Part shown: piece after piece, positions 1 to 32,000 of the stretch
Layout of the letters: each line of letters starts with the position of its first letter
Position numbering within the stretch: the first letter of the stretch is position 1
Assembly: GCA_963718585.1 (NCBI GenBank)
Contig: OY970357.1
Coordinates: forward strand, 570,001 to 602,000
Length of the DNA stretch: 32,000 nt
Source of the DNA: Candidatus Saccharimonadota bacterium
GTDB lineage: Bacteria > Patescibacteriota > Patescibacteriia > 2-12-FULL-60-25
Reading direction: 5' to 3'
Program-made: the position numbers and the translations under genes
Notes under the pieces: model-generated
Seen by the model: the letters and a program-made list of their open reading frames with translations, nothing else
Told to the model about the DNA's origin: nothing
The model's database searches: none

Positions 1-556
1 ACGCCGCAGGTTGGCGGATGGATCCGCCAGTATCGGATCCGAGCGCCGCCAAACAGAAATGCGCTGCGACCGCGACCGCACTGCCGCCGGAAGACCCGCC
101 CGGAACGCGTTCCGGATCACGTGGATGATACGTCGGACCGTATGCGGAACGCTCGGTCGACGACCCCATCGCGAATTCATCCATGTTCGTCCGTCCGAGG
201 ATCACGGCGCCCTGCTCCTTCAACTTCCGTACGACCGTCGCATCTGACGCGGACACGTGTCCTGCGAGGATCTTCGATCCCGCCGTGACCATCTTTCCCT
301 GATCGAGAAGATTATCCTTCAGCGCGATGGGGAGACCGTCCAATACGCCGTTCCGTTCTCCGGAGGAACGACGATGGTCCGCCCGACGCGCGGCTTCTAG
401 GGCGACATCCTCATACGTCGCCAAGAATGCGTGCAGCGCGCCGTCGAGGGATCGGATCTCCTCCAGACACGCCTTCGTCACCTCTTCGGACGAGATATCT
501 CCACGGTCGAGCCGCGAACGCGCCTCCGTAAGGGTCAGTTGGTTCAATCGGTTCAT
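1..556 (-). CDS. gatA: Glu-tRNA(Gln)/Asp-tRNA(Asn) amidotransferase subunit A, N-terminal part (gene continues beyond the left edge)
   Basis: Minus-strand ORF absent from the track because it is truncated by the window edge. ATG is the reverse complement of 554-556. Translation MNRLNQLTLTEARSRLDRGDISSEEV...LPIALKDN...GRTNMDEFAMGSSTE...GGSSGGSAVAVAA...GSDTGGSIRQPAA carries the amidase-signature Gly/Ser-rich motif. It lies downstream of gatC. Confidence 0.9.
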   Translation of the reverse strand, partial: MNRLNQLTLTEARSRLDRGDISSEEVTKACLEEIRSLDGALHAFLATYEDVALEAARRADHRRSSGERNGVLDGLPIALKDNLLDQGKMVTAGSKILAGHVSASDATVVRKLKEQGAVILGRTNMDEFAMGSSTERSAYGPTYHPRDPERVPGGSSGGSAVAVAAHFCLAALGSDTGGSIRQPAA

Positions 557-690
557 ACGATAAAAAGAATGTCATCTCGACCGAAGCGGAGAGATCTTCG
601 TATTGATGATTCTTGTGGCGCTCTCGACAGGGGTTTCATTGGGAAGACCCCTCGTCGCACCGACTTCCCTCGTGATGACATCATTCTCAT
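553..690 (-). CDS. 45-codon bridging small ORF across the gatC-gatA spacer (hypothetical; possibly only a ribosome relay)
   Basis: ATG (688-690 rc) lies 2 nt after the gatC TGA. Its TGA (553-555 rc) overlaps the gatA ATG as ATGA. Peptide: MRMMSSRGKSVRRGVFPMKPLSRAPQESSIRRSLRFGRDDILFIV. It falls below the 60-aa cut-off of the supplied track. Confidence 0.3.
   Translation of the reverse strand: MRMMSSRGKSVRRGVFPMKPLSRAPQESSIRRSLRFGRDDILFIV
567..686 (-). other. Structured intercistronic element (closing stem, inner hairpins, possible H-type pseudoknot)
   Basis: Closing-stem pairs are 567-571/682-686, 572-576/674-678 and 578-579/671-672. Inner hairpins are 582-586/596-600 and 626-634/647-656 (one bulge). 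GGGAAG at 641-646 is complementary to CTTCCC at 664-669. Confidence 0.4.
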
Positions 691-692
691 AT

Positions 693-1001
693 TCAGTTTT
701 TCCCTTTCGGATTCTCGAACACCCCGGGCGTCTTCAACAGATTCCCGCTCTTCACAGGAAAATTCGCAAGGATCAATTCGCGCGTCGCATCATCGGATGC
801 GAACGCAACGTCTTCGCGCCATCCTTCAGCCCGCGCTGGCATGGTCAACGGCTGGACTCCTTCCGTCCCCACTTCTTTCAACCGCTCGACATAGACAAGG
901 ACCTCGTCCAGGTCGTGCACCATGGATGCGGCTTCCGTATCTGTGAGCTCCAACCGGGCCAGATCGGCCAACGCGGCGATATCCTCTTTTTTCAGTGACA
1001 T
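693..1001 (-). CDS. gatC: Glu-tRNA(Gln)/Asp-tRNA(Asn) amidotransferase subunit C
   Basis: 102-aa ORF MSLKKEDIAALADLARLELTDTEAASMVHDLDEVLVYVERLKEV...; typical GatC size and N-terminal pattern, upstream of gatA. Confidence 0.9.
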   Translation of the reverse strand: MSLKKEDIAALADLARLELTDTEAASMVHDLDEVLVYVERLKEVGTEGVQPLTMPARAEGWREDVAFASDDATRELILANFPVKSGNLLKTPGVFENPKGKN

Positions 1002-1020
1002 AATGCGTAACGTTAGCGGA

Positions 1021-3156
<2,136 letters not shown>

Positions 3157-3171
3157 TCAGCCCTTGAGGGG

Positions 3172-3200
3172 TGGACAAAACGACCATTTTATGGTATGAA
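3172..3200 (+). promoter_or_regulatory. Putative promoter of the plus-strand secreted-protein gene
   Basis: TGGACA (3172-3177), a 17-nt spacer, TATGAA (3195-3200). This is followed by a leader carrying AAGGAGG (3238-3244) 6 nt before GTG 3251. Confidence 0.35.
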
Positions 3201-3250
3201 GAGGCTAGCGGGCATGTGTCCGAGTACCTTAAAGATCAAGGAGGATCATC

Positions 3251-5017
3251 GTGAAACCACTTCGTCTGTTGGCGGCTTTGGCCATTTTGGCCACTGTGGC
3301 ACATTGCGGCTCGGATAACTCGCCGGGCTCGCACCCGAGTAACGGGACTGATGCCGGACCCGACGCCGCCGGAACGGGCGGAGTCAGTGGCAACGGCGGA
3401 TCGTCCGGCAACGGCGGATCGTCCGGAACAGCAGGATCACCCGGCCTCTGGGGCCCAGGCCCCGGCATGCCCGGTTCTGTGACCGAGATCTCCCAACACA
3501 TGGCTCATGTGCAAGGGATCAGCTCACAGCTCATCATCACGACCAAGAGCAGCGGGAGTAAGTGCCCGCCGGTCGAGGGTGGTGCCGGTTCTGCCGGTGC
3601 ATCTGGTGCAGCCGGTTCGGATGGCGGCGTGGGAGCGGAAGCTTCTGCTGGCGCCGCGGGGTCGGCAGGTTCTGCCGGCGCTTCGGGCGCGGGCGGAACG
3701 ACTGGCAGTGATGCCGGTTCGTGCCTCAGTACCTACACGCCCTCGCCGGCTTCGCTGGACCTGTCCGGCATTGCCACGACGAGCGTCAGCCTGGCGCTCC
3801 CGACGATCCCGCTCTTCCAGCCGCTCGATCAGAGCGGTCAGTGCCAGCAAGCAGGGACGCTTCTGCAGAATGCAAAGCTCTTCCTGACGAGCTGTGACCA
3901 GTCGGTGACCGAAGTGCCCGTGTTCACCAACGCGGACATCGACGGTTTCTTCGGCGCTTCATCCGTTCTTGGTCGGAAGGATAACTTCCACATCGACAAC
4001 GGAACCGTGGCGACGATCACCGGTCTGGCCATGAAGAGCGCCGAGTGCGGGAACAGCGTGTTCCTCACATCGAACGCGTCCGGGACCATCATCCAGGTCA
4101 CGCTCGATGCGGACGCGGGCTATCCGCGATCGGATCACGACACCGGCTACGCCGGCCTCTCGGGCATCACCTGCGGTCCCAACGGGACCGTGGTCGTGAG
4201 CACGTCCAGGACCTTTACCCAGGACTCCTGGAACGTAGCTGGCGGGTCGAGCGACCCGTCAAAGCTCGTGGAGGAAGACCCGGTGCGGATCGTCTCGTAC
4301 GATCCAATGGCCGGGACCCAATCGGTCCTGACCGAGATCAACGGTCTGTCGAAGGTCCTGACGCAGAGCTACGCAGCTCTGCCCGGGGTCGACGGCGGGA
4401 CGAAGATCCTGATGCCGGGGACGGCGAACATGCTCACGCATGCCACGGACAGTGACCTTCTCTACGGAGATCACTTGACGGGTTCTGTGTGGAAGATCTC
4501 CCCGGACGGGAGCACGAAGAACAAGCTGTTCGAGACGGACCGACTCTTCACCGGGCTGGTCCAAGCACCGAACGGCGTGATCTTCCTCGCACTCAACGCG
4601 CGCGCGGACATCAACTGCGGCACCATCCTCTCTCCACCGGTCATCGCCGCGTACAACGCGACGACGGGTATGGTGGACGATTGGCTGACCCTGTCGAGTC
4701 CGGACTACGCAACGCTTCTGCCGACGCTCTGCAACACGGGCATCATCGAGCGGAACTATACGACGCAGGAGATCCTGATCGGCGGAGGCAACTTCAACGA
4801 TCTGATCGCCGACCCCATCTATCCGGTCCTGTTCGTCACCGAGTCGCTCCGCAATGTCACGCGGGCGATCGAGGTGACCTATCAGCCACCGGAAGCTGGG
4901 ACCGATGCAGGGTCTGACGCCGACGCGGATAGCGCGACGGATGCAGGCGATGCCTCAGACGCCAGTTCCGATACCGGATCCGACGCGGATAGCGCGACGG
5001 ATGCGGGAACGGACTGA
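3251..5017 (+). CDS. Secreted (possibly lipid-anchored) low-complexity protein, function unknown
   Basis: GTG start with a strong SD. Signal-peptide-like MKPLRLLAALAILATVAHC. Gly/Ser/Ala-rich linkers (GNGGSSGNGGSSG; AGSAGASGAAGS...), a central globular part of roughly 350 aa, and an acidic tail (DAGSDADADSATDAGDASDASSDTGSDADSATDAGTD). A strong terminator follows. Confidence 0.75.
   Translation: MKPLRLLAALAILATVAHCGSDNSPGSHPSNGTDAGPDAAGTGGVSGNGGSSGNGGSSGTAGSPGLWGPGPGMPGSVTEISQHMAHVQGISSQLIITTKSSGSKCPPVEGGAGSAGASGAAGSDGGVGAEASAGAAGSAGSAGASGAGGTTGSDAGSCLSTYTPSPASLDLSGIATTSVSLALPTIPLFQPLDQSGQCQQAGTLLQNAKLFLTSCDQSVTEVPVFTNADIDGFFGASSVLGRKDNFHIDNGTVATITGLAMKSAECGNSVFLTSNASGTIIQVTLDADAGYPRSDHDTGYAGLSGITCGPNGTVVVSTSRTFTQDSWNVAGGSSDPSKLVEEDPVRIVSYDPMAGTQSVLTEINGLSKVLTQSYAALPGVDGGTKILMPGTANMLTHATDSDLLYGDHLTGSVWKISPDGSTKNKLFETDRLFTGLVQAPNGVIFLALNARADINCGTILSPPVIAAYNATTGMVDDWLTLSSPDYATLLPTLCNTGIIERNYTTQEILIGGGNFNDLIADPIYPVLFVTESLRNVTRAIEVTYQPPEAGTDAGSDADADSATDAGDASDASSDTGSDADSATDAGTD
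3389..3424 (+). repeat. Perfect tandem duplication of an 18-nt unit (ggcaacggcggatcgtcc x2) inside the CDS
   Basis: 3389-3406 equals 3407-3424, encoding GNGGSS GNGGSS. Confidence 0.9.
4920..5004 (+). repeat. Two 25-nt identical copies 60 nt apart in the acidic C-terminal tail
   Basis: ccgacgcggatagcgcgacggatgc occurs at 4920-4944 and 4980-5004, encoding DADSATDAG twice. Confidence 0.9.
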
Positions 5018-5030
5018 CCTTCTCCCCTTC

Positions 5031-5058
5031 GGACGGCCTTCGGGCCGTCCGTTTTTTT
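5031..5058 (+). terminator. Rho-independent terminator (hairpin shared by the convergent genes)
   Basis: GGACGGCC (5031-5038), loop ttcg, GGCCGTCC (5043-5050), followed by T7 (5052-5058). It lies between stop 5017 (+) and stop 5067 (-). Confidence 0.85.
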
Positions 5059-5066
5059 ATACTCCT

Positions 5067-5897
5067 TTACGGGCACGTCGGCGTACCTGTTCCTTTGATG
5101 AGCGTGCACTCAGAGAAGATCACATAGCTGAACACGCCCGAAAGGACATTCGACTTCGGCATGACCACTCTGATCTTCTGTGTCGCATTCTGATACGTCC
5201 CTTCTGCGGAAAGCGTCACATCGCCGGGAAACGCCTTCGGAATGCTTCCGCCAGAATCCGAATAGGTCTTCGCGATCAGATCTTTCGCCGTACAACCGAG
5301 CGCATGGATACGAACACGATAATTCTTCGACGGATCTAGGAGAAGCGTCATGGTCTGGCCGCTGTTCACACAATTCGCATCCGGCGGACTCAACCCTTGC
5401 CGACATACCGTATACGCCTGTGGGAGGACGCCGGACGTCAGATCGAAATCCGCATACCCTGCTTCGACCTGCGCGCTTGTCCCGAGAGCCGCGCAGTCCG
5501 GACCGTTAGACCATGACAGATCAAGGCGCGCGACCCCGGCCGCCTGGACATTATCCGGATTGAAGAGATCGACCACTCCGAAGCTGGACGTCGCGACGGT
5601 TGAAAAGGTCTTTTCCGTCGTCGTGGCGTATCCGCCAAAGAATGTCCACGAACCCTGACCCGGATATTGTGCATCCAGTGCAGATAATTGACCGGTCGTC
5701 GCATCCTTCTTCCGCACCTCATACAACTGGCGCTCGATGCCGGAATCTGCAAAGTAGTACGCCAAAACCGAGTGGTCATTCTCGACCGCGCGTTTAGAAC
5801 CCTGGAGAACGACCGTCCCGATCCCGATGCCTGCAAGCAGGATCATGGTGGTCATGATCAGGGCGAGCGGGAGGATGCTTCCGTGGTCAGATCGCAT
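5067..5897 (-). CDS. PilX-like minor pilus protein (N-terminal hydrophobic anchor, no canonical G/FxxxE site)
   Basis: N-terminus MRSDHGSILPLALIMTTMILLAGIGIGTVVL...AYYFADSGIE resembles the PilX N-terminal domain pattern. It is the last gene of the pseudopilin row. Confidence 0.65.
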   Translation of the reverse strand: MRSDHGSILPLALIMTTMILLAGIGIGTVVLQGSKRAVENDHSVLAYYFADSGIERQLYEVRKKDATTGQLSALDAQYPGQGSWTFFGGYATTTEKTFSTVATSSFGVVDLFNPDNVQAAGVARLDLSWSNGPDCAALGTSAQVEAGYADFDLTSGVLPQAYTVCRQGLSPPDANCVNSGQTMTLLLDPSKNYRVRIHALGCTAKDLIAKTYSDSGGSIPKAFPGDVTLSAEGTYQNATQKIRVVMPKSNVLSGVFSYVIFSECTLIKGTGTPTCP

Positions 5898-5898
5898 A

Positions 5899-6513
5899 TC
5901 AACGTTGATAGATCCGTGAGGACACCGTCGTTTGTGCCTGAAGCGTCACATTCTCCTTCGGCTGATCCGAGATGTACTTCAATCCGAGGCTGACCGTCAC
6001 ATATGGCTGGATGTTGTTGGGATACGATCCGCCGACCTTGATAAATGGGTCCTGCGTGGGCTCGAGATACACGTCAAAATTGGTCACATCAACCCGATTC
6101 GCCGTCACCTGCGTCCACGTCGCGCCATCATCGATCGATAGCATGAGACAATGACTGACGATCGTATCCTGGCACTTTGGACTTCCAGTGCTGCTTTCGC
6201 GTGCGATCCAAATATGGATCCCGTTCGATTTGAAGAGTTTGAGGATCGCATCCTTTTCAGCGGGACCTGCAGAATAATCGATGGTGTCGTTCCGCGCTTC
6301 ACGCACGATCGCTTCCATCGCATAGCGCATATCCTGTCCAAGGACCGCCTTGTCCGCGACCCTCCGATGTAATTGATTGAACGAGATGAATATCTGCGAG
6401 AGTGCGACCGCCATCAACATGAAAATGAATGTCACGATCAACATCTCGACCAGGGTGTAGCCCGGCGCGAGAGATGGTTTCCGCGTTGATGTATTGACTC
6501 GGGAACGAGTCAA
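5899..6513 (-). CDS. GspJ/PilW-like minor pseudopilin (start uncertain: TTG 6513, or in-frame ATGs up to 6753)
   Basis: Class III signal ...KPSLAPG|YTLVEMLIVTFIFMLMAVAL with Glu at +5. TTG 6513 gives a 17-aa leader, MTRSRVNTSTRKPSLAPG. The track ORF stays open in frame up to ATG 6753, overlapping the upstream gene by 14 nt. Confidence 0.7.
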   Translation of the reverse strand: MTRSRVNTSTRKPSLAPGYTLVEMLIVTFIFMLMAVALSQIFISFNQLHRRVADKAVLGQDMRYAMEAIVREARNDTIDYSAGPAEKDAILKLFKSNGIHIWIARESSTGSPKCQDTIVSHCLMLSIDDGATWTQVTANRVDVTNFDVYLEPTQDPFIKVGGSYPNNIQPYVTVSLGLKYISDQPKENVTLQAQTTVSSRIYQR

Positions 6514-6648
6514 TGACGGATCGGACGTTTTTTGCGTGATGAGATGCGATGGTTTAGACCAGATGGACTTCGAAAATGGAATGAAACGCGACGAGCTGGA
6601 ACGAGTCGACAAAGGATCGGACGTTTTATGCGTGATGAGATACGAAGG
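6503..6648. repeat. Two 50-nt direct repeats with a 96-nt period upstream of or within the pseudopilin 5' region
   Basis: 6503-6552 versus 6599-6648 match at 43 of 50 positions (gaacgagtc...ggatcggacgtttt.tgcgtgatgagat.cga.gg). A perfect 9-bp hairpin at 6493-6501/6506-6514 contains the TTG candidate start. Confidence 0.85.
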
Positions 6649-6739
6649 CCTGGACGGCGAGACCGCCGGAGACGTATTGAACATACGACGAGGACGGGCT
6701 CGACGGAAGGCCGAGCGAATCGCGCGCATAAAACGTTCG

Positions 6740-7321
6740 TTATCGCCAGTCATACAGATCGTCGTAGACAGTTACACTCTTCGCTATCCCCTTTCGCGTC
6801 CATTGGACTTTTGATTCGACACGTACCCCTTTTTTGGTACCTGCCGCACACGTATTAGGCGGATCTAGGACGGTGATCGCGCCGGAATCGCAGATCGGAT
6901 GGAAAGTGATCAAGCGAGCGTACGGCGTTGAAGTTCCGCTCGTACCCTGTCCATAGAACGTTCCCCCATTGATCAAGAACACCCTCGCTCCCGCGTCTGT
7001 GATCGCGTTCGCTGTAAAATCGAAGGATGGGACCGTACCCGCCTGACCGATCCATGCGGAGGTTCCTGTGTAGTTCGTCGAGTCTCCGACCGCATACAGA
7101 CCTGTATCAAAATCCGCTCCTGCAAGCCAGTTCGAATCCCGGACCTCCTTGGCAAGCTCCACTCCTTCACGCGCCATATTCACTGCGACCACCTCATCCG
7201 TATCCCGATCCACAAGCGCCAAATTGGAATAGACGATCGCCATCGCGGACATCAACCCGACACTGATCACCATCAGGGCGATAAGCATCTCGATCATGGT
7301 CTGTCCGTGTCGCAATCGCAT
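6740..7321 (-). CDS. GspI/PilV-like minor pseudopilin
   Basis: MRLRHG|QTMIEMLIALMVISVGLMSAMAIV: prepilin cleavage/methylation motif with Glu at +5. It sits in the pseudopilin row. Confidence 0.75.
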   Translation of the reverse strand: MRLRHGQTMIEMLIALMVISVGLMSAMAIVYSNLALVDRDTDEVVAVNMAREGVELAKEVRDSNWLAGADFDTGLYAVGDSTNYTGTSAWIGQAGTVPSFDFTANAITDAGARVFLINGGTFYGQGTSGTSTPYARLITFHPICDSGAITVLDPPNTCAAGTKKGVRVESKVQWTRKGIAKSVTVYDDLYDWR

Positions 7322-7322
7322 A

Positions 7323-7931
7323 TCACTCGATGGAGATCCGACCCGTCAGCGCATTCATGCTCACGGTCCTCGTATCATTCGTGACCGTTTGCTTCAGCGT
7401 GATCGATAATGTCGAGGTGGTCATGCCATTGATGAACATGTCCCCGTTCTGACGTTCGAATTCCACATCCGTAGGCGACCCCTGGCTCAAAGCGCTGATG
7501 ACCACATTCGGCGCACCGGCACCCCCAAGATCACGACTCTGAAAGACTTCTTTCGCATCCGTGTATTTGTGATCATTCGTCGTCGGCCGGACATCCGCAT
7601 ACATTCGATAGACCGAACTCCCTGTCGTAAAATGCGCGCCAACGCCTGGTGGCGGCGTCGGGACACACTGCGCCGGATTTGCACACCCAGTCGTGGAATC
7701 TTCACACACGACCGGAACACCGCCCGTATCCGGACAGATCTTCACATTTCCGGCAGAAAGCGCTTGGCTCTGAAGTGACCGCAGATCGCCTTCAACGACA
7801 CGCACCGCCGTGTTCAGCTGATCGACCTGTGATGTGTGATTCAGACTCACGACCGTGATCGTCGCGATGATCGCGAGGACGATGACGCTGACCATCGCCT
7901 CGACGAAACTGAATCCAGGCGCCTTACGCAT
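7323..7931 (-). CDS. GspH/FimT-like minor pseudopilin
   Basis: MRKAPG|FSFVEAMVSVIVLAIIATITVVSLN: prepilin motif. It overlaps the end of pilD by 8 nt. Confidence 0.75.
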   Translation of the reverse strand: MRKAPGFSFVEAMVSVIVLAIIATITVVSLNHTSQVDQLNTAVRVVEGDLRSLQSQALSAGNVKICPDTGGVPVVCEDSTTGCANPAQCVPTPPPGVGAHFTTGSSVYRMYADVRPTTNDHKYTDAKEVFQSRDLGGAGAPNVVISALSQGSPTDVEFERQNGDMFINGMTTSTLSITLKQTVTNDTRTVSMNALTGRISIE

Positions 7932-8721
7932 AGAGGCGCGTCACCCAGGTGATGATCTGTCCGCCGAACCACAAGGCGAGCACCGATCCAGCGGCGAGCG
8001 CCGGCCCGAACGGGATCCGATCACCGCGATGCAGGGTCTTTGAAGCTAATCCGACGATCGCAACGATCCCGCCGGCGAGATATCCGAGATACAGAGCCAC
8101 AAGGACACCCGGCCAGCCGAAGATGCCGGCCATGGCCAAACCGAACCACAGATCACCCATCCCAAGCCAGCGCTCCTTCGACAGGATGATCTGGAGCCCG
8201 AAGAACAAGAGGACGAACACGGCGGCGATGATGACGCTCGAAACGGTCTGCCAAGGATCCCCGCTCAAGAACAGCAGTTTATATGCCAGTGCCGTGATCC
8301 CGATCCCGGCCAAGAACTCGACGGGAAGCTCCTTCCAACGCAGATCCATCACCACCGGAACGAGCAATGCGATCGTGAGGAGGAACTCGAACCAGAACAG
8401 ATACGCGGACGCACCGACGAGCGGATCCCATCGGATCGCGGCGATCACCCCCAGGATCATTGCTGCGCCTTCCACGAGCGGATATTGAATATGGATCTTC
8501 CGATCGCAGGACGGACACCGGCCGCCCAGCATCAAATATGAAAAGACGGGCACGAGGTGCTTCGCGCGGATGGTCTGCTTGCAATGCGGACAGGCAGAAC
8601 GACCCATCAACGATGCACCTTCATGCCACCGATAGGCTAAGACGTTCGCAAACGAACCCAGCGCTCCGCCGAGAAGCGCGACATAGATGATACCGATGAC
8701 CCGTTCAAGCATGAACATCAC
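7924..8721 (-). CDS. pilD: Prepilin peptidase / N-methyltransferase (A24 family)
   Basis: Polytopic membrane protein with CPHC...CPSC Zn-binding pairs in the first cytoplasmic loop, and Asp motifs VVMDLRWKELP and GMGDLWFG. Confidence 0.9.
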   Translation of the reverse strand: MMFMLERVIGIIYVALLGGALGSFANVLAYRWHEGASLMGRSACPHCKQTIRAKHLVPVFSYLMLGGRCPSCDRKIHIQYPLVEGAAMILGVIAAIRWDPLVGASAYLFWFEFLLTIALLVPVVMDLRWKELPVEFLAGIGITALAYKLLFLSGDPWQTVSSVIIAAVFVLLFFGLQIILSKERWLGMGDLWFGLAMAGIFGWPGVLVALYLGYLAGGIVAIVGLASKTLHRGDRIPFGPALAAGSVLALWFGGQIITWVTRLYA

Positions 8722-9182
8722 TCCTCGTCATCCGTCTGATTGATGCCGTCTGCATGCGCATAGTACGTCCCTGCTGTCCCGTATGCGGTCTGCCGCTCTG
8801 TCGCGAACCGGATGGAATATCCCTGTGCAGATCCATGATATCGATAGTATTCTCCACCCTTCGGGCCCACCGGAACCTGGGAAAGGTACACGGGAGAAGA
8901 TGCACTGTTCGCCGGGACAAACCCATCAACGGTCAGACGATCCACACCCGCTCCGGGAGCACCAAGATCCACGGGATCGCTTTGCGGATACCCAGCCTTT
9001 TGCAGCCAGTACTGCGTCAGACCGGCACGAAGGACCGCGACATCTGATACGCGCTTGTTATCGCGATTCATGGATCGCGTGATGTTCAGCATGTAGATCC
9101 CGACGGCAGCCAGGATGCCGACTGCGACCACGACGACGAGGATCTCCAAAAGGGTGAAACCTGGCAGGTTGCGGCGTTTCAT
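8718..9182 (-). CDS. Type IV pilin-like protein (second pilin)
   Basis: MKRRNLPG|FTLLEILVVVVAVGILAAVGIY: prepilin motif. ATGA overlap with the pilD start. Confidence 0.8.
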   Translation of the reverse strand: MKRRNLPGFTLLEILVVVVAVGILAAVGIYMLNITRSMNRDNKRVSDVAVLRAGLTQYWLQKAGYPQSDPVDLGAPGAGVDRLTVDGFVPANSASSPVYLSQVPVGPKGGEYYRYHGSAQGYSIRFATERQTAYGTAGTYYAHADGINQTDDEE

Positions 9183-9193
9183 AGGTTGACCTC

Positions 9194-9222
9194 AGTATAC
9201 CCTATCTGCGGTTTAGGGTTAA
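9194..9222 (-). promoter_or_regulatory. Putative promoter of the second pilin / pilD / pseudopilin transcript
   Basis: Minus strand reads TTAACC (9217-9222), a 17-nt spacer, TATACT (9194-9199), then 11 nt to ATG 9182. The -35 element abuts the T-tract of the preceding terminator. Confidence 0.35.
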
Positions 9223-9248
9223 TAAAACCGCCCCGTCTAGCGGGGCGG
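9221..9248 (-). terminator. Rho-independent terminator after the major pilin gene
   Basis: Minus strand reads CCGCCCCG ctaga CGGGGCGG TTTTATT. The 8-bp GC stem is 9228-9235/9241-9248, 13 nt after the stop. Confidence 0.85.
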
Positions 9249-9261
9249 TCATTTGGAGACC

Positions 9262-9771
9262 CTACTTCAGGATCCCGTTTTGGTTTGCCTGGTGTCCTCC
9301 CGCAGCGAGGTTGTTGACCGCGCCTTCCGTATAGAAGTTGATCGTAAAGGAGTCCAGTGCACCTCCAGCCGCAATTGTATATTCGCAGTCGGTATTAGCA
9401 CCCGTGCATTTCGTCGCGCTGCCCGGATACTTCGGATCCTTCAACAGGCCGAAATTCGAGTAGTTTGTCGTGACATCGGCCGCCGCGCCTGCCGAGCAGC
9501 CCCCCTTACAGATCTTGGCGATGCTCAGGTCGCCGGCCGCCGCGTACCCCAAGCCACCGGTGCAGTTATTCTTACATAGCGCATTGGTCGCATCGTCCTG
9601 AAGCGCCGCCGCGAAGGCACTGGTCACCGTCCGGATATCAGCAACGCGCTTGGAGTCACGCGCCTTCGTCTGTGCGCTGTTGAATGCAACAACGGCGAGG
9701 GTCGCGAGCAAGCCGATGATGGCGATCACCACCAGGAGCTCGATAAGGGTAAACCCTTTACGTTTCGTCAT
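9262..9771 (-). CDS. pilA: Major type IV pilin
   Basis: MTKRKG|[40 protein letters not shown] is a classical pilin N-terminus. The gene has its own promoter region and terminator. There are six Cys in three short pairs. Confidence 0.85.
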
Positions 9772-9813
9772 AAAATGAATTGATTTGTTTGGGTTAATGA
9801 TGAATGTTGAAAA

Positions 9814-9842
9814 GAGTATAACACGTTTTCACTCAACAAAAA
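9814..9842 (-). promoter_or_regulatory. Putative promoter of the major pilin gene (extended -10)
   Basis: Minus strand reads TGtTATACT, with the -10 at 9814-9819 and TG at 9821-9822, in an AT-rich gap. The weak -35 candidate is TTTTTG (9837-9842). An unstructured, AT-rich leader of roughly 35 nt follows, without SD. Confidence 0.35.
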
Positions 9843-9860
9843 AAGTTATCCACAGTTCAC

Positions 9861-11081
9861 TTATCCGATCCCAGCCCCGCTCGAAAGCTGGTAGAGCGGC
9901 AACATGATGGCGGAGACAAGGACACCAACGCCTAAGCCAAGGATCACGATCACGATCGGCTCAATGAGCTTGGTCAGAGTTGCGACCACATTGTCGATCT
10001 CCCGGGAGTAAAATTCGCTCAATCGCCCAAGGATGTTCTCGGTCTTCCCTGTTCCCTCACCGACCTCAAGCATCTGCAGCATCATAGTGGGGATGAATTT
10101 ATGCCGCTTGAAAGCCGTCACAATGGAATTCCCATCGTTCACCTCTTGGATCGTTTCAAGGACCGCCCGCTTCCAGACCGCGTTCCCGACCACGCCAGAA
10201 ACGATCTCCAAGGCGGAAACGAGGTCCATACCCCCATGCACGAGCGTTTCAAGCGAACGTGAAAATCGAACAACGTACATCTCCCGGAATAACAGACCAA
10301 AGATCGGGATCTTCATCTTGATACTGTCCCACGTATACCGTCCGGGCGGCGTCCCGATCCAGGCACGGAAACCGACACCCAATCCGACCATGGCGATCAG
10401 GATGAGCCACCACCAAGTTGCCATGAATCCGGAGGTCGCGATGAGGATCCTGGTGGAAAGCGGCAATTCGACATTTGCCTGCGACAGGATGGACGTCAGC
10501 TTCGGCACCACGAATGTCATCATGACGAATCCGACGACGAACATGACGGAGATGATGAAGGCTGGATAGATCAGTGCCCCCTTGATCTTGGCCGACAGAT
10601 CAAAATCCTTTTCCTGCTGATCCGCCAGATATTCGAGCACTTCGGAAAGCTGCCCCGTCGTTTCCCCAGAACGAACCATGTTGATGAAAAACCCGCTAAA
10701 GACCTTGGGGTAGCGCTCAAGCGCGTCTGAAAAACGGGCACCGTTCTCCACCTCACCCCCTACATCGGAAAGGATGGATCTGAGCCGCGGATTTTCCGTC
10801 TGATGCGCGATGTTCCGCACCGCATCAGCCACGGGCACGGACGCACTGATCATCACGGACAATGTCCGCGTCGCGATGACAAGGTCCTTCGGCTTGACGC
10901 GATTCAAAAGGAGCGTCAGGCGCTGTTCCGCGACTTCGACGCCTTCATATGGCTCCAAGAGCAAAACATCCAAACTCCGCTCAACAAGTGCCTCCTGAGC
11001 TGTATTGATGTCCTCCGATTCGATGGTTCCGGCTTGCATCCGGCCATCGGACATCCGCGCACGATACTTGAATGTTGGCAT
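9861..11081 (-). CDS. pilC: Type IV pilus platform protein (GspF/PilC family)
   Basis: 406-aa polytopic protein with duplicated GspF-type cytoplasmic domains (MPTFKYRARMSDGRMQAGTIE...; ...GETTGQLSEVLEYLA...; ...VGEGTGKTENILGRLSEFY). Confidence 0.92.
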   Translation of the reverse strand: MPTFKYRARMSDGRMQAGTIESEDINTAQEALVERSLDVLLLEPYEGVEVAEQRLTLLLNRVKPKDLVIATRTLSVMISASVPVADAVRNIAHQTENPRLRSILSDVGGEVENGARFSDALERYPKVFSGFFINMVRSGETTGQLSEVLEYLADQQEKDFDLSAKIKGALIYPAFIISVMFVVGFVMMTFVVPKLTSILSQANVELPLSTRILIATSGFMATWWWLILIAMVGLGVGFRAWIGTPPGRYTWDSIKMKIPIFGLLFREMYVVRFSRSLETLVHGGMDLVSALEIVSGVVGNAVWKRAVLETIQEVNDGNSIVTAFKRHKFIPTMMLQMLEVGEGTGKTENILGRLSEFYSREIDNVVATLTKLIEPIVIVILGLGVGVLVSAIMLPLYQLSSGAGIG

Positions 11082-11087
11082 AGTTCG

Positions 11088-11096
11088 ATATTAGCA
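11088..11096 (-). promoter_or_regulatory. Extended -10 element immediately upstream of pilC (leaderless design)
   Basis: Minus strand reads TGcTAATAT (11088-11096), followed by 6 nt (cgaact) and ATG 11081. No SD is present. Confidence 0.35.
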
Positions 11097-11232
11097 CGGC
11101 CACAAGCGGGCTTCACGTCTTTTCACAGCCGTTCAGAATGGATGAGATGCGCCGGGCTGGAGCCTGAAAAAACCGCAAGCGTATGACACATACGATGAGG
11201 ATTATTTCGGGCGAAGCCCAAGTAGATCGCCA

Positions 11233-11616
11233 TTATGTACGGCTATCGGCGAGGATCTCTTTGACACGTGCCACCGTCTCCTGCGGCAATGAATGCGCCT
11301 TGATGACATATCCTGCCGCGCCGAGCTTCAAACAGCGCTCCACATCCTCCTTTTGTCCGAGATTCGTGAGAACGAGGACCGGGATCTTCGTAAGATCGGC
11401 ATCCGCTTTCATCTGCTCCAGGACCTCGAACCCATTCAATTTGGGCATGAGCAGGTCCAAAAGGACGAGATCCGGCATCTCTTTCCGCGCGAGCTTCAGC
11501 CCATCTTCCCCGTTCGTGGCAAGCGTGGTCTCAAACCCCTCCAGCTCCAACTTTTGCGCATAGATGCTGGCCAGGAATCCGTCGTCTTCGACAATGAGAA
11601 TGTGTTGCTTCGGCAT
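11233..11616 (-). CDS. Stand-alone response-regulator receiver domain (CheY-like)
   Basis: 127 aa: ILIVEDDGFLASIY...PDLVLLDLLMPKLNGFEVL...PVLVLTNLGQ...GAAGYVIKA. Acidic pocket, phospho-acceptor Asp, and conserved T and K positions are present. No output domain. Confidence 0.9.
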   Translation of the reverse strand: MPKQHILIVEDDGFLASIYAQKLELEGFETTLATNGEDGLKLARKEMPDLVLLDLLMPKLNGFEVLEQMKADADLTKIPVLVLTNLGQKEDVERCLKLGAAGYVIKAHSLPQETVARVKEILADSRT

Positions 11617-11631
11617 AATGAGGTCAATGGC

Positions 11632-11733
11632 CTATGAATTTCGATGGAACGCGCCTTGCTGGACCGAGCAGACGACGCAGGCGTACGGATGGGACCACGA
11701 GGAGGAAGCGGGCAGACAGATCGCGTTTTTCAT
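11632..11733 (-). CDS. 33-codon small ORF spanning most of the pilB-receiver spacer (hypothetical)
   Basis: ATG lies 6 nt after the pilB TAG. TAG stop is 15 nt before the receiver ATG. Peptide: MKNAICLPASSSWSHPYACVVCSVQQGAFHRNS. Confidence 0.2.
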   Translation of the reverse strand: MKNAICLPASSSWSHPYACVVCSVQQGAFHRNS

Positions 11734-11739
11734 GTGGCG

Positions 11740-13479
11740 CTAGATATCTTCTTGGGTCGCCTGAGACAGGCGAAGCACCTCTTCTACTGTCGTGATCCCC
11801 GCAAGCGCCTTGAGGATCGAGTCCTGCCGGAGTGTGATCGCACCCTGTTTCGTGAAATACGCTCGCGCTTCTTCCTGGGGATACCCCTTTTCGACCAAAC
11901 GCTTGACCGGTTCAGTGAACTGGATCATCTCCGCCACCACGGCCCGCCCCTGATACCCGGAATCACCGCATCGGGAGCACCCTTTGCCGTGATAGAACAC
12001 AAGATCCCCGTCTGGATTGAAATCCTTGGGATAATATTGCGGCGGAATGGCTTTGATCTCTCTCCGGAGTGAATCCAACGTCGCTTTCTCAAGCTCAAGC
12101 GGTTCTTTGCAGTGGGTGCAGATCTTGCGCGCAAGCCGTTGGGCGATGCCAAGATTGATCGTAGCGGCTAGCAGATAGGGCTCCAGACCCATGTCCAAAA
12201 GACGCGGAATGATGCCGAACGCATCGTTCGTATGCAGGGTCGAGAACACGAGATGACCGGTCAGCGAGGCGTGGATCGCCAATTCCGCCGTTTCTTTATC
12301 TCGGATCTCACCGACCATGATCACGTTCGGATCCTGACGGAGAAGGGCGCGGAGCCCGGTCGCGAACGTATACCCGATCTCCGGACGGACCTGCGATTGG
12401 TTCACCCCTTCGATGTAATACTCGACCGGATCTTCCAGCGTCGAGATGTTCACCCCTTCGCTGTTGAGTTGATTCAACACCGCGAACAGGGTCGTCGATT
12501 TTCCGGAACCGGTCGGCCCGGTGACCAGGAACATCCCATTCGGTCGCGTCATCTCCTCTTCCATGATCTTGACGTGCTCTGTACGGAATCCGAGCTGGGA
12601 CGGCGTCGGCGCGGTCGCAGACGTGTCGAGGATACGCATCACGACCTTCTCGTTATCAACGACCGGCAGGGTCGAGATACGGAAATCGATCTTCCGTCCA
12701 CCTATCTCCTGCGTGATGCGACCGTCCTGCGGGACGCGCGTCTCATCGATCTTGAGATTCGCCAACACTTTGATGCGTGAGATGATCGCTGGATGCACAT
12801 AGATCGGCAGGATGAGCGACGTCCGAAGGACGCCGTCGATGCGATACCGGACGCGGGATTCGTCGCCGATCGGCTCGATATGGATATCCGACGCCCCACC
12901 CTCTACCGCGTGTCGCATGATGACGGACACCATCCGCGAGACCGGCGCGCCCTTGATGATCTCCTCAAGCTTCCCGACATCTTCGGTCTTGATCTCTTTC
13001 CGCTCGAACTTGCCCTTCGCCTGCGCCAAGGCCGTCGCGACCTCGGCACCGAGTCCACGGACCTTCTTCAGCAGGCTCTGGATCTGACTGGACGGGGCGA
13101 CGACATACCGGATCGACCATCCCTTGTCCGCCGCCATGAACTCCAACGCCTCCGTCGCGTGATAGTCACGCGGATCCAACATGGCGACCTCCAGCACTTT
13201 TCCATCAAACGCCGTGGGAACCACGTTGTACGTGTCCATCGTCGCTTGCGGAATGATCTCCAATGTCTCCTTCGGGATCACGCGCTCTGTCAGATCCACA
13301 TACGGGAGACCAAGGACCTGTGCACGCGCTTTCGCGAAATCATGATCACTGACATATTTGCCGCCGACCAGGGCCTGCTCGATGGTCTTCCCCCGTTTCA
13401 CCAATTCCCGGACGCTTTTCGCGGCCTTCTCGTCGATCTTCTTGCTATTGAGCAAGGATGTCAAAAGTTCTTCATCCAT
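11740..13479 (-). CDS. pilB: Type IV pilus assembly ATPase (GspE/PilB family)
   Basis: N-terminal T2SSE_N-like region, Walker A GPTGSGKST, Walker B/Asp box VIMVGEIRD, His box, and tetracysteine CTHC...CSRC. Confidence 0.95.
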   Translation of the reverse strand: MDEELLTSLLNSKKIDEKAAKSVRELVKRGKTIEQALVGGKYVSDHDFAKARAQVLGLPYVDLTERVIPKETLEIIPQATMDTYNVVPTAFDGKVLEVAMLDPRDYHATEALEFMAADKGWSIRYVVAPSSQIQSLLKKVRGLGAEVATALAQAKGKFERKEIKTEDVGKLEEIIKGAPVSRMVSVIMRHAVEGGASDIHIEPIGDESRVRYRIDGVLRTSLILPIYVHPAIISRIKVLANLKIDETRVPQDGRITQEIGGRKIDFRISTLPVVDNEKVVMRILDTSATAPTPSQLGFRTEHVKIMEEEMTRPNGMFLVTGPTGSGKSTTLFAVLNQLNSEGVNISTLEDPVEYYIEGVNQSQVRPEIGYTFATGLRALLRQDPNVIMVGEIRDKETAELAIHASLTGHLVFSTLHTNDAFGIIPRLLDMGLEPYLLAATINLGIAQRLARKICTHCKEPLELEKATLDSLRREIKAIPPQYYPKDFNPDGDLVFYHGKGCSRCGDSGYQGRAVVAEMIQFTEPVKRLVEKGYPQEEARAYFTKQGAITLRQDSILKALAGITTVEEVLRLSQATQEDI

Positions 13480-13482
13480 AGA

Positions 13483-13929
13483 TCAAGGGGTGATGGGGGT
13501 CGTCGTATTCTCCACCGGCTGAGGTTCGGGATTTGTCGTCGTTGGAACGACCGCTGGAGCGATGACGGGTGTAGAAGTCGTCTCCATATGCATCATCGCG
13601 TCTGGCACGGTCGACGTTGCGGCAACGGTCGACGTCGCAGTACCGGTTGACGTGGTCGCGATCGATGTCACAGGCACCGGCGCAAACGGATCCTCACGTC
13701 CCATCACGGTCGGCGTGATCAGATCCGGACCGAGCGGATGCAACGTGTCGAATGTCGCATTCTTCGTGACATCGGCGGCCGGATCGAAGGTTGCCGCACT
13801 ACGCGTGACTGAGACGGGTGGGATCGCGACCGGCGCAAGGCTCGTACGGATGAACCAATACGAAAGACCGATGACCGCGAGCGCGCCGACGATCAGGAGG
13901 ATGCGTGAGACAAGAGGTGGCGTGGTCAT
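13483..13929 (-). CDS. Membrane-anchored Thr/Pro-rich protein of the pilus operon (weak PilP-like motif)
   Basis: Start placed at ATG 13929, 1 nt after the pilO stop. The track ORF's N-terminal extension overlaps pilO. One TM (ILLIVGALAVIGLSYWF), an REDPFAP motif, then a Thr/Pro/Ala/Val-rich tail. Confidence 0.6.
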   Translation of the reverse strand: MTTPPLVSRILLIVGALAVIGLSYWFIRTSLAPVAIPPVSVTRSAATFDPAADVTKNATFDTLHPLGPDLITPTVMGREDPFAPVPVTSIATTSTGTATSTVAATSTVPDAMMHMETTSTPVIAPAVVPTTTNPEPQPVENTTTPITP

Positions 13930-13930
13930 A

Positions 13931-14575
13931 TCAAGGCGTCGACTTCGCGACGGTCGCGGATTGGAAGATGTAGGTTCGCAACTGCAGCGAGAACTGCATC
14001 TCCTGACCAGCTCCTCCACCGGACGTGGTCATGGCGATGACATCCATCAGCCGGAGACTGGACTCGAGACTGGCAAGGAACCGCTTCACATCAAAATACG
14101 CATTCGCGTTCAGACTGAGATTGATATCGACCGGTACCGCTTTTGCGGTCGCCGGACGTCCGGGCTGCGGAGCTTCTGGCTTCGGCGGGCTGAACGCCAC
14201 CGCCGTGACGCGGACTGCCGTATTGGCGGCCGCGGAACCGATCTGGACCAACAACCCCGGGACATCCACGTCGTTCGGCAAGGCCCGATCCACCTGTGCG
14301 AGGACGGTCGGTGAGATCACTTGCGCGGCGGATACGGATTTATCCAGGCTGGCAAGATAGGTCCGCTCCGCATCCGCCTGCTGGATCAGCGCCTGCGTAT
14401 CTGCGTTCGACTGTTTGATGCGATCGATCTCTGGTTTGACGACGAAAAAAGCACCAAGGACGAACAGCGCGATCAGGAAAAGGAACGCCGCTCCATAATA
14501 TTCGGTATAAAAACGCGATGGCGGCGTTGCGGCCTTCGGCTTGTTCGCGTTCAGCGTTGGTGCGTCATTCGGCAT
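13931..14575 (-). CDS. pilO: PilO-like pilus alignment protein
   Basis: Bitopic architecture: short cytoplasmic N-terminus, TM (AAFLFLIALFVLGAFFVV), a coiled-coil segment, then a C-terminal alpha/beta part. Located directly after pilN. Confidence 0.65.
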   Translation of the reverse strand: MPNDAPTLNANKPKAATPPSRFYTEYYGAAFLFLIALFVLGAFFVVKPEIDRIKQSNADTQALIQQADAERTYLASLDKSVSAAQVISPTVLAQVDRALPNDVDVPGLLVQIGSAAANTAVRVTAVAFSPPKPEAPQPGRPATAKAVPVDINLSLNANAYFDVKRFLASLESSLRLMDVIAMTTSGGGAGQEMQFSLQLRTYIFQSATVAKSTP

Positions 14576-14578
14576 AGA

Positions 14579-15670
14579 TCAAGGACTCACGGCGACCGTA
14601 CTGGTCGAAGCGCGCAAAGCGAGGTCGTTGAGGGTCAAAGAGAGCTGAAAATCCACATTCGTCGCATCATTCGTGGATGTCGAGTATTGCATCGCGTAAT
14701 TCGGCGCCTGCACAGAGGTGATGAAATCCGCATGCTGGAAGACCGAGACCTGTCCTGCCGCAGACTCGATGGATCTGGCCTTCACCCCCAGAGAAAGCGT
14801 GCCGTCCGAGGTCAACGAAAACGAATTATACGCGACATCTGGAAGCGTATGCGATTCGATCAGCTGAAGAAGATGGGTCGGACTGACGTGCTGATCAAGG
14901 AGTTGATTCAAGGCCACCAGCCGCGGTTCGAGATCTTGGAAATCCGACCACTGCTTCTGTTTCGATGCGATATCTTGCTGGACCTGCGTGAGCTGATCCT
15001 GCGCCTCCTGCTTGCTCGCATCAGCTCCCGTCAACTGATATCGCAGGAGCGCATAGCTTCCGCCCAAAAGAATGAGGAACAGGACCGCTGCCGTCGCAAA
15101 GGTGAAACGCCGTTTTGCGACGTCGATATGCAACATGCGAAGCTCTTCTTCTGAGACGAAGCTGACATGGAGCGGTTTGCGGACCCGTTTGATGATCCGG
15201 ACGCGATGCGGCGCCGTCGCGGACGGCGTAATGCGAGCCTTTGGCTTAGCCGGAGCGGCTGGCGCCATACCTGCCGGCGCCATAGGAGGTTTAGCCGGGA
15301 GAGCGGCACCCATGGGTGGAACCGGCGCGCCCAACGGCGCCATTCCCGTCTTTTTTTCTGGCGGTTTGAAAAATTGCGGTGGCGCTTTCGGCGGTGGTGC
15401 GATCGGCTGAGGCTTGAACAACTTATCCTTCAAACCCTGTAGAAAGGCCGTGGCTTTATAGACAAAACGAGTCAATGGCGGTTCGTTCGCCAAGATCTGA
15501 TCCAGCTCTCCCTCGTCCACTTCGATGACCTCGACCTCCTCCCCTTCGTCGGCCGGAACGGAGAACTTCAACTCTTCCGGTTTGGGAGGTTCCGGTTTGG
15601 GTTCATGCTTCTTCAGTTCCTCTTCTTTGCCGCGTTGATTTTCGGGAAGAAGGGAGATCTCGTCACTCAT
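14579..15670 (-). CDS. pilN: PilN-like protein with a long acidic/Pro-rich cytoplasmic insertion
   Basis: The N-terminal ISLLPE matches the conserved PilN INLLP-type peptide. The TM lies at about aa 190-209, followed by a coiled coil and a periplasmic-type domain. About 175 aa of Glu- and Pro/Ala/Met-rich sequence lie between the motif and the TM. Confidence 0.7.
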   Translation of the reverse strand: MSDEISLLPENQRGKEEELKKHEPKPEPPKPEELKFSVPADEGEEVEVIEVDEGELDQILANEPPLTRFVYKATAFLQGLKDKLFKPQPIAPPPKAPPQFFKPPEKKTGMAPLGAPVPPMGAALPAKPPMAPAGMAPAAPAKPKARITPSATAPHRVRIIKRVRKPLHVSFVSEEELRMLHIDVAKRRFTFATAAVLFLILLGGSYALLRYQLTGADASKQEAQDQLTQVQQDIASKQKQWSDFQDLEPRLVALNQLLDQHVSPTHLLQLIESHTLPDVAYNSFSLTSDGTLSLGVKARSIESAAGQVSVFQHADFITSVQAPNYAMQYSTSTNDATNVDFQLSLTLNDLALRASTSTVAVSP

Positions 15671-15834
15671 GGATCGTCTTTTCTATGACATGCCGCGATA
15701 CACGGCCCTTGATGAACGCTGAAATGCGATGAGACGCGCTGGGTTGGAGCAAGACGTGCGTGAGACGTACTGAAGCGTACGGCGAAACGCACGCCGCAGC
15801 GAAACCCAAGCAGATCGCGCATTTCAGATGTCAT
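15667..15834 (-). CDS. 55-codon bridging small ORF across the pilM-pilN spacer (hypothetical; possibly only a ribosome relay)
   Basis: ATG (15832-15834 rc) lies 2 nt after the pilM TAA. Its TGA (15667-15669 rc) overlaps the pilN ATG as ATGA. Peptide: MTSEMRDLLGFRCGVRFAVRFSTSHARLAPTQRVSSHFSVHQGPCIAACHRKDDP. Confidence 0.3.
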   Translation of the reverse strand: MTSEMRDLLGFRCGVRFAVRFSTSHARLAPTQRVSSHFSVHQGPCIAACHRKDDP

Positions 15835-15835
15835 A
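15684..15835 (-). other. 152-nt extended imperfect hairpin filling the pilM-pilN spacer
   Basis: Nested stems: 15684-15691/15828-15835 (8 bp), 15719-15728/15818-15827 (10 bp), 15740-15745/15803-15808 (6 bp), 15755-15761/15787-15793 (7 bp) and 15766-15770/15777-15781 (5 bp). Confidence 0.55.
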
Positions 15836-15836
15836 C

Positions 15837-16904
15837 TTATTCGATGTCGCGCATGGCACAGCCGATCGCTACGGAAAACCGCGGTCCGATCTCATCCAAA
15901 ACGGGCCGCAGATCCAAAGGATACACGACGCGCGCCCAGGGGTCTCCTAGGTAGGCGTTCACGTTCATGAGCGAGGTCACGAATTCAGGCAGATTCGGCA
16001 ACAACGCGGAGCCGCCCGTCAGGATGATCTTATCGATCCGCTTCTGAACCCCGCCTTCGCTCTGCCCCTGATACATATTGAACGAATACCGGATCTCATC
16101 GATCACCGGTTTCAGCAAGGTATTCAGGATCGGTGTGATATCGCTCGCCTGTGCAAAACTTTGCATGGCGCGGATATCACGCTTCATGTTCTCCGCCTGT
16201 TCAAACGGGATGCCGATGGTCTTGGAGATCGTCTGAGTGATATTGATCCCGCCGGCGGCGACCGATCGATTGAGGAACGGGATCCCCTTATCAATGACCG
16301 AGATGTTCGTCCGCGTGGAGCCGATATCAATGACCATGATGCTCGACCGATCCTTCCCCACGAGTGACCGGATCTCCGCGAACGCTTCGGTCTCAAGTGA
16401 GATGAGCTCCAGGTCGGCTTTTTTCATCAATTCGATATATTTCTGGACGAGCGACTTCGGCGCCCCGGTCAGGAGCACACGCGTGGTCTTCTTCTTACCA
16501 TCCCCCGAGATCGTATCGATGATCTTGGAATCGAGTGATACCTCCTCCAACGGGACCGGTATGAGTTTCTTCGCCTGCCACTGGATCGCATCTTTGATCT
16601 CCTTATCCGAGTTCCCCGGGACGCTGATGATCGACGAGAAGACCGCTGAGATCGGCAACGCTCCCACGACAAGCTTGGTCGTGCACTTTGATTTGGACAG
16701 CATCTTCTTCACGAACTTGGCCGTCTTATCCACATCTGCGCCAAGGGCCGTTTCGATGTCCGGCGTCGGGAGCGCCGCATGCGCATAGGTCACGAGACGC
16801 GCGCGCCCCTTCTCGTTCTGCAATTCGACGATCTTGATGCCGGATTGGCCGATATCGAATCCGATGTAACTCTGCTTCTTCGATTTGGTGGAGAAAAGGC
16901 TCAT
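15837..16904 (-). CDS. pilM: PilM, actin-like ATPase of the pilus alignment complex
   Basis: 355 aa: YIGFDIGQSGIKIVEL..., IMVIDIGSTRTNISVI..., ILTGGSALLPNL. These are actin/HSP70-fold phosphate-binding motifs typical of PilM/FtsA-like proteins. Confidence 0.9.
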   Translation of the reverse strand: MSLFSTKSKKQSYIGFDIGQSGIKIVELQNEKGRARLVTYAHAALPTPDIETALGADVDKTAKFVKKMLSKSKCTTKLVVGALPISAVFSSIISVPGNSDKEIKDAIQWQAKKLIPVPLEEVSLDSKIIDTISGDGKKKTTRVLLTGAPKSLVQKYIELMKKADLELISLETEAFAEIRSLVGKDRSSIMVIDIGSTRTNISVIDKGIPFLNRSVAAGGINITQTISKTIGIPFEQAENMKRDIRAMQSFAQASDITPILNTLLKPVIDEIRYSFNMYQGQSEGGVQKRIDKIILTGGSALLPNLPEFVTSLMNVNAYLGDPWARVVYPLDLRPVLDEIGPRFSVAIGCAMRDIE

Positions 16905-16910
16905 AGAAAG

Positions 16911-18908
16911 TTAGAAGGCGTCTTGAGTAGCGGGGAGAGACTTGGAGACGTCGGCCATGCCTGGCGGCGGATTAGCGACCGCGCGGCCGTCAAAGATCAC
17001 ATTCTCCGCCGGGGTGCTCGGATCACGGACCACGCGCTGAAGATCGATCTGATGGGCGGCCATGAGGCCGTACACGGTCAGCGGCTGCTCGCTCGGACAG
17101 GTCGTCGCGCCGCCGCACGCCGTCCCGGTCTTGATCGATTCTTCCGCGAACATCGCGGCAGAGACGATCGTGACACCCGGATCAATGACGATGTTCCCAC
17201 CAAATCCATTCTTCTTCGTCACAATGATACCAAGTGAGGCGAGATTGCGCAGATATTGGATGCTGGCGGACGGTGCATACGTGATATTCCCCGTGATATG
17301 GAGATCCGCGCCCTCGATGATGAGGAGGCCATTCCCCCGATCTGTCTGCGCGGAACCGTTCCCAAGCGCGGCCGCGTTGAGCGTGATCGTCCCTGGACCG
17401 ACCGCATGATAGACCTTGCCGCCAAGGAGCGTCGGCAGACTGCCGGTGAAATTCACGACAGCCCCGTAATGTCCGGCAAGGATGCCATAGATATCGAGAC
17501 TCCCGAGCGTGCCCTGATATTGCTGTGCCCCGGATGGGAGCTGGATCTTCTGCGCTCCGGTCTCGGAGCATCCTTTTGCACTCGTGAAACCGGTGATCGA
17601 CCCTTCGGTCGTCAGACAGTACGTGGCATTATTCGTGGTCAAAAGCGGCGAGGAAGAAGCGACCAGTCCCTGCTGGGCGTAGATGCTGCCATATTGGGTC
17701 TGCAGCCAGGGCGGCGCACAGGTGGGATCCACGGCCTGACAGCTCGCATCATTGCAATCCACTGTCCCATTGCCGTCATCGTCGATGCTGTTCGAGCAAC
17801 ACGCGTGCACCCCGAGCGGCGCGAATGGCGGATTCGGATCCGTGCACGATGGTTCGCTCCCTGCCGGCGGAGGCGGCGGCGAACACGAGGCCCCCGGAGG
17901 TCCGACATATCCGGCGCACCCTGGATCCGCGCAGTCGATCAACCCGTTGCCGTTATCATCCTTCCCATTGCCGCACAAAGGAGTCCCGCCCGCGTCCGTG
18001 ACTCCCGGCACTTCATTGCAGTACGAGCTCGGCTGACACGCGGCGGCCGCACAATCGATCAGTCCGTCGCCATTATCATCCACGCCGTTGTGACACATGT
18101 TATTTCCCCCAGAATCAGTATTCGTCGGGATCTCCTGACACGCTGCGGTCGATTGGCACGCACTATCTTGACAATCGATCTTCCCGTTCAGATCGTTGTC
18201 CTTCCCGTCTGTACACGCGGATTCGCCCGGGGTGTTGAGATAGACGCTTGAAAAATCGATGTACCCGAACCCTGTACCATCCGAATTCCCGTTCCAGGCG
18301 AATGACGTATACGGCGGCGGCGTGTTCGCCGTGAACTTCTTGGTCGTAGGATCGTATTGGACCTTATATGCATAAATGCCGCACGCGGACGGATCAGTAC
18401 AATTGAGTGAGACATACCCGGCATCGCCCTCGTTGCAGACCTTGGCCCATCCATGGACGTCCGTGACTCCGCTGACCGGATTGAGATACGCCGATGCGGA
18501 CCCGGGGGAACTGAATCCACCACATGCAGAACACGAATCTCCGAAGCAGATCCACCCTGCTCCATCATTCCACGCGAACCCATTCATGTTGCGTGTGTTT
18601 GGATCGACGTTCACACCGTAACTCCCACAGGGTCCGGGCGAACATGCTCCCGCGTTCGTGTCATTCATCGATGACCAGCCGATCGGATCCGCCCAGATCC
18701 ATCCCATGACATTGTCCGAGACCGTTGCCTGTGCAGGATGCTGGACCGCTCCGTATTGGAATGACGCGACCATCATGCCGACGCCGACGAACATGATGAA
18801 TCCGGATAGAAGATGATGCCATCGCCATAACCAATTCGGCCGCTTCAAGCGGCGCCGCGATCGTCTCGCGGTACGTCGAGTCCTGGTCTGACGCTTGGTC
18901 GTTACCAT
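16911..18908 (-). CDS. Large N-terminally anchored Cys/Asp-rich surface protein leading the pilus operon (candidate adhesin or Ca-binding pilus factor)
   Basis: Very basic N-terminus plus one TM. Four Trp/Gly-rich motif repeats (GWIWADPIGWSSMN, FAWNDGAGWICF, HGWAKV..AGYVSLN, FAWNGNSDGTGFGYIDF). Four Cys-bracketed repeats of the form C.[DN]G.D[DN][DN].[DN]G.[IV]DC....C (aa 232-397). The C-terminal third is predicted beta-rich. Confidence 0.8.
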   Translation of the reverse strand: MVTTKRQTRTRRTARRSRRRLKRPNWLWRWHHLLSGFIMFVGVGMMVASFQYGAVQHPAQATVSDNVMGWIWADPIGWSSMNDTNAGACSPGPCGSYGVNVDPNTRNMNGFAWNDGAGWICFGDSCSACGGFSSPGSASAYLNPVSGVTDVHGWAKVCNEGDAGYVSLNCTDPSACGIYAYKVQYDPTTKKFTANTPPPYTSFAWNGNSDGTGFGYIDFSSVYLNTPGESACTDGKDNDLNGKIDCQDSACQSTAACQEIPTNTDSGGNNMCHNGVDDNGDGLIDCAAAACQPSSYCNEVPGVTDAGGTPLCGNGKDDNGNGLIDCADPGCAGYVGPPGASCSPPPPPAGSEPSCTDPNPPFAPLGVHACCSNSIDDDGNGTVDCNDASCQAVDPTCAPPWLQTQYGSIYAQQGLVASSSPLLTTNNATYCLTTEGSITGFTSAKGCSETGAQKIQLPSGAQQYQGTLGSLDIYGILAGHYGAVVNFTGSLPTLLGGKVYHAVGPGTITLNAAALGNGSAQTDRGNGLLIIEGADLHITGNITYAPSASIQYLRNLASLGIIVTKKNGFGGNIVIDPGVTIVSAAMFAEESIKTGTACGGATTCPSEQPLTVYGLMAAHQIDLQRVVRDPSTPAENVIFDGRAVANPPPGMADVSKSLPATQDAF

Positions 18909-18916
18909 TCCACGCT

Positions 18917-18925
18917 ATTGTAACA
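18917..18925 (-). promoter_or_regulatory. Extended -10 element of the pilus operon (leaderless design)
   Basis: Minus strand reads TGtTACAAT (18917-18925), followed by 8 nt (agcgtgga) and ATG 18908. It directly abuts the T-tract of the upstream terminator. Confidence 0.4.
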
Positions 18926-18926
18926 C

Positions 18927-18948
18927 AAAAAACGGCCCTCGGCCGTCC
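18927..18948 (-). terminator. Rho-independent terminator after recJ-rnhA
   Basis: Minus strand reads ACGGCC gag GGCCGT TTTTT. The stem is 18941-18946/18932-18937 and the T-run is 18927-18932. Confidence 0.75.
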
Positions 18949-19071
18949 TTATCCACATGGGAGATAGCGTGTCTGTGCGTTGGCGTGTTTGCGTAACATC
19001 CACCGCCCGATCCTTTCCTCATTCTCACTTCCCATTCCCCACTCCGCATCCCCTTCTTCTTTCTCCGTTCT

Positions 19072-19497
19072 CTACCGCTTCTTCTTCCCCGACCCCTCAT
19101 CCATCGCCTGATTAGAAAGTGCGTCTGCGTGTGTATTATATTCGCGCCGCACGTGGCGGTATTTCACGTGTCCACCAAGCTGAGTCTCGAGATTCTTCAT
19201 TTCCAGATACCGCGCACCGATATCCGGATTCTTGACCCGATATTCCCCGTTCGCCTGTTTGACGAGCAGTTCACTGTCCGCGACGATCTCGACGGATGTC
19301 GCGCCGATCGCGACCGCGCGTTGAAGCCCGAGGATCACCGCCCGATATTCCGCCTGATTGTTCGTCGTCTTCCCAAGATACTTTGCATGCTCTTCAAGGA
19401 CCTTTCCATGCGCATCCTCGATGACCACACCGATCCCGGCAGGGCCTGGATTCCCGCGCGCGCCACCGTCCGTATGGATGATGAGATGTTTTGTCAT
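19072..19497 (-). CDS. rnhA: Ribonuclease HI
   Basis: HTDGGARGNPGPAG...NNQAEYRA...IVADSELLV...NTHADALS gives the DEDD catalytic pattern of type 1 RNase H. Start chosen at MTKHLIIHTDGG; upstream in-frame GTG 19530 and ATG 19515 are possible. Confidence 0.85.
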   Translation of the reverse strand: MTKHLIIHTDGGARGNPGPAGIGVVIEDAHGKVLEEHAKYLGKTTNNQAEYRAVILGLQRAVAIGATSVEIVADSELLVKQANGEYRVKNPDIGARYLEMKNLETQLGGHVKYRHVRREYNTHADALSNQAMDEGSGKKKR

Positions 19498-19533
19498 TGC
19501 GATATCCGCTTTCATTACCACGACTTCCACTCC

Positions 19534-21297
19534 CTATGCACCTCCCGATCCTTCTGCCTTTCGAATGTCCACCAACTTGCACTGGACATCGCGACGTCCG
19601 TTCCATTCATTGATCCCGACATCATACACTACATCCAAGTGCTGACCGAAGGATAATTCATCCACACGCGGACCGAATTTGAATCCGATGAATTTCGCAT
19701 GACGACCAGATGGAGCGCGTAAGACACATCGCACATGGTCCTGCTTTGCGCCGACCAAGTCGCGCGACACCACCTCGAGATCCCTACTGATGAACAAGGG
19801 CTTGGGATTACCGATACCGAATGGTTCCATCTGATCGAGTGCCGCCACGAGCGGCTCCCCAAGCTCATCGATCTCGAGGGTCGCATCGATCTCGAGGGTC
19901 GGTCGCAGGTCCGCACCGGCAAGACGCTCCTGCGCGTCGGCGATCAACGCATCGCAAAGCACATCTGGAGGAATGTCGCCGCTCCACGAGAATCCGCACG
20001 CTTGAACGTGCCCACCGACATGCTCGAGCAGATCCTTCCCCGCGCGCTTCATCGCTTCGGTGATGTCGTATGCCGCGAATGATCGTCCGGAACCCACCCA
20101 GCGGTCCCCATGCCGTCCGATCGCGATCGCCGGCTTTCCCGTCCGATCGAGGAACCTGCCGGCGACAAGCCCGACAAGTGCCGGTGGCCATGCCGTAGAC
20201 CAAAATGCGAGCGCAGGCGCACCCGCCATCTTCTCGAGCTGTTTCTCCGCCTCGGTCATGATCCGTGCCGTCGCTTTCTGCCGTTCGCGATTCTTCGCCT
20301 CGATCTCACCCGCCAACTCCGTCGCTTCGTCTTCGGTCTCCGCAAGCAAAAGCCGCAGGGCGAGCGACGCATGATCCATCCGCCCGGCCGCATTGATGCG
20401 CGGTCCGAGGCCGAACGCCACCGACTCGGTCGTAAGCGTTCCGGGCGCGTATCCGGAGACCTCGATCAACTTCCGCAAACCCGGCCGCCGCGTCTTGTTG
20501 AGCACCGTCAATCCATACGTCTCGAGCACCCGATTCTCTCCGATGATCGGCACCATGTCCGTGACCGTGGCGATGGACACAAAATCCAACAGCCACTTTT
20601 CAAATCCCGGTGTCAGCTCGATGTTTCGGCCTGCCGCACGGGCGACAAGGGCCGATGCGAGCTTCCACGCGACGCCGACCGCCGCCAAATGCGGGAATGG
20701 ATACGCTTCTCCCGGCAATTTCGGATGGATGAGGATCCCATTCGGCAGGTCATCACCGAACGTGTGGTGATCCACGACAATGACGTCCATGCCCAGAGAC
20801 CGCGCGAGCGCGATCTCATCCACGTTCGCGATACCGCAATCAACGGTGATGATGAGCTGCGTACCCCGCTCTTTCAGAGAGCGCACGCTCGTCGGATTGA
20901 GTCCGTAACCCTCCTTGTCCCGATGCGGGATGTACGAATCGATCGTTGCGGCGGATCCTGTCTGTTTCGCGATCGCCCGCAGAGTGGTGATGATCACCGC
21001 ACTTCCGGTCACGCCATCCGCGTCATAATCGCCGTGGACCGTGATCCGTTCGCCGTTTTCCAACGCGGTGAACAATCGCTCCGTCGCCTCTTCCATGTGT
21101 GAGAACAAGAATGGATCATGGATCCCCGTATCCCATGAAGGATGCAAAAAAGCGGCGAGATCGCCGTCGCCCTCAAACCCCCTATTCGCAAGGATACGCA
21201 GGATCGCCGGTGGCACGTCCGCCATGCCTAAATAGGATGCGACCCCTGCTCCGGTAGGCAACTCACGAGATTCCGGGATGATCCAGCGTTTCTGCAT
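19534..21297 (-). CDS. recJ: Single-stranded-DNA-specific exonuclease RecJ
   Basis: DHH motifs (ITVHGDYDADGVTG, IITVDCG, VIVVDHH) and a DHHA1-type region (GGHVQACGFS). The track ORF extends to 21615 across the upstream gene and its terminator, so the start is placed at ATG 21297 (MQKRWIIPE); 21306 is an alternative. Confidence 0.92.
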   Translation of the reverse strand: MQKRWIIPESRELPTGAGVASYLGMADVPPAILRILANRGFEGDGDLAAFLHPSWDTGIHDPFLFSHMEEATERLFTALENGERITVHGDYDADGVTGSAVIITTLRAIAKQTGSAATIDSYIPHRDKEGYGLNPTSVRSLKERGTQLIITVDCGIANVDEIALARSLGMDVIVVDHHTFGDDLPNGILIHPKLPGEAYPFPHLAAVGVAWKLASALVARAAGRNIELTPGFEKWLLDFVSIATVTDMVPIIGENRVLETYGLTVLNKTRRPGLRKLIEVSGYAPGTLTTESVAFGLGPRINAAGRMDHASLALRLLLAETEDEATELAGEIEAKNRERQKATARIMTEAEKQLEKMAGAPALAFWSTAWPPALVGLVAGRFLDRTGKPAIAIGRHGDRWVGSGRSFAAYDITEAMKRAGKDLLEHVGGHVQACGFSWSGDIPPDVLCDALIADAQERLAGADLRPTLEIDATLEIDELGEPLVAALDQMEPFGIGNPKPLFISRDLEVVSRDLVGAKQDHVRCVLRAPSGRHAKFIGFKFGPRVDELSFGQHLDVVYDVGINEWNGRRDVQCKLVDIRKAEGSGGA

Positions 21298-21304
21298 GGC
21301 CCGC

Positions 21305-21313
21305 ATCTTGGCA
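21305..21313 (-). promoter_or_regulatory. Possible extended -10 element upstream of recJ (leaderless design)
   Basis: Minus strand reads TGcCAAGAT (21305-21313), then 7 nt and ATG 21297. The hexamer is weak, so this is tentative. Confidence 0.25.
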
Positions 21314-21331
21314 TGCGGTCGCCACATGGGC

Positions 21332-21355
21332 AAAAAAGGCCGGCAAGTGCCGGCC
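21332..21355 (-). terminator. Rho-independent terminator
   Basis: Minus strand reads GGCCGGC actt GCCGGCC TTTTTT (stem 21338-21344/21349-21355, T-run 21332-21337). It starts 1 nt after TAA 21357-21359. Confidence 0.85.
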
Positions 21356-21356
21356 C

Positions 21357-21860
21357 TTACACAGAACTCACAAGCGTCGTCACACGGACTCGGCCGAGAA
21401 ACCCATCCCTTTCGGATCGGACGCAGATAAGCCCACTGCCGATCCAGTAGCTTGGGACCGCCGGAGTATCGGCTGCGCAGTCCATCCGGAGGCAACCGAC
21501 CATGTACGGATCCCCTTCGCGATCGATCACGACGATCTCGACCCGCTTTGACGGATGATACGGGTAGAGACAGACGGGTTTCCCCGGCAGGATCGCCCCA
21601 CCGCAGATCGCGCAACGACAGAGGTTTGCGCGTACGTGCGCGAGTTCACACGCGCCGCATCGTTCACGCTTCTTCAGAAGCGCCTCCGACACGCGATACG
21701 TCTCACCAAAAAGATCGAGCGCAAAGACCGCGTGTGAACGATGCCCGCAACCGAAGCGGACACGACGACGACCCATGGAGATCACGCGGCATGCCGTCTC
21801 TTCCCCTTGTGCCCGTTCGCGATACGGGAGACCGCCTTGGGCAGTTTCGTCTTCGGTCAT
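21357..21860 (-). CDS. Cys-rich (11 Cys) hypothetical protein, zinc-ribbon-like
   Basis: Start at ATG 21860, preceded by GAGGAGGTG 4 nt upstream. The track ORF's TTG 21974 extension crosses a terminator. Motifs RCGAC-x10-CRCAIC, GCGH and GCLRMDC. I recognise no family. Confidence 0.6.
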   Translation of the reverse strand: MTEDETAQGGLPYRERAQGEETACRVISMGRRRVRFGCGHRSHAVFALDLFGETYRVSEALLKKRERCGACELAHVRANLCRCAICGGAILPGKPVCLYPYHPSKRVEIVVIDREGDPYMVGCLRMDCAADTPAVPSYWIGSGLICVRSERDGFLGRVRVTTLVSSV

Positions 21861-21887
21861 TCCACACCTCCTCAAATGTGCATCCCG

Positions 21888-21916
21888 ACCGTACGAGACT
21901 TCCATACGAACGTCAA
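21888..21916 (-). promoter_or_regulatory. Putative promoter of the Cys-rich protein gene
   Basis: Minus strand reads TTGACG (21911-21916), a 17-nt spacer, TACGGT (21888-21893). Confidence 0.35.
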
Positions 21917-21922
21917 TCCAAG

Positions 21923-21947
21923 AAAAAAGCCTGCGAAGAACGCAGGC
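21923..21947 (-). terminator. Rho-independent terminator
   Basis: Minus strand reads GCCTGCG ttctt CGCAGGC TTTTTT (stem 21929-21935/21941-21947, T-run 21923-21928). Confidence 0.85.
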
Positions 21948-21974
21948 ATGAGCAAAAAGGTACGGGATGGTCAA

Positions 21975-22454
21975 TCAACCATCGCGGGAACTCCCGGAAC
22001 CGCCGAGGACGGGGTCAGGCCATTTCGTTTTCCAGAACATGACGATGGCAATGAGGACGACGGACACGACCGTGATATCCCGTAAGACATGCAGATGCGG
22101 CAACCGCCCATTCAAATGGGCGTAGAGGATGCCGAAAAAGGCGATACAGAGGAAGCAGGCATCCGTGATCCCGTCAGCGATCGCGAATCTCCGATACGCG
22201 ATCTGCATCGGATCCCAACGTCCCTGAGACAGGGTCCGAACGATCGGATCCCGCATGAAACGCGCTTCGCCTCGACGATATGACCAAACGACAAAGAGAA
22301 ACAGACACCCCACCAAGGTAATGGAGATCGCCCCTGCTCCCGTGATGACGTTGAAGCTGAAAAGGAGGATCGTCAGGTACACGGCATCGAGAGCGACCTT
22401 GAACGGCCATTGATACGTCAGGGCCTTCCGTCGCAAAAAGAACGAACTCTGCAT
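21975..22454 (-). CDS. Hypothetical integral membrane protein (about 4 TM)
   Basis: ATG 22454 is preceded by GGAGGTGA with a 3-nt spacer. Hydrophobic segments include VYLTILLFSFNVITGAGAISITLVGCLFLFVVW, ACFLCIAFFGILY and ITVVSVVLIAIVMFW. It has its own promoter and terminator. Confidence 0.7.
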   Translation of the reverse strand: MQSSFFLRRKALTYQWPFKVALDAVYLTILLFSFNVITGAGAISITLVGCLFLFVVWSYRRGEARFMRDPIVRTLSQGRWDPMQIAYRRFAIADGITDACFLCIAFFGILYAHLNGRLPHLHVLRDITVVSVVLIAIVMFWKTKWPDPVLGGSGSSRDG

Positions 22455-22483
22455 TGCTCACCTCCGTAAAAGAGCGAGCTTTC

Positions 22484-22512
22484 GGAATACACCTTTCACG
22501 CTTTCCCGTCAA
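22484..22512 (-). promoter_or_regulatory. Putative promoter of the 4-TM protein gene
   Basis: Minus strand reads TTGACG (22507-22512), a 17-nt spacer, TATTCC (22484-22489). Confidence 0.4.
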
Positions 22513-22527
22513 TAAAAGAGCCCCTCG

Positions 22528-22559
22528 AAAATAAAAAACCCCGCCCTTGTGAGGGCGGG
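22528..22559 (-). terminator. Rho-independent terminator
   Basis: Minus strand reads CCCGCCCT caca AGGGCGGG GTTTTTTATTTT (stem 22540-22547/22552-22559), 17 nt after the stop at 22577. Confidence 0.88.
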
Positions 22560-22576
22560 ATGAATGTAGCCGCCGA

Positions 22577-22969
22577 TCAGGCGGGTTCGGAAACCGGTTC
22601 CGCATCGGATTCCGGATCGAGGAGAAAAAGCGTATAGCGATCACGTTCTCCGTCAAATGTCTTCACTGGACGGACCAGGATCCCCTTGTCTCGACCGTAT
22701 CGGTTCACCAAACGGACGAGCTTCGCAAACCGCTCTTCCCCGGTTTGCTCCATGATCTGTTCCGGGATCGGAACATACCGGTTACCGAGCCGTTGGAACG
22801 CGAGCGCTGTGTGTACCAGATGCTGGGCCGCGCCACCAAGGGCGAAGCGCTCGGACCGTGCCGGCGTATTCCGACGTTTCCGTCGGATCACGACGATCGC
22901 CGGCATGCCGAAGGAAAAGAGCATGAGGACGGTGAAGATCACGGCCCCGCCTATCTCTTGCACATCCAT
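22577..22969 (-). CDS. Hypothetical N-terminally anchored protein
   Basis: ATG 22969 is preceded by AAAGGAGGTGA with a 3-nt spacer. One TM (GGAVIFTVLMLFSFGMPAIVVI) followed by RRKRR and a soluble domain of roughly 90 aa. I recognise no family. Confidence 0.7.
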   Translation of the reverse strand: MDVQEIGGAVIFTVLMLFSFGMPAIVVIRRKRRNTPARSERFALGGAAQHLVHTALAFQRLGNRYVPIPEQIMEQTGEERFAKLVRLVNRYGRDKGILVRPVKTFDGERDRYTLFLLDPESDAEPVSEPA

Positions 22970-23001
22970 CTGTCACCTCCTTTGCAAAAGATCAGGTGGC
23001 G

Positions 23002-23030
23002 ACCCTACCTCATTTTTCTGGCTCTGTCAA
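23002..23030 (-). promoter_or_regulatory. Putative promoter of the 130-aa protein gene
   Basis: Minus strand reads TTGACA (23025-23030), a 17-nt spacer, TAGGGT (23002-23007). Confidence 0.4.
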
Positions 23031-23039
23031 GCCTTTTTC

Positions 23040-23162
23040 TCAAAAATAGGTCGCAAATGGCGCCAGGAGGAAGAAGATCGTGGCAAAGGCGATGAAACCG
23101 ATCACGATCTTCCAGAGGATCTTCCGATGCCGTTTACGGAATTTGAATTTCGGAAATTTCAT
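23040..23162 (-). CDS. 40-aa small membrane protein candidate coupled to cfa
   Basis: ATG lies 3 nt after the cfa TGA. Peptide MKFPKFKFRKRHRKILWKIVIGFIAFATIFFLLAPFATYF has a basic N-terminus plus one TM. Below the track cut-off. Confidence 0.3.
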   Translation of the reverse strand: MKFPKFKFRKRHRKILWKIVIGFIAFATIFFLLAPFATYF

Positions 23163-23165
23163 ACA

Positions 23166-24395
23166 TCAGGAAGCGAGTGGCGTGCGATAGATATCCTCGC
23201 GCGTCAACGGTGCGATATTTTTCCCATTTGGCGCATTCTTCGCGGAAAGGGTCTGATGCACCTCGATCGAACCTTCCTCAAAGGCAAGCGCGCAGCCCGG
23301 CAAGTAGAGATCCCACACACGCAGAACCTTCTCCGGGACCATGCCGGCCATCGTCGCCTTGTTCGACCGATACCGCTCATTCCACGCGCGGAGAGTCAAT
23401 GCGTAGTGGAGCCGGAGCTCTTCAACGTCCAAGATCTCGAATCCCGCTTTTTGATTATGGACAAGCATATCCGAGATCGTATCGAGCTCTGCGCCCGGAA
23501 AGACGTGGCGGAAGATGAATTCGCCGCCGATGAAATCCAATTCCTTCTGCTTGATGGTGATCCCGTGGTTGAGTAACAATCCACCGCTCCGTAACGCACG
23601 ATGCAGAGCGTTGAAGTATTCGGGATACTTTGCGATCCCAACATGCTCGACCATGCCCACAGATGCGATCTTGTCGAACGCATCGGACGGCAGATCGAGA
23701 TAATGCTTGAGTTCGATGGTGATCTTTCCCTCCAACCCGGCGTCGCGAACGCGCTGGGTCGCCAGATCATACTGATTCTGTGAAAGGGTGATCCCATGCG
23801 CCTCGACGCCGTAATGCTGAGCGGCCCAGATCACGAGCGCGCCCCATCCACAACCGACGTCAAGGAATCGTTCGCCTGGTTTCAAGCGCAGTTTCCGGCA
23901 CACGAGATCCAGCTTTCGTTCCTGCGCCTTTTCCAGCGCGGTGTCCGGCGTCTCGAAGTACGCACAGGAATAGATCATCTTCGGATCCAGGAACAACTGA
24001 TAAAACTCGTTCGACAGATCATAATGCGCCTGCACGTCTCGCATGTCATCTTCTTTCGTATGTCGCGTTTGCGGGACACCGAGTTTTGCCGCCGCCTTCA
24101 ATTTCTCCATCGTGCTCAACTGGACAGAGGATAGATAGTCCTTCAACCCAAGCGCGCCGTAGATATCACCCTCGATGTCGAAATGCCCGTTGACATACGC
24201 CTCTGCAAAGCGTGATGGATCGCCGGACCGCATGCAATCCGCGAACGTCTCCGCGTCGGAAAAGATGAGTGTATAGGCTGCGGGGTTCCCCCACGCTACG
24301 GTCGTGCCGTCCCAAAGCCGGACGGCGAAATCTTTGGTCGGGTGATCGCGGAAGATCCGCTCCACGAGCTCTTTGGCATCTGCTGTGCTGATCAT
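23166..24395 (-). CDS. cfa: Cyclopropane-fatty-acyl-phospholipid synthase family SAM-dependent methyltransferase
   Basis: SAM motif FLDVGCGWGAL plus family-typical HYDLSNEFYQLFLDPKMIYSCAYF and SVGMVEHVG. Start placed at ATG 24395 (MISTADAK...), 10 nt after the lepA stop. Confidence 0.9.
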   Translation of the reverse strand: MISTADAKELVERIFRDHPTKDFAVRLWDGTTVAWGNPAAYTLIFSDAETFADCMRSGDPSRFAEAYVNGHFDIEGDIYGALGLKDYLSSVQLSTMEKLKAAAKLGVPQTRHTKEDDMRDVQAHYDLSNEFYQLFLDPKMIYSCAYFETPDTALEKAQERKLDLVCRKLRLKPGERFLDVGCGWGALVIWAAQHYGVEAHGITLSQNQYDLATQRVRDAGLEGKITIELKHYLDLPSDAFDKIASVGMVEHVGIAKYPEYFNALHRALRSGGLLLNHGITIKQKELDFIGGEFIFRHVFPGAELDTISDMLVHNQKAGFEILDVEELRLHYALTLRAWNERYRSNKATMAGMVPEKVLRVWDLYLPGCALAFEEGSIEVHQTLSAKNAPNGKNIAPLTREDIYRTPLAS

Positions 24396-24405
24396 AAAAA
24401 ATGAC

Positions 24406-26220
24406 TTAACGTGAATCTCCACGGCGAAGGACCTTGATGAAGGCGTCGGAGGGGATCTCCACACTCCCCTTCCCCATGCTCATCATCTTGGACTTCCCCT
24501 TTTTCTGTTTTTGAAGCAGCTTCATTTTGCGCGTTACGTCGCCTCCGTACAAGTACCCGGTCACGTCCTTGCGATATGCAGACAATCGCTCAGACGCGAT
24601 GACCTTGGCTCCGATGGCCGCCTGGATCTTGATGACGAATTGCCGTCGCTCAAGCGTCTCCTTGAGCGTTTCGACGATATGCCGCCCGCGGAATTCGGCC
24701 TCCGATCGATGAACGAGTGACGACAGCGCCGGGACCGGTTCCTCCGCGACCAGGATATCAAGGCGCACGATATCCGCCAGCCGATATCCGATGAAGTCAT
24801 AATTCAGCGACGCATACCCCTGCGTCACGCTTTTCAGCCGGTCGTAAAAATCGACGATCACGCTGGCAAGCGGCATCTCAAAGTGCATGACCGCGCGTTC
24901 GGCATCAAGCCATTCCGTGGTCTGGAACGTCCCACGCCGCTCGGTCACGATCGTCATGATCGCGCCGAAGTAGGATGATGGCGTGACGATGTCCACCTTG
25001 ACCCACGGTTCGCGCGTCTCCTGTAGAAATGACGGGTCCGGGTAATCAAGCGGCGACGTGACGACCACCTGGGTCCCATCTGTCTTCACGACCTCGTAGG
25101 CCACGGACGGCGTGGTCACGATCACTTCGAGGCCGCCTTCGCGCCGCAACCGTTCCTGCACGATCTCGAGATGCAACATCCCAAGGAGTCCGCACCGGAA
25201 GCCGAATCCGAGCGCGGTGCTCTGTTCCGGTTCATAGGTCAGCGCGGCGTCATTCAACCGTAAGCGTTCCATCGCGTCGCGCAGACGGTTGTAGGCATCG
25301 CCCTCTTTGGGAAAGATCCCGGCATAGACCATGGGACGGACGACCTTGTATCCCGGGAGCGCCTGCGTATCCGCGACGCGCGAACGGACCGCGACCGTGT
25401 CCCCCACGCGAACCTCCGTGATCTCTTTCAATCCCGTGACGATATACCCGATCTCCCCGGTCGCAAGGGCGGAGGAAGCTATCAGTGCGGGTTTCAGATA
25501 CCCGACTTCGAGTGCATCACCGTCTGCCTTCGTCGCCATGAACCGCAATTTGTCGTTCTTTGTGATCGTCCCATCCACCAAACGCACGTACGCGACCACG
25601 CCGCGATAATCGTCGTATTTGGAATCAAAGATGAGCGCCCGCGGTGGCTTTGATGGATCGCCAGATGGGGATGGCACGCGCTGGACGATCGCCTCCAGGA
25701 TCGCGGGCACGCCCTCTCCGGTCTTTCCCGATGCGGTCAGGATCTCCTCGCGCTTACAGCCGATGAGCTTGATGATCTCCTCGGCACGACGCTCTACGTC
25801 CGCATTGGGCAGATCGATCTTGTTGAGCACGGGAATGATCTCCAGATTCTGCTCGATCGCGAAATAGAGGTTCGCGATGGTCTGTGCCTGCACACCTTGC
25901 GTCGCGTCGACGAGGAGCAAGGCGCCCTCGACCGCTGCAAGGGAACGGTTCACTTCGTAATGAAAGTCGACATGACCGGGCGTGTCGATGAGATTCAATT
26001 GATATTCCGATGTATCTTCACCGATATATTTCATCCGTGCGGGCTGAAGTTTGATCGTGATCCCCCGCTCCCGCTCAATATCCATGGTATCGAGCATCTG
26101 TGCCTGAAGCTTCCGTTTTTCAACGGTTCCCGTGACCTCAAGCAACCGATCGGCAAGCGTACTCTTGCCGTGGTCGATATGCGCGATGATGCAGAAATTT
26201 CGGATGTGGGATTGGTCCAT
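24406..26220 (-). CDS. lepA: Elongation factor 4 (translational GTPase LepA)
   Basis: IRNFCIIAHIDHGKSTLADRLL (G1), DTPGHVDF (G3), NKID (G4), full EF4 length (604 aa) and a LepA-specific C-terminal region. Confidence 0.95.
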   Translation of the reverse strand: MDQSHIRNFCIIAHIDHGKSTLADRLLEVTGTVEKRKLQAQMLDTMDIERERGITIKLQPARMKYIGEDTSEYQLNLIDTPGHVDFHYEVNRSLAAVEGALLLVDATQGVQAQTIANLYFAIEQNLEIIPVLNKIDLPNADVERRAEEIIKLIGCKREEILTASGKTGEGVPAILEAIVQRVPSPSGDPSKPPRALIFDSKYDDYRGVVAYVRLVDGTITKNDKLRFMATKADGDALEVGYLKPALIASSALATGEIGYIVTGLKEITEVRVGDTVAVRSRVADTQALPGYKVVRPMVYAGIFPKEGDAYNRLRDAMERLRLNDAALTYEPEQSTALGFGFRCGLLGMLHLEIVQERLRREGGLEVIVTTPSVAYEVVKTDGTQVVVTSPLDYPDPSFLQETREPWVKVDIVTPSSYFGAIMTIVTERRGTFQTTEWLDAERAVMHFEMPLASVIVDFYDRLKSVTQGYASLNYDFIGYRLADIVRLDILVAEEPVPALSSLVHRSEAEFRGRHIVETLKETLERRQFVIKIQAAIGAKVIASERLSAYRKDVTGYLYGGDVTRKMKLLQKQKKGKSKMMSMGKGSVEIPSDAFIKVLRRGDSR

Positions 26221-26232
26221 AGGCGGTCTGCG

Positions 26233-26382
26233 TCATCGCGCAAAGGGAAGGGTCGGAAACCGTGAGGTTTCCGTGGCGGAGGGAGGATGCAAAGCATCCT
26301 GGGAACCGATGGCTTCCCAGGAGTCCGCCTCGTGCGGACGACGGACGATGATGCAGAAATTTCGGATGTGGGATCGGTCCAT
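26233..26382 (-). CDS. 49-codon upstream ORF starting with the duplicated lepA N-terminus (hypothetical leader ORF)
   Basis: MDRSHIRNFCIIVRRPHEADSWEAIGSQDALHPPSATETSRFPTLPFAR. It is in the same frame as lepA, and its TGA lies 12 nt before lepA ATG 26220. The promoter -10 sits 11 nt upstream of its ATG. Confidence 0.25.
   Translation of the reverse strand: MDRSHIRNFCIIVRRPHEADSWEAIGSQDALHPPSATETSRFPTLPFAR
26254..26339 (-). other. Four consecutive hairpins between the two lepA 5' copies
   Basis: 26254-26261/26266-26273 (8 bp), 26285-26290/26294-26299 (6 bp), 26297-26305/26314-26322 (9 bp, sharing 3 nt with the previous hairpin) and 26323-26328/26334-26339 (6 bp). Confidence 0.6.
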
Positions 26383-26393
26383 GGATGAGGCGC

Positions 26394-26422
26394 ATTCTGC
26401 CTGAAATCAGGGCGTTTGGCAA
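26394..26422 (-). promoter_or_regulatory. Putative sigma70-type promoter of the lepA-cfa transcript
   Basis: Minus strand reads TTGCCA (26417-26422), a 17-nt spacer, CAGAAT (26394-26399), then 11 nt to ATG 26382. Confidence 0.45.
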
Positions 26423-26453
26423 TCCAGCCACGCCCATATGAGATTTGTCATTC

Positions 26454-27434
26454 CTATTGCCCCAACAGCTGTGATCCAGCCGCCGGGCCGCTGATCGTCG
26501 GTGTCGATGTCGGCGGAGTCAATTCCGTATCAAGCGGCACGCGCAAAGGCGCCGTGAACTGCGGGAAGATCTTCTCCAACATCGCACGGCTCTCGAGGAT
26601 CCGGACGCGCTGGATGAACCGATCCGGGATCTTTGCCGCGACCGGCAGTTTGATGAACCTCGCCGGACGCTTGAGCCGTTCCGGCAGGATCTTTTGTTTG
26701 GCAAAGAGGAAACCCGCCTTGGTCTGATCTGTCGCGGTCAATCGATGGACAAGCGCCTTCAACTGATCCGGATCGGATCGCGTAAATGTCTGCGCGGTCG
26801 CGCGCAAGCCTTGTCCGGCAGCAAGCGCGATCACGGGCAGGGCTGGCGGCGTCTGATCCTGCCCGGGTTCGACATTATTCTCCGCCATCACCTGGACCTC
26901 ATGGTCCGCGACCTGGATATCCGCTGCATCCCCGTCGATGGAAACGCCGAACGCCGTACCCCGGACCGTTGCCACCACGCCGTTCGCCACGACATTGAAA
27001 TGGTCATCTTTCCCAAAGAGCTTCTCGAATCGCGTCCAGACACTTCCCGCGGTGAGCTGGATCTCCGCGGCGATGGAGGAACCATCCGCCCCGTCATTCG
27101 GCAGCAAGACGATCTGCGTTCCTGTCTCTAGACGTGAGATCCCCGTTTCCGGATAGACCAACTCGACCGGCCCCTGTGTGACGGTCACGGCATCGCCGCC
27201 GTTCAATTCCATGTCATCCTTCGCTTGATACACCTGATCCGCCCGATCCACATTGGCAGAACCACCATCCAGCCTGAGATAGGCGATGGCGGCTGGAGTG
27301 GAACTCGTCTCCGTCGTTTGCGCGACCTCGGTCCCTGACGGCGCCTGTGCGACACGCGGATGGACCTGAAAGCACCCCGCACCGACGAGCGGCAACGTAA
27401 GCGCCAAAGAGAGAACGGCAAAGGGAGATCGCAT
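26454..27434 (-). CDS. FecR-domain protein with signal peptide (possible lipoprotein)
   Basis: MRSPFAVLSLALTLPLVGAGC... followed by a FecR-like beta-rich pattern (GGDAVTVTQGPVELVYPETGISRLETGTQIVL; LTAGSVWTRF...VATVRGTAFGV). Start at ATG 27434; GTG 27440 is an alternative. Confidence 0.78.
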   Translation of the reverse strand: MRSPFAVLSLALTLPLVGAGCFQVHPRVAQAPSGTEVAQTTETSSTPAAIAYLRLDGGSANVDRADQVYQAKDDMELNGGDAVTVTQGPVELVYPETGISRLETGTQIVLLPNDGADGSSIAAEIQLTAGSVWTRFEKLFGKDDHFNVVANGVVATVRGTAFGVSIDGDAADIQVADHEVQVMAENNVEPGQDQTPPALPVIALAAGQGLRATAQTFTRSDPDQLKALVHRLTATDQTKAGFLFAKQKILPERLKRPARFIKLPVAAKIPDRFIQRVRILESRAMLEKIFPQFTAPLRVPLDTELTPPTSTPTISGPAAGSQLLGQ

Positions 27435-27447
27435 ATGCACCGATGAT

Positions 27448-28302
27448 TCAGGATGATGACGTCGATGTCGATGTCTGGATGTCAAGCGTCGGATCCGATG
27501 TCAGGTCAAGCGCGGGCGCCGTGATCTCGGCGTTACCCGCCTGGACGAACGCATCGGAACGATCAGATACGCCAAATGCTTCCGTGGTAAGTGCCGCATC
27601 TCCCGACGGGACGGAGACACGCTCCCCCTTATTCACCGTGATCGCACTTCCGACCGGATCGTAGATGACCGCATCATCGATGCCATTGGCTCGGTCTTGA
27701 TAGGTCGGCGTGCGCGCCGCAACGCGCGACACGGCGATCTGTCCATTGGACACCTCATATCGCACATCCGCACCATTGACAGAGGCTCCGAAAGACGCGA
27801 ACAACGTCAACGCATCCGCACCGTCCGCTTGAACGCTGAAGACCGAGTCGGGTCCGATGGGTTTGACCAGTCGCGTCCAGACCTGCCCGTTTTCTACGGA
27901 CAATCGGATGCGAAGTCGCTCGCGGTTGGTGCTCTCGAACGCCTCGATGAACGTGACAGTGGTCCGTGCATCCAAAAGGATCCGGCCGTAATGCGGTACG
28001 ATCACGGAAAGCTCCGCGCCTCCTGCGGTCAGGACATCGCCGGTCTGGACTTTCATCCGCGCCTGAGCCGGAACGGTCGTCGGCCCACGGGTAAGGGTCG
28101 CGGATCCATCCGTGTGCTCGATCACGACGCCATCTTGAGGCGTCAATCCCGGATTGATGGGCAGCTGATCCGCAGTGGACGTCGCATCCGAAGTGATGAT
28201 CGGACCAGGCGACGTGATCGGAAGCAGACGGAATCCAAGTGCGAGGACGAAAAAAAGCACGATCGCCCCAAGGATCCACGTCCCGTATCGGACTCGTTTC
28301 AT
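27448..28302 (-). CDS. FecR-domain protein, N-terminal TM anchor (paralogue of the downstream gene)
   Basis: TM GTWILGAIVLFFVLALGF, then VQTGDVLTAGGAELSVIVPHYGRILLDARTTVTF and ENGQVWTRL, giving the same domain pattern as 26454-27434. Confidence 0.78.
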   Translation of the reverse strand: MKRVRYGTWILGAIVLFFVLALGFRLLPITSPGPIITSDATSTADQLPINPGLTPQDGVVIEHTDGSATLTRGPTTVPAQARMKVQTGDVLTAGGAELSVIVPHYGRILLDARTTVTFIEAFESTNRERLRIRLSVENGQVWTRLVKPIGPDSVFSVQADGADALTLFASFGASVNGADVRYEVSNGQIAVSRVAARTPTYQDRANGIDDAVIYDPVGSAITVNKGERVSVPSGDAALTTEAFGVSDRSDAFVQAGNAEITAPALDLTSDPTLDIQTSTSTSSS

Positions 28303-28321
28303 GCTCCGTATCCTACCACGC

Positions 28322-29947
28322 TCAGAGCCCCTGCGCCTCCTCCGCCCCTTCGATGGATGCCGGCTGACGGAAGAGTCGCCGATTCACGGCCGCGAGAAGC
28401 TGGGCGAGCTCCGGCGAACGGAATAAATAGGCGACGAGCAAGAAGGCGCAGGCACCGACCGTCCCGGCCGCTGCCGCCTGAAGAGCCACCTGCCAGAAGG
28501 TCCGCAGGGGTAAAACGGATCCGATGAACTGCCGGACCGGATAACCCGCCGCGATCACGGCGATCGAAGCGATAAAGGTCCGCCCGAACGAACCAAAATA
28601 TTCCTTTTCATGCAGCGATCCGTATTGTCGACGCAACTGCCACCATAACAGCAAAAGATTCACATAGGTCGCAATGGAAAAAGCCACGGCAAGGCCATCC
28701 ACGCCAAAACGATGATAGAGAAGCAATGCGGCGCAGATATTAGCCGCCTCAGAGACGAAACTCACCCAAAACGGCGTCCGCGTGTTCTGCAACGCATAGA
28801 AAGCCCGCGCAAAAAGCGGAACCAATGCCTGACCTAAGAGCGAGACGGTAAAGATCCCGAGGACCGTCGCGGTCCGGATCGTGTCATCCCAACTGAATTC
28901 GCCGGCCCCAAGAGCCAAACGCACGATCTGCGCGCGAAGAAGGAAGAATAACGCCGTGACCGGAAGGATCAAGAACGTCACCTTCCGCATCGAAGAGACG
29001 AGGGTCTTTTTGAAATGTTCCTGATCTTTCAAACTCGCGTATTTCGCGAGGAGGGGAAAGGCGGCGACGGCGAAGGAGATCCCGAAGAGACCGACCGGAA
29101 AGGATTGAAGGTTATTCGCAAGATTGAAGATCGACACGGAGCCGACCGCGAGCGTGGAAGCGATGCTTAACAGGATGACGAGGTTCAACTGGCTCACGGC
29201 CAGCCCAGCCGTCCGTGGCGCCATGAGGAACATGATGCGTCGCACGCCAGGCGAACGGAGGGAGGGCCGCGGCAACTTTCGCAGTCCAAGGCGAAGCACG
29301 ACGGATGTTTGGACCGCAAAATGCATGAGCGCACCGAGGATCACGCCCCATGCCACCCCTTCGACACCCATGTGCGGCACGAGAAAGATCGCGCCGAAGA
29401 TGATCCCGAGGTTATACAGGACCGGAGCCAACGCAAACGCCAGCATGCGCCGCGTCGCCTGCAGGATCCCGCCCATGACCGCAGAAAGGCCGAGCAGGAA
29501 CGGCGACAGGAACATGATCCGTGACAGCCGGACCGTCAGCGCCATGAGATCCGGGGGGAAACCCGGAACGGTCAGCGGAACGATGAGCGGCGCGAAGAAT
29601 GCGAGCAGCGCACACGTGATCGCCATGGTCGCGGCGACCACGGACAAGACCTGCTCGGCGAGCTGCCACACCTCATGCCGCTCGCGCTTTTCCAGATACT
29701 CCGCAAAGACCGGGATGAAACCGGCGGACAGCGCGCCCAGGATCACGAGATTATACAGAAAGTCCGGAACGCGGAACGCGGCGTAATACGCATCCAGCGC
29801 GTGACCGGCGCCGAAGGTCCCGGCAAGCGTGCGATCACGCAGGACGCCGACAAGACGCGACGCGAGCGACGCCGCACCGACGATGAACGCCGCGGTCGTC
29901 AGACCGTTCGTCTCTCCGTGCCAAAGCTGGGCAAGGCGTTTCAACAT
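28322..29947 (-). CDS. murJ: Lipid II flippase MurJ (MviN family)
   Basis: 541-aa polytopic protein. N-terminus AAFIVGAASLASRLVGVLRDRTLAGTFGAGHALDAYYAAFRVPDFLYNLVILGALSAGFIPVF is the characteristic MurJ/MviN pattern. Confidence 0.92.
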   Translation of the reverse strand: MLKRLAQLWHGETNGLTTAAFIVGAASLASRLVGVLRDRTLAGTFGAGHALDAYYAAFRVPDFLYNLVILGALSAGFIPVFAEYLEKRERHEVWQLAEQVLSVVAATMAITCALLAFFAPLIVPLTVPGFPPDLMALTVRLSRIMFLSPFLLGLSAVMGGILQATRRMLAFALAPVLYNLGIIFGAIFLVPHMGVEGVAWGVILGALMHFAVQTSVVLRLGLRKLPRPSLRSPGVRRIMFLMAPRTAGLAVSQLNLVILLSIASTLAVGSVSIFNLANNLQSFPVGLFGISFAVAAFPLLAKYASLKDQEHFKKTLVSSMRKVTFLILPVTALFFLLRAQIVRLALGAGEFSWDDTIRTATVLGIFTVSLLGQALVPLFARAFYALQNTRTPFWVSFVSEAANICAALLLYHRFGVDGLAVAFSIATYVNLLLLWWQLRRQYGSLHEKEYFGSFGRTFIASIAVIAAGYPVRQFIGSVLPLRTFWQVALQAAAAGTVGACAFLLVAYLFRSPELAQLLAAVNRRLFRQPASIEGAEEAQGL

Positions 29948-29950
29948 GGA

Positions 29951-30283
29951 TCAGGAAAAATCATCGTGCAATTCGAGCATCGCGTACACGTTCCCATCTT
30001 CGACGAACACGTCGATCGGCGCGAGGCGCGTCCCTTCGGGCGCTTGTCCCGCCAGCCGCTCCCCGGTCGCGGGATCGAATTCCGCCTGATGCATCCGGCA
30101 CCGCAGGACGTTCCCGCATAACTCGGTCGTGCCACCCATGTGCGTGCAGGCATTCACGTAGGCGCGCAGGGTCCCGTCACGATTGACTGCGATCCCCTTG
30201 CGCGGGCCGTACGCGAACGTTGAAGAAGATCCATCCCGGATCTCCCCTTCGCGCGCGACAAGGACCTTTCGCCGGATCGACAT
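29951..30283 (-). CDS. Small Rieske-like [2Fe-2S] domain protein
   Basis: CTH-x13-CRMH (ACTHMGGTTELCGNVLRCRMHQAEFD) in a 110-aa protein. The spacer is shorter than the 15-17 residues I recall for classical Rieske centres. Confidence 0.8.
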   Translation of the reverse strand: MSIRRKVLVAREGEIRDGSSSTFAYGPRKGIAVNRDGTLRAYVNACTHMGGTTELCGNVLRCRMHQAEFDPATGERLAGQAPEGTRLAPIDVFVEDGNVYAMLELHDDFS

Positions 30284-30291
30284 GGTCGCGA

Positions 30292-31032
30292 TTATGACGG
30301 ATCGTCCCCTTCCTGTCGATCCGTCTCCTCTCCCCCCATATCGTAATCGAACAGGTCTTTTTTGATCGAACCTTTGGTCATCATATGGAGTTCGCCGAAG
30401 AGATATTTCATCGCGATGGAAAGACGTCCGTCTTTTTCCAACCGACGGACGGACGCGGCGATCGGGTGTGACCGCAAGATGCCGAACGTATGCCCCTGCT
30501 TTTTGGCGCGCTGGACATAGTCATGGTCTTCCGCGAACACGACATCCTCATCGAACCCATTGATCCCGTGATGCGCATGCCGCCGCACGAGGATGCAGAA
30601 CCCAGGCGCATGCGGACGGATCTTTTCGGTCGCGATGACGTAGGCGTTGTATGCTTCGTGCAACGCGCGATCGATCGGCTTGCGACTCAACGGCCTCACT
30701 TTGCATGTCGCGACATCGAGCCCTTTGCGATCCATCTCTGCGACGCATTCTTCGAGGAACTTGCTCGACGGCAACTGCACATCCGCGTCGAAGAACGCGA
30801 TGATGTCACCTTCCGCATGCAAAGCCCCTTTGTTCCGTCCGGGACCCGGCATCCCTCCTTCGACCACGCGGGCGCCGTACGACGTGGCGATCTCTGTCGT
30901 CGTATCCGTGGAATGCGCATCCGCGACGATCACCTCATAGTCTTTGAACGTCTGCGCCTTGATCGTCTCAAGGAGCTTTGGAAGCATCTTTTCCTCATTT
31001 TTGACCGGGATCACGATAGAAACGCGTGGCAT
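30292..31032 (-). CDS. Family 2 glycosyltransferase
   Basis: VSIVIPVKNEEKMLPKLLETIKAQTFKDYEVIVADAHSTDTT...IAFFDADV: GT-A fold with a DxD motif. Start placed at ATG 31032 (MPRVSIVIP), 7 nt after the upstream stop. Confidence 0.88.
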   Translation of the reverse strand: MPRVSIVIPVKNEEKMLPKLLETIKAQTFKDYEVIVADAHSTDTTTEIATSYGARVVEGGMPGPGRNKGALHAEGDIIAFFDADVQLPSSKFLEECVAEMDRKGLDVATCKVRPLSRKPIDRALHEAYNAYVIATEKIRPHAPGFCILVRRHAHHGINGFDEDVVFAEDHDYVQRAKKQGHTFGILRSHPIAASVRRLEKDGRLSIAMKYLFGELHMMTKGSIKKDLFDYDMGGEETDRQEGDDPS

Positions 31033-31039
31033 AGATCCA

Positions 31040-31501
31040 TTATACGCGAACATGCTGCATCGCGTACGCCGCGATGCCCGCCGCGACCGCGACGTTCAAC
31101 GATTCCTTCGTCCCCAGCTGCGCGATGGACACGAGGTCATCACATCGATCGCGAAGCGTGGGCGGGATGCCGGTGACTTCATTTCCAAGCAAGAGCGCGG
31201 TCATTTCCTCCGGCTGATAGGACGCGAGATCAAGAGCCCGCGCATCCAATTCAAGTCCGACGATGCGGAATCCATCCGCATGCAGTTCATCGATCACAGA
31301 GACGACATCTGTCCGCTGTTCCCAGGTGACGCTCTGCTCCGCACCGAGCGCGGTCTTCCGCACACCCGGATGGTCGCCCGACGGCGTGTATCCCGTGATC
31401 CACAATTTCGTCACGCCGAGTGAATCACAGGTACGCAACAAGGACCCCACGTTCTGCGCGGAGCGGATATCATTCGCGATGAGATGGAGGACGTTCGACA
31501 T
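31040..31501 (-). CDS. SpoU/TrmH-family RNA 2'-O-methyltransferase
   Basis: 153 aa: NVGSLLRTCDSLGV..., ALLLGNEVTGI..., SIAQLGTKESLNVAVAAGIAAY. These are the SPOUT motifs 1-3. Confidence 0.88.
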   Translation of the reverse strand: MSNVLHLIANDIRSAQNVGSLLRTCDSLGVTKLWITGYTPSGDHPGVRKTALGAEQSVTWEQRTDVVSVIDELHADGFRIVGLELDARALDLASYQPEEMTALLLGNEVTGIPPTLRDRCDDLVSIAQLGTKESLNVAVAAGIAAYAMQHVRV

Positions 31502-31548
31502 GATCGAAGATTTGGGCTAGCCTACGCTAAACTTTGCGTTTTGTCACT

Positions 31549-32000
31549 ATGCGATTCGGACACCGCGTCCGCGGGATCATCGAACGCTACGACCAAAAGG
31601 GCCGTGGTGTCCTTGAGGTCCCGGAGACGAAGCCGACCGTGGGTCACGGCACCTTCGCCGTCCCGTTCACAGCGGTCGGCGATGAGGTGACCGCGCGATT
31701 CGTGAGCCGCGACCGCGGTATGAAGATCGCCACGCTCGAACACATCGAGACGCCGAGCCCGGATCGGGTCTCGACGCCCTGCCCGCATGCGGGCGTCTGC
31801 GGGGGTTGTCTCTGGCAGCACCTCGCCTATGAGGCGCAGATCAAGATCAAACACGGCATGATCGATGCGGCCTTCGCGAATGCCGGACACGATGAACGGA
31901 TCGGAACGTTCATCCAAGCCGCGGAAAAATTCCATTATCGCAACCGCATGGATTACGCCGTCGGATGGAATGGGCAGATCGGATTGAAGGAATATGGTTC
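31549..32000 (+). CDS. TRAM-domain RumA/TrmA-family (uracil-5-)-methyltransferase, N-terminal part (continues beyond the right edge)
   Basis: ATG 31549; MRFGHRVRGIIERYDQKGRGVLEV...CPHAGVCGGCLWQHLAYEAQIKIK...FHYRNRMDYAVG. TRAM-like N-terminus plus the 4Fe-4S Cys cluster of the RumA family. Not in the track because it is truncated. Confidence 0.85.
   Translation, partial: MRFGHRVRGIIERYDQKGRGVLEVPETKPTVGHGTFAVPFTAVGDEVTARFVSRDRGMKIATLEHIETPSPDRVSTPCPHAGVCGGCLWQHLAYEAQIKIKHGMIDAAFANAGHDERIGTFIQAAEKFHYRNRMDYAVGWNGQIGLKEYG

Follow-up and report, generated by a model that had tools for sequence, protein, structure and literature searches.

A palindromic element inserted between gatC and gatA of a patescibacterial genome, probably crossed by a translational relay

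All the genes in the gatA-gatC-ligA part of the window (the whole stretch of 32,000 nucleotides that was analysed) lie on the minus strand (Table 1). Only the 5' part of gatA falls within it; the remainder was supplied by a 7.4-kb Logan contig (L007) that is identical over 2064 nt, giving a full gatA of 475 aa, the N-terminus of which (MNRLNQLTLTEAR) aligns with the GatA of relatives. The source is an Uhrbacteria-like member of the Patescibacteria (CPR), the window being part of a 1.08-Mb contig, and in a search of 5.8 billion protein clusters the nearest GatC sequences reached no more than 66% identity. The two genes are separated by 136 nt (692..557, between the gatC TGA and the gatA ATG), a gap described in the original prediction and confirmed here, and a scan for promoters and terminators found none on the coding strand within this spacer, referred to below as E1. 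The lack of a Shine-Dalgarno motif in front of gatA was also confirmed, yet it is not special, since of 31 starts inspected across the window about 27 are likewise without the motif and only about 4 have it.

Table 1. Position of the genes, of the E1 spacer with its parts, and of the related copies found in the window.
Feature	Position	Strand	Basis or remark
ligA	3153..1021	minus	
gatC (102 aa), stop TGA 695-693	693..1001	minus	ORF list; Pfam GatC on identical protein
gatA 5' part (amidase), ATG 556-554, continues past window start	1..556	minus	
E1, gatC-gatA spacer, 136 nt, palindromic insertion	557..692	minus	missing from six related loci
Bridging (putative relay) sORF, 45 codons, MRMMSSRGKSVRRGVFPMKPLSRAPQESSIRRSLRFGRDDILFIV	553..690	minus	ORF list
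Closing stem, 5' arm on mRNA; includes sORF ATG (690-688) and 3-nt ATG bulge	664..690	minus	inverted-repeat search; MFE
Closing stem, 3' arm, 27 nt, 74% complementary to 664-690	560..586	minus	
Inner branch 1 of MFE, apical hairpin ~626-653 (GAGGGGUCUUCCCAAUGAAACCCCUGUC)	617..661	minus	MFE
Inner branch 2 of MFE, weak hairpin	590..613	minus	MFE
Pilin copy, with partial tandem copy 6520-6617	6618-6739	coding strand	upstream of pilin-like gene
G11082 copy	11082-11232	coding strand	response regulator to pilC
G11617 copy	11617-11739	coding strand	pilB to response regulator
E2	15671-15836	coding strand	pilM to next gene

The stem of E1 starts 2 nt past the gatC TGA. An interrupted closing stem had been predicted for the spacer, and it is real and wider than claimed, with two arms that lie 77 nt apart, a bulge of 3 nt, and a core of 9 perfect base pairs (682-674 with 576-568), in which the pair probabilities are 0.76–1.0. 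The inner hairpins that had been proposed are likewise present in the MFE structure, at about 626-653 and 590-613, and the gatA AUG falls in an unpaired AU-rich stretch. The whole spacer has an MFE of -46.4 kcal/mol (z = -2.17), equalled by 4 of 200 shuffles, and after trimming to the arms (560-690) the z-score becomes -3.23, with 1 of 200 shuffles equalling it. E1 thus beats most shuffles and folds better than expected by chance, by a modest degree. The pseudoknot, or pair of mutually exclusive hairpins, suggested for GGGAAG and CUUCCC is not supported; the complementarity exists, but forcing the helix between GGGAAG (669-664, RNA) and CUUCCC (646-641) gives -35.9 against -46.4 kcal/mol, a cost of 10.5 kcal/mol, with a pair probability of about 2e-7, and in the MFE structure the GAAG pairs with another CUUC.

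T-box control of gatCAB occurs in some Firmicutes, a precedent that, together with the structured nature of the spacer, would favor a cis-regulator of known class (a T-box, riboswitch, attenuator, or pseudoknot switch) controlling gatA. However, searches against Rfam gave zero matches at the gathering threshold over the whole window, only noise (E > 2) for positions 400-1100 at E <= 10, and only miRNA-precursor models (E 0.4–0.9) for five relatives' loci at E <= 1. Since the spacer also has neither promoter nor terminator in the coding direction, the alternative helix is energetically disfavored, and relatives keep only a hairpin with variable arms, a regulatory RNA of known class is hardly plausible here.

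We examined fourteen other gatC-gatA junctions. The two genes are 2–5 nt apart in six of them (L001, L002, L004, L005, L014, and L020), and a palindromic hairpin is found 0–6 nt after the gatC stop codon in eight (L003, L008, L011, L012, L017, L019, L022, and L023). The hairpin-bearing spacers measure 106 nt (L022), 110 nt (L003, with a 21-bp perfect stem), 112 nt (L023), 113 and 116 nt (L011 and L012, each with a 24-bp perfect stem), 173 nt (L008, with 26-nt arms that are 96% complementary), and 234 nt in L019, which carries two tandem hairpin copies; the 47-nt spacer of L017 derives from the L023 type by an internal deletion. The proposal that the spacer is an inserted element is therefore borne out by these loci, six with 2–5 nt spacing and eight with a hairpin directly after the gatC stop, and their comparison strongly supports E1 as an insertion between a gatC and a gatA that would formerly have been nearly adjacent. 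The nearest GatA relatives of the window (L008, L011, and L012, 78–79% identity) all carry the hairpin. On the GatA tree it is present in most lineages and missing from two or three subclades, a spread that is better explained by an old element with precise losses than by many gains. Judging from these junctions, much of an Uhrbacteria-like clade within the Patescibacteria appears to carry a hairpin insertion between gatC and gatA.

The hairpins of the relatives are far from ordinary folds. Seven of the eight are 85–95 nt long, and they have an uninterrupted outer stem of 15–24 bp (perfect over 20–24 bp in five), inverted-repeat arms of up to 26 nt and a centre of 35–50 nt. The z-scores range from -9.2 to -11.5 for those of L008, L011, L012, and L019a, with -6.6 for the L003 spacer, and in each of the four 5–6-kb loci that were scanned (L003, L008, L011, and L012) this hairpin is the sole long inverted repeat. 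The arms vary from genome to genome and are complementary within each. In a model-guided alignment, with the two caveats that both strands of each hairpin were entered as rows and that it was fitted to the model, 94.4% of the cells are paired and changes on both sides are seen at 24 of the 30 outer-stem pairs; the covariation score is 0.619, compared with 0.158 for shuffles (none of 500 reaching 0.619) and at most 0.115 for slid partners. The centres share a core, TTGCTGCGG(A/G)(A/G)CTCG ... (R)TCCTCGCTG, and pairwise similarities connect all of them; when the 18-nt core was scanned over viral contigs, two chance matches appeared, both within unrelated ORFs. In the comparison of junctions that had been recommended, covariation in the stems versus codon-like conservation, the stems of the relatives covary and there is no conserved peptide; E1 itself is an orphan sequence.

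Such strong covariation and perfect 20–24-bp outer stems would suit a functional intercistronic stem-loop that acts on the mRNA, either as a site for RNase III-type processing or as a barrier that stabilizes the 3' end. It would uncouple or tune gatC versus gatA levels, as Correia, ERIC, and REP elements do, the ORF being then a by-product. Every copy is oriented as its genes, with the left edge always 0–6 nt past a stop codon, and RNase III is known to cut co-transcribed MITE hairpins (PMC10969869). On the other hand, the E1 stem is eroded, with its 9-bp perfect core and a z-score of about -3, and the excess of bridging ORFs (see below) is left unexplained. The hairpins also show no difference in folding between sense and antisense strands and contain few G-U pairs, as expected of a DNA-level palindrome, so that they could be kept perfect by template switching between the arms, without any RNA function. 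We consider the functional stem-loop an unlikely explanation for E1.

The kinship of E1 with these hairpins has to be described with care. It sits in the same position as the others, between gatC and gatA, 0–6 nt after the stop and on the coding strand, but its stem is much poorer (74% complementary arms, 9-bp perfect core, z = -3.2 versus -9 to -11.5 in the family). Neither an HMM of six gatC|gatA hairpins nor one of ten matched E1 (nhmmer), Smith-Waterman comparisons of E1 with the family against shuffles, in both orientations, gave P >= 0.06, and the covariance model R1, run with filters off at E <= 10, did not match it; all three approaches find the other hairpins, the covariance model recovering L003, L008, L011, L012, L022, and L023. 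There are look-alikes of the core in E1 (TCGGTGCGA ... TCTCCGCTTC), in the right places and order, with no significant alignment, and a stretch of 9 nt at the stem base (TATGAGAAT) is identical in E1 and L022. A search for other copies of E1 with blastn-short and nhmmer over the window and the fetched loci returned only E1 and its own reverse complement, and the 37 kb examined contained no further E1-like copy. As a separate candidate, a duplication of the gatA 5' end (as in the lepA insert) was considered, and no similarity was detected. E1 therefore appears to belong with the family by position and architecture only, and not by sequence or covariance model. It may be the most diverged and eroded copy of the family at the orthologous site, or possibly a replacement of it; we infer common descent.

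Related copies are also present elsewhere in the window. By nhmmer and pairwise tests, four other operon junctions, inside the type IV pilus cluster, carry them, all on the coding strand. One of these, E2, is significantly similar to the gatC|gatA hairpin of L019, which ties the window copies and the gatC|gatA hairpins together. Their closing stems covary within the genome, as seen in CUGAAAUGCG/CGCAUUUCAG of E2 versus CGUUUUAUGCG/CGCAUAAAACG of the pilin copy. The z-scores are about 0 for the L019b hairpin and for copy b, G11082, and G11617.

Bridging ORFs recur across these elements. The geometry that had been described for E1 was confirmed: 2 nt separate the gatC TGA from the sORF ATG, the sORF TGA (555-553) overlaps the gatA ATG as ATGA, and the sORF ATG occupies the position of the gatA ATG in insert-less relatives, with a shared ..ATATG context. 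The chance probability of a bridging ORF in E1 alone is about 0.05–0.14. The geometry of E2 is the same: 2 nt beyond the upstream TAA an ATG opens an ORF of 55 codons that crosses the hairpin, and the TGA of this ORF overlaps the start codon of the following gene (ATGA). In L023 a GTG overlaps the gatC stop (GTGA) and the ORF terminates as ATGA on gatA, those of L003 and L011 terminate 13–14 nt beyond the gatA ATG, and those of L012, G11617, and L022 end 15–18 nt before the downstream start. In the pilin copy (gene 5899..6753) and L017 the ORF runs in frame into the downstream gene, and a full relay is absent in L008, L019, and G11082.

We counted as a relay any ORF starting between -2 and +20 nt of the upstream stop and ending within 20 nt on either side of the downstream start. 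Such ORFs are present at eight of the 14 element-bearing junctions, where dinucleotide shuffles would give 1.83 (P = 2.5e-5), and with ATG starts only, at six of 14 against 0.67 expected (P = 1.2e-5), P values that are optimistic because the criteria were chosen after the data had been seen. The excess holds under several definitions. When the spacers were reverse-complemented in place, 3/14 qualified, and 0/14 with ATG only; five genuine other spacers in the window gave 0/5, a sixth "spacer" being in fact a Rieske gene.

Relative to the conserved core, the reading frame of the ORF changes from one homologous copy to another, which means that they share no peptide; what recurs across copies is openness and not a peptide. 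This bears directly on whether the sORF could be a functional 45-aa micropeptide, for example an accessory or regulatory peptide of GatCAB. The intact frame from ATG to TGA, placed for coupled translation, would fit such a role, but the peptide has no homologue among the 5.8 billion clustered proteins, the frames differ among homologous elements and the sequence is a low-complexity one rich in Arg and Ser, all of which makes a functional peptide highly improbable.

A different explanation is that E1 is a remnant of neutral selfish DNA or a quasipalindrome (MITE/REPIN-like) that landed in a tolerant junction, with arms maintained by template switching and now decaying here, in which case gatA would initiate by itself and the ORF would be the product of chance and few stops. 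The patchy presence on the GatA tree fits this idea, as do the tandem and decayed copies (L019b, copy b, G11082, and G11617), the internal deletion in L017, the eroded state of E1, the TA...TA flanks at E2 and L003, and the fact that the reverse-complemented spacers are also somewhat open (5/12 with any start codon). Self-initiation of gatA is possible, because its AUG lies in the unpaired AU-rich stretch and most genes here do without a Shine-Dalgarno motif. Against a neutral remnant, the arms differ between copies in one genome, unlike the terminal repeats recognised by a transposase, and neither the window nor the 37 kb encodes a transposase (Y1 transposase included) or a RAYT. The element is also kept at one orthologous site across lineages with about 70–80% GatA identity, and relay ORFs started by ATG are found at 6/14 junctions in sense versus 0/14 in antisense. 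On balance, a purely neutral remnant seems possible, if rather unlikely.

The reading that we prefer, with a probability of about 0.5, is that E1 is an eroded copy of a palindromic hairpin insertion and that its sORF acts as a ribosome relay from gatC to gatA. In the ancestral state, the gatA AUG would have been located 2–5 nt past the gatC stop, downstream of the GGAGG-like codons that end gatC, and the insertion would have displaced the gatA start 136 nt downstream. The insert would be co-transcribed, folding into a long interrupted stem from 2 nt past the gatC stop. A ribosome terminating on gatC would open the base of this stem and restart at the AUG that occupies the former position of the gatA start, read 45 codons through the hairpin, stop at the UGA of the AUGA and reinitiate on gatA. 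Such a relay would cancel the polarity of an untranslated structured gap of 136 nt, and the sORF would not be a peptide gene. Co-transcription, translation of the sORF and reinitiation on gatA are all steps that we infer. The original prediction that the ORF keeps ribosomes flowing to gatA receives support that is real, if indirect: the recurrent bridging ORFs, the geometry of E2 and the overlaps in L023 are in its favor, but the peptide has no homologue and the frame is not conserved between copies.

A bolder version of the relay would make the hairpin plus bridging ORF a selected coupling module, hitherto undescribed in these reduced genomes, or else the conserved core a structured RNA of a new kind that is active in its own right. 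As a module, a perfect stem right after the stop codon would mask the next start signal, and only a ribosome finishing the upstream gene would gain access to the relay ORF, open the stem and reach the downstream gene, which might provide a strict one-to-one coupling (GatC:GatA or pilus subunits) in a mostly Shine-Dalgarno-less genome. We regard this as quite unlikely. E1 by itself, an eroded copy, is of less interest than the hairpin family with its covariation and the pattern of relay ORFs.

If the relay is true, a streamlined genome with little use of Shine-Dalgarno motifs would tolerate or even exploit palindromic insertions in essential operons, translation of the insert bridging the two cistrons. 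A strongly covarying hairpin family, conserved at the gatC|gatA junction across an uncultured clade and absent from Rfam, would also be defined, and might serve for testing how translation is coupled and mRNA processed in CPR. If it is false, E1 would be one more decaying palindromic repeat, still useful as an annotation warning because such inserts yield spurious N-terminal extensions and small ORFs.

Our literature search did not turn up elements of this kind in CPR bacteria, nor are they modelled in Rfam. MITEs such as the Neisseria Correia elements or the enterobacterial ERIC/IRU form co-transcribed mRNA hairpins in operons, for which RNase III cleavage is documented (PMC10969869). Correia and ERIC elements are alike in size (~100–150 bp), in their long inverted-repeat arms and intergenic operon sites, in their presence or absence at orthologous sites and in encoding no transposase. 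E1 itself, with 27-nt imperfect arms, 136 nt and nothing coding except the sORF, agrees with the usual MITE definition of terminal inverted repeats (TIR), small size and no transposase. However, the pattern of TIR-defined MITEs is reversed here, the arms being variable (even within one genome) and the centre conserved, and no parent IS is seen, with one orthologous junction occupied across deep divergence. As to a target-site duplication, the termini of E1, E2, and L003 can be read as TA...TA, and (T)ATG is repeated at the two ends, all matches of 2–4 nt with boundaries that are unfixed. An IS630/Tc1-type, TA-duplicating MITE was attractive for E2 and L003 (TA|TG...CA|TA), and we dropped it as the main reading because the arms differ within one genome and no transposase is near.

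REP/REPIN sequences, the malE-malF REP and the RNase III sites of phage T7 are similar in placing a hairpin just past a stop within an operon, and REPINs also in their size of roughly 90 nt. The elements described here differ from REP/REPIN in having no consistent GTAG/CGTC tag (the ends of E1 lack it), no RAYT gene in the 37 kb, much longer stems and unconserved arms. The Rickettsia palindromic elements (RPE) offer another likeness, a palindrome open to translation, with two in-frame N-terminal fusions here (the pilin gene 5899..6753 and L017). Unlike them, the frames vary, the peptide is unconserved and the ORF is usually a separate cistron linking a stop to the next start, and E1 has no conserved peptide encoded by the family. 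Overall, the hairpin element would work much as a co-transcribed MITE or REPIN hairpin does, but with variable arms and a conserved centre, and with no tag, no transposase in the 37 kb and no conserved peptide, it appears to fall outside the MITE, REPIN, and RPE families. The closest parallel for the translation step is termination-reinitiation at ATGA/TGATG overlaps, an established coupling mechanism (PMC6728339). E1 resembles it in that the sORF stop overlaps the gatA start (ATGA) and the sORF start lies 2 nt after the gatC stop; it differs in that the predicted route would not go directly from gene to gene, but through a relay cistron of 45 codons made by the insertion.

The spacer between the pilM-like gene and the gene that follows it on the minus strand, here termed E2, forms a long hairpin (z = -3.2) flanked by TA/TGACAT...ATGTCA/TA, and is crossed by a small open reading frame (sORF) that starts at an ATG 2 nt past the TAA of the pilM-like gene and whose TGA overlaps the ATG of the next gene. 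This is the second junction of such design in the window, the first being the gatC-gatA spacer (E1). Further copies of the E2 repeat family are all on the coding strand, each at a junction within the type IV pilus cluster; outside this cluster, none was found in the window or in L007, a 7.4-kb Logan contig that overlaps the window and extends beyond its start. Two of the copies (11082-11232 and 11617-11739) now fold no better than shuffled sequences.

Locations of the repeat and hairpin elements and of the genes described (window coordinates unless a contig is named)
Feature	Location	Strand	Size	Remarks
E2 spacer	15671-15836	minus	166 nt	pilM-like gene (15837..16904) to next gene (14579..15670)
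E2 sORF	15667-15834	minus	55 codons	
E2-family copy	11082-11232	minus		
E2-family copy	11617-11739	minus		
E2-family copy	6618-6739	minus		
E2-family copy	6520-6617	minus		
Pilin-like ORF	5899-6753	minus	284 aa	
Direct repeat	26184-26220 and 26346-26382	minus	37 nt	36/37 identical
ORF upstream of lepA	26233-26382	minus	49 codons	MDRSHIRNFCII + 37 residues
RNase H / RVT_3-like protein	19072-19530	minus	152 aa	adjoins recJ; Pfam name
Rieske [2Fe-2S] domain ORF	29954-30283	minus	110 aa	
Intergenic hairpin	L007 4137-4213			between LGT and pyridine-nucleotide oxidoreductase genes
CCCCCTTACGAAGGGGG-type palindrome	L002 791-899			
CCCCCTTACGAAGGGGG-type palindrome	L001 819-892			
CCCCCTTACGAAGGGGG-type palindrome	L005 99-202			

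The pilin-like ORF is probably a pilin-like gene bearing a false N-terminal extension; its first ~80 codons traverse a tandem pair of repeat elements, and the prepilin motif (G|YTLVEM) begins only ~95 codons into the frame. The true start is probably a TTG near 6513-6511, and part of this start region (GATCC..T.GACTCGTTCC) has a second copy ~100 nt upstream. Among the gene starts examined in the window, only ~4 of 31 have a recognisable Shine-Dalgarno, and several start contexts recur (..TTGATCTATG, ..GATCCATG).

Upstream of lepA, the direct repeat duplicates the first 12 codons of the real gene, and its upstream copy opens the 49-codon ORF, which terminates 12 nt short of the lepA ATG, within a 16-nt arm (26227-26242). 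This arm has two alternative pairing partners, the upstream repeat and lepA codons 8-13 (26180-26195); pairing with the codons encloses the start codon in a loop. The arrangement resembles a leader-ORF switch, or else an insertion whose duplication is unusually long.

Regarding other genes of the window, the protein next to recJ is, despite its Pfam name, the product of a plain RNase HI-type gene and not of a retroelement. MurJ (28322..29947) and a glycosyltransferase (30292..31053) are separated by an apparent intergenic gap of 344 nt, which is occupied by the Rieske ORF.

Hairpins of other kinds also appear at gene junctions. Just outside the window start, in the same genome, the L007 hairpin pairs tandem AGCTAGA-like units with TCTAGAT-like units, and has no obvious relationship to the remaining elements. 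A different palindromic family, with CCCCCTTACGAAGGGGG-type sub-hairpins, is found (directly upstream of ligA in L002) in the related Patescibacteria loci L001, L002, and L005, relatives without the gatC/gatA hairpin, and therefore hairpin repeats at gene junctions seem common across the clade.

Follow-up and report, generated by a model that had tools for sequence, protein, structure and literature searches.

The type IV pilus genes pilM and pilN normally abut, their distance being -4 to 15 nt in 26 of 38 related loci, just as the original prediction had supposed. The question raised by the present locus is what the 166 nt are that separate the two genes here, and what role, if any, they play in the operon. 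We addressed it in the window, by which we mean the whole 32-kb stretch of DNA that was analysed. The original prediction had described the spacer as a closed 152-nt hairpin exactly bridged by a 55-codon open reading frame (ORF), and had offered three roles for it, namely, a coupling device that sets stoichiometry, an RNA processing or stability element, or a palindromic insertion that survives because it maintains a relay ORF. The flanking genes are the following.

15837-16904, minus strand: pilM, actin-like type IV pilus assembly ATPase-fold protein (Pfam PilM_2, E 1.1e-46).
14579-15670, minus strand: PilN-like gene (363 aa), start ATG at 15670-15668; PilO comes next.

Homologues of the upstream gene, the TAA of which lies at 15839-15837, are named PilM in Patescibacteria/Uhrbacteria; the genome itself is described as Patescibacteria, Uhrbacteria-like. 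The naming of the downstream gene as pilN agrees with its position, with a transmembrane (TM) helix and with its N-terminus, but not with the domain databases, in which the 363-aa protein had no Pfam or NCBIfam PilN match. Judging from its position before PilO, its one TM helix and its conserved N-terminus (MSDEISLLP, kept in all relatives), the protein is PilN-like. That pilN lacks an SD is true but not special, since the same goes for the majority of genes in the window.

The spacer is occupied nearly entirely by one element, to which we refer as copy 1.

15673-15835, minus strand: copy 1, palindromic element, recognised by its folds and inverted repeats and by covariance model (CM) matches of 190 and 163 bits.

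Copy 1 consists of a closed 152-nt hairpin at 15684-15835 (minus strand) and a 3' tail GAAAAGACG at 15673-15681; the base of the hairpin begins 1 nt past the pilM stop and finishes 13 nt ahead of the pilN ATG, where the original prediction had placed it. Folding against shuffled sequences, which had been proposed as a check, gave -63.0 kcal/mol and a z-score of -4.8 for the closed form, and -48.2 kcal/mol and a z-score of -5.3 for its 109-nt core (15719-15827), with 0 of 200 shuffles equally stable in either case. Five nested stems with 36 bp in total had been counted originally. The outer 8-bp stem (15828-15835/15684-15691, without mismatch) and the apex, a 5-bp stem with a 6-nt loop, stand as described, but the MFE structure has 46 nested pairs over eight helical segments, and 6 more in a side arm. 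This side arm is formed by the 27 nt at 15692-15718 that had been taken for a bulge; they indeed do not pair with the main helix, but fold into a 6-bp mini-hairpin of their own. On the 5' side, the perfect 8-bp outer inverted repeat joins a 10-bp stem contiguously. With a length of 152-163 nt, copy 1 is below 200 bp and bears terminal inverted repeats, as is demanded of a bacterial MITE. Its termini read 5'-TA...TA-3', and TA ends with a perfect inverted repeat are typical of bacterial MITEs (PMC2229807); because TA is its own complement and forms part of the inverted repeat, a target-site duplication would look the same as the repeat here.

Searches for known signals in and around copy 1 returned nothing: there was no Rfam match across the window at the gathering score, nor within 15600-15900 when E values of up to 10 were allowed; nothing resembling a terminator between 15300 and 16200, and no T-run 3' of the hairpin; no promoter motif for copy 1; and no match to the pilM-pilN spacer in phage and plasmid collections. 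A derivation of the hairpin from flanking pilM or pilN sequence was rejected as well, the similarity being not significant. The accessibility of the pilN start was 0.58 for the sequence as it stands and 0.63 for a control with most of the insert deleted. This control is crude, removing only 15684-15833 and leaving the 3' tail of the element in place, because it was based on an empty-site reconstruction that we later rejected. In this reconstruction, GAAAAGACGATCC stood for the ancestral spacer and was compared to the 15-nt spacer of the related locus L006; however, GAAAAGACG belongs to the element, as it is identical in copy 1 and copy 3 (below).

A CM built from copy 1 alone detected two further copies within the 32-kb window, both on the same strand. 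Copies 2 and 3 scored 45-49 bits with this single-sequence model and the scores were 114-131 bits with a model built from all three copies, with E values of 1e-10 to 1e-31, and the homology of the three copies is also visible in a structure-blind MAFFT alignment. The additional copies and their surroundings are listed below.

11116-11246, minus strand: copy 3, a 122-nt hairpin (11125-11246) plus the tail GAAAAGACG (11116-11124); CM scores 45.9 and 130.7 bits.
11233-11616, minus strand: response-regulator gene, the final codons and stop of which lie within the 5' arm of copy 3.
9861-11081, minus strand: pilC, T2SSF-type platform protein, 3' of copy 3; the orthologue in the sister lineage L035 has Pfam T2SSF.
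6617-6740, minus strand: copy 2, 124 nt, without the side arm; CM scores 49.3 and 114.4 bits, fold z-score -5.4.
5899-6753, minus strand: minor-pilin-like ORF containing copy 2, recognised by comparison with L035 and by an N_methyl motif.
6494-6546, minus strand: partial second copy of the element's 3' end (6518-6546), from a tandem duplication of about 96 nt, and after it a palindrome, both read from the sequence.

All three copies lie in gene orientation inside one type IV pilus cluster, and every copy runs almost exactly from the stop of one gene to the start of its neighbour. Copy 3 occupies the junction of the response-regulator gene with pilC; the regulator TAA (11235-11233) falls inside its 5' arm, so that the regulator ends in ...ADSRT here versus ...AKS in L035, and a 36-codon ORF opens at an overlapping UAAUG. 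The first base of copy 2 is the final base of the TAA of the upstream gene, and copy 2 is an in-frame insertion in the leader-coding 5' end of the minor-pilin gene: with the ancestral ATG (6753) and the leader assigned by comparison with L035, the reading frame is open from this ATG across copy 2 to the prepilin motif APG|YTLVEM about 95 codons further on, and gene callers place the start downstream of this ATG. Beyond copy 2, the partial 3' end is followed by a perfect 8-bp palindrome TTGACTCG/CGAGTCAA at 6494-6513; the whole stretch lies in the minor-pilin open frame, and the tandem duplication is visible as a repeated peptide (SYLITHKTSDP/SHLITQKTSDP). In-frame insertion in genes is known for RPE and for ORF-bearing MITEs (PMC2229807). 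We took the insertion in the coding frame and the tandem duplication, both at copy 2 only, as behaviour of this type. The elements have a G+C content of about 56%, copies 2 and 3 do not begin with TA, those ORFs of the window that were scanned include no transposase, and a protein search with translated copy 2 returned nothing.

A blastn-short comparison of the spacer with the window gave only two hits of 20-23 nt (11141-11163 and 11211-11230, E 0.3-1), which looked negligible but proved real when the CM placed copy 3 there; word-based searches overlook this family. A metagenome scan with the basal stems of copy 1, CTGAAATGCG N70-100 CGCATTTCAG, gave 42 matches, all rejected as chance hits to the arms alone. 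Within the family, conservation is lowest in the basal stem.

That these elements are insertions is indicated by the nearest relative, the sister lineage L035, in which the same three junctions are tight: the gap is 0 nt (TAAATG) at pilM-pilN, 21 nt between the response regulator and pilC, and -14 nt at the third site, where the ATG overlaps the preceding gene. The three-copy CM found no match in about 50 related loci. Thus, of the originally proposed palindromic insertion surviving by virtue of a relay ORF, the insertion origin is supported by empty junctions and two paralogues, whereas the part on survival fares poorly (see below).

Is the structure of the family that of an RNA or that of DNA? 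Identity among the three copies is 55-60%, yet 91% of the pair cells are paired and double changes occur at 24 of 52 pairs, as counted on three paralogues in an alignment that was fitted to the model. This level of pairing was reached by 0 of 500 shuffles, slid controls gave 28-49%, and an independent run of RNAalifold on the MAFFT alignment gave 18 of 39 pairs. Hence the covariation analysis called for in the original prediction did find compensatory changes among homologues, as expected of a conserved structured RNA, on paralogues. Interior loops and bulges are conserved across the copies, while the termini covary and vary. The intact stems at such low identity argue against neutral decay of old MITE copies, which should destroy stems. 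These observations could be accommodated by a selected cis-acting RNA module, such as an RNase III/E site, a barrier to 3'-exonucleases, or a coupling or occlusion device, which would act at three pilus junctions and set PilM versus PilN/O, the regulator versus PilC, and the minor pilin; the exclusively sense orientation of the copies, their confinement to the pilus cluster and their fit between stop and start would also suit such a module. However, an RNA should leave a strand-specific signature, with G-U pairs tolerated on the sense strand and an antisense fold that does not exceed the sense fold in stability, and this is not seen. The two strands of copy 1 are equally stable, and the antisense strand is more stable by about 10 kcal/mol in copy 2 (-58.3 versus -49.0) and copy 3 (-53.3 versus -43.1; z-scores -7.0 and -4.5), with 11 G-U cells versus 5 A-C cells over the three copies. 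Given that the sense strand has at best about the same folding stability as the antisense strand, the covariation does not point to a device at the mRNA level, and together with the G-U and A-C counts we took the folding as evidence for a DNA palindrome. The position of copy 2 in a coding region and the lack of the family in all relatives examined (about 50 loci) speak against an RNA module too.

The same junction in relatives bears on this question in both directions. About a third of the relatives carry hairpins at pilM-pilN, mostly starting a few nt past the pilM stop, at the same junction as copy 1 but with unrelated sequences; they arose in at least eight lineages and are nearly missing from two junctions nearby, g665-pilM and g178-pilB, a recurrence that favours an RNA function at this site. 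In one clade (L025/L034/L087/L088), a hairpin immediately 5' of the pilN ATG has been kept, with four compensatory pairs and conserved G-U pairs, suggesting that hairpins at the pilM-pilN site can be under selection, and another clade has a small conserved hairpin at pilN-pilO. On the other hand, the junction content differs within the close pairs L029/L030 and L035/L037, which indicates fast turnover, and an unbalancing device would have no obvious rationale, as PilM and PilN work together in a complex of equimolar composition (PMC6325625). The hairpins of relatives are members of dispersed repeat families with more copies in the same loci, and many of them have arms made of tandem heptamers. 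Such arms recall the STRR repeats of cyanobacteria. No link between the families was seen in either direction: a CM made from the L025/L034/L087/L088 hairpin (R1) found nothing in the window even when E values of up to 10 were allowed, and one made from the window family (R3) had no match to the pilM-pilN hairpins of relatives. On balance, we regard a selected RNA module as possible but somewhat unlikely. A broader version, in which stop-to-start hairpin cassettes would be selected for tuning the type IV pilus operons of Uhrbacteria, with pilM-pilN and to a lesser extent pilN-pilO gaining stem-loops repeatedly, some clades conserving them, one covarying family residing at three junctions and the pilM-pilN copy bearing a relay ORF, appears unlikely to us. 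As for the dedicated stoichiometry-setting or coupling device of the original prediction, we regard it as no more than possible.

We now turn to the ORF that bridges copy 1.

15667-15834, minus strand: 55-codon open reading frame, TAA-gt-ATG ... ATGA.

The geometry is as originally described: the ATG at 15834 lies 2 nt past the pilM TAA, and the TGA (15669-15667) overlaps the pilN ATG (15670-15668). An ATG start, a length of 55 codons and a position within an operon are what a genuine small protein would show; but the ORF has no homologue among 5.8 billion proteins or, by phmmer, among 1.84 billion representatives, it has no Pfam match, and the source annotation omits it while calling its neighbours. 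Its codon usage resembles that of off-frame sequence, with an LLR of -0.195 versus +0.55 for genes (1.3% of real gene windows score that low), and the reading frame through the element differs among the paralogous copies. Its first residues, MTSEMRDLL, faintly recall those of PilN (MSDEISLL), but the resemblance is not significant and was discarded. That the ORF encodes a real small protein is therefore extremely improbable; judging from its sequence, it is most likely not a gene.

The ORF might nevertheless matter without its peptide, if ribosomes re-initiated 2 nt past the pilM stop, melted the hairpin, terminated at the ATGA and re-initiated at pilN, restoring the coupling broken by the insertion. 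Such a relay is suggested by the exact geometry, as the full arrangement (ATG at most 15 nt from the stop, an open frame and an ATGA end) occurs in only 2.4% of shuffles, or 7% with any start codon, and by the ATG of the ORF, which the outer stem sequesters (its probability of being unpaired is 0.15) and which would mainly serve after a terminating ribosome had opened the stem. The other copies offer parallels, namely, a frame in copy 2 that is open for about 80 codons from the ancestral ATG into the downstream gene, the UAAUG stop-start overlap in copy 3, and an AUG at the common element position in all copies. However, sequences of this composition contain few stop codons, and once an AUG is given, the frame behind it can be expected to stay open (P of 0.41, 0.67 and 0.29 for the three copies, the copy 2 value having been computed one base off register), and the ORF of copy 3 stops 41 nt short of pilC. 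Bridging ORFs are found in 0 of 10 unrelated long pilM-pilN spacers of relatives, and with mostly SD-less genes and a pilN start predicted to be open, independent initiation is plausible. Survival of the insertion through a relay is accordingly not borne out by P values of 0.29-0.67 and by frames that differ between copies; we consider the relay quite unlikely, and the bridging ORF looks incidental.

The explanation we favour, with moderate confidence, is that the pilM-pilN hairpin is a copy of an undescribed, lineage-specific MITE/ERIC/RPE-like family of imperfect palindromes of about 125-165 nt that are tolerated at stop-to-start junctions. The elements would have arrived by insertion at the DNA level at such junctions of the type IV pilus cluster, and may persist since they do little harm: they bring no promoter or terminator motif and few stop codons, ribosomes could read through them, and the start region of pilN appears to be no less accessible with copy 1 in place than it would be otherwise. 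Their hairpin shape may be kept by the needs of their own propagation, or by replication errors that correct palindromes. Template switching in quasipalindromes is an error of this kind. In the operon mRNA, copy 1 would have to fold as a long stem-loop right after the pilM stop, with the possible side effects that direct coupling of pilM and pilN is probably weakened and that the stem-loop may serve as a barrier to, or a target of, nucleases. The 55-codon ORF would then be a by-product, which at most carries terminating ribosomes through to pilN.

Several known systems resemble this family in part. Intercistronic mRNA hairpins that set segmental stability and are conserved orthologously occur in the puf operon of Rhodobacter and in malEFG of E. 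coli; the pilM-pilN element likewise is a strong stem-loop without a U-tract between cistrons that possibly need different output, but differs in being a recent insertion with paralogues and without strand bias. REP stem-loops, about 35 nt long, can stabilise upstream mRNA segments. Like REP/BIME and Correia elements, copy 1 would be co-transcribed in an operon as a stable stem-loop beside a stop codon, but it is longer than REPs, and the window shows neither a RAYT nor a transposase of another type. Correia/NEMIS stem-loops are targets of RNase III, and ERIC changes the stability of upstream transcripts (PMC2229807). ERIC/YPAL-type MITEs are imperfect palindromes over their whole length of 127-168 bp in enterobacteria, and YPAL carries a 56-codon ORF (PMC2229807). 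The similarities to these include a length below 200 bp, TA at both termini (copy 1), short perfect terminal inverted repeats, a transcript forming one long stem-loop, a location in transcribed intergenic regions of operons, and a contiguous ORF through the element. Unlike ERIC/YPAL, the present copies are more diverged yet paired, conserved in the interior rather than at the termini, G+C-rich rather than A+T-rich, reside in Patescibacteria, and number three so far (in the 32-kb window). Accordingly, of the hallmarks of MITEs, multiple copies (three per 32 kb) and filled versus empty sites (as in L035) are found, whereas best-conserved termini are not, nor is a cognate IS transposase among the scanned ORFs of the window. 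RPE likewise inhabit a reduced genome, are palindromic and measure about 100-150 bp, and they lie both in frame inside genes and between genes, but there is no sequence relation, and only one of our three copies is intragenic, in a leader that would be cleaved.

If a selected RNA module were at work after all, the recurrent pilM-pilN hairpins would give a testable handle on how episymbionts keep the cytoplasmic components of the pilus in proportion to those in the membrane; the pilus is the machine with which cultivated Patescibacteria attach to their hosts (PMC11623550). For annotation, the bridging ORF and the much extended N-terminus of the minor pilin serve as a warning, as they would represent read-through of the element rather than genes. 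If our favoured reading of a MITE/RPE-like family is correct, this would be the first palindromic repeat family of the kind described in a Patescibacteria genome, including an in-frame insertion in a prepilin leader, and it would mean that selfish hairpins accumulate at operon junctions even in tiny, gene-dense genomes.

The type IV pilus cluster occupies the minus strand of the window, in a genome of the Patescibacteria, Uhrbacteria-like type; the next relatives of its PilM are about 80% identical and are named as PilM of Patescibacteria or Candidatus Uhrbacteria. The cluster runs from a 665-aa protein through pilM, a PilN-like gene, pilO, a small gene and a PilB-type ATPase to a response regulator, pilC, pilins, a prepilin peptidase and minor pilins. 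HMM searches with the 363-aa 'PilN' gave no match, and its N-terminus is kept in all relatives. The genes and element copies considered are:

15837-16904, minus strand, pilM
14579-15670, minus strand, PilN-like gene of 363 aa preceding PilO, N-terminus MSDEISLLP
11233-11616, minus strand, response regulator
9861-11081, minus strand, pilC
15673-15835, minus strand, element copy 1, pilM-pilN spacer
6617-6740, minus strand, element copy 2, minor-pilin leader
11116-11246, minus strand, element copy 3, between response regulator and pilC

The first pilus-operon gene (16911-18908, minus strand) has an NCBIfam match, to the acidic double-disulfide repeat NF033662 in four stretches (E 2e-24), and none in Pfam. 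Directly 5' of it, at 18909-18948 (minus strand), a G+C-rich stem-loop with a T-run is followed by TACAAT, which ends 10 nt ahead of the ATG. Judged from sequence, this suggests a terminator-promoter pair with a near-leaderless mRNA; relatives show a similar arrangement, and simple scans raised no flag there. Several genes (pilO, pilB, pilN and a 541-aa gene at 28322-29947) share the start context TGATCT-ATG or GATCC-ATG. Further off, the intergenic region 5' of lepA (26205-26470, minus strand) folds into a strongly structured, multi-branch form closed by GCATCATCG/CGATGACGC, ranks among the most stable 120-nt windows and matches no Rfam family with E of 1 or below.

The original prediction described the pilM-pilN spacer as a 152-nt closed hairpin (15684-15835) bridged by a 55-codon ORF (15667-15834, minus strand), and all of its described sequence features are present. 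The folding energy is -63.0 kcal/mol (z -4.8) for the closed form and -48.2 kcal/mol (z -5.3) for its 109-nt core, values reached by no shuffle. The hairpin stands, with more pairs than the 36 first counted: the MFE structure holds 46 nested pairs and 6 in a side hairpin. Although pilN does lack a Shine-Dalgarno sequence, this is uninformative because most genes of the window have none. Copy 1 occupies the pilM-pilN gap. Copy 3 has exactly the same 3' tail, GAAAAGACG, so at most 4 nt separate the element from the pilN ATG. Searches of the element for an Rfam family and for promoter or terminator motifs found none.

Blastn gave nothing convincing for further copies in the window. A covariance model (CM) built from one sequence, the copy-1 hairpin with its MFE structure, matched two further same-strand sites, 6617-6740 (49 bits) and 11096-11246 (46 bits), and both copies are genuine hairpins by themselves (z -5.4 and -4.5 for copies 2 and 3). 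Homology was confirmed by a structure-blind MAFFT alignment with the invariant interior motifs GCGAU, UUC, CGUA.G...UACG, UCCA and UCUCAUC, at a pairwise identity of only 55-60%. When fitted to the model, the aligned copies keep standard pairing in 91% of pair cells, and both partners have changed in 24 of the 52 pairs; none of 500 shuffles reached the observed level, and slid controls were 28-49% paired. Independently, RNAalifold on the MAFFT alignment predicted 39 pairs, 18 with compensatory changes. The covariation analysis suggested in the original prediction finds compensatory pairs, among the three window paralogues, and the suggested homologue search succeeded within the window (two more copies), while a three-copy CM detected none in 50 related loci and, with filters off, no fourth copy in the window.

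In L035, the nearest of the related Uhrbacteria-type loci (L0nn), the junctions are tight at all three element sites (0, 21 and -14 nt), so that all copies are insertions made after the split from the L035 lineage. This, with the two further copies, supports the proposed palindromic insertion, and the element probably belongs to a new, lineage-specific family of palindromic repeats with insertions at stop-to-start junctions. At copy 3 the response-regulator TAA falls within the 5' arm, the protein has two more C-terminal residues than its L035 counterpart, and a 36-codon ORF opens at an overlapping UAAUG and ends at the hairpin foot, 41 nt before pilC. The first base of copy 2 is the final A of the TAA that ends the upstream gene, yet the copy lies inside the next gene. 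The L035 minor pilin has a start ATG overlapping the upstream gene (ATGACTGGCGCTGAACGGAAAGGCTAT) and the leader MTGAERKG|Y; the window keeps this ATG (at 6753) and the opening codons, then has the element, then a ~96-nt tandem duplication with a second copy of the element's 3' end and an 8-bp palindrome, beyond which the leader resumes as RKPSLAPG|YTLVEM, the whole stretch being one open frame. Within 6484-6753 (minus strand), about 250 nt are thus inserted in frame in the leader-coding region; if translation began at the ancestral ATG, the leader of the prepilin would have ~95 aa versus 8, and gene callers apparently place the start downstream of the insert.

Both strands of copy 1 fold equally well, the antisense strands of copies 2 and 3 fold ~10 kcal/mol better, and G-U cells are only in slight excess over A-C cells (11 vs 5). 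This strand symmetry fits a DNA palindrome rather than an mRNA-selected structure. Template-switch correction during replication of long quasipalindromes can also yield compensatory-looking changes. The symmetry weighs against a selected intercistronic RNA function, an explanation we consider unlikely; it stays alive mainly because hairpins recur, sometimes conserved, at the same junction in relatives.

As the original prediction supposed, pilM and pilN normally abut, their distance being -4 to 15 nt in 26 of 38 related loci and 38-166 nt in 12; additional loci have spacers of 57, 98 and 186 nt. The long spacers are mostly hairpins of unrelated sequence, many with tandem heptamer arms, and several belong to repeat families with further copies within the same 9-kb locus. 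They are dispersed across at least 8 lineages of the PilM tree, and within the sister group of the window L035 has TAAATG (0 nt) and L037 an 80-nt spacer with an unrelated hairpin. Expansion is very rare at g665-pilM and g178-pilB, the tight junctions nearby, and hairpins were never found there in relatives. One clade (L025/L034/L087/L088) carries a homologous ~55-65-nt hairpin just 5' of the pilN ATG, with compensatory changes and conserved G-U pairs; its CM has no match in the window. That CM scores 54-81 bits in sense and from no match to 31 bits in antisense, a gap partly expected of a model built on the sense strand. A more distant clade has a small conserved hairpin in the pilN-pilO spacer (z -3.2 to -5.9; RNAalifold compensatory changes in 8 of 16 pairs, on a mediocre alignment). 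Intergenic hairpin arms in related Uhrbacteria are often tandem heptamers (TAGGCNN, GTCGTGA, GCAAAGA, GAATTTT), several multi-copy within 9 kb, resembling cyanobacterial STRR repeats.

Hairpins in related loci
pilN-leader hairpin: L025:5130-5194, L034:3925-3985, L087:4105-4169, L088:4188-4254
pilN-pilO hairpin: L020:3789-3840, L021:6160-6214, L023:5011-5064, L024:6161-6217, L027:2359-2412, L026:6124-6186, L028:6121-6184, L033:6310-6364
heptamer-arm hairpins: L037:7334-7420; L025:5075-5126, 1902-2022; L034 rnh-g665 spacer; L033:1342-1451, 5072-5199, 7032-7146

L029 and L030 are 98% identical in g665 and 97.5% in PilO, yet their pilM-pilN spacers (95 vs 129 nt) are barely alignable, which indicates rapid turnover at the site.

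The idea that the element persists by maintaining a relay ORF, which could hold alongside the other readings, is possible but unsupported, and we regard it as quite improbable. Shuffled sequences reproduce the full relay arrangement in 2.4-7% of cases, and an open frame given the AUG is unremarkable in such stop-poor sequences (P 0.29-0.67, the copy-2 value being computed one base out of register). Neither a search of 5.8 billion proteins nor an exhaustive phmmer run found a homologue of the ORF; it is uncalled in the source annotation, where PilM and PilN are called. Its codon usage resembles off-frame sequence, it reads the conserved nucleotides in a frame other than that of copies 2 and 3, and pairing in the outer stem hides its ATG. 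We take the ORF to be a by-product of the element, not a gene. PilN has an AGY codon for Ser2, creating ATGA, in the window (15667-15665), L014, L015, L025, L029, L030 and L034, that is, in five long-spacer loci and two whose pilM TGA overlaps the pilN ATG; all remaining relatives have TCN or another residue, and the pattern may be phylogenetic.

Bacterial MITEs are shorter than 200 bp, usually with TA termini and short TIRs; their transcripts fold as long stem-loops, and they often lie in operons and with contiguous ORFs (YPAL: 56 codons), while RPEs insert in frame into genes and ERIC and Correia elements influence what becomes of neighbouring mRNA (PMC2229807). The family in the window resembles these kinds in size, short inverted repeats, stem-loop form, operon position and contiguous ORF, in the in-frame insertion of copy 2 and in the TA ends of copy 1, and it may affect flanking mRNA in a similar way; our literature search found no account of such elements in CPR genomes. 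The family is set apart by its G+C content, its host phylum, a conserved interior, and divergence without loss of pairing. At 55-60% identity, a simple decaying MITE would not be expected to retain its stems so well, nor to be conserved in the interior instead of at the termini.

What the first reader, a model, noticed from the sequence alone, without database searches (positions are those of the whole stretch)
16911..18908. Pilus operon led by a 665-aa anchored protein with four Cys-bracketed DxDxDG-type repeats and Trp/Gly-rich repeats
This is the first gene of the pilM-N-O-B transcript. It has an extremely basic N-terminus (TTKRQTRTRRTARRSRRRLKR) and one TM.

Four Trp/Gly-rich motif repeats follow. 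After them come four repeats of about 40 aa (DNA 17718-18215):
- CTDGKDNDLNGKIDCQDSAC
- CHNGVDDNGDGLIDCAAAAC
- CGNGKDDNGNGLIDCADPGC
- CSNSIDDDGNGTVDCNDASC

Asp/Asn-rich DxDxDG loops are classical Ca-binding elements (EF-hand-like, thrombospondin type 3-like, MopE-like). Calcium binding by the PilY1 tip protein is known to control pilus dynamics in Pseudomonas. This protein could therefore be an unrelated functional analogue: a Ca-dependent adhesin or tip factor mediating host or surface contact.
Basis: partly seen in the sequence, partly recalled or inferred. Interest (0 to 1): 0.65.

Follow-up and report, generated by a model that had tools for sequence, protein, structure and literature searches.

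The report
Unnamed lead gene of CPR pilus operons
The gene is real and belongs to an unnamed protein family that sits directly in front of the type IV pilus assembly genes in ultrasmall (Patescibacteria) bacteria. It probably codes for a secreted accessory or adhesin part of the pilus, and its calcium-binding repeats look like an optional spacer, not the functional core.

Summary
A 665-aa ORF (16911-18908, minus strand) ends 6 nt before pilM. It has a very basic N-terminus, one hydrophobic helix, four Trp/Gly beta-hairpin repeats and four Cys-bracketed acidic repeats (aa 229-397).

- **Repeats:** they match NCBIfam NF033662 ("acidic double-disulfide repeat") and the teneurin-4 C-rich domain, which binds three Ca2+ in its crystal structure. 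Calcium binding is therefore plausible by homology.
- **Spacer, not core:** copy number ranges from 0 to 13 among homologues that keep the same position before pilM.
- **Family hallmark:** the C-terminal domain (aa 398-665) is a predicted triangular beta-solenoid with a near-invariant tail. It has no Pfam model and only a weak fold resemblance to ice-binding proteins and to the Thermus tip pilin ComZ.
- **Synteny:** about 73 of 78 informative species-level loci, plus remote and giant variants, have pilM directly downstream.
- **"Anchored" is doubtful:** a conserved AxA motif (A59-A61), and ordinary Sec signal peptides in distant relatives, suggest the N-terminus is cleaved off.

My best reading is a secreted, non-pilin pilus accessory protein built on PilY1-like logic. 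That function is inferred, not shown. The main rival is a wall-spanning machine component. Interest is moderate.

The parts
16911..18908 (-). Whole gene, 665 aa plus stop: the first gene of the pilus assembly operon.
   Evidence: ORF list. About 77 full-length homologues, all from Patescibacteria. Conserved position before pilM.
18831..18908 (-). Very basic n-region (aa 1-26, 12 K/R in the first 23 residues), ending in the conserved RPxWLWRW motif.
   Evidence: Sequence. The motif is conserved in Uhrbacteria-type homologues. pLDDT is below 50 for residues 1-23.
18756..18830 (-). Hydrophobic helix (aa 27-51): either the h-region of a long Sec signal peptide or a signal anchor.
   Evidence: AlphaFold helix 27-51. 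Distant homologues have ordinary short signal peptides at this place.
18726..18734 (-). A59-Q60-A61: a conserved AxA motif, the predicted signal peptidase I site (cut after A61).
   Evidence: The -1 position is Ala in 49/53 sequences and the -3 position is Ala/Val in 45/53. The linker 53-62 has pLDDT below 50.
18225..18725 (-). WG domain (aa 62-228): four Trp/Gly beta-hairpin repeats, an orphan fold.
   Evidence: Invariant G/W columns. AlphaFold gives paired strands at pLDDT about 80-93. No Pfam, PDB-sequence or choline-binding-repeat relation was found.
18138..18224 (-). Cys repeat 1 (aa 229-257), ESACTDGKDNDLNGKIDCQDSACQSTAAC.
   Evidence: NF033662. Teneurin C-rich alignment: 8 of 9 ligand positions are D/N/E.
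18018..18104 (-). Cys repeat 2 (aa 269-297).
   Evidence: NF033662. 7 of 9 ligand positions are D/N/E.
17883..17984 (-). Cys repeat 3 (aa 309-342), with a longer last loop, followed by a Pro-rich linker.
   Evidence: NF033662. 7 of 9 ligand positions are D/N/E.
17718..17807 (-). Cys repeat 4 (aa 368-397).
   Evidence: NF033662. 7 of 9 ligand positions are D/N/E.
16914..17717 (-). C-terminal hallmark domain (aa 398-665): a predicted triangular beta-solenoid, always at the C-terminus of family members.
   Evidence: AlphaFold pLDDT 82.8, pTM 0.80. Weak Foldseek matches to ice-binding proteins and ComZ. 562 cluster representatives at E<=1e-3, with the listed matches ending within a few residues of the C-terminus in proteins up to 2690 aa.
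16914..17033 (-). Near-invariant C-terminal tail (aa 626-665), ...E635..D640-G-R642..N-P-P-P-G650..L658-P659...
   Evidence: Invariant columns. Highest mean identity of any segment, 62%.
18927..18950 (-). GC-rich hairpin followed by a U-run after the upstream RNase H gene: terminator-like, marking the operon start.
   Evidence: Sequence. Fold -25.9 kcal/mol, z = -3.6. The consensus scanner did not list it.
18917..18925 (-). TGtTACAAT, an extended -10-like element 8 nt before the ATG. The transcript may be leaderless (inference).
   Evidence: Sequence only. The stricter two-hexamer scan did not call it.
15837..16904 (-). pilM, starting 6 nt after the stop codon of the gene.
   Evidence: PF11104, 1.1e-46. 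Junction sequence.
5067..15670 (-). Rest of the pilus locus: PilN-position protein, PilO, a small bitopic protein, PilB, a receiver-only response regulator, PilC, two pilins, PilD, three pilin-like proteins and a 276-aa unknown.
   Evidence: Pfam. Relatives have the same order.

Best explanation
The gene encodes the Uhrbacteria-type member of a broad, unnamed Patescibacteria (CPR) family of exported proteins that open the type IV pilus assembly operon (X-pilM-pilN-pilO-...-pilB-RR-pilC-pilins-pilD).

**Shown**
- The gene is co-located and almost certainly co-transcribed with pilM.
- The family is defined by a conserved C-terminal beta-solenoid domain with an invariant tail.
- Everything N-terminal to that domain is modular and lineage-variable: the WG hairpin domain, 0-13 teneurin-type Ca2+-binding double-disulfide modules, or fn3, Ig-like, lectin-like or beta-helix modules in giant variants.

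**Inferred**
- The long basic N-terminus is a Sec signal peptide cut after A61.
- The mature protein of about 604 aa is a non-pilin accessory protein.
- Its conserved C-terminal domain docks on the pilus apparatus, most likely the minor-pilin priming or tip complex.
- The WG domain and the Ca2+-stiffened stalk form the exposed, contact-making end.

This copies the logic of PilY1 (signal peptide, variable N-terminal part, conserved C-terminal docking domain) without homology to it. Calcium would rigidify the disulfide-bonded spacer, not switch pilus dynamics.
For: - **Synteny:** pilM lies within 400 nt downstream in 72-73 of 78 informative GTDB species loci, with a median gap of 6 nt. The same holds in L001-L007 and for remote or giant members P0137, P0193 and P0225.
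- **Co-transcription:** the gap is 6 nt, with no terminator between the genes and a terminator-like hairpin upstream.
- **Export signal:** the AxA motif is conserved. Distant members have canonical signal peptides, and none of 145 representatives has a prepilin motif.
- **Conserved C-terminus, variable remainder:**
- **Fold:** the best fold matches of the C-terminal model include the beta-solenoid of ComZ, a pilus-tip protein (PMC6561018).
- **Calcium modules:** NF033662, the teneurin C-rich domain and ligand conservation.
- **Precedent:** non-PilD proteins have been proposed as PilY1-like adhesins in Saccharibacteria pili (PMC12206443).
Against: - There is no direct evidence of pilus association, adhesion or cleavage.
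- The hydrophobic stretch is long (18-23 residues) and the AxA lies 6-11 residues after it, so it could stay a signal anchor. That would exclude a tip location.
- The gene sits with pilMNO, not with the minor pilins where PilY1-type genes usually sit.
- The Foldseek matches are weak (E 3e-3 to 1e-2, TM 0.3-0.4), and no sequence-level link to ComZ, ice-binding proteins or PilY1 was found.
- X evolves at about the rate of PilN and PilO (31-51% identity against 62-78% for PilM), which would equally suit a machine part.
- A few short paralogues are not next to pilM (L067, L073, L075).
Confidence: 0.4

Rival explanations
1. **Envelope-spanning machine part.** The protein stays tethered, either by an uncleaved signal anchor or by the WG domain binding the wall. 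The Ca2+-stiffened stalk crosses the peptidoglycan or S-layer, and the conserved beta-solenoid forms or lines the exit port or bushing for the pilus. It would then be a functional substitute for the secretin/PilP/TsaP layer, which is not encoded in this locus.
For: - The gene is first in the pilM-N-O operon, the position that holds structural genes in pilMNOPQ-type operons, and no secretin gene is in the locus.
- It evolves at a rate similar to PilN and PilO.
- Its conserved domain is the distal C-terminal one.
- The hydrophobic helix is long, and the RPxWLWRWHHL interface motif is conserved in the Uhrbacteria group.
Against: - Protein length varies from about 450 to 2690 aa, and the stalk modules number 0-13 or are replaced by fn3, Ig or lectin-like modules. 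This is hard to reconcile with spanning a fixed envelope distance.
- Most family members have ordinary cleavable signal peptides.
- The WG domain shows no detectable relation to known wall-binding repeats.
- Nothing was tested on oligomerisation.
Confidence: 0.25
2. **Free-standing surface adhesin.** The protein is co-regulated with the pilus but not physically part of it. Pilus retraction would bring the host surface close, and this protein would make the close-range bond.
For: - It has an extracellular modular architecture with adhesin-type modules in its relatives.
- It carries Ca2+-binding cysteine modules like those of the cell-adhesion protein teneurin.
- Some paralogues lie away from pilus genes, next to other large secreted proteins.
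Against: - The adjacency to pilM is very tight and very widely conserved, with a median gap of 6 nt. That is more than co-regulation usually requires.
- The most conserved part is the C-terminal domain and tail, which suggests a conserved self partner, not diverse host ligands.
Confidence: 0.15
3. **Glycan-cleaving enzyme.** The C-terminal beta-helix would be a lyase or hydrolase that opens the organism's own wall, or the host's, for the pilus.
For: - Parallel beta-helices are typical of polysaccharide lyases and tailspikes. Low-ranked Foldseek hits include PL3 and PL6 lyases.
- Invariant polar residues (D472, N517, R625, E635, D640, R642) could form an active site.
Against: - Those fold hits are not significant (E at least 0.75).
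- No Pfam or NCBIfam enzyme family matches any of the 53 members.
- The top fold hits are non-enzymatic solenoids.
Confidence: 0.08

Closest known systems
PilY1 / PilC (non-pilin tip and priming protein of type IVa pili in Pseudomonas, Neisseria and Myxococcus)
   Same: - It is a non-pilin protein exported with an ordinary signal peptide and encoded in a pilus locus.
- Its N-terminal part is variable and its C-terminal domain is conserved.
- It has calcium-binding sites.
- In the window protein the variable N-terminal part, conserved C-terminal domain and pilus locus are observed, calcium binding rests on homology, and export through a cleaved signal peptide is inferred.
   Different: - There is no sequence or fold relation: PF05567 does not match, and the C-terminal domain here is a beta-solenoid, not a beta-propeller.
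- The calcium motifs lie in dispensable spacer modules, not in the conserved domain.
- The gene lies before pilM, not among the minor pilins.
ComZ of Thermus thermophilus (PDB 6qvi), a competence pilus tip protein
   Same: It is a pilus-locus protein carrying a large triangular, ice-binding-protein-like beta-solenoid. It is among the best fold matches of the C-terminal model (E 1e-2, probability 0.95).
   Different: - ComZ is itself a pilin-fold protein with the solenoid inserted (PMC6561018). The window protein has no pilin fold or prepilin signal.
- The TM-score is only 0.2-0.4, and there is no sequence similarity.
Teneurin C-rich domain (PDB 7plp) / NCBIfam NF033662 acidic double-disulfide repeat
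   Same: - The CxDxxDNDxDGxxDCxDxxC motif is the same, with two of the three disulfides and most of the Ca2+ ligand positions.
- It is an extracellular module.
   Different: - The third disulfide (C858-C869) and ligand D856 are missing in all four repeats, and several Asp are Asn.
- The module is tandemly repeated here, whereas the teneurin paper describes a single C-rich domain.
- Ca2+ binding by the bacterial repeat has not been tested.
PilX1 / PilX2 of Nanosynbacter lyticus TM7x (Saccharibacteria)
   Same: They are large CPR pilus-locus proteins without a PilD signal, proposed to act like PilY1 in host binding (PMC12206443).
   Different: They have different folds (jelly-roll, and RCC1-type beta-propeller) and lie in pilin clusters. 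No homology was tested or seen.
Ice-binding proteins (IBP-1 fold / DUF3494), e.g. PDB 5uyt and 3wp9
   Same: They are the best Foldseek matches of the C-terminal model (E 2.6e-3 to 5.6e-3, probability 0.96).
   Different: - No Pfam match was found.
- The TM-score is 0.2-0.4.
- The long helix that packs against face A in FfIBP (PMC6561018) has no counterpart in the model, whose helices are only 4-5 residues long.

Membership tests
NCBIfam NF033662, acidic double-disulfide repeat | Profile score above the curated cutoff. | tested here: met
   85.1 bits against a cutoff of 41, E 1.8e-24, in 4 stretches.
Teneurin C-rich Ca2+-binding domain | Sequence similarity to the solved domain. | tested here: met
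   Family profile against 7plp_A: E 2.7e-5. Against teneurin-2 (6cmx): E 1.3e-4.
Teneurin C-rich Ca2+-binding domain | Three disulfides (1-3, 2-5, 4-6) and eight acidic residues plus one Asn as ligands. | tested here: not met
   Only four Cys per repeat. The C858 equivalent is absent from all four repeats. D856 is lost in all four. 7-8 of 9 ligand positions are D/N/E.
Teneurin C-rich Ca2+-binding domain | Actual Ca2+ binding. | not testable with these tools
   No ion-aware prediction or experiment was available.
PilY1 / PilC (PF05567) | C-terminal PilY1/PilC beta-propeller domain. | tested here: not met
   No Pfam hit for the window protein or for any of 53 homologues at E<=1. The model is a beta-solenoid.
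PilY1 / PilC (PF05567) | Association with minor pilins at the pilus tip or in priming. | not testable with these tools
Type IV pilin / pseudopilin | Class III signal: Gly at -1, Glu at +5, N_methyl motif (PF07963). | tested here: not met
   No PF07963 hit. No G[FMILV][TS]L..E motif in the window protein or in 145 representatives.
Secretin (PilQ / GspD) | Secretin and N0/N1 domains. | tested here: not met
   No Pfam family at E<=1.
Thrombospondin type 3 repeat, EF-hand and MopE motif (PF11617) | Profile match. | tested here: not met
   The window protein has 0 Pfam families at E<=1. PF11617 hits 1 of 53 members at E 0.015, and the only EF-hand-type family in the list hits 1 member at E 0.93.
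Ice-binding protein fold (DUF3494) / ComZ solenoid | Triangular right-handed beta-solenoid with a significant structural match. | tested here: inconclusive
   Foldseek E 2.6e-3 to 1e-2 and probability 0.95-0.96, but TM-score 0.2-0.4 and no match at E<=1e-3.
Choline-binding / cell-wall-binding repeats (CW_binding_1) | Profile similarity of the WG hairpins. | tested here: not met
No Pfam hit.
Sec signal peptide with a signal peptidase I site | n-h-c regions with small residues at -3 and -1. | tested here: inconclusive
   AxA is conserved (Ala at -1 in 49/53, Ala/Val at -3 in 45/53), and distant members have canonical signal peptides. The h-region here is long, and no predictor or experiment was available.

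The most novel reading that the evidence does not exclude
This family could be the missing outer component of the Patescibacteria type IV pilus machine. It would be a secreted or tethered beta-solenoid protein, unrelated to secretins, that guides the pilus through the wall or S-layer on calcium-stiffened stalks of lineage-specific length. That would make it a new class of pilus-machine part for a cell envelope that is neither classic monoderm nor diderm.
Probability: 0.2. Interest if true: 0.8.

Novelty: new variant of a known kind. Interest (0 to 1): 0.5.

Why it matters
Type IV pili are the best-supported means by which ultrasmall CPR bacteria find and hold their hosts. However, only the core machine and a few Saccharibacteria pilins have been examined.

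This work defines a family that no source in the protein collection names beyond "hypothetical protein" or a generic beta-helix label. It has at least 562 clusters at 50% identity and opens the pilus operon across many CPR lineages. Its docking-type C-terminal domain is conserved and its outward modules are swappable.

If it is the tip or accessory adhesin, it is a concrete handle on host specificity in uncultured episymbionts. If it is a wall-crossing part, it bears on how pili leave a CPR cell without a secretin.

It also shows that the teneurin C-rich calcium module has tandem bacterial counterparts, which is relevant to the bacterial ancestry of teneurin parts.

Tried and rejected
- **Library scans.** Pfam, PHROGs and NCBIfam scans of the whole protein and of three sub-segments gave only the NF033662 repeat. 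A Pfam scan of all 53 aligned homologues gave nothing consistent.
- **Fold searches with the full-length model.** Foldseek against PDB and against viral structures gave nothing at E<=1e-3. Only the isolated C-terminal model gave weak solenoid matches.
- **WG domain.** The word-indexed protein search returned few, unnamed, mostly partial hits. There was no PDB sequence hit at E<=10. The idea that it is a choline-binding-type wall-binding repeat was tested and rejected at the profile level.
- **Prepilin idea.** Rejected: there is no N_methyl motif, and Gly at -1 is not conserved.
- **Tat signal idea (SRRRLK).** Considered and set aside. The motif is not at the n/h boundary, distant homologues have plain Sec signals, and disulfide-bonded Ca2+ modules argue for Sec export. 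This is inference, not a test.
- **Recent DNA-level repeat expansion.** Rejected.
- **Paralogues within the window.** None found.
- **Promoter and terminator scanner.** It found nothing on the minus strand around the gene. The hairpin and -10-like element were read by eye and folded.
- **Literature.** Searches found no paper describing this family or the NCBIfam repeat name.
- **Giant variant P0211.** Its context was uninformative because the contig ends just beyond the gene.
Full report
**1. What is in the sequence**

The minus strand carries an ATG-initiated ORF at 16911-18908 of 665 aa. Its first 23 residues contain 12 Lys/Arg. AlphaFold2, run with a 53-sequence alignment, predicts a single helix at residues 27-51 followed by a low-confidence linker at 53-62.

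Residues 62-228 hold four Trp/Gly beta-hairpin repeats: GWIW...GW, GFAW...GW, GWAK...GY and FAW...GFGY. The Gly and Trp columns are invariant or at least 90% conserved across homologues.

There is no DNA-level tandem repeat and no paralogue in the window.

The stop codon lies 6 nt before the pilM start. Downstream on the same strand are:
- PilM (PF11104)
- a 363-aa PilN-position protein without a Pfam match
- PilO
- a small unknown protein
- PilB
- a receiver-only response regulator
- PilC
- two pilins, then PilD, then three further pilin-like proteins and a 276-aa unknown

Upstream, after an RNase H gene, there is a GC hairpin with a U-run (fold z = -3.6). This is followed by TGtTACAAT, 8 nt before the ATG. 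The gene therefore looks like the first cistron of the pilus operon and may be leaderless. That last point is inference only, because the consensus scanner listed neither element.

**2. The repeats**

Pfam finds nothing in the protein. NCBIfam NF033662, "acidic double-disulfide repeat", matches four times (85 bits, cutoff 41).

A profile of the family also hits the teneurin-4 C-rich domain (PDB 7plp, E 2.7e-5) and teneurin-2. That domain was solved at 1.5 Å. It binds three Ca2+: two in thrombospondin-T3-like sites and one in an LDL-A-like site, held by three disulfides (PMC9058538).

Aligned on the cysteines, each window repeat keeps two of the three disulfides and has D/N/E at 7-8 of the 9 side-chain ligand positions. 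The D856 equivalent is lost in all four repeats.

Calcium binding is thus a reasonable homology-based inference, at least for the T3-like sites, but it has not been tested.

The same repeat occurs in unrelated secreted proteins such as trypsin-like proteases and PPC or CarboxypepD_reg proteins. It is a general extracellular module.

**3. The family and its genomic position**

About 77 full-length homologues were found, all from Patescibacteria and Uhrbacteria metagenome bins and none with an informative name.

Every locus inspected has the homologue directly before pilM. These homologues range from 50% identity down to 31% over 40% of the query, the last one in a different genomic neighbourhood.

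A scan of one genome per GTDB species returned 80 loci. Of the 78 with enough downstream sequence:
- 72 have pilM within 400 nt, and a 73rd (L044) has a fragmentary pilM match about 260 nt downstream
- 52 have pilM within 30 nt
- the median gap is 6 nt

A full HMMER search with the C-terminal domain alone found 562 cluster representatives at E<=1e-3. In the listed hits the match ends within a few residues of the C-terminus, in proteins up to 2690 aa long.

Three remote representatives were looked up, and all are followed by pilM within about 100-210 nt. Two are about 500 aa with plain signal peptides and no Cys repeats. The third is a 1549-aa variant with a beta-helix region. It lies in the same lepA-recJ-rnhA-X-pilMNO-pilB neighbourhood as the window gene, and one of the ~500-aa members shares the recJ-rnhA-X-pilM part of it.

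Giant variants carry fn3, Ig-like and DUF2341 modules. Four short paralogues (signal peptide, WG domain, C-terminal domain) are not next to pilM, or lie 2 kb from it.

**4. Which parts are conserved**

- **Cys repeats:** they vary from 0 to 13 copies and form the least conserved region.
- **WG domain and C-terminal domain:** both average about 50% identity to the query.
- **C-terminal tail (aa 626-665):** this is the most conserved segment at 62%. It carries invariant E635, D640-G-R642, P648-P-G650 and L658-P659.

So the pilus-linked constant of the family is the C-terminal domain, not the calcium modules.

**5. Fold of the C-terminal domain**

Modelled alone, the domain gives pLDDT 82.8 and pTM 0.80, with a run of short parallel strands.

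The best Foldseek matches against PDB are bacterial ice-binding proteins (E 2.6e-3 and 5.6e-3) and ComZ of Thermus thermophilus (E 1e-2). Probabilities are 0.95-0.96, but TM-scores are only 0.2-0.4 and nothing reaches E<=1e-3.

ComZ is a competence-pilus tip protein whose inserted domain is an ice-binding-protein-like triangular beta-solenoid (PMC6561018).

I read this as follows: the domain is a triangular beta-solenoid of that general type, and any relationship to ComZ is unproven.

The WG domain has no detectable relative in Pfam or among PDB sequences. It is not related to choline-binding repeats at the profile level.

**6. Anchor or signal peptide**

Residues A59-Q60-A61 form an AxA motif 7-8 residues before the first invariant Gly. 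Across 53 homologues the -1 position is Ala in 49 and the -3 position is Ala or Val in 45.

Distant members have short, textbook Sec signal peptides ending in AxA at the same aligned place.

The Uhrbacteria-type N-terminus (long basic n-region, RPxWLWRWHHL motif, 18-23 hydrophobic residues) is therefore most simply an elaborated signal peptide. I put cleavage at roughly 60-65%. An uncleaved signal anchor cannot be excluded with these tools.

No member has a prepilin signal.

**7. Mechanism**

The pattern closely resembles the PilY1 pattern:
- a type I signal peptide
- a variable N-terminal and middle region
- a conserved C-terminal domain with an invariant tail
- strict pilus-operon linkage

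My preferred explanation (0.40) is a secreted non-pilin accessory protein. Its C-terminal solenoid would dock on the pilus apparatus, most likely the minor-pilin priming or tip complex. The WG domain on a Ca2+- and disulfide-stiffened stalk would be the exposed end. Every step after "exported and co-transcribed with pilM" is inference.

The rivals are:
- a tethered, wall-crossing machine part replacing the secretin layer (0.25), favoured by the position before pilMNO and a PilN/PilO-like evolutionary rate, but disfavoured by the huge length variation
- a separate co-regulated adhesin (0.15)
- a glycan-cleaving beta-helix enzyme (0.08)

Whether the N-terminus is cleaved is the single most discriminating unknown between the first two.

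**8. Comparison with known systems and novelty**

The protein is not a member of any of these families:
- PilY1/PilC
- pilins
- secretins
- thrombospondin type 3 repeats
- EF-hand proteins
- MopE proteins (Pfam tests not met)

Its repeats are members of NF033662 and homologous to the teneurin C-rich domain. They lack that domain's third disulfide and one ligand.

In CPR, the only comparable proposals are PilX1 and PilX2 of TM7x, which have other folds (PMC12206443).

I found no paper on this family. The one informative name any source gives a member is the generic "right-handed parallel beta-helix repeat-containing protein" for P0225; all other named members are "hypothetical protein".

I rate it a new variant of a known kind: a pilus accessory protein with a new domain make-up. 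Interest is moderate at 0.5. The family is broad, consistently placed and uncharacterised, but its function remains inferential and the striking calcium repeats turn out to be an optional spacer.

Noticed in passing
window 18795-18908 (-): The public gene call for this protein (P0001, 627 aa) starts at Met39. It cuts off the basic n-region and the RPxWLWRWHHL motif that homologues conserve. Several database homologues appear truncated in the same way, for example P0002-P0004, which start at MMLASFQ... or MLASVQ...
   Followed up: partly
window 11233-11616 (-): A receiver-only response regulator (PF00072, 3e-24) lies between pilB and pilC. A gene with the same Pfam domain lies directly after pilB in L001, L002, L005 and L006, and before pilC wherever the locus extends that far. 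This suggests phospho-control built into the CPR pilus operon.
   Followed up: partly
window 14579-15670 (-) and 13483-14019 (-): The PilN-position protein is 363 aa, has a Pro/Ala-rich N-terminal half and no Pfam match. After PilO comes a small bitopic Thr/Pro-rich protein, also without a match. A small gene occupies this position after PilO in most relatives examined (L001, L002, L005, L006, L088, L092) and may be a PilP-like analogue.
   Followed up: no
window 18917-18950 (-): A terminator-like hairpin with a U-run is immediately followed by TGtTACAAT, 8 nt before the ATG. The pilus operon mRNA may be leaderless. The tool's consensus scan listed neither element.
   Followed up: partly
window 5899-6753 (-): The N_methyl (prepilin) motif is at aa 98-118 of this 284-aa ORF. 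Either the real start is internal or this pilin-like protein has an unusually long leader. The following 276-aa ORF (5067-5897) has no Pfam match.
   Followed up: no
window 23166-24464 (-): A cyclopropane-fatty-acyl-phospholipid synthase-like gene (PF02353, 7e-98) lies between recJ and lepA. Relatives L001 and L002 have unrelated small genes there. I recall that CPR bacteria are usually described as lacking lipid synthesis, which would make a lipid-modifying enzyme notable; that point was not checked here.
   Followed up: no
window 26454-28302 (-): Two adjacent FecR-domain proteins lie next to MurJ (28322-29947). L001 has a FecR-domain gene in the same place.
   Followed up: no
window 3251-5017 (+): A 588-aa GTG-initiated ORF on the opposite strand has no Pfam match and lies in the window's most GC-rich stretch (61-63%). 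It is unclear whether it is a real gene.
   Followed up: no
L015, L018, L023, L024, L031-L033, L080 and others: Many contigs with this typical Patescibacteria locus (recJ-rnhA-X-pilM...) carry record titles such as "uncultured Gammaproteobacteria", "Candidatus Methylomirabilis" or "Vicinamibacterales". These are probably placeholder names or mis-binned contigs.
   Followed up: no
L067, L069, L073, L075: Short paralogues of about 450-480 aa (plain signal peptide, WG domain, C-terminal domain, no Cys repeats) are not adjacent to pilM. In L075 the next gene encodes an 898-aa secreted repeat protein.
   Followed up: partly
L060-L066, L070, L072, L074, L081, L083, L084: Giant variants of 1300-1560 aa begin, right after the signal peptide, with a conserved CxGNxCT motif. 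They have 5-8 Cys repeats and no WG hairpins detected by the motif search, and they lie 40-380 nt before pilM. Their long middle region has no Pfam match.
   Followed up: partly

Follow-up and report, generated by a model that had tools for sequence, protein, structure and literature searches.

How might a conserved translation factor still be made once the start of its gene has been duplicated and the promoter stands before the wrong copy? The question is raised by lepA, the gene for EF4, in an uncultured Ca. Uhrbacteria-like CPR bacterium, of which we analysed one stretch of 32,000 nucleotides (the window). On the minus strand the first 37 nt of lepA recur upstream of the gene with 36 of 37 positions identical, as an earlier note on this DNA had claimed; the two copies are spaced 162 nt (54 codons) apart in the same frame, with 125 nt between them (Table 1). 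The chance of finding a 37-mer with at most one mismatch is about 1e-20 per pair, and within the 32-kb window a gene start duplicated in this way occurs only at lepA. The sole mismatch lies in the third codon, which is CAA in the downstream copy (Gln3, as in relatives) and CGA (Arg3) in the upstream one. Our preferred reading, to which we give a probability of roughly 55%, is that this is a real, recent and lineage-specific rearrangement through which the translation of LepA has become coupled to a chimeric upstream open reading frame (uORF).

Table 1. Features at the 5' end of lepA, in window coordinates
Feature	Position	Strand	Description
lepA (EF4)	24406..26220	-	604 aa; all domains intact: GTP_EFTU, D2, EFG_III, EFG_C, LepA_C
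Downstream repeat copy	26184..26220	-	5' end of the true lepA ORF; ATG 26220-26218 inside the gate-stem loop (31 nt)
Gate stem, 3' arm	26180..26195	-	UCUGCAUCAUCGCGCA = lepA nt 26-41 (codons 9-14); extends 4 nt past the direct repeat
Orphan insert	26221..26345	-	125 nt; 64% GC, C-rich on the sense strand, highly structured
Gate stem, 5' arm	26227..26242	-	UGCGCGAUGACGCAGA; 3' end of the insert, contains the uORF UGA
Hairpin H4	26254..26273	-	CGGAAACC-UCAC-GGUUUCCG, 8 bp; -12.3 kcal/mol, z -4.3; no U-tract after it
Hairpin H3	26284..26300	-	AGGAUGC-UUU-GCAUCCU, 6-7 bp; -8.5 kcal/mol, z -4.3
Hairpin H2	26298..26321	-	CCUGGGAA-GCCAUCGG-UUCCCAGG, 8 bp; -15.4 kcal/mol, z -3.5
Hairpin H1	26323..26339	-	GUCCGC-ACGAG-GCGGAC, 6 bp; -10.8 kcal/mol, z -4.1
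uORF	26233..26382	-	49 codons; MDRSHIRNFCII + 37 insert-encoded residues; TGA 26235-26233
Upstream copy of lepA nt 1-37	26346..26382	-	first 12 codons of the uORF; bears CGA, Arg3
Promoter-like site	26394..26422	-	TTGCCA-17-CAGAAT; -35 at 26422-26417, -10 at 26399-26394; homologous to the lepA promoter of relatives

The history of the locus can be read from its relatives, whose lepA upstream regions the earlier note had proposed to compare. In about 15 that were inspected (LepA 61-83% identical) there is a single lepA start in every case, and neither the duplication nor the insert with its block of hairpins is present in any. In four of the closest (loci L161, L162, L001, and L002) the motif ATTGCCAAA-N-GCATGMT ends 8-11 nt before the single lepA ATG; in the window the same motif, ATTGCCAAA...GCATGMT, precedes the upstream copy by 11 nt, and the region before the downstream copy is unrelated to it. 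Because the single start of the relatives stands directly behind the same promoter, the comparison indicates that the upstream copy is the ancestral, near-leaderless lepA start and that the 162 nt are an insertion. The two copies differ at 1 of 37 nt, while the LepA of the nearest relative is at most 83% identical, which suggests that the rearrangement is evolutionarily recent. Among close relatives the context of the lepA start varies: it may be leaderless, overlap an upstream stop (ATGA), lie behind a leader, or follow a uORF.

Within 25800-26900 nothing but the promoter-like site resembles a sigma-70 promoter. Its -10 box ends 11 nt before the upstream ATG, which bears out the claim that the one good promoter sits before the upstream copy. 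The scan also confirmed that the downstream lepA ATG has neither a promoter nor a Shine-Dalgarno sequence (SD). The missing SD carries little weight alone, because most ORFs of the window have none and its absence is the norm there. A Pribnow box about 10 nt from the start codon is regarded as a signature of leaderless transcription (PMC6028130), and the upstream ATG at 26382 has its -10 box at about this distance and no SD; the same layout is seen at other first genes of the window (8718-9182, 9861-11081, 16911-18908, and 27448-28302). With a -10 box ending 8-11 nt before the ATG and no SD, the lepA genes of the relatives, the upstream copy, and several first genes in the window resemble the leaderless mRNAs of lambda cI, of mycobacteria and Deinococcus, and of the “group C” genomes of GeneMarkS-2 (PMC6028130). 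In contrast to these mRNAs, the predicted leaderless start at this locus no longer opens the gene that it formerly served.

Leaderless transcription could also serve the downstream ATG directly, if an unrecognized promoter or an RNA-processing site within the insert gave an mRNA start near 26230-26221 and so made the uORF irrelevant. Promoters of CPR bacteria are poorly known, most ORFs of the window lack an SD, several of its first genes look leaderless, and a transcription start just upstream of 26220 would restore a leaderless lepA and at the same time drop the 5' arm of the stem described below. However, the insert contains no sigma-70-like site, it is GC- and C-rich, its sole credible -10 box (TATGGA) overlaps the ATG itself, and the promoter motif conserved before lepA in this clade is missing from it. 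We consider such an independent entry very unlikely.

What lies between the two starts is an ORF and a series of RNA structures. The ORF that opens at the upstream copy had been described as 49 codons long with a stop 12 nt before the lepA ATG, and both statements hold: the uORF is in the lepA frame and its TGA ends 12 nt before the ATG at 26220. The length of the uORF is unremarkable, as a frame with no stop or a late one occurs in 49% of composition-matched shuffles. An alternative genetic code, with UGA as a sense codon, was ruled out because TGA is a normal stop in the window, where it terminates 12 of the 27 ORFs. The insert folds at -53.5 kcal/mol (z = -5.2), and the four consecutive hairpins reported earlier, two of them overlapping, were recovered by folding with the stems listed in Table 1 and individual z-scores of -3.5 to -4.3. 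Since H3 shares 2-3 nt with the 3' arm of H2, these two compete. H4 is followed by ACCCUUCCCUUUG and not by a U-run, no intrinsic terminator was found in 25800-26900, and an intrinsic terminator or attenuator was rejected as a reading on these grounds.

A further structure, absent from the earlier note, bears directly on the start of lepA. The ATG is enclosed by a 16-nt inverted repeat (15 of 16 positions) that forms what we call the gate stem, with a computed energy of -26.1 kcal/mol (z -5.8). Its pair probabilities are 0.86-1.0 at the 15 paired positions, the sixteenth being a C-A mismatch, and none of 3000 shuffles gave a 16-mer complement of this quality. Opening the region of the lepA AUG is computed to cost 18.5 kcal/mol in the free mRNA as against 3.1 with a ribosome on the uORF stop. 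When the insert is folded alone, two other partners are open to the 5' arm, the upstream copy and the 5' end of the insert itself. Selection for a gate need not lie behind the stem: the mutational mechanism, for example a template switch that copied the opposite strand, could have left it as a by-product.

Taken together in our preferred reading, these features describe a start that would be opened by the ribosome that precedes it. A hairpin-rich segment of 125 nt and a second copy of lepA nt 1-37 now sit after lepA nt 37. The ancestral promoter and its near-leaderless AUG have remained with the upstream copy, which opens the uORF, and the intact lepA ORF begins 162 nt further downstream and lacks a promoter. 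A stem that pairs the end of the uORF (UGA included) with lepA codons 9-14 is predicted to hold the AUG of lepA in its loop while the mRNA is free. A ribosome starting at the 5'-proximal AUG would read the uORF, melt H1 to H4, open the gate stem next, and terminate at the UGA within the stem's 5' arm; this ribosome, or its 30S subunit, could then re-initiate at the lepA AUG 12 nt downstream. With the AUG sequestered in the free mRNA and lepA lacking a promoter, LepA would most likely be produced by translational coupling. The anatomy, the ancestry of the upstream copy, the strong and non-random stem, and the intact lepA are shown by the analysis; we infer the transcription start, the reinitiation, and a maintained, probably reduced, output of LepA.

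Under the RNA-unfolding and ribosome-scanning models, coupled gene pairs combine a short distance from stop to start with a start-sequestering hairpin that lies partly in the upstream ORF (PMC12548453). The lepA locus has co-oriented ORFs separated by a 12-nt gap, with no terminator or promoter between them, and a computed stem that reaches into the uORF with one arm and hides the lepA start. Co-oriented ORFs and a stem with its 5' arm in the upstream ORF are also found in the coat-lysis pair of phages MS2 and fr, genes VII-IX of f1, and rpmI-rplT of E. coli, which likewise have a short stop-start distance (+12 nt here) and for which an SD is needless under the ribosome-scanning model (PMC12548453). 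Unlike these pairs, the upstream ORF is here no gene but a chimera of the first 12 codons of lepA and the insert; the arrangement appears to have arisen from a recent insertion in a single lineage, and the coupling is predicted.

The insertion may also be viewed as real but damaging, with the insert and the stem together cutting LepA to little or nothing, a loss that would be tolerated since EF4 is dispensable in many conditions; there would then be no selected coupling, and the stem would be a by-product. Knock-outs of lepA show little phenotype in standard conditions, and expression of LepA in this organism may be poor or in effect abolished. The strong sequestration of the AUG (18.5 kcal/mol), the apparent recency of the event (1 of 37 nt), and the lack of conservation in the inspected relatives all fit such a lesion, as does the 12-nt gap without an SD, which is expected to lower efficiency; coupling declines with distance (PMC12548453). 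The uORF stop, however, lies in the 5' arm of the stem and 12 nt from the AUG, where a terminating ribosome could free the start, and every relative in this clade of reduced genomes keeps lepA. Unique substitutions are not in excess in LepA, and the evolutionary rate of the protein is not accelerated (Tajima relative-rate chi-square ≤ 2.0). With all domains present and no such acceleration, pseudogenization of lepA was rejected. Because the event looks recent, the intact ORF proves little, and together with the normal rate it could simply mirror that recency. We hold a plain lesion to be doubtful, though it deserves serious thought.

The opposite interpretation, put forward in the earlier note, is that of a dedicated leader-peptide regulator, in which translation of the uORF and alternative RNA structures would tune EF4 to ribosome availability or stalling. 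EF4 has been linked to translation stress, the structure is very strong (z about -5), the 5' arm of the gate stem has alternative pairings open to it, and the uORF contains Pro-rich stretches (RRP, HPPS, and PTLPF). The comparison with relatives does not support the proposal: the arrangement is absent from every one examined, so that neither conservation nor covariation supports it. An attenuator would combine a terminator with an antiterminator and have a leader conserved in relatives, and neither feature was found here. There is likewise no matching Rfam family, and the literature on uORFs or leaders of lepA yielded no precedent. The first 12 codons of the uORF copy lepA and are not an evolved sensor, and the length of the uORF, as noted, is nothing unusual at such a composition. 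Translation attenuation at ermC/ermCL and transcription attenuation at trpL resemble this locus in having a short upstream ORF and hairpins that hide the start of a gene; in contrast to both, it shows no U-tract terminator, regulatory codon run, or known arrest motif, is not conserved, and matches nothing in Rfam. We regard a dedicated regulator as improbable; as judged from the sequences compared, the arrangement is a one-off, lineage-specific rearrangement and not a conserved regulator of EF4.

The source of the inserted DNA was sought in several ways. Across the whole window no Rfam family matched at its gathering score, with nothing at E ≤ 10 for the insert beyond chance, and in 25800-26700 the only matches were chance ones of snoRNA type at E ≥ 4; a known RNA family or ribozyme was rejected for want of a match at the gathering score. 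No tRNA or tmRNA was found. A blastn-short search of the insert against the window (32 kb of a genome of about 1.08 Mb) and 160 loci (about 1 Mb) returned only the insert itself and the 16-nt lepA complement, loci L161-L166 being compared just around their lepA upstream regions. A pattern scan of metagenome contigs gave 0 matches, as did three insert patterns against viral contigs, and there was no match to plasmids and phages. No protein among 5.8 billion matched the six concatenated frames of the insert at E ≤ 1, and an origin by copying from coding sequence was rejected on this result. Also rejected were a tandem duplication of upstream DNA and a second promoter that has decayed: the insert is not significantly similar to the 125 nt that precede the lepA start codon in the window or in seven relatives. 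The best upstream similarity was that of L002, whose score was reached by 10 of 300 shuffles before correction for 16 tests. The L002 region and the insert share an H1-like GTCYGCA..GGCGGACT and the 9-mer GCAGACCGC, a weak lead only.

Structured non-coding DNA flanked by a direct repeat of its target invites comparison with MITEs and their target-site duplications, and with att duplications. MITEs are marked by terminal inverted repeats and a target-site duplication of 2-14 bp, and target-site duplications made by transposases are far shorter than 37 bp. The repeat flanking the insert is 37 nt, no clear terminal inverted repeats were found (the ends, CGUCGUCCGC and GCGCGAUGACG, are partly complementary with a bulge), and no second copy of the insert was found in the searched collections. 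Integrative elements inserting at the end of a gene bring along a copy that replaces it, and att repeats of 37 bp are typical. Unlike such elements, the DNA between the repeats measures only 125 nt, much too little unless a deletion has left just a remnant, and no integrase or body of an element lies nearby. The neighbors of lepA are housekeeping genes (two FecR-like genes, MurJ, CMAS, and RecJ), and an integrated element was rejected since neither integrase nor transposase was found among them. The earlier proposal of a structured insert of about 126 nt with a long target duplication, its expression rescued by reinitiation, is the best supported of the note's three readings and stands in part: insertion is supported by the single start of the relatives and coupling fits the stop-start geometry and the stem, but a mobile-element target-site duplication is not supported, because no search found a further copy of the insert.

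An insert without known relatives also raises the question of whether the DNA was assembled correctly: faulty gap closure or a chimeric read, for instance, might have added foreign sequence and duplicated the edges of the gap. Local misassembly is known to leave a unique filler between duplicated edges, the insert is itself an orphan, and no second assembly of the species was found in the collections, where the nearest LepA is 83% identical. Against this, the one contig that carries the exact protein is 1,084,458 bp long, which suggests a genome of finished or long-read quality, and a repeat of 37 nt is far below the k-mers of modern assemblers. The copies moreover differ at one base, and the filler holds a 16-nt lepA complement exactly around the start codon and adds an in-frame length of 162 nt, which is not expected of a random misjoin. 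Given the single 1.08-Mb contig and this non-random, in-register complement, an artefact of assembly or curation is quite unlikely.

If the rearrangement is real, full-length LepA might in principle also be made without reinitiation, by ribosomes that take off within the upstream repeat (AUC AUC being one possible site), pass over the folded 125 nt, and resume at the matching codons of the downstream repeat. Programmed bypass is known from T4 gene 60 and from the mitochondrial “byp” elements of Magnusiomyces, in which GC-rich hairpins are inserted, and the lepA insert is similar in that a GC-rich hairpin segment interrupts coding sequence between identical in-frame codons. The twelve codons that match between take-off and landing sites, the in-frame distance, and the very compact folding of the gap (z -5.2) are all suited to such a hop. 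A bypass is further marked by a stop or non-decodable codon right after take-off and by a gap of tens of nt; here the codons after take-off are GUC CGU CGU, with no obvious hungry codon and the first stop 37 codons later, and the gap is 162 nt. To our knowledge known gaps are of 27-55 nt, and a hop of 162 nt would be roughly threefold the longest bypass described. The upstream copy has also drifted from the conserved Gln3, and, unlike in the known systems, the repeat includes the start codon; a bypass is thus unnecessary, as the duplicated AUG suffices for ordinary reinitiation. That the 125-nt block is a bacterial chromosomal “byp”-like element, across which ribosomes would hop 162 nt from the repeat at the leaderless upstream AUG to the second repeat to give full-length EF4, is extremely improbable. 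If true, it would far exceed every known programmed bypass in length and be the first to occur in a gene of a cellular bacterium.

For annotation, the locus is a warning that a duplicated pseudo-start can part a promoter from the real start codon. Under translational coupling it would offer a compact construct for the study of 70S or 30S reinitiation that follows a leaderless start. The locus is a natural and clean case of a small insertion that cuts a conserved translation-factor gene from its near-leaderless start and leaves the gene possibly still expressible: a leaderless chimeric uORF, a stop inside the start-sequestering stem, and a reinitiation gap of 12 nt could jointly keep expression. 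More broadly, the varied starts among close relatives show that the 5' flank of lepA turns over fast in CPR bacteria.

The first 37 nt of lepA, the gene for EF4 (26220..26184, minus strand), are repeated with a single mismatch at 26382..26346, and the spacing of 162 nt (54 codons) preserves the reading frame; lepA is the only gene in the 32-kb window with a duplicated start of this kind. The insert between the copies folds at -53.5 kcal/mol (z -5.2), far more stably than shuffled sequences, with four hairpins (H1-H4) where the earlier note had placed them. An upstream ORF (uORF) opened by the upstream copy runs in the lepA frame and stops 12 nt before the lepA ATG at a TGA, an ordinary stop in the window (12 of 27 ORFs), and the lepA ORF itself is intact. 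The promoter preceding the upstream copy is the sole sigma-70-like site within 25800-26900, an interval that holds no terminator-like site. The duplication, hairpins, promoter and uORF had been carefully described in the earlier note, and every detail proved correct. Transcription of lepA from an independent start inside the insert has a very low probability, as the insert holds no promoter-like site.

Features of the lepA 5' region, in window coordinates
Feature	Position	Strand	Description
lepA (EF4)	26220..24406	minus	604 aa; GTP_EFTU, D2, EFG_III, EFG_C and LepA_C all found
uORF	upstream copy to TGA 26235-26233	minus	49 codons; MDRSHIRNFCII, then 37 insert-encoded residues
Sigma-70-like promoter	26422..26394	minus	TTGCCA-17-CAGAAT; end 11 nt before upstream ATG
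Insert	26345..26221	minus	125 nt, 64% GC, C-rich
Hairpin H1	26339-26323	minus	fold
Hairpin H2	26321-26298	minus	fold
Hairpin H3	26300-26284	minus	fold; overlaps H2
Hairpin H4	26273-26254	minus	fold
Gate stem 5' arm	26242-26227	minus	UGCGCGAUGACGCAGA; last part of insert, includes uORF stop codon
Gate stem 3' arm	26195-26180	minus	lepA nt 26-41

The nearest LepA proteins (76-83% identical) belong to MAGs of Candidatus Uhrbacteria and other Patescibacteria. The earlier note had proposed comparing lepA upstream regions, and the 5' flanks of about 15 relatives all have a single start, with neither duplication nor hairpin block. In four of the closest (L161, L162, L001 and L002) the motif ATTGCCAAA...TTTTC..GCATGMT ends 8-11 nt before the lepA ATG. 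In the window, alignment places this motif 11 nt ahead of the upstream copy, and both alignment and similarity comparison find the sequence preceding the downstream copy unrelated to it. On this alignment the upstream copy marks the ancestral lepA start, which makes the 162 nt an insertion. The insertion looks recent, since the copies differ at one position in 37 nt while the nearest relative reaches at most 83% protein identity; at the differing base, only the upstream copy departs from the conserved Gln3. Tajima relative-rate tests of LepA (five relatives, three outgroups) gave chi-square values of 2.0 or less throughout. The earlier suggestion of a dedicated leader-peptide and RNA-structure regulator of EF4 fared poorly and is very unlikely, as the arrangement is not conserved among these relatives and has no terminator, Rfam match or precedent.

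Leaderless transcription has as its signature a -10 box some 10 nt ahead of the start codon (PMC6028130). Among other first genes of the window, several carry a -10-like box ending 6-11 nt upstream of the ATG, which suggests that leaderless transcription is widespread in the source genome; a Shine-Dalgarno (SD) sequence is absent from most ORFs. Given the position of its -10 box and these similar first genes, the lepA mRNA of the ancestor probably had little or no leader. The annotated lepA ATG does lack both promoter and SD, as had been noted, but the latter is nothing special where most ORFs are likewise. Boxes TATACT, TAATAT, TACAAT and TAGGAT precede ATGs of apparent first genes at 9182, 11081, 18908 and 28302 (minus strand), and canonical SD sequences are rare. 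GATC, often as TGATC[CT], is found within the 10 nt immediately preceding the start codon of 8 of the 26 ORFs (background in 10-nt windows 10.6%; binomial P = 0.004), for example at starts 13479, 14575, 15670, 29947, 31501, 6753 (minus) and 3251 (plus). It is complementary to the GGAUCA that immediately precedes the anti-SD in the tail of 16S rRNA, and may be a shifted, non-canonical ribosome-binding signal of the lineage. The uORF start has a near-match, TCATCC; the lepA start has none.

The end of the insert is complementary to lepA at 15 of 16 positions, a feature the earlier note had missed. The resulting gate stem encloses the lepA AUG in a 31-nt loop with a free energy of -26.1 kcal/mol (z -5.8). 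It is present in both the MFE and centroid structures of the whole leader, with ensemble pair probabilities of 0.86-1.0 at the 15 paired positions, the sixteenth being a C-A mismatch; in none of 3000 shuffles did the insert and the first 121 nt of lepA share a 16-mer inverted match as good. The complementarity reaches 4 nt past the end of the direct repeat, so the arm matches the intact lepA context and not the upstream copy. Opening the lepA initiation region (-15..+15) would cost 18.5 kcal/mol in free mRNA, predicted to be prohibitive for de novo 30S binding, against 3.1 kcal/mol if a ribosome occupies the uORF stop (footprint 26250-26221) and 4.3 kcal/mol for the 5'-terminal AUG region. This strong sequestration, together with the recency of the insertion, is compatible with a lesion that silences or weakens lepA, a reading that is unlikely.

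In translationally coupled pairs the ribosome on the upstream ORF melts the inhibitory structure and, as 30S or 70S, can itself scan onward to the closest start (PMC12548453). The lepA region has the same anatomy, with a stop inside the 5' arm of the stem and a 12-nt gap to the AUG, and this, with the opening costs, leads us to propose that LepA translation depends on the uORF. The conserved promoter would yield an mRNA with the upstream AUG at or near its 5' end; ribosomes would initiate there, translate the chimeric uORF across H1-H4 and end at its stop, unfolding the gate stem and permitting reinitiation. The rescue by termination-reinitiation suggested earlier thus fits the anatomy, and the reinitiation step would follow the coupled-pair model. 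Coupling efficiency drops with stop-start distance (PMC12548453), so LepA output is probably reduced. A 162-nt translational hop from repeat to repeat could draw on matched codons and a compact gap, but it is extremely improbable: the take-off site is not followed by a stop, and with the AUG duplicated no hop is needed.

The single-start relatives bear out the earlier idea of a structured insertion. Its flanking repeat, at 37 bp, is longer than a target duplication made by a transposase would be. No integrase or transposase lies near lepA, whose neighbours are SpoU, GT2, MurJ, two FecR-like genes, CMAS and RecJ. The insert had no match in Rfam (permissive thresholds included), in a metagenome pattern scan, among plasmids, phages and viral contigs or, in six reading frames, among 5.8 billion proteins. 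Sequence comparison ruled out a diverged copy of the upstream region. No second copy was found in the window or 160 loci; its absence within 32 kb makes a very high-copy repeat unlikely, and a low-copy element with other copies outside the window's ~3% of the genome is possible. The insert may have arisen through recombination, illegitimate or facilitated by homology, with foreign or ectopic DNA anchored in lepA; through a template switch in several steps, which would account for the short inverted copy of lepA; or as what remains of an att duplication. An assembly artefact is very improbable: the exact LepA protein is recorded once, on a contig of 1,084,458 bp, and the filler holds an in-register complement to lepA.

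The lepA flank is evolutionarily labile, with very fast turnover in the clade. The lepA ATG overlaps the upstream gene's stop (ATGA) in L003 (2990-3000) and L081, identical in sequence, whereas L002 has its own promoter despite 92.5% LepA identity to L003. L164 (2440-2530) keeps the conserved TTGCCA promoter, with ~47 nt between it and the ATG of the MDQSR start; the publicly annotated start, a GTG placed 27 nt upstream (610 aa), is probably a wrong call. In L001 (2808-2961) the conserved lepA -35 box is preceded, at a distance of 2 nt, by a perfect 55-nt inverted repeat whose arms are 100% complementary and 44 nt apart; it may represent a MITE-like palindrome, the terminator of the upstream gene or an assembly artefact of the fold-back type. 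A palindrome with 38-nt arms (L002:1211-1286) lies immediately upstream of the lepA promoter and has an H1-like GTCTGCAGCAGGCGGACT and the 9-mer GCAGACCGC in common with the insert, a likeness that is the only lead on its origin and is not significant after multiple testing.

Elsewhere in the window, tandem 18-, 27- and 60-nt periodic repeats (3389-3706 and 4920-5007; e.g. GCCGGTTCTGCCGGTGCATCTGGTGCA...) in ORF 3251-5017 (plus, 588 aa) encode a Gly/Ala/Ser-rich repetitive protein. A 58-nt direct repeat (6502-6655; 83% identical, spacing 96 nt) in ORF 5899-6753 (minus) is probably an internal 32-residue protein repeat. In its longest ORF (23166-24464, GTG start), the downstream cyclopropane-fatty-acid-synthase-like gene shares 59 nt with the lepA 3' end (24406-24464), and its true start is probably further downstream. 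Five more distant metagenomic homologues (L090, L103, L109, L110 and L111; match spans 783-894 nt per 244 query residues) carry 17-55 extra codons in the N-terminal G-domain region of LepA.

The most likely reading of the locus is that an insertion and duplication, recent and confined to this lineage, turned the near-leaderless start of an ancestral lepA into a decoy uORF, to which LepA translation is probably coupled via a start-sequestering stem. We regard it as a further case of leaderless initiation and translational coupling, both known principles, and not as a conserved regulator or a new class of system.
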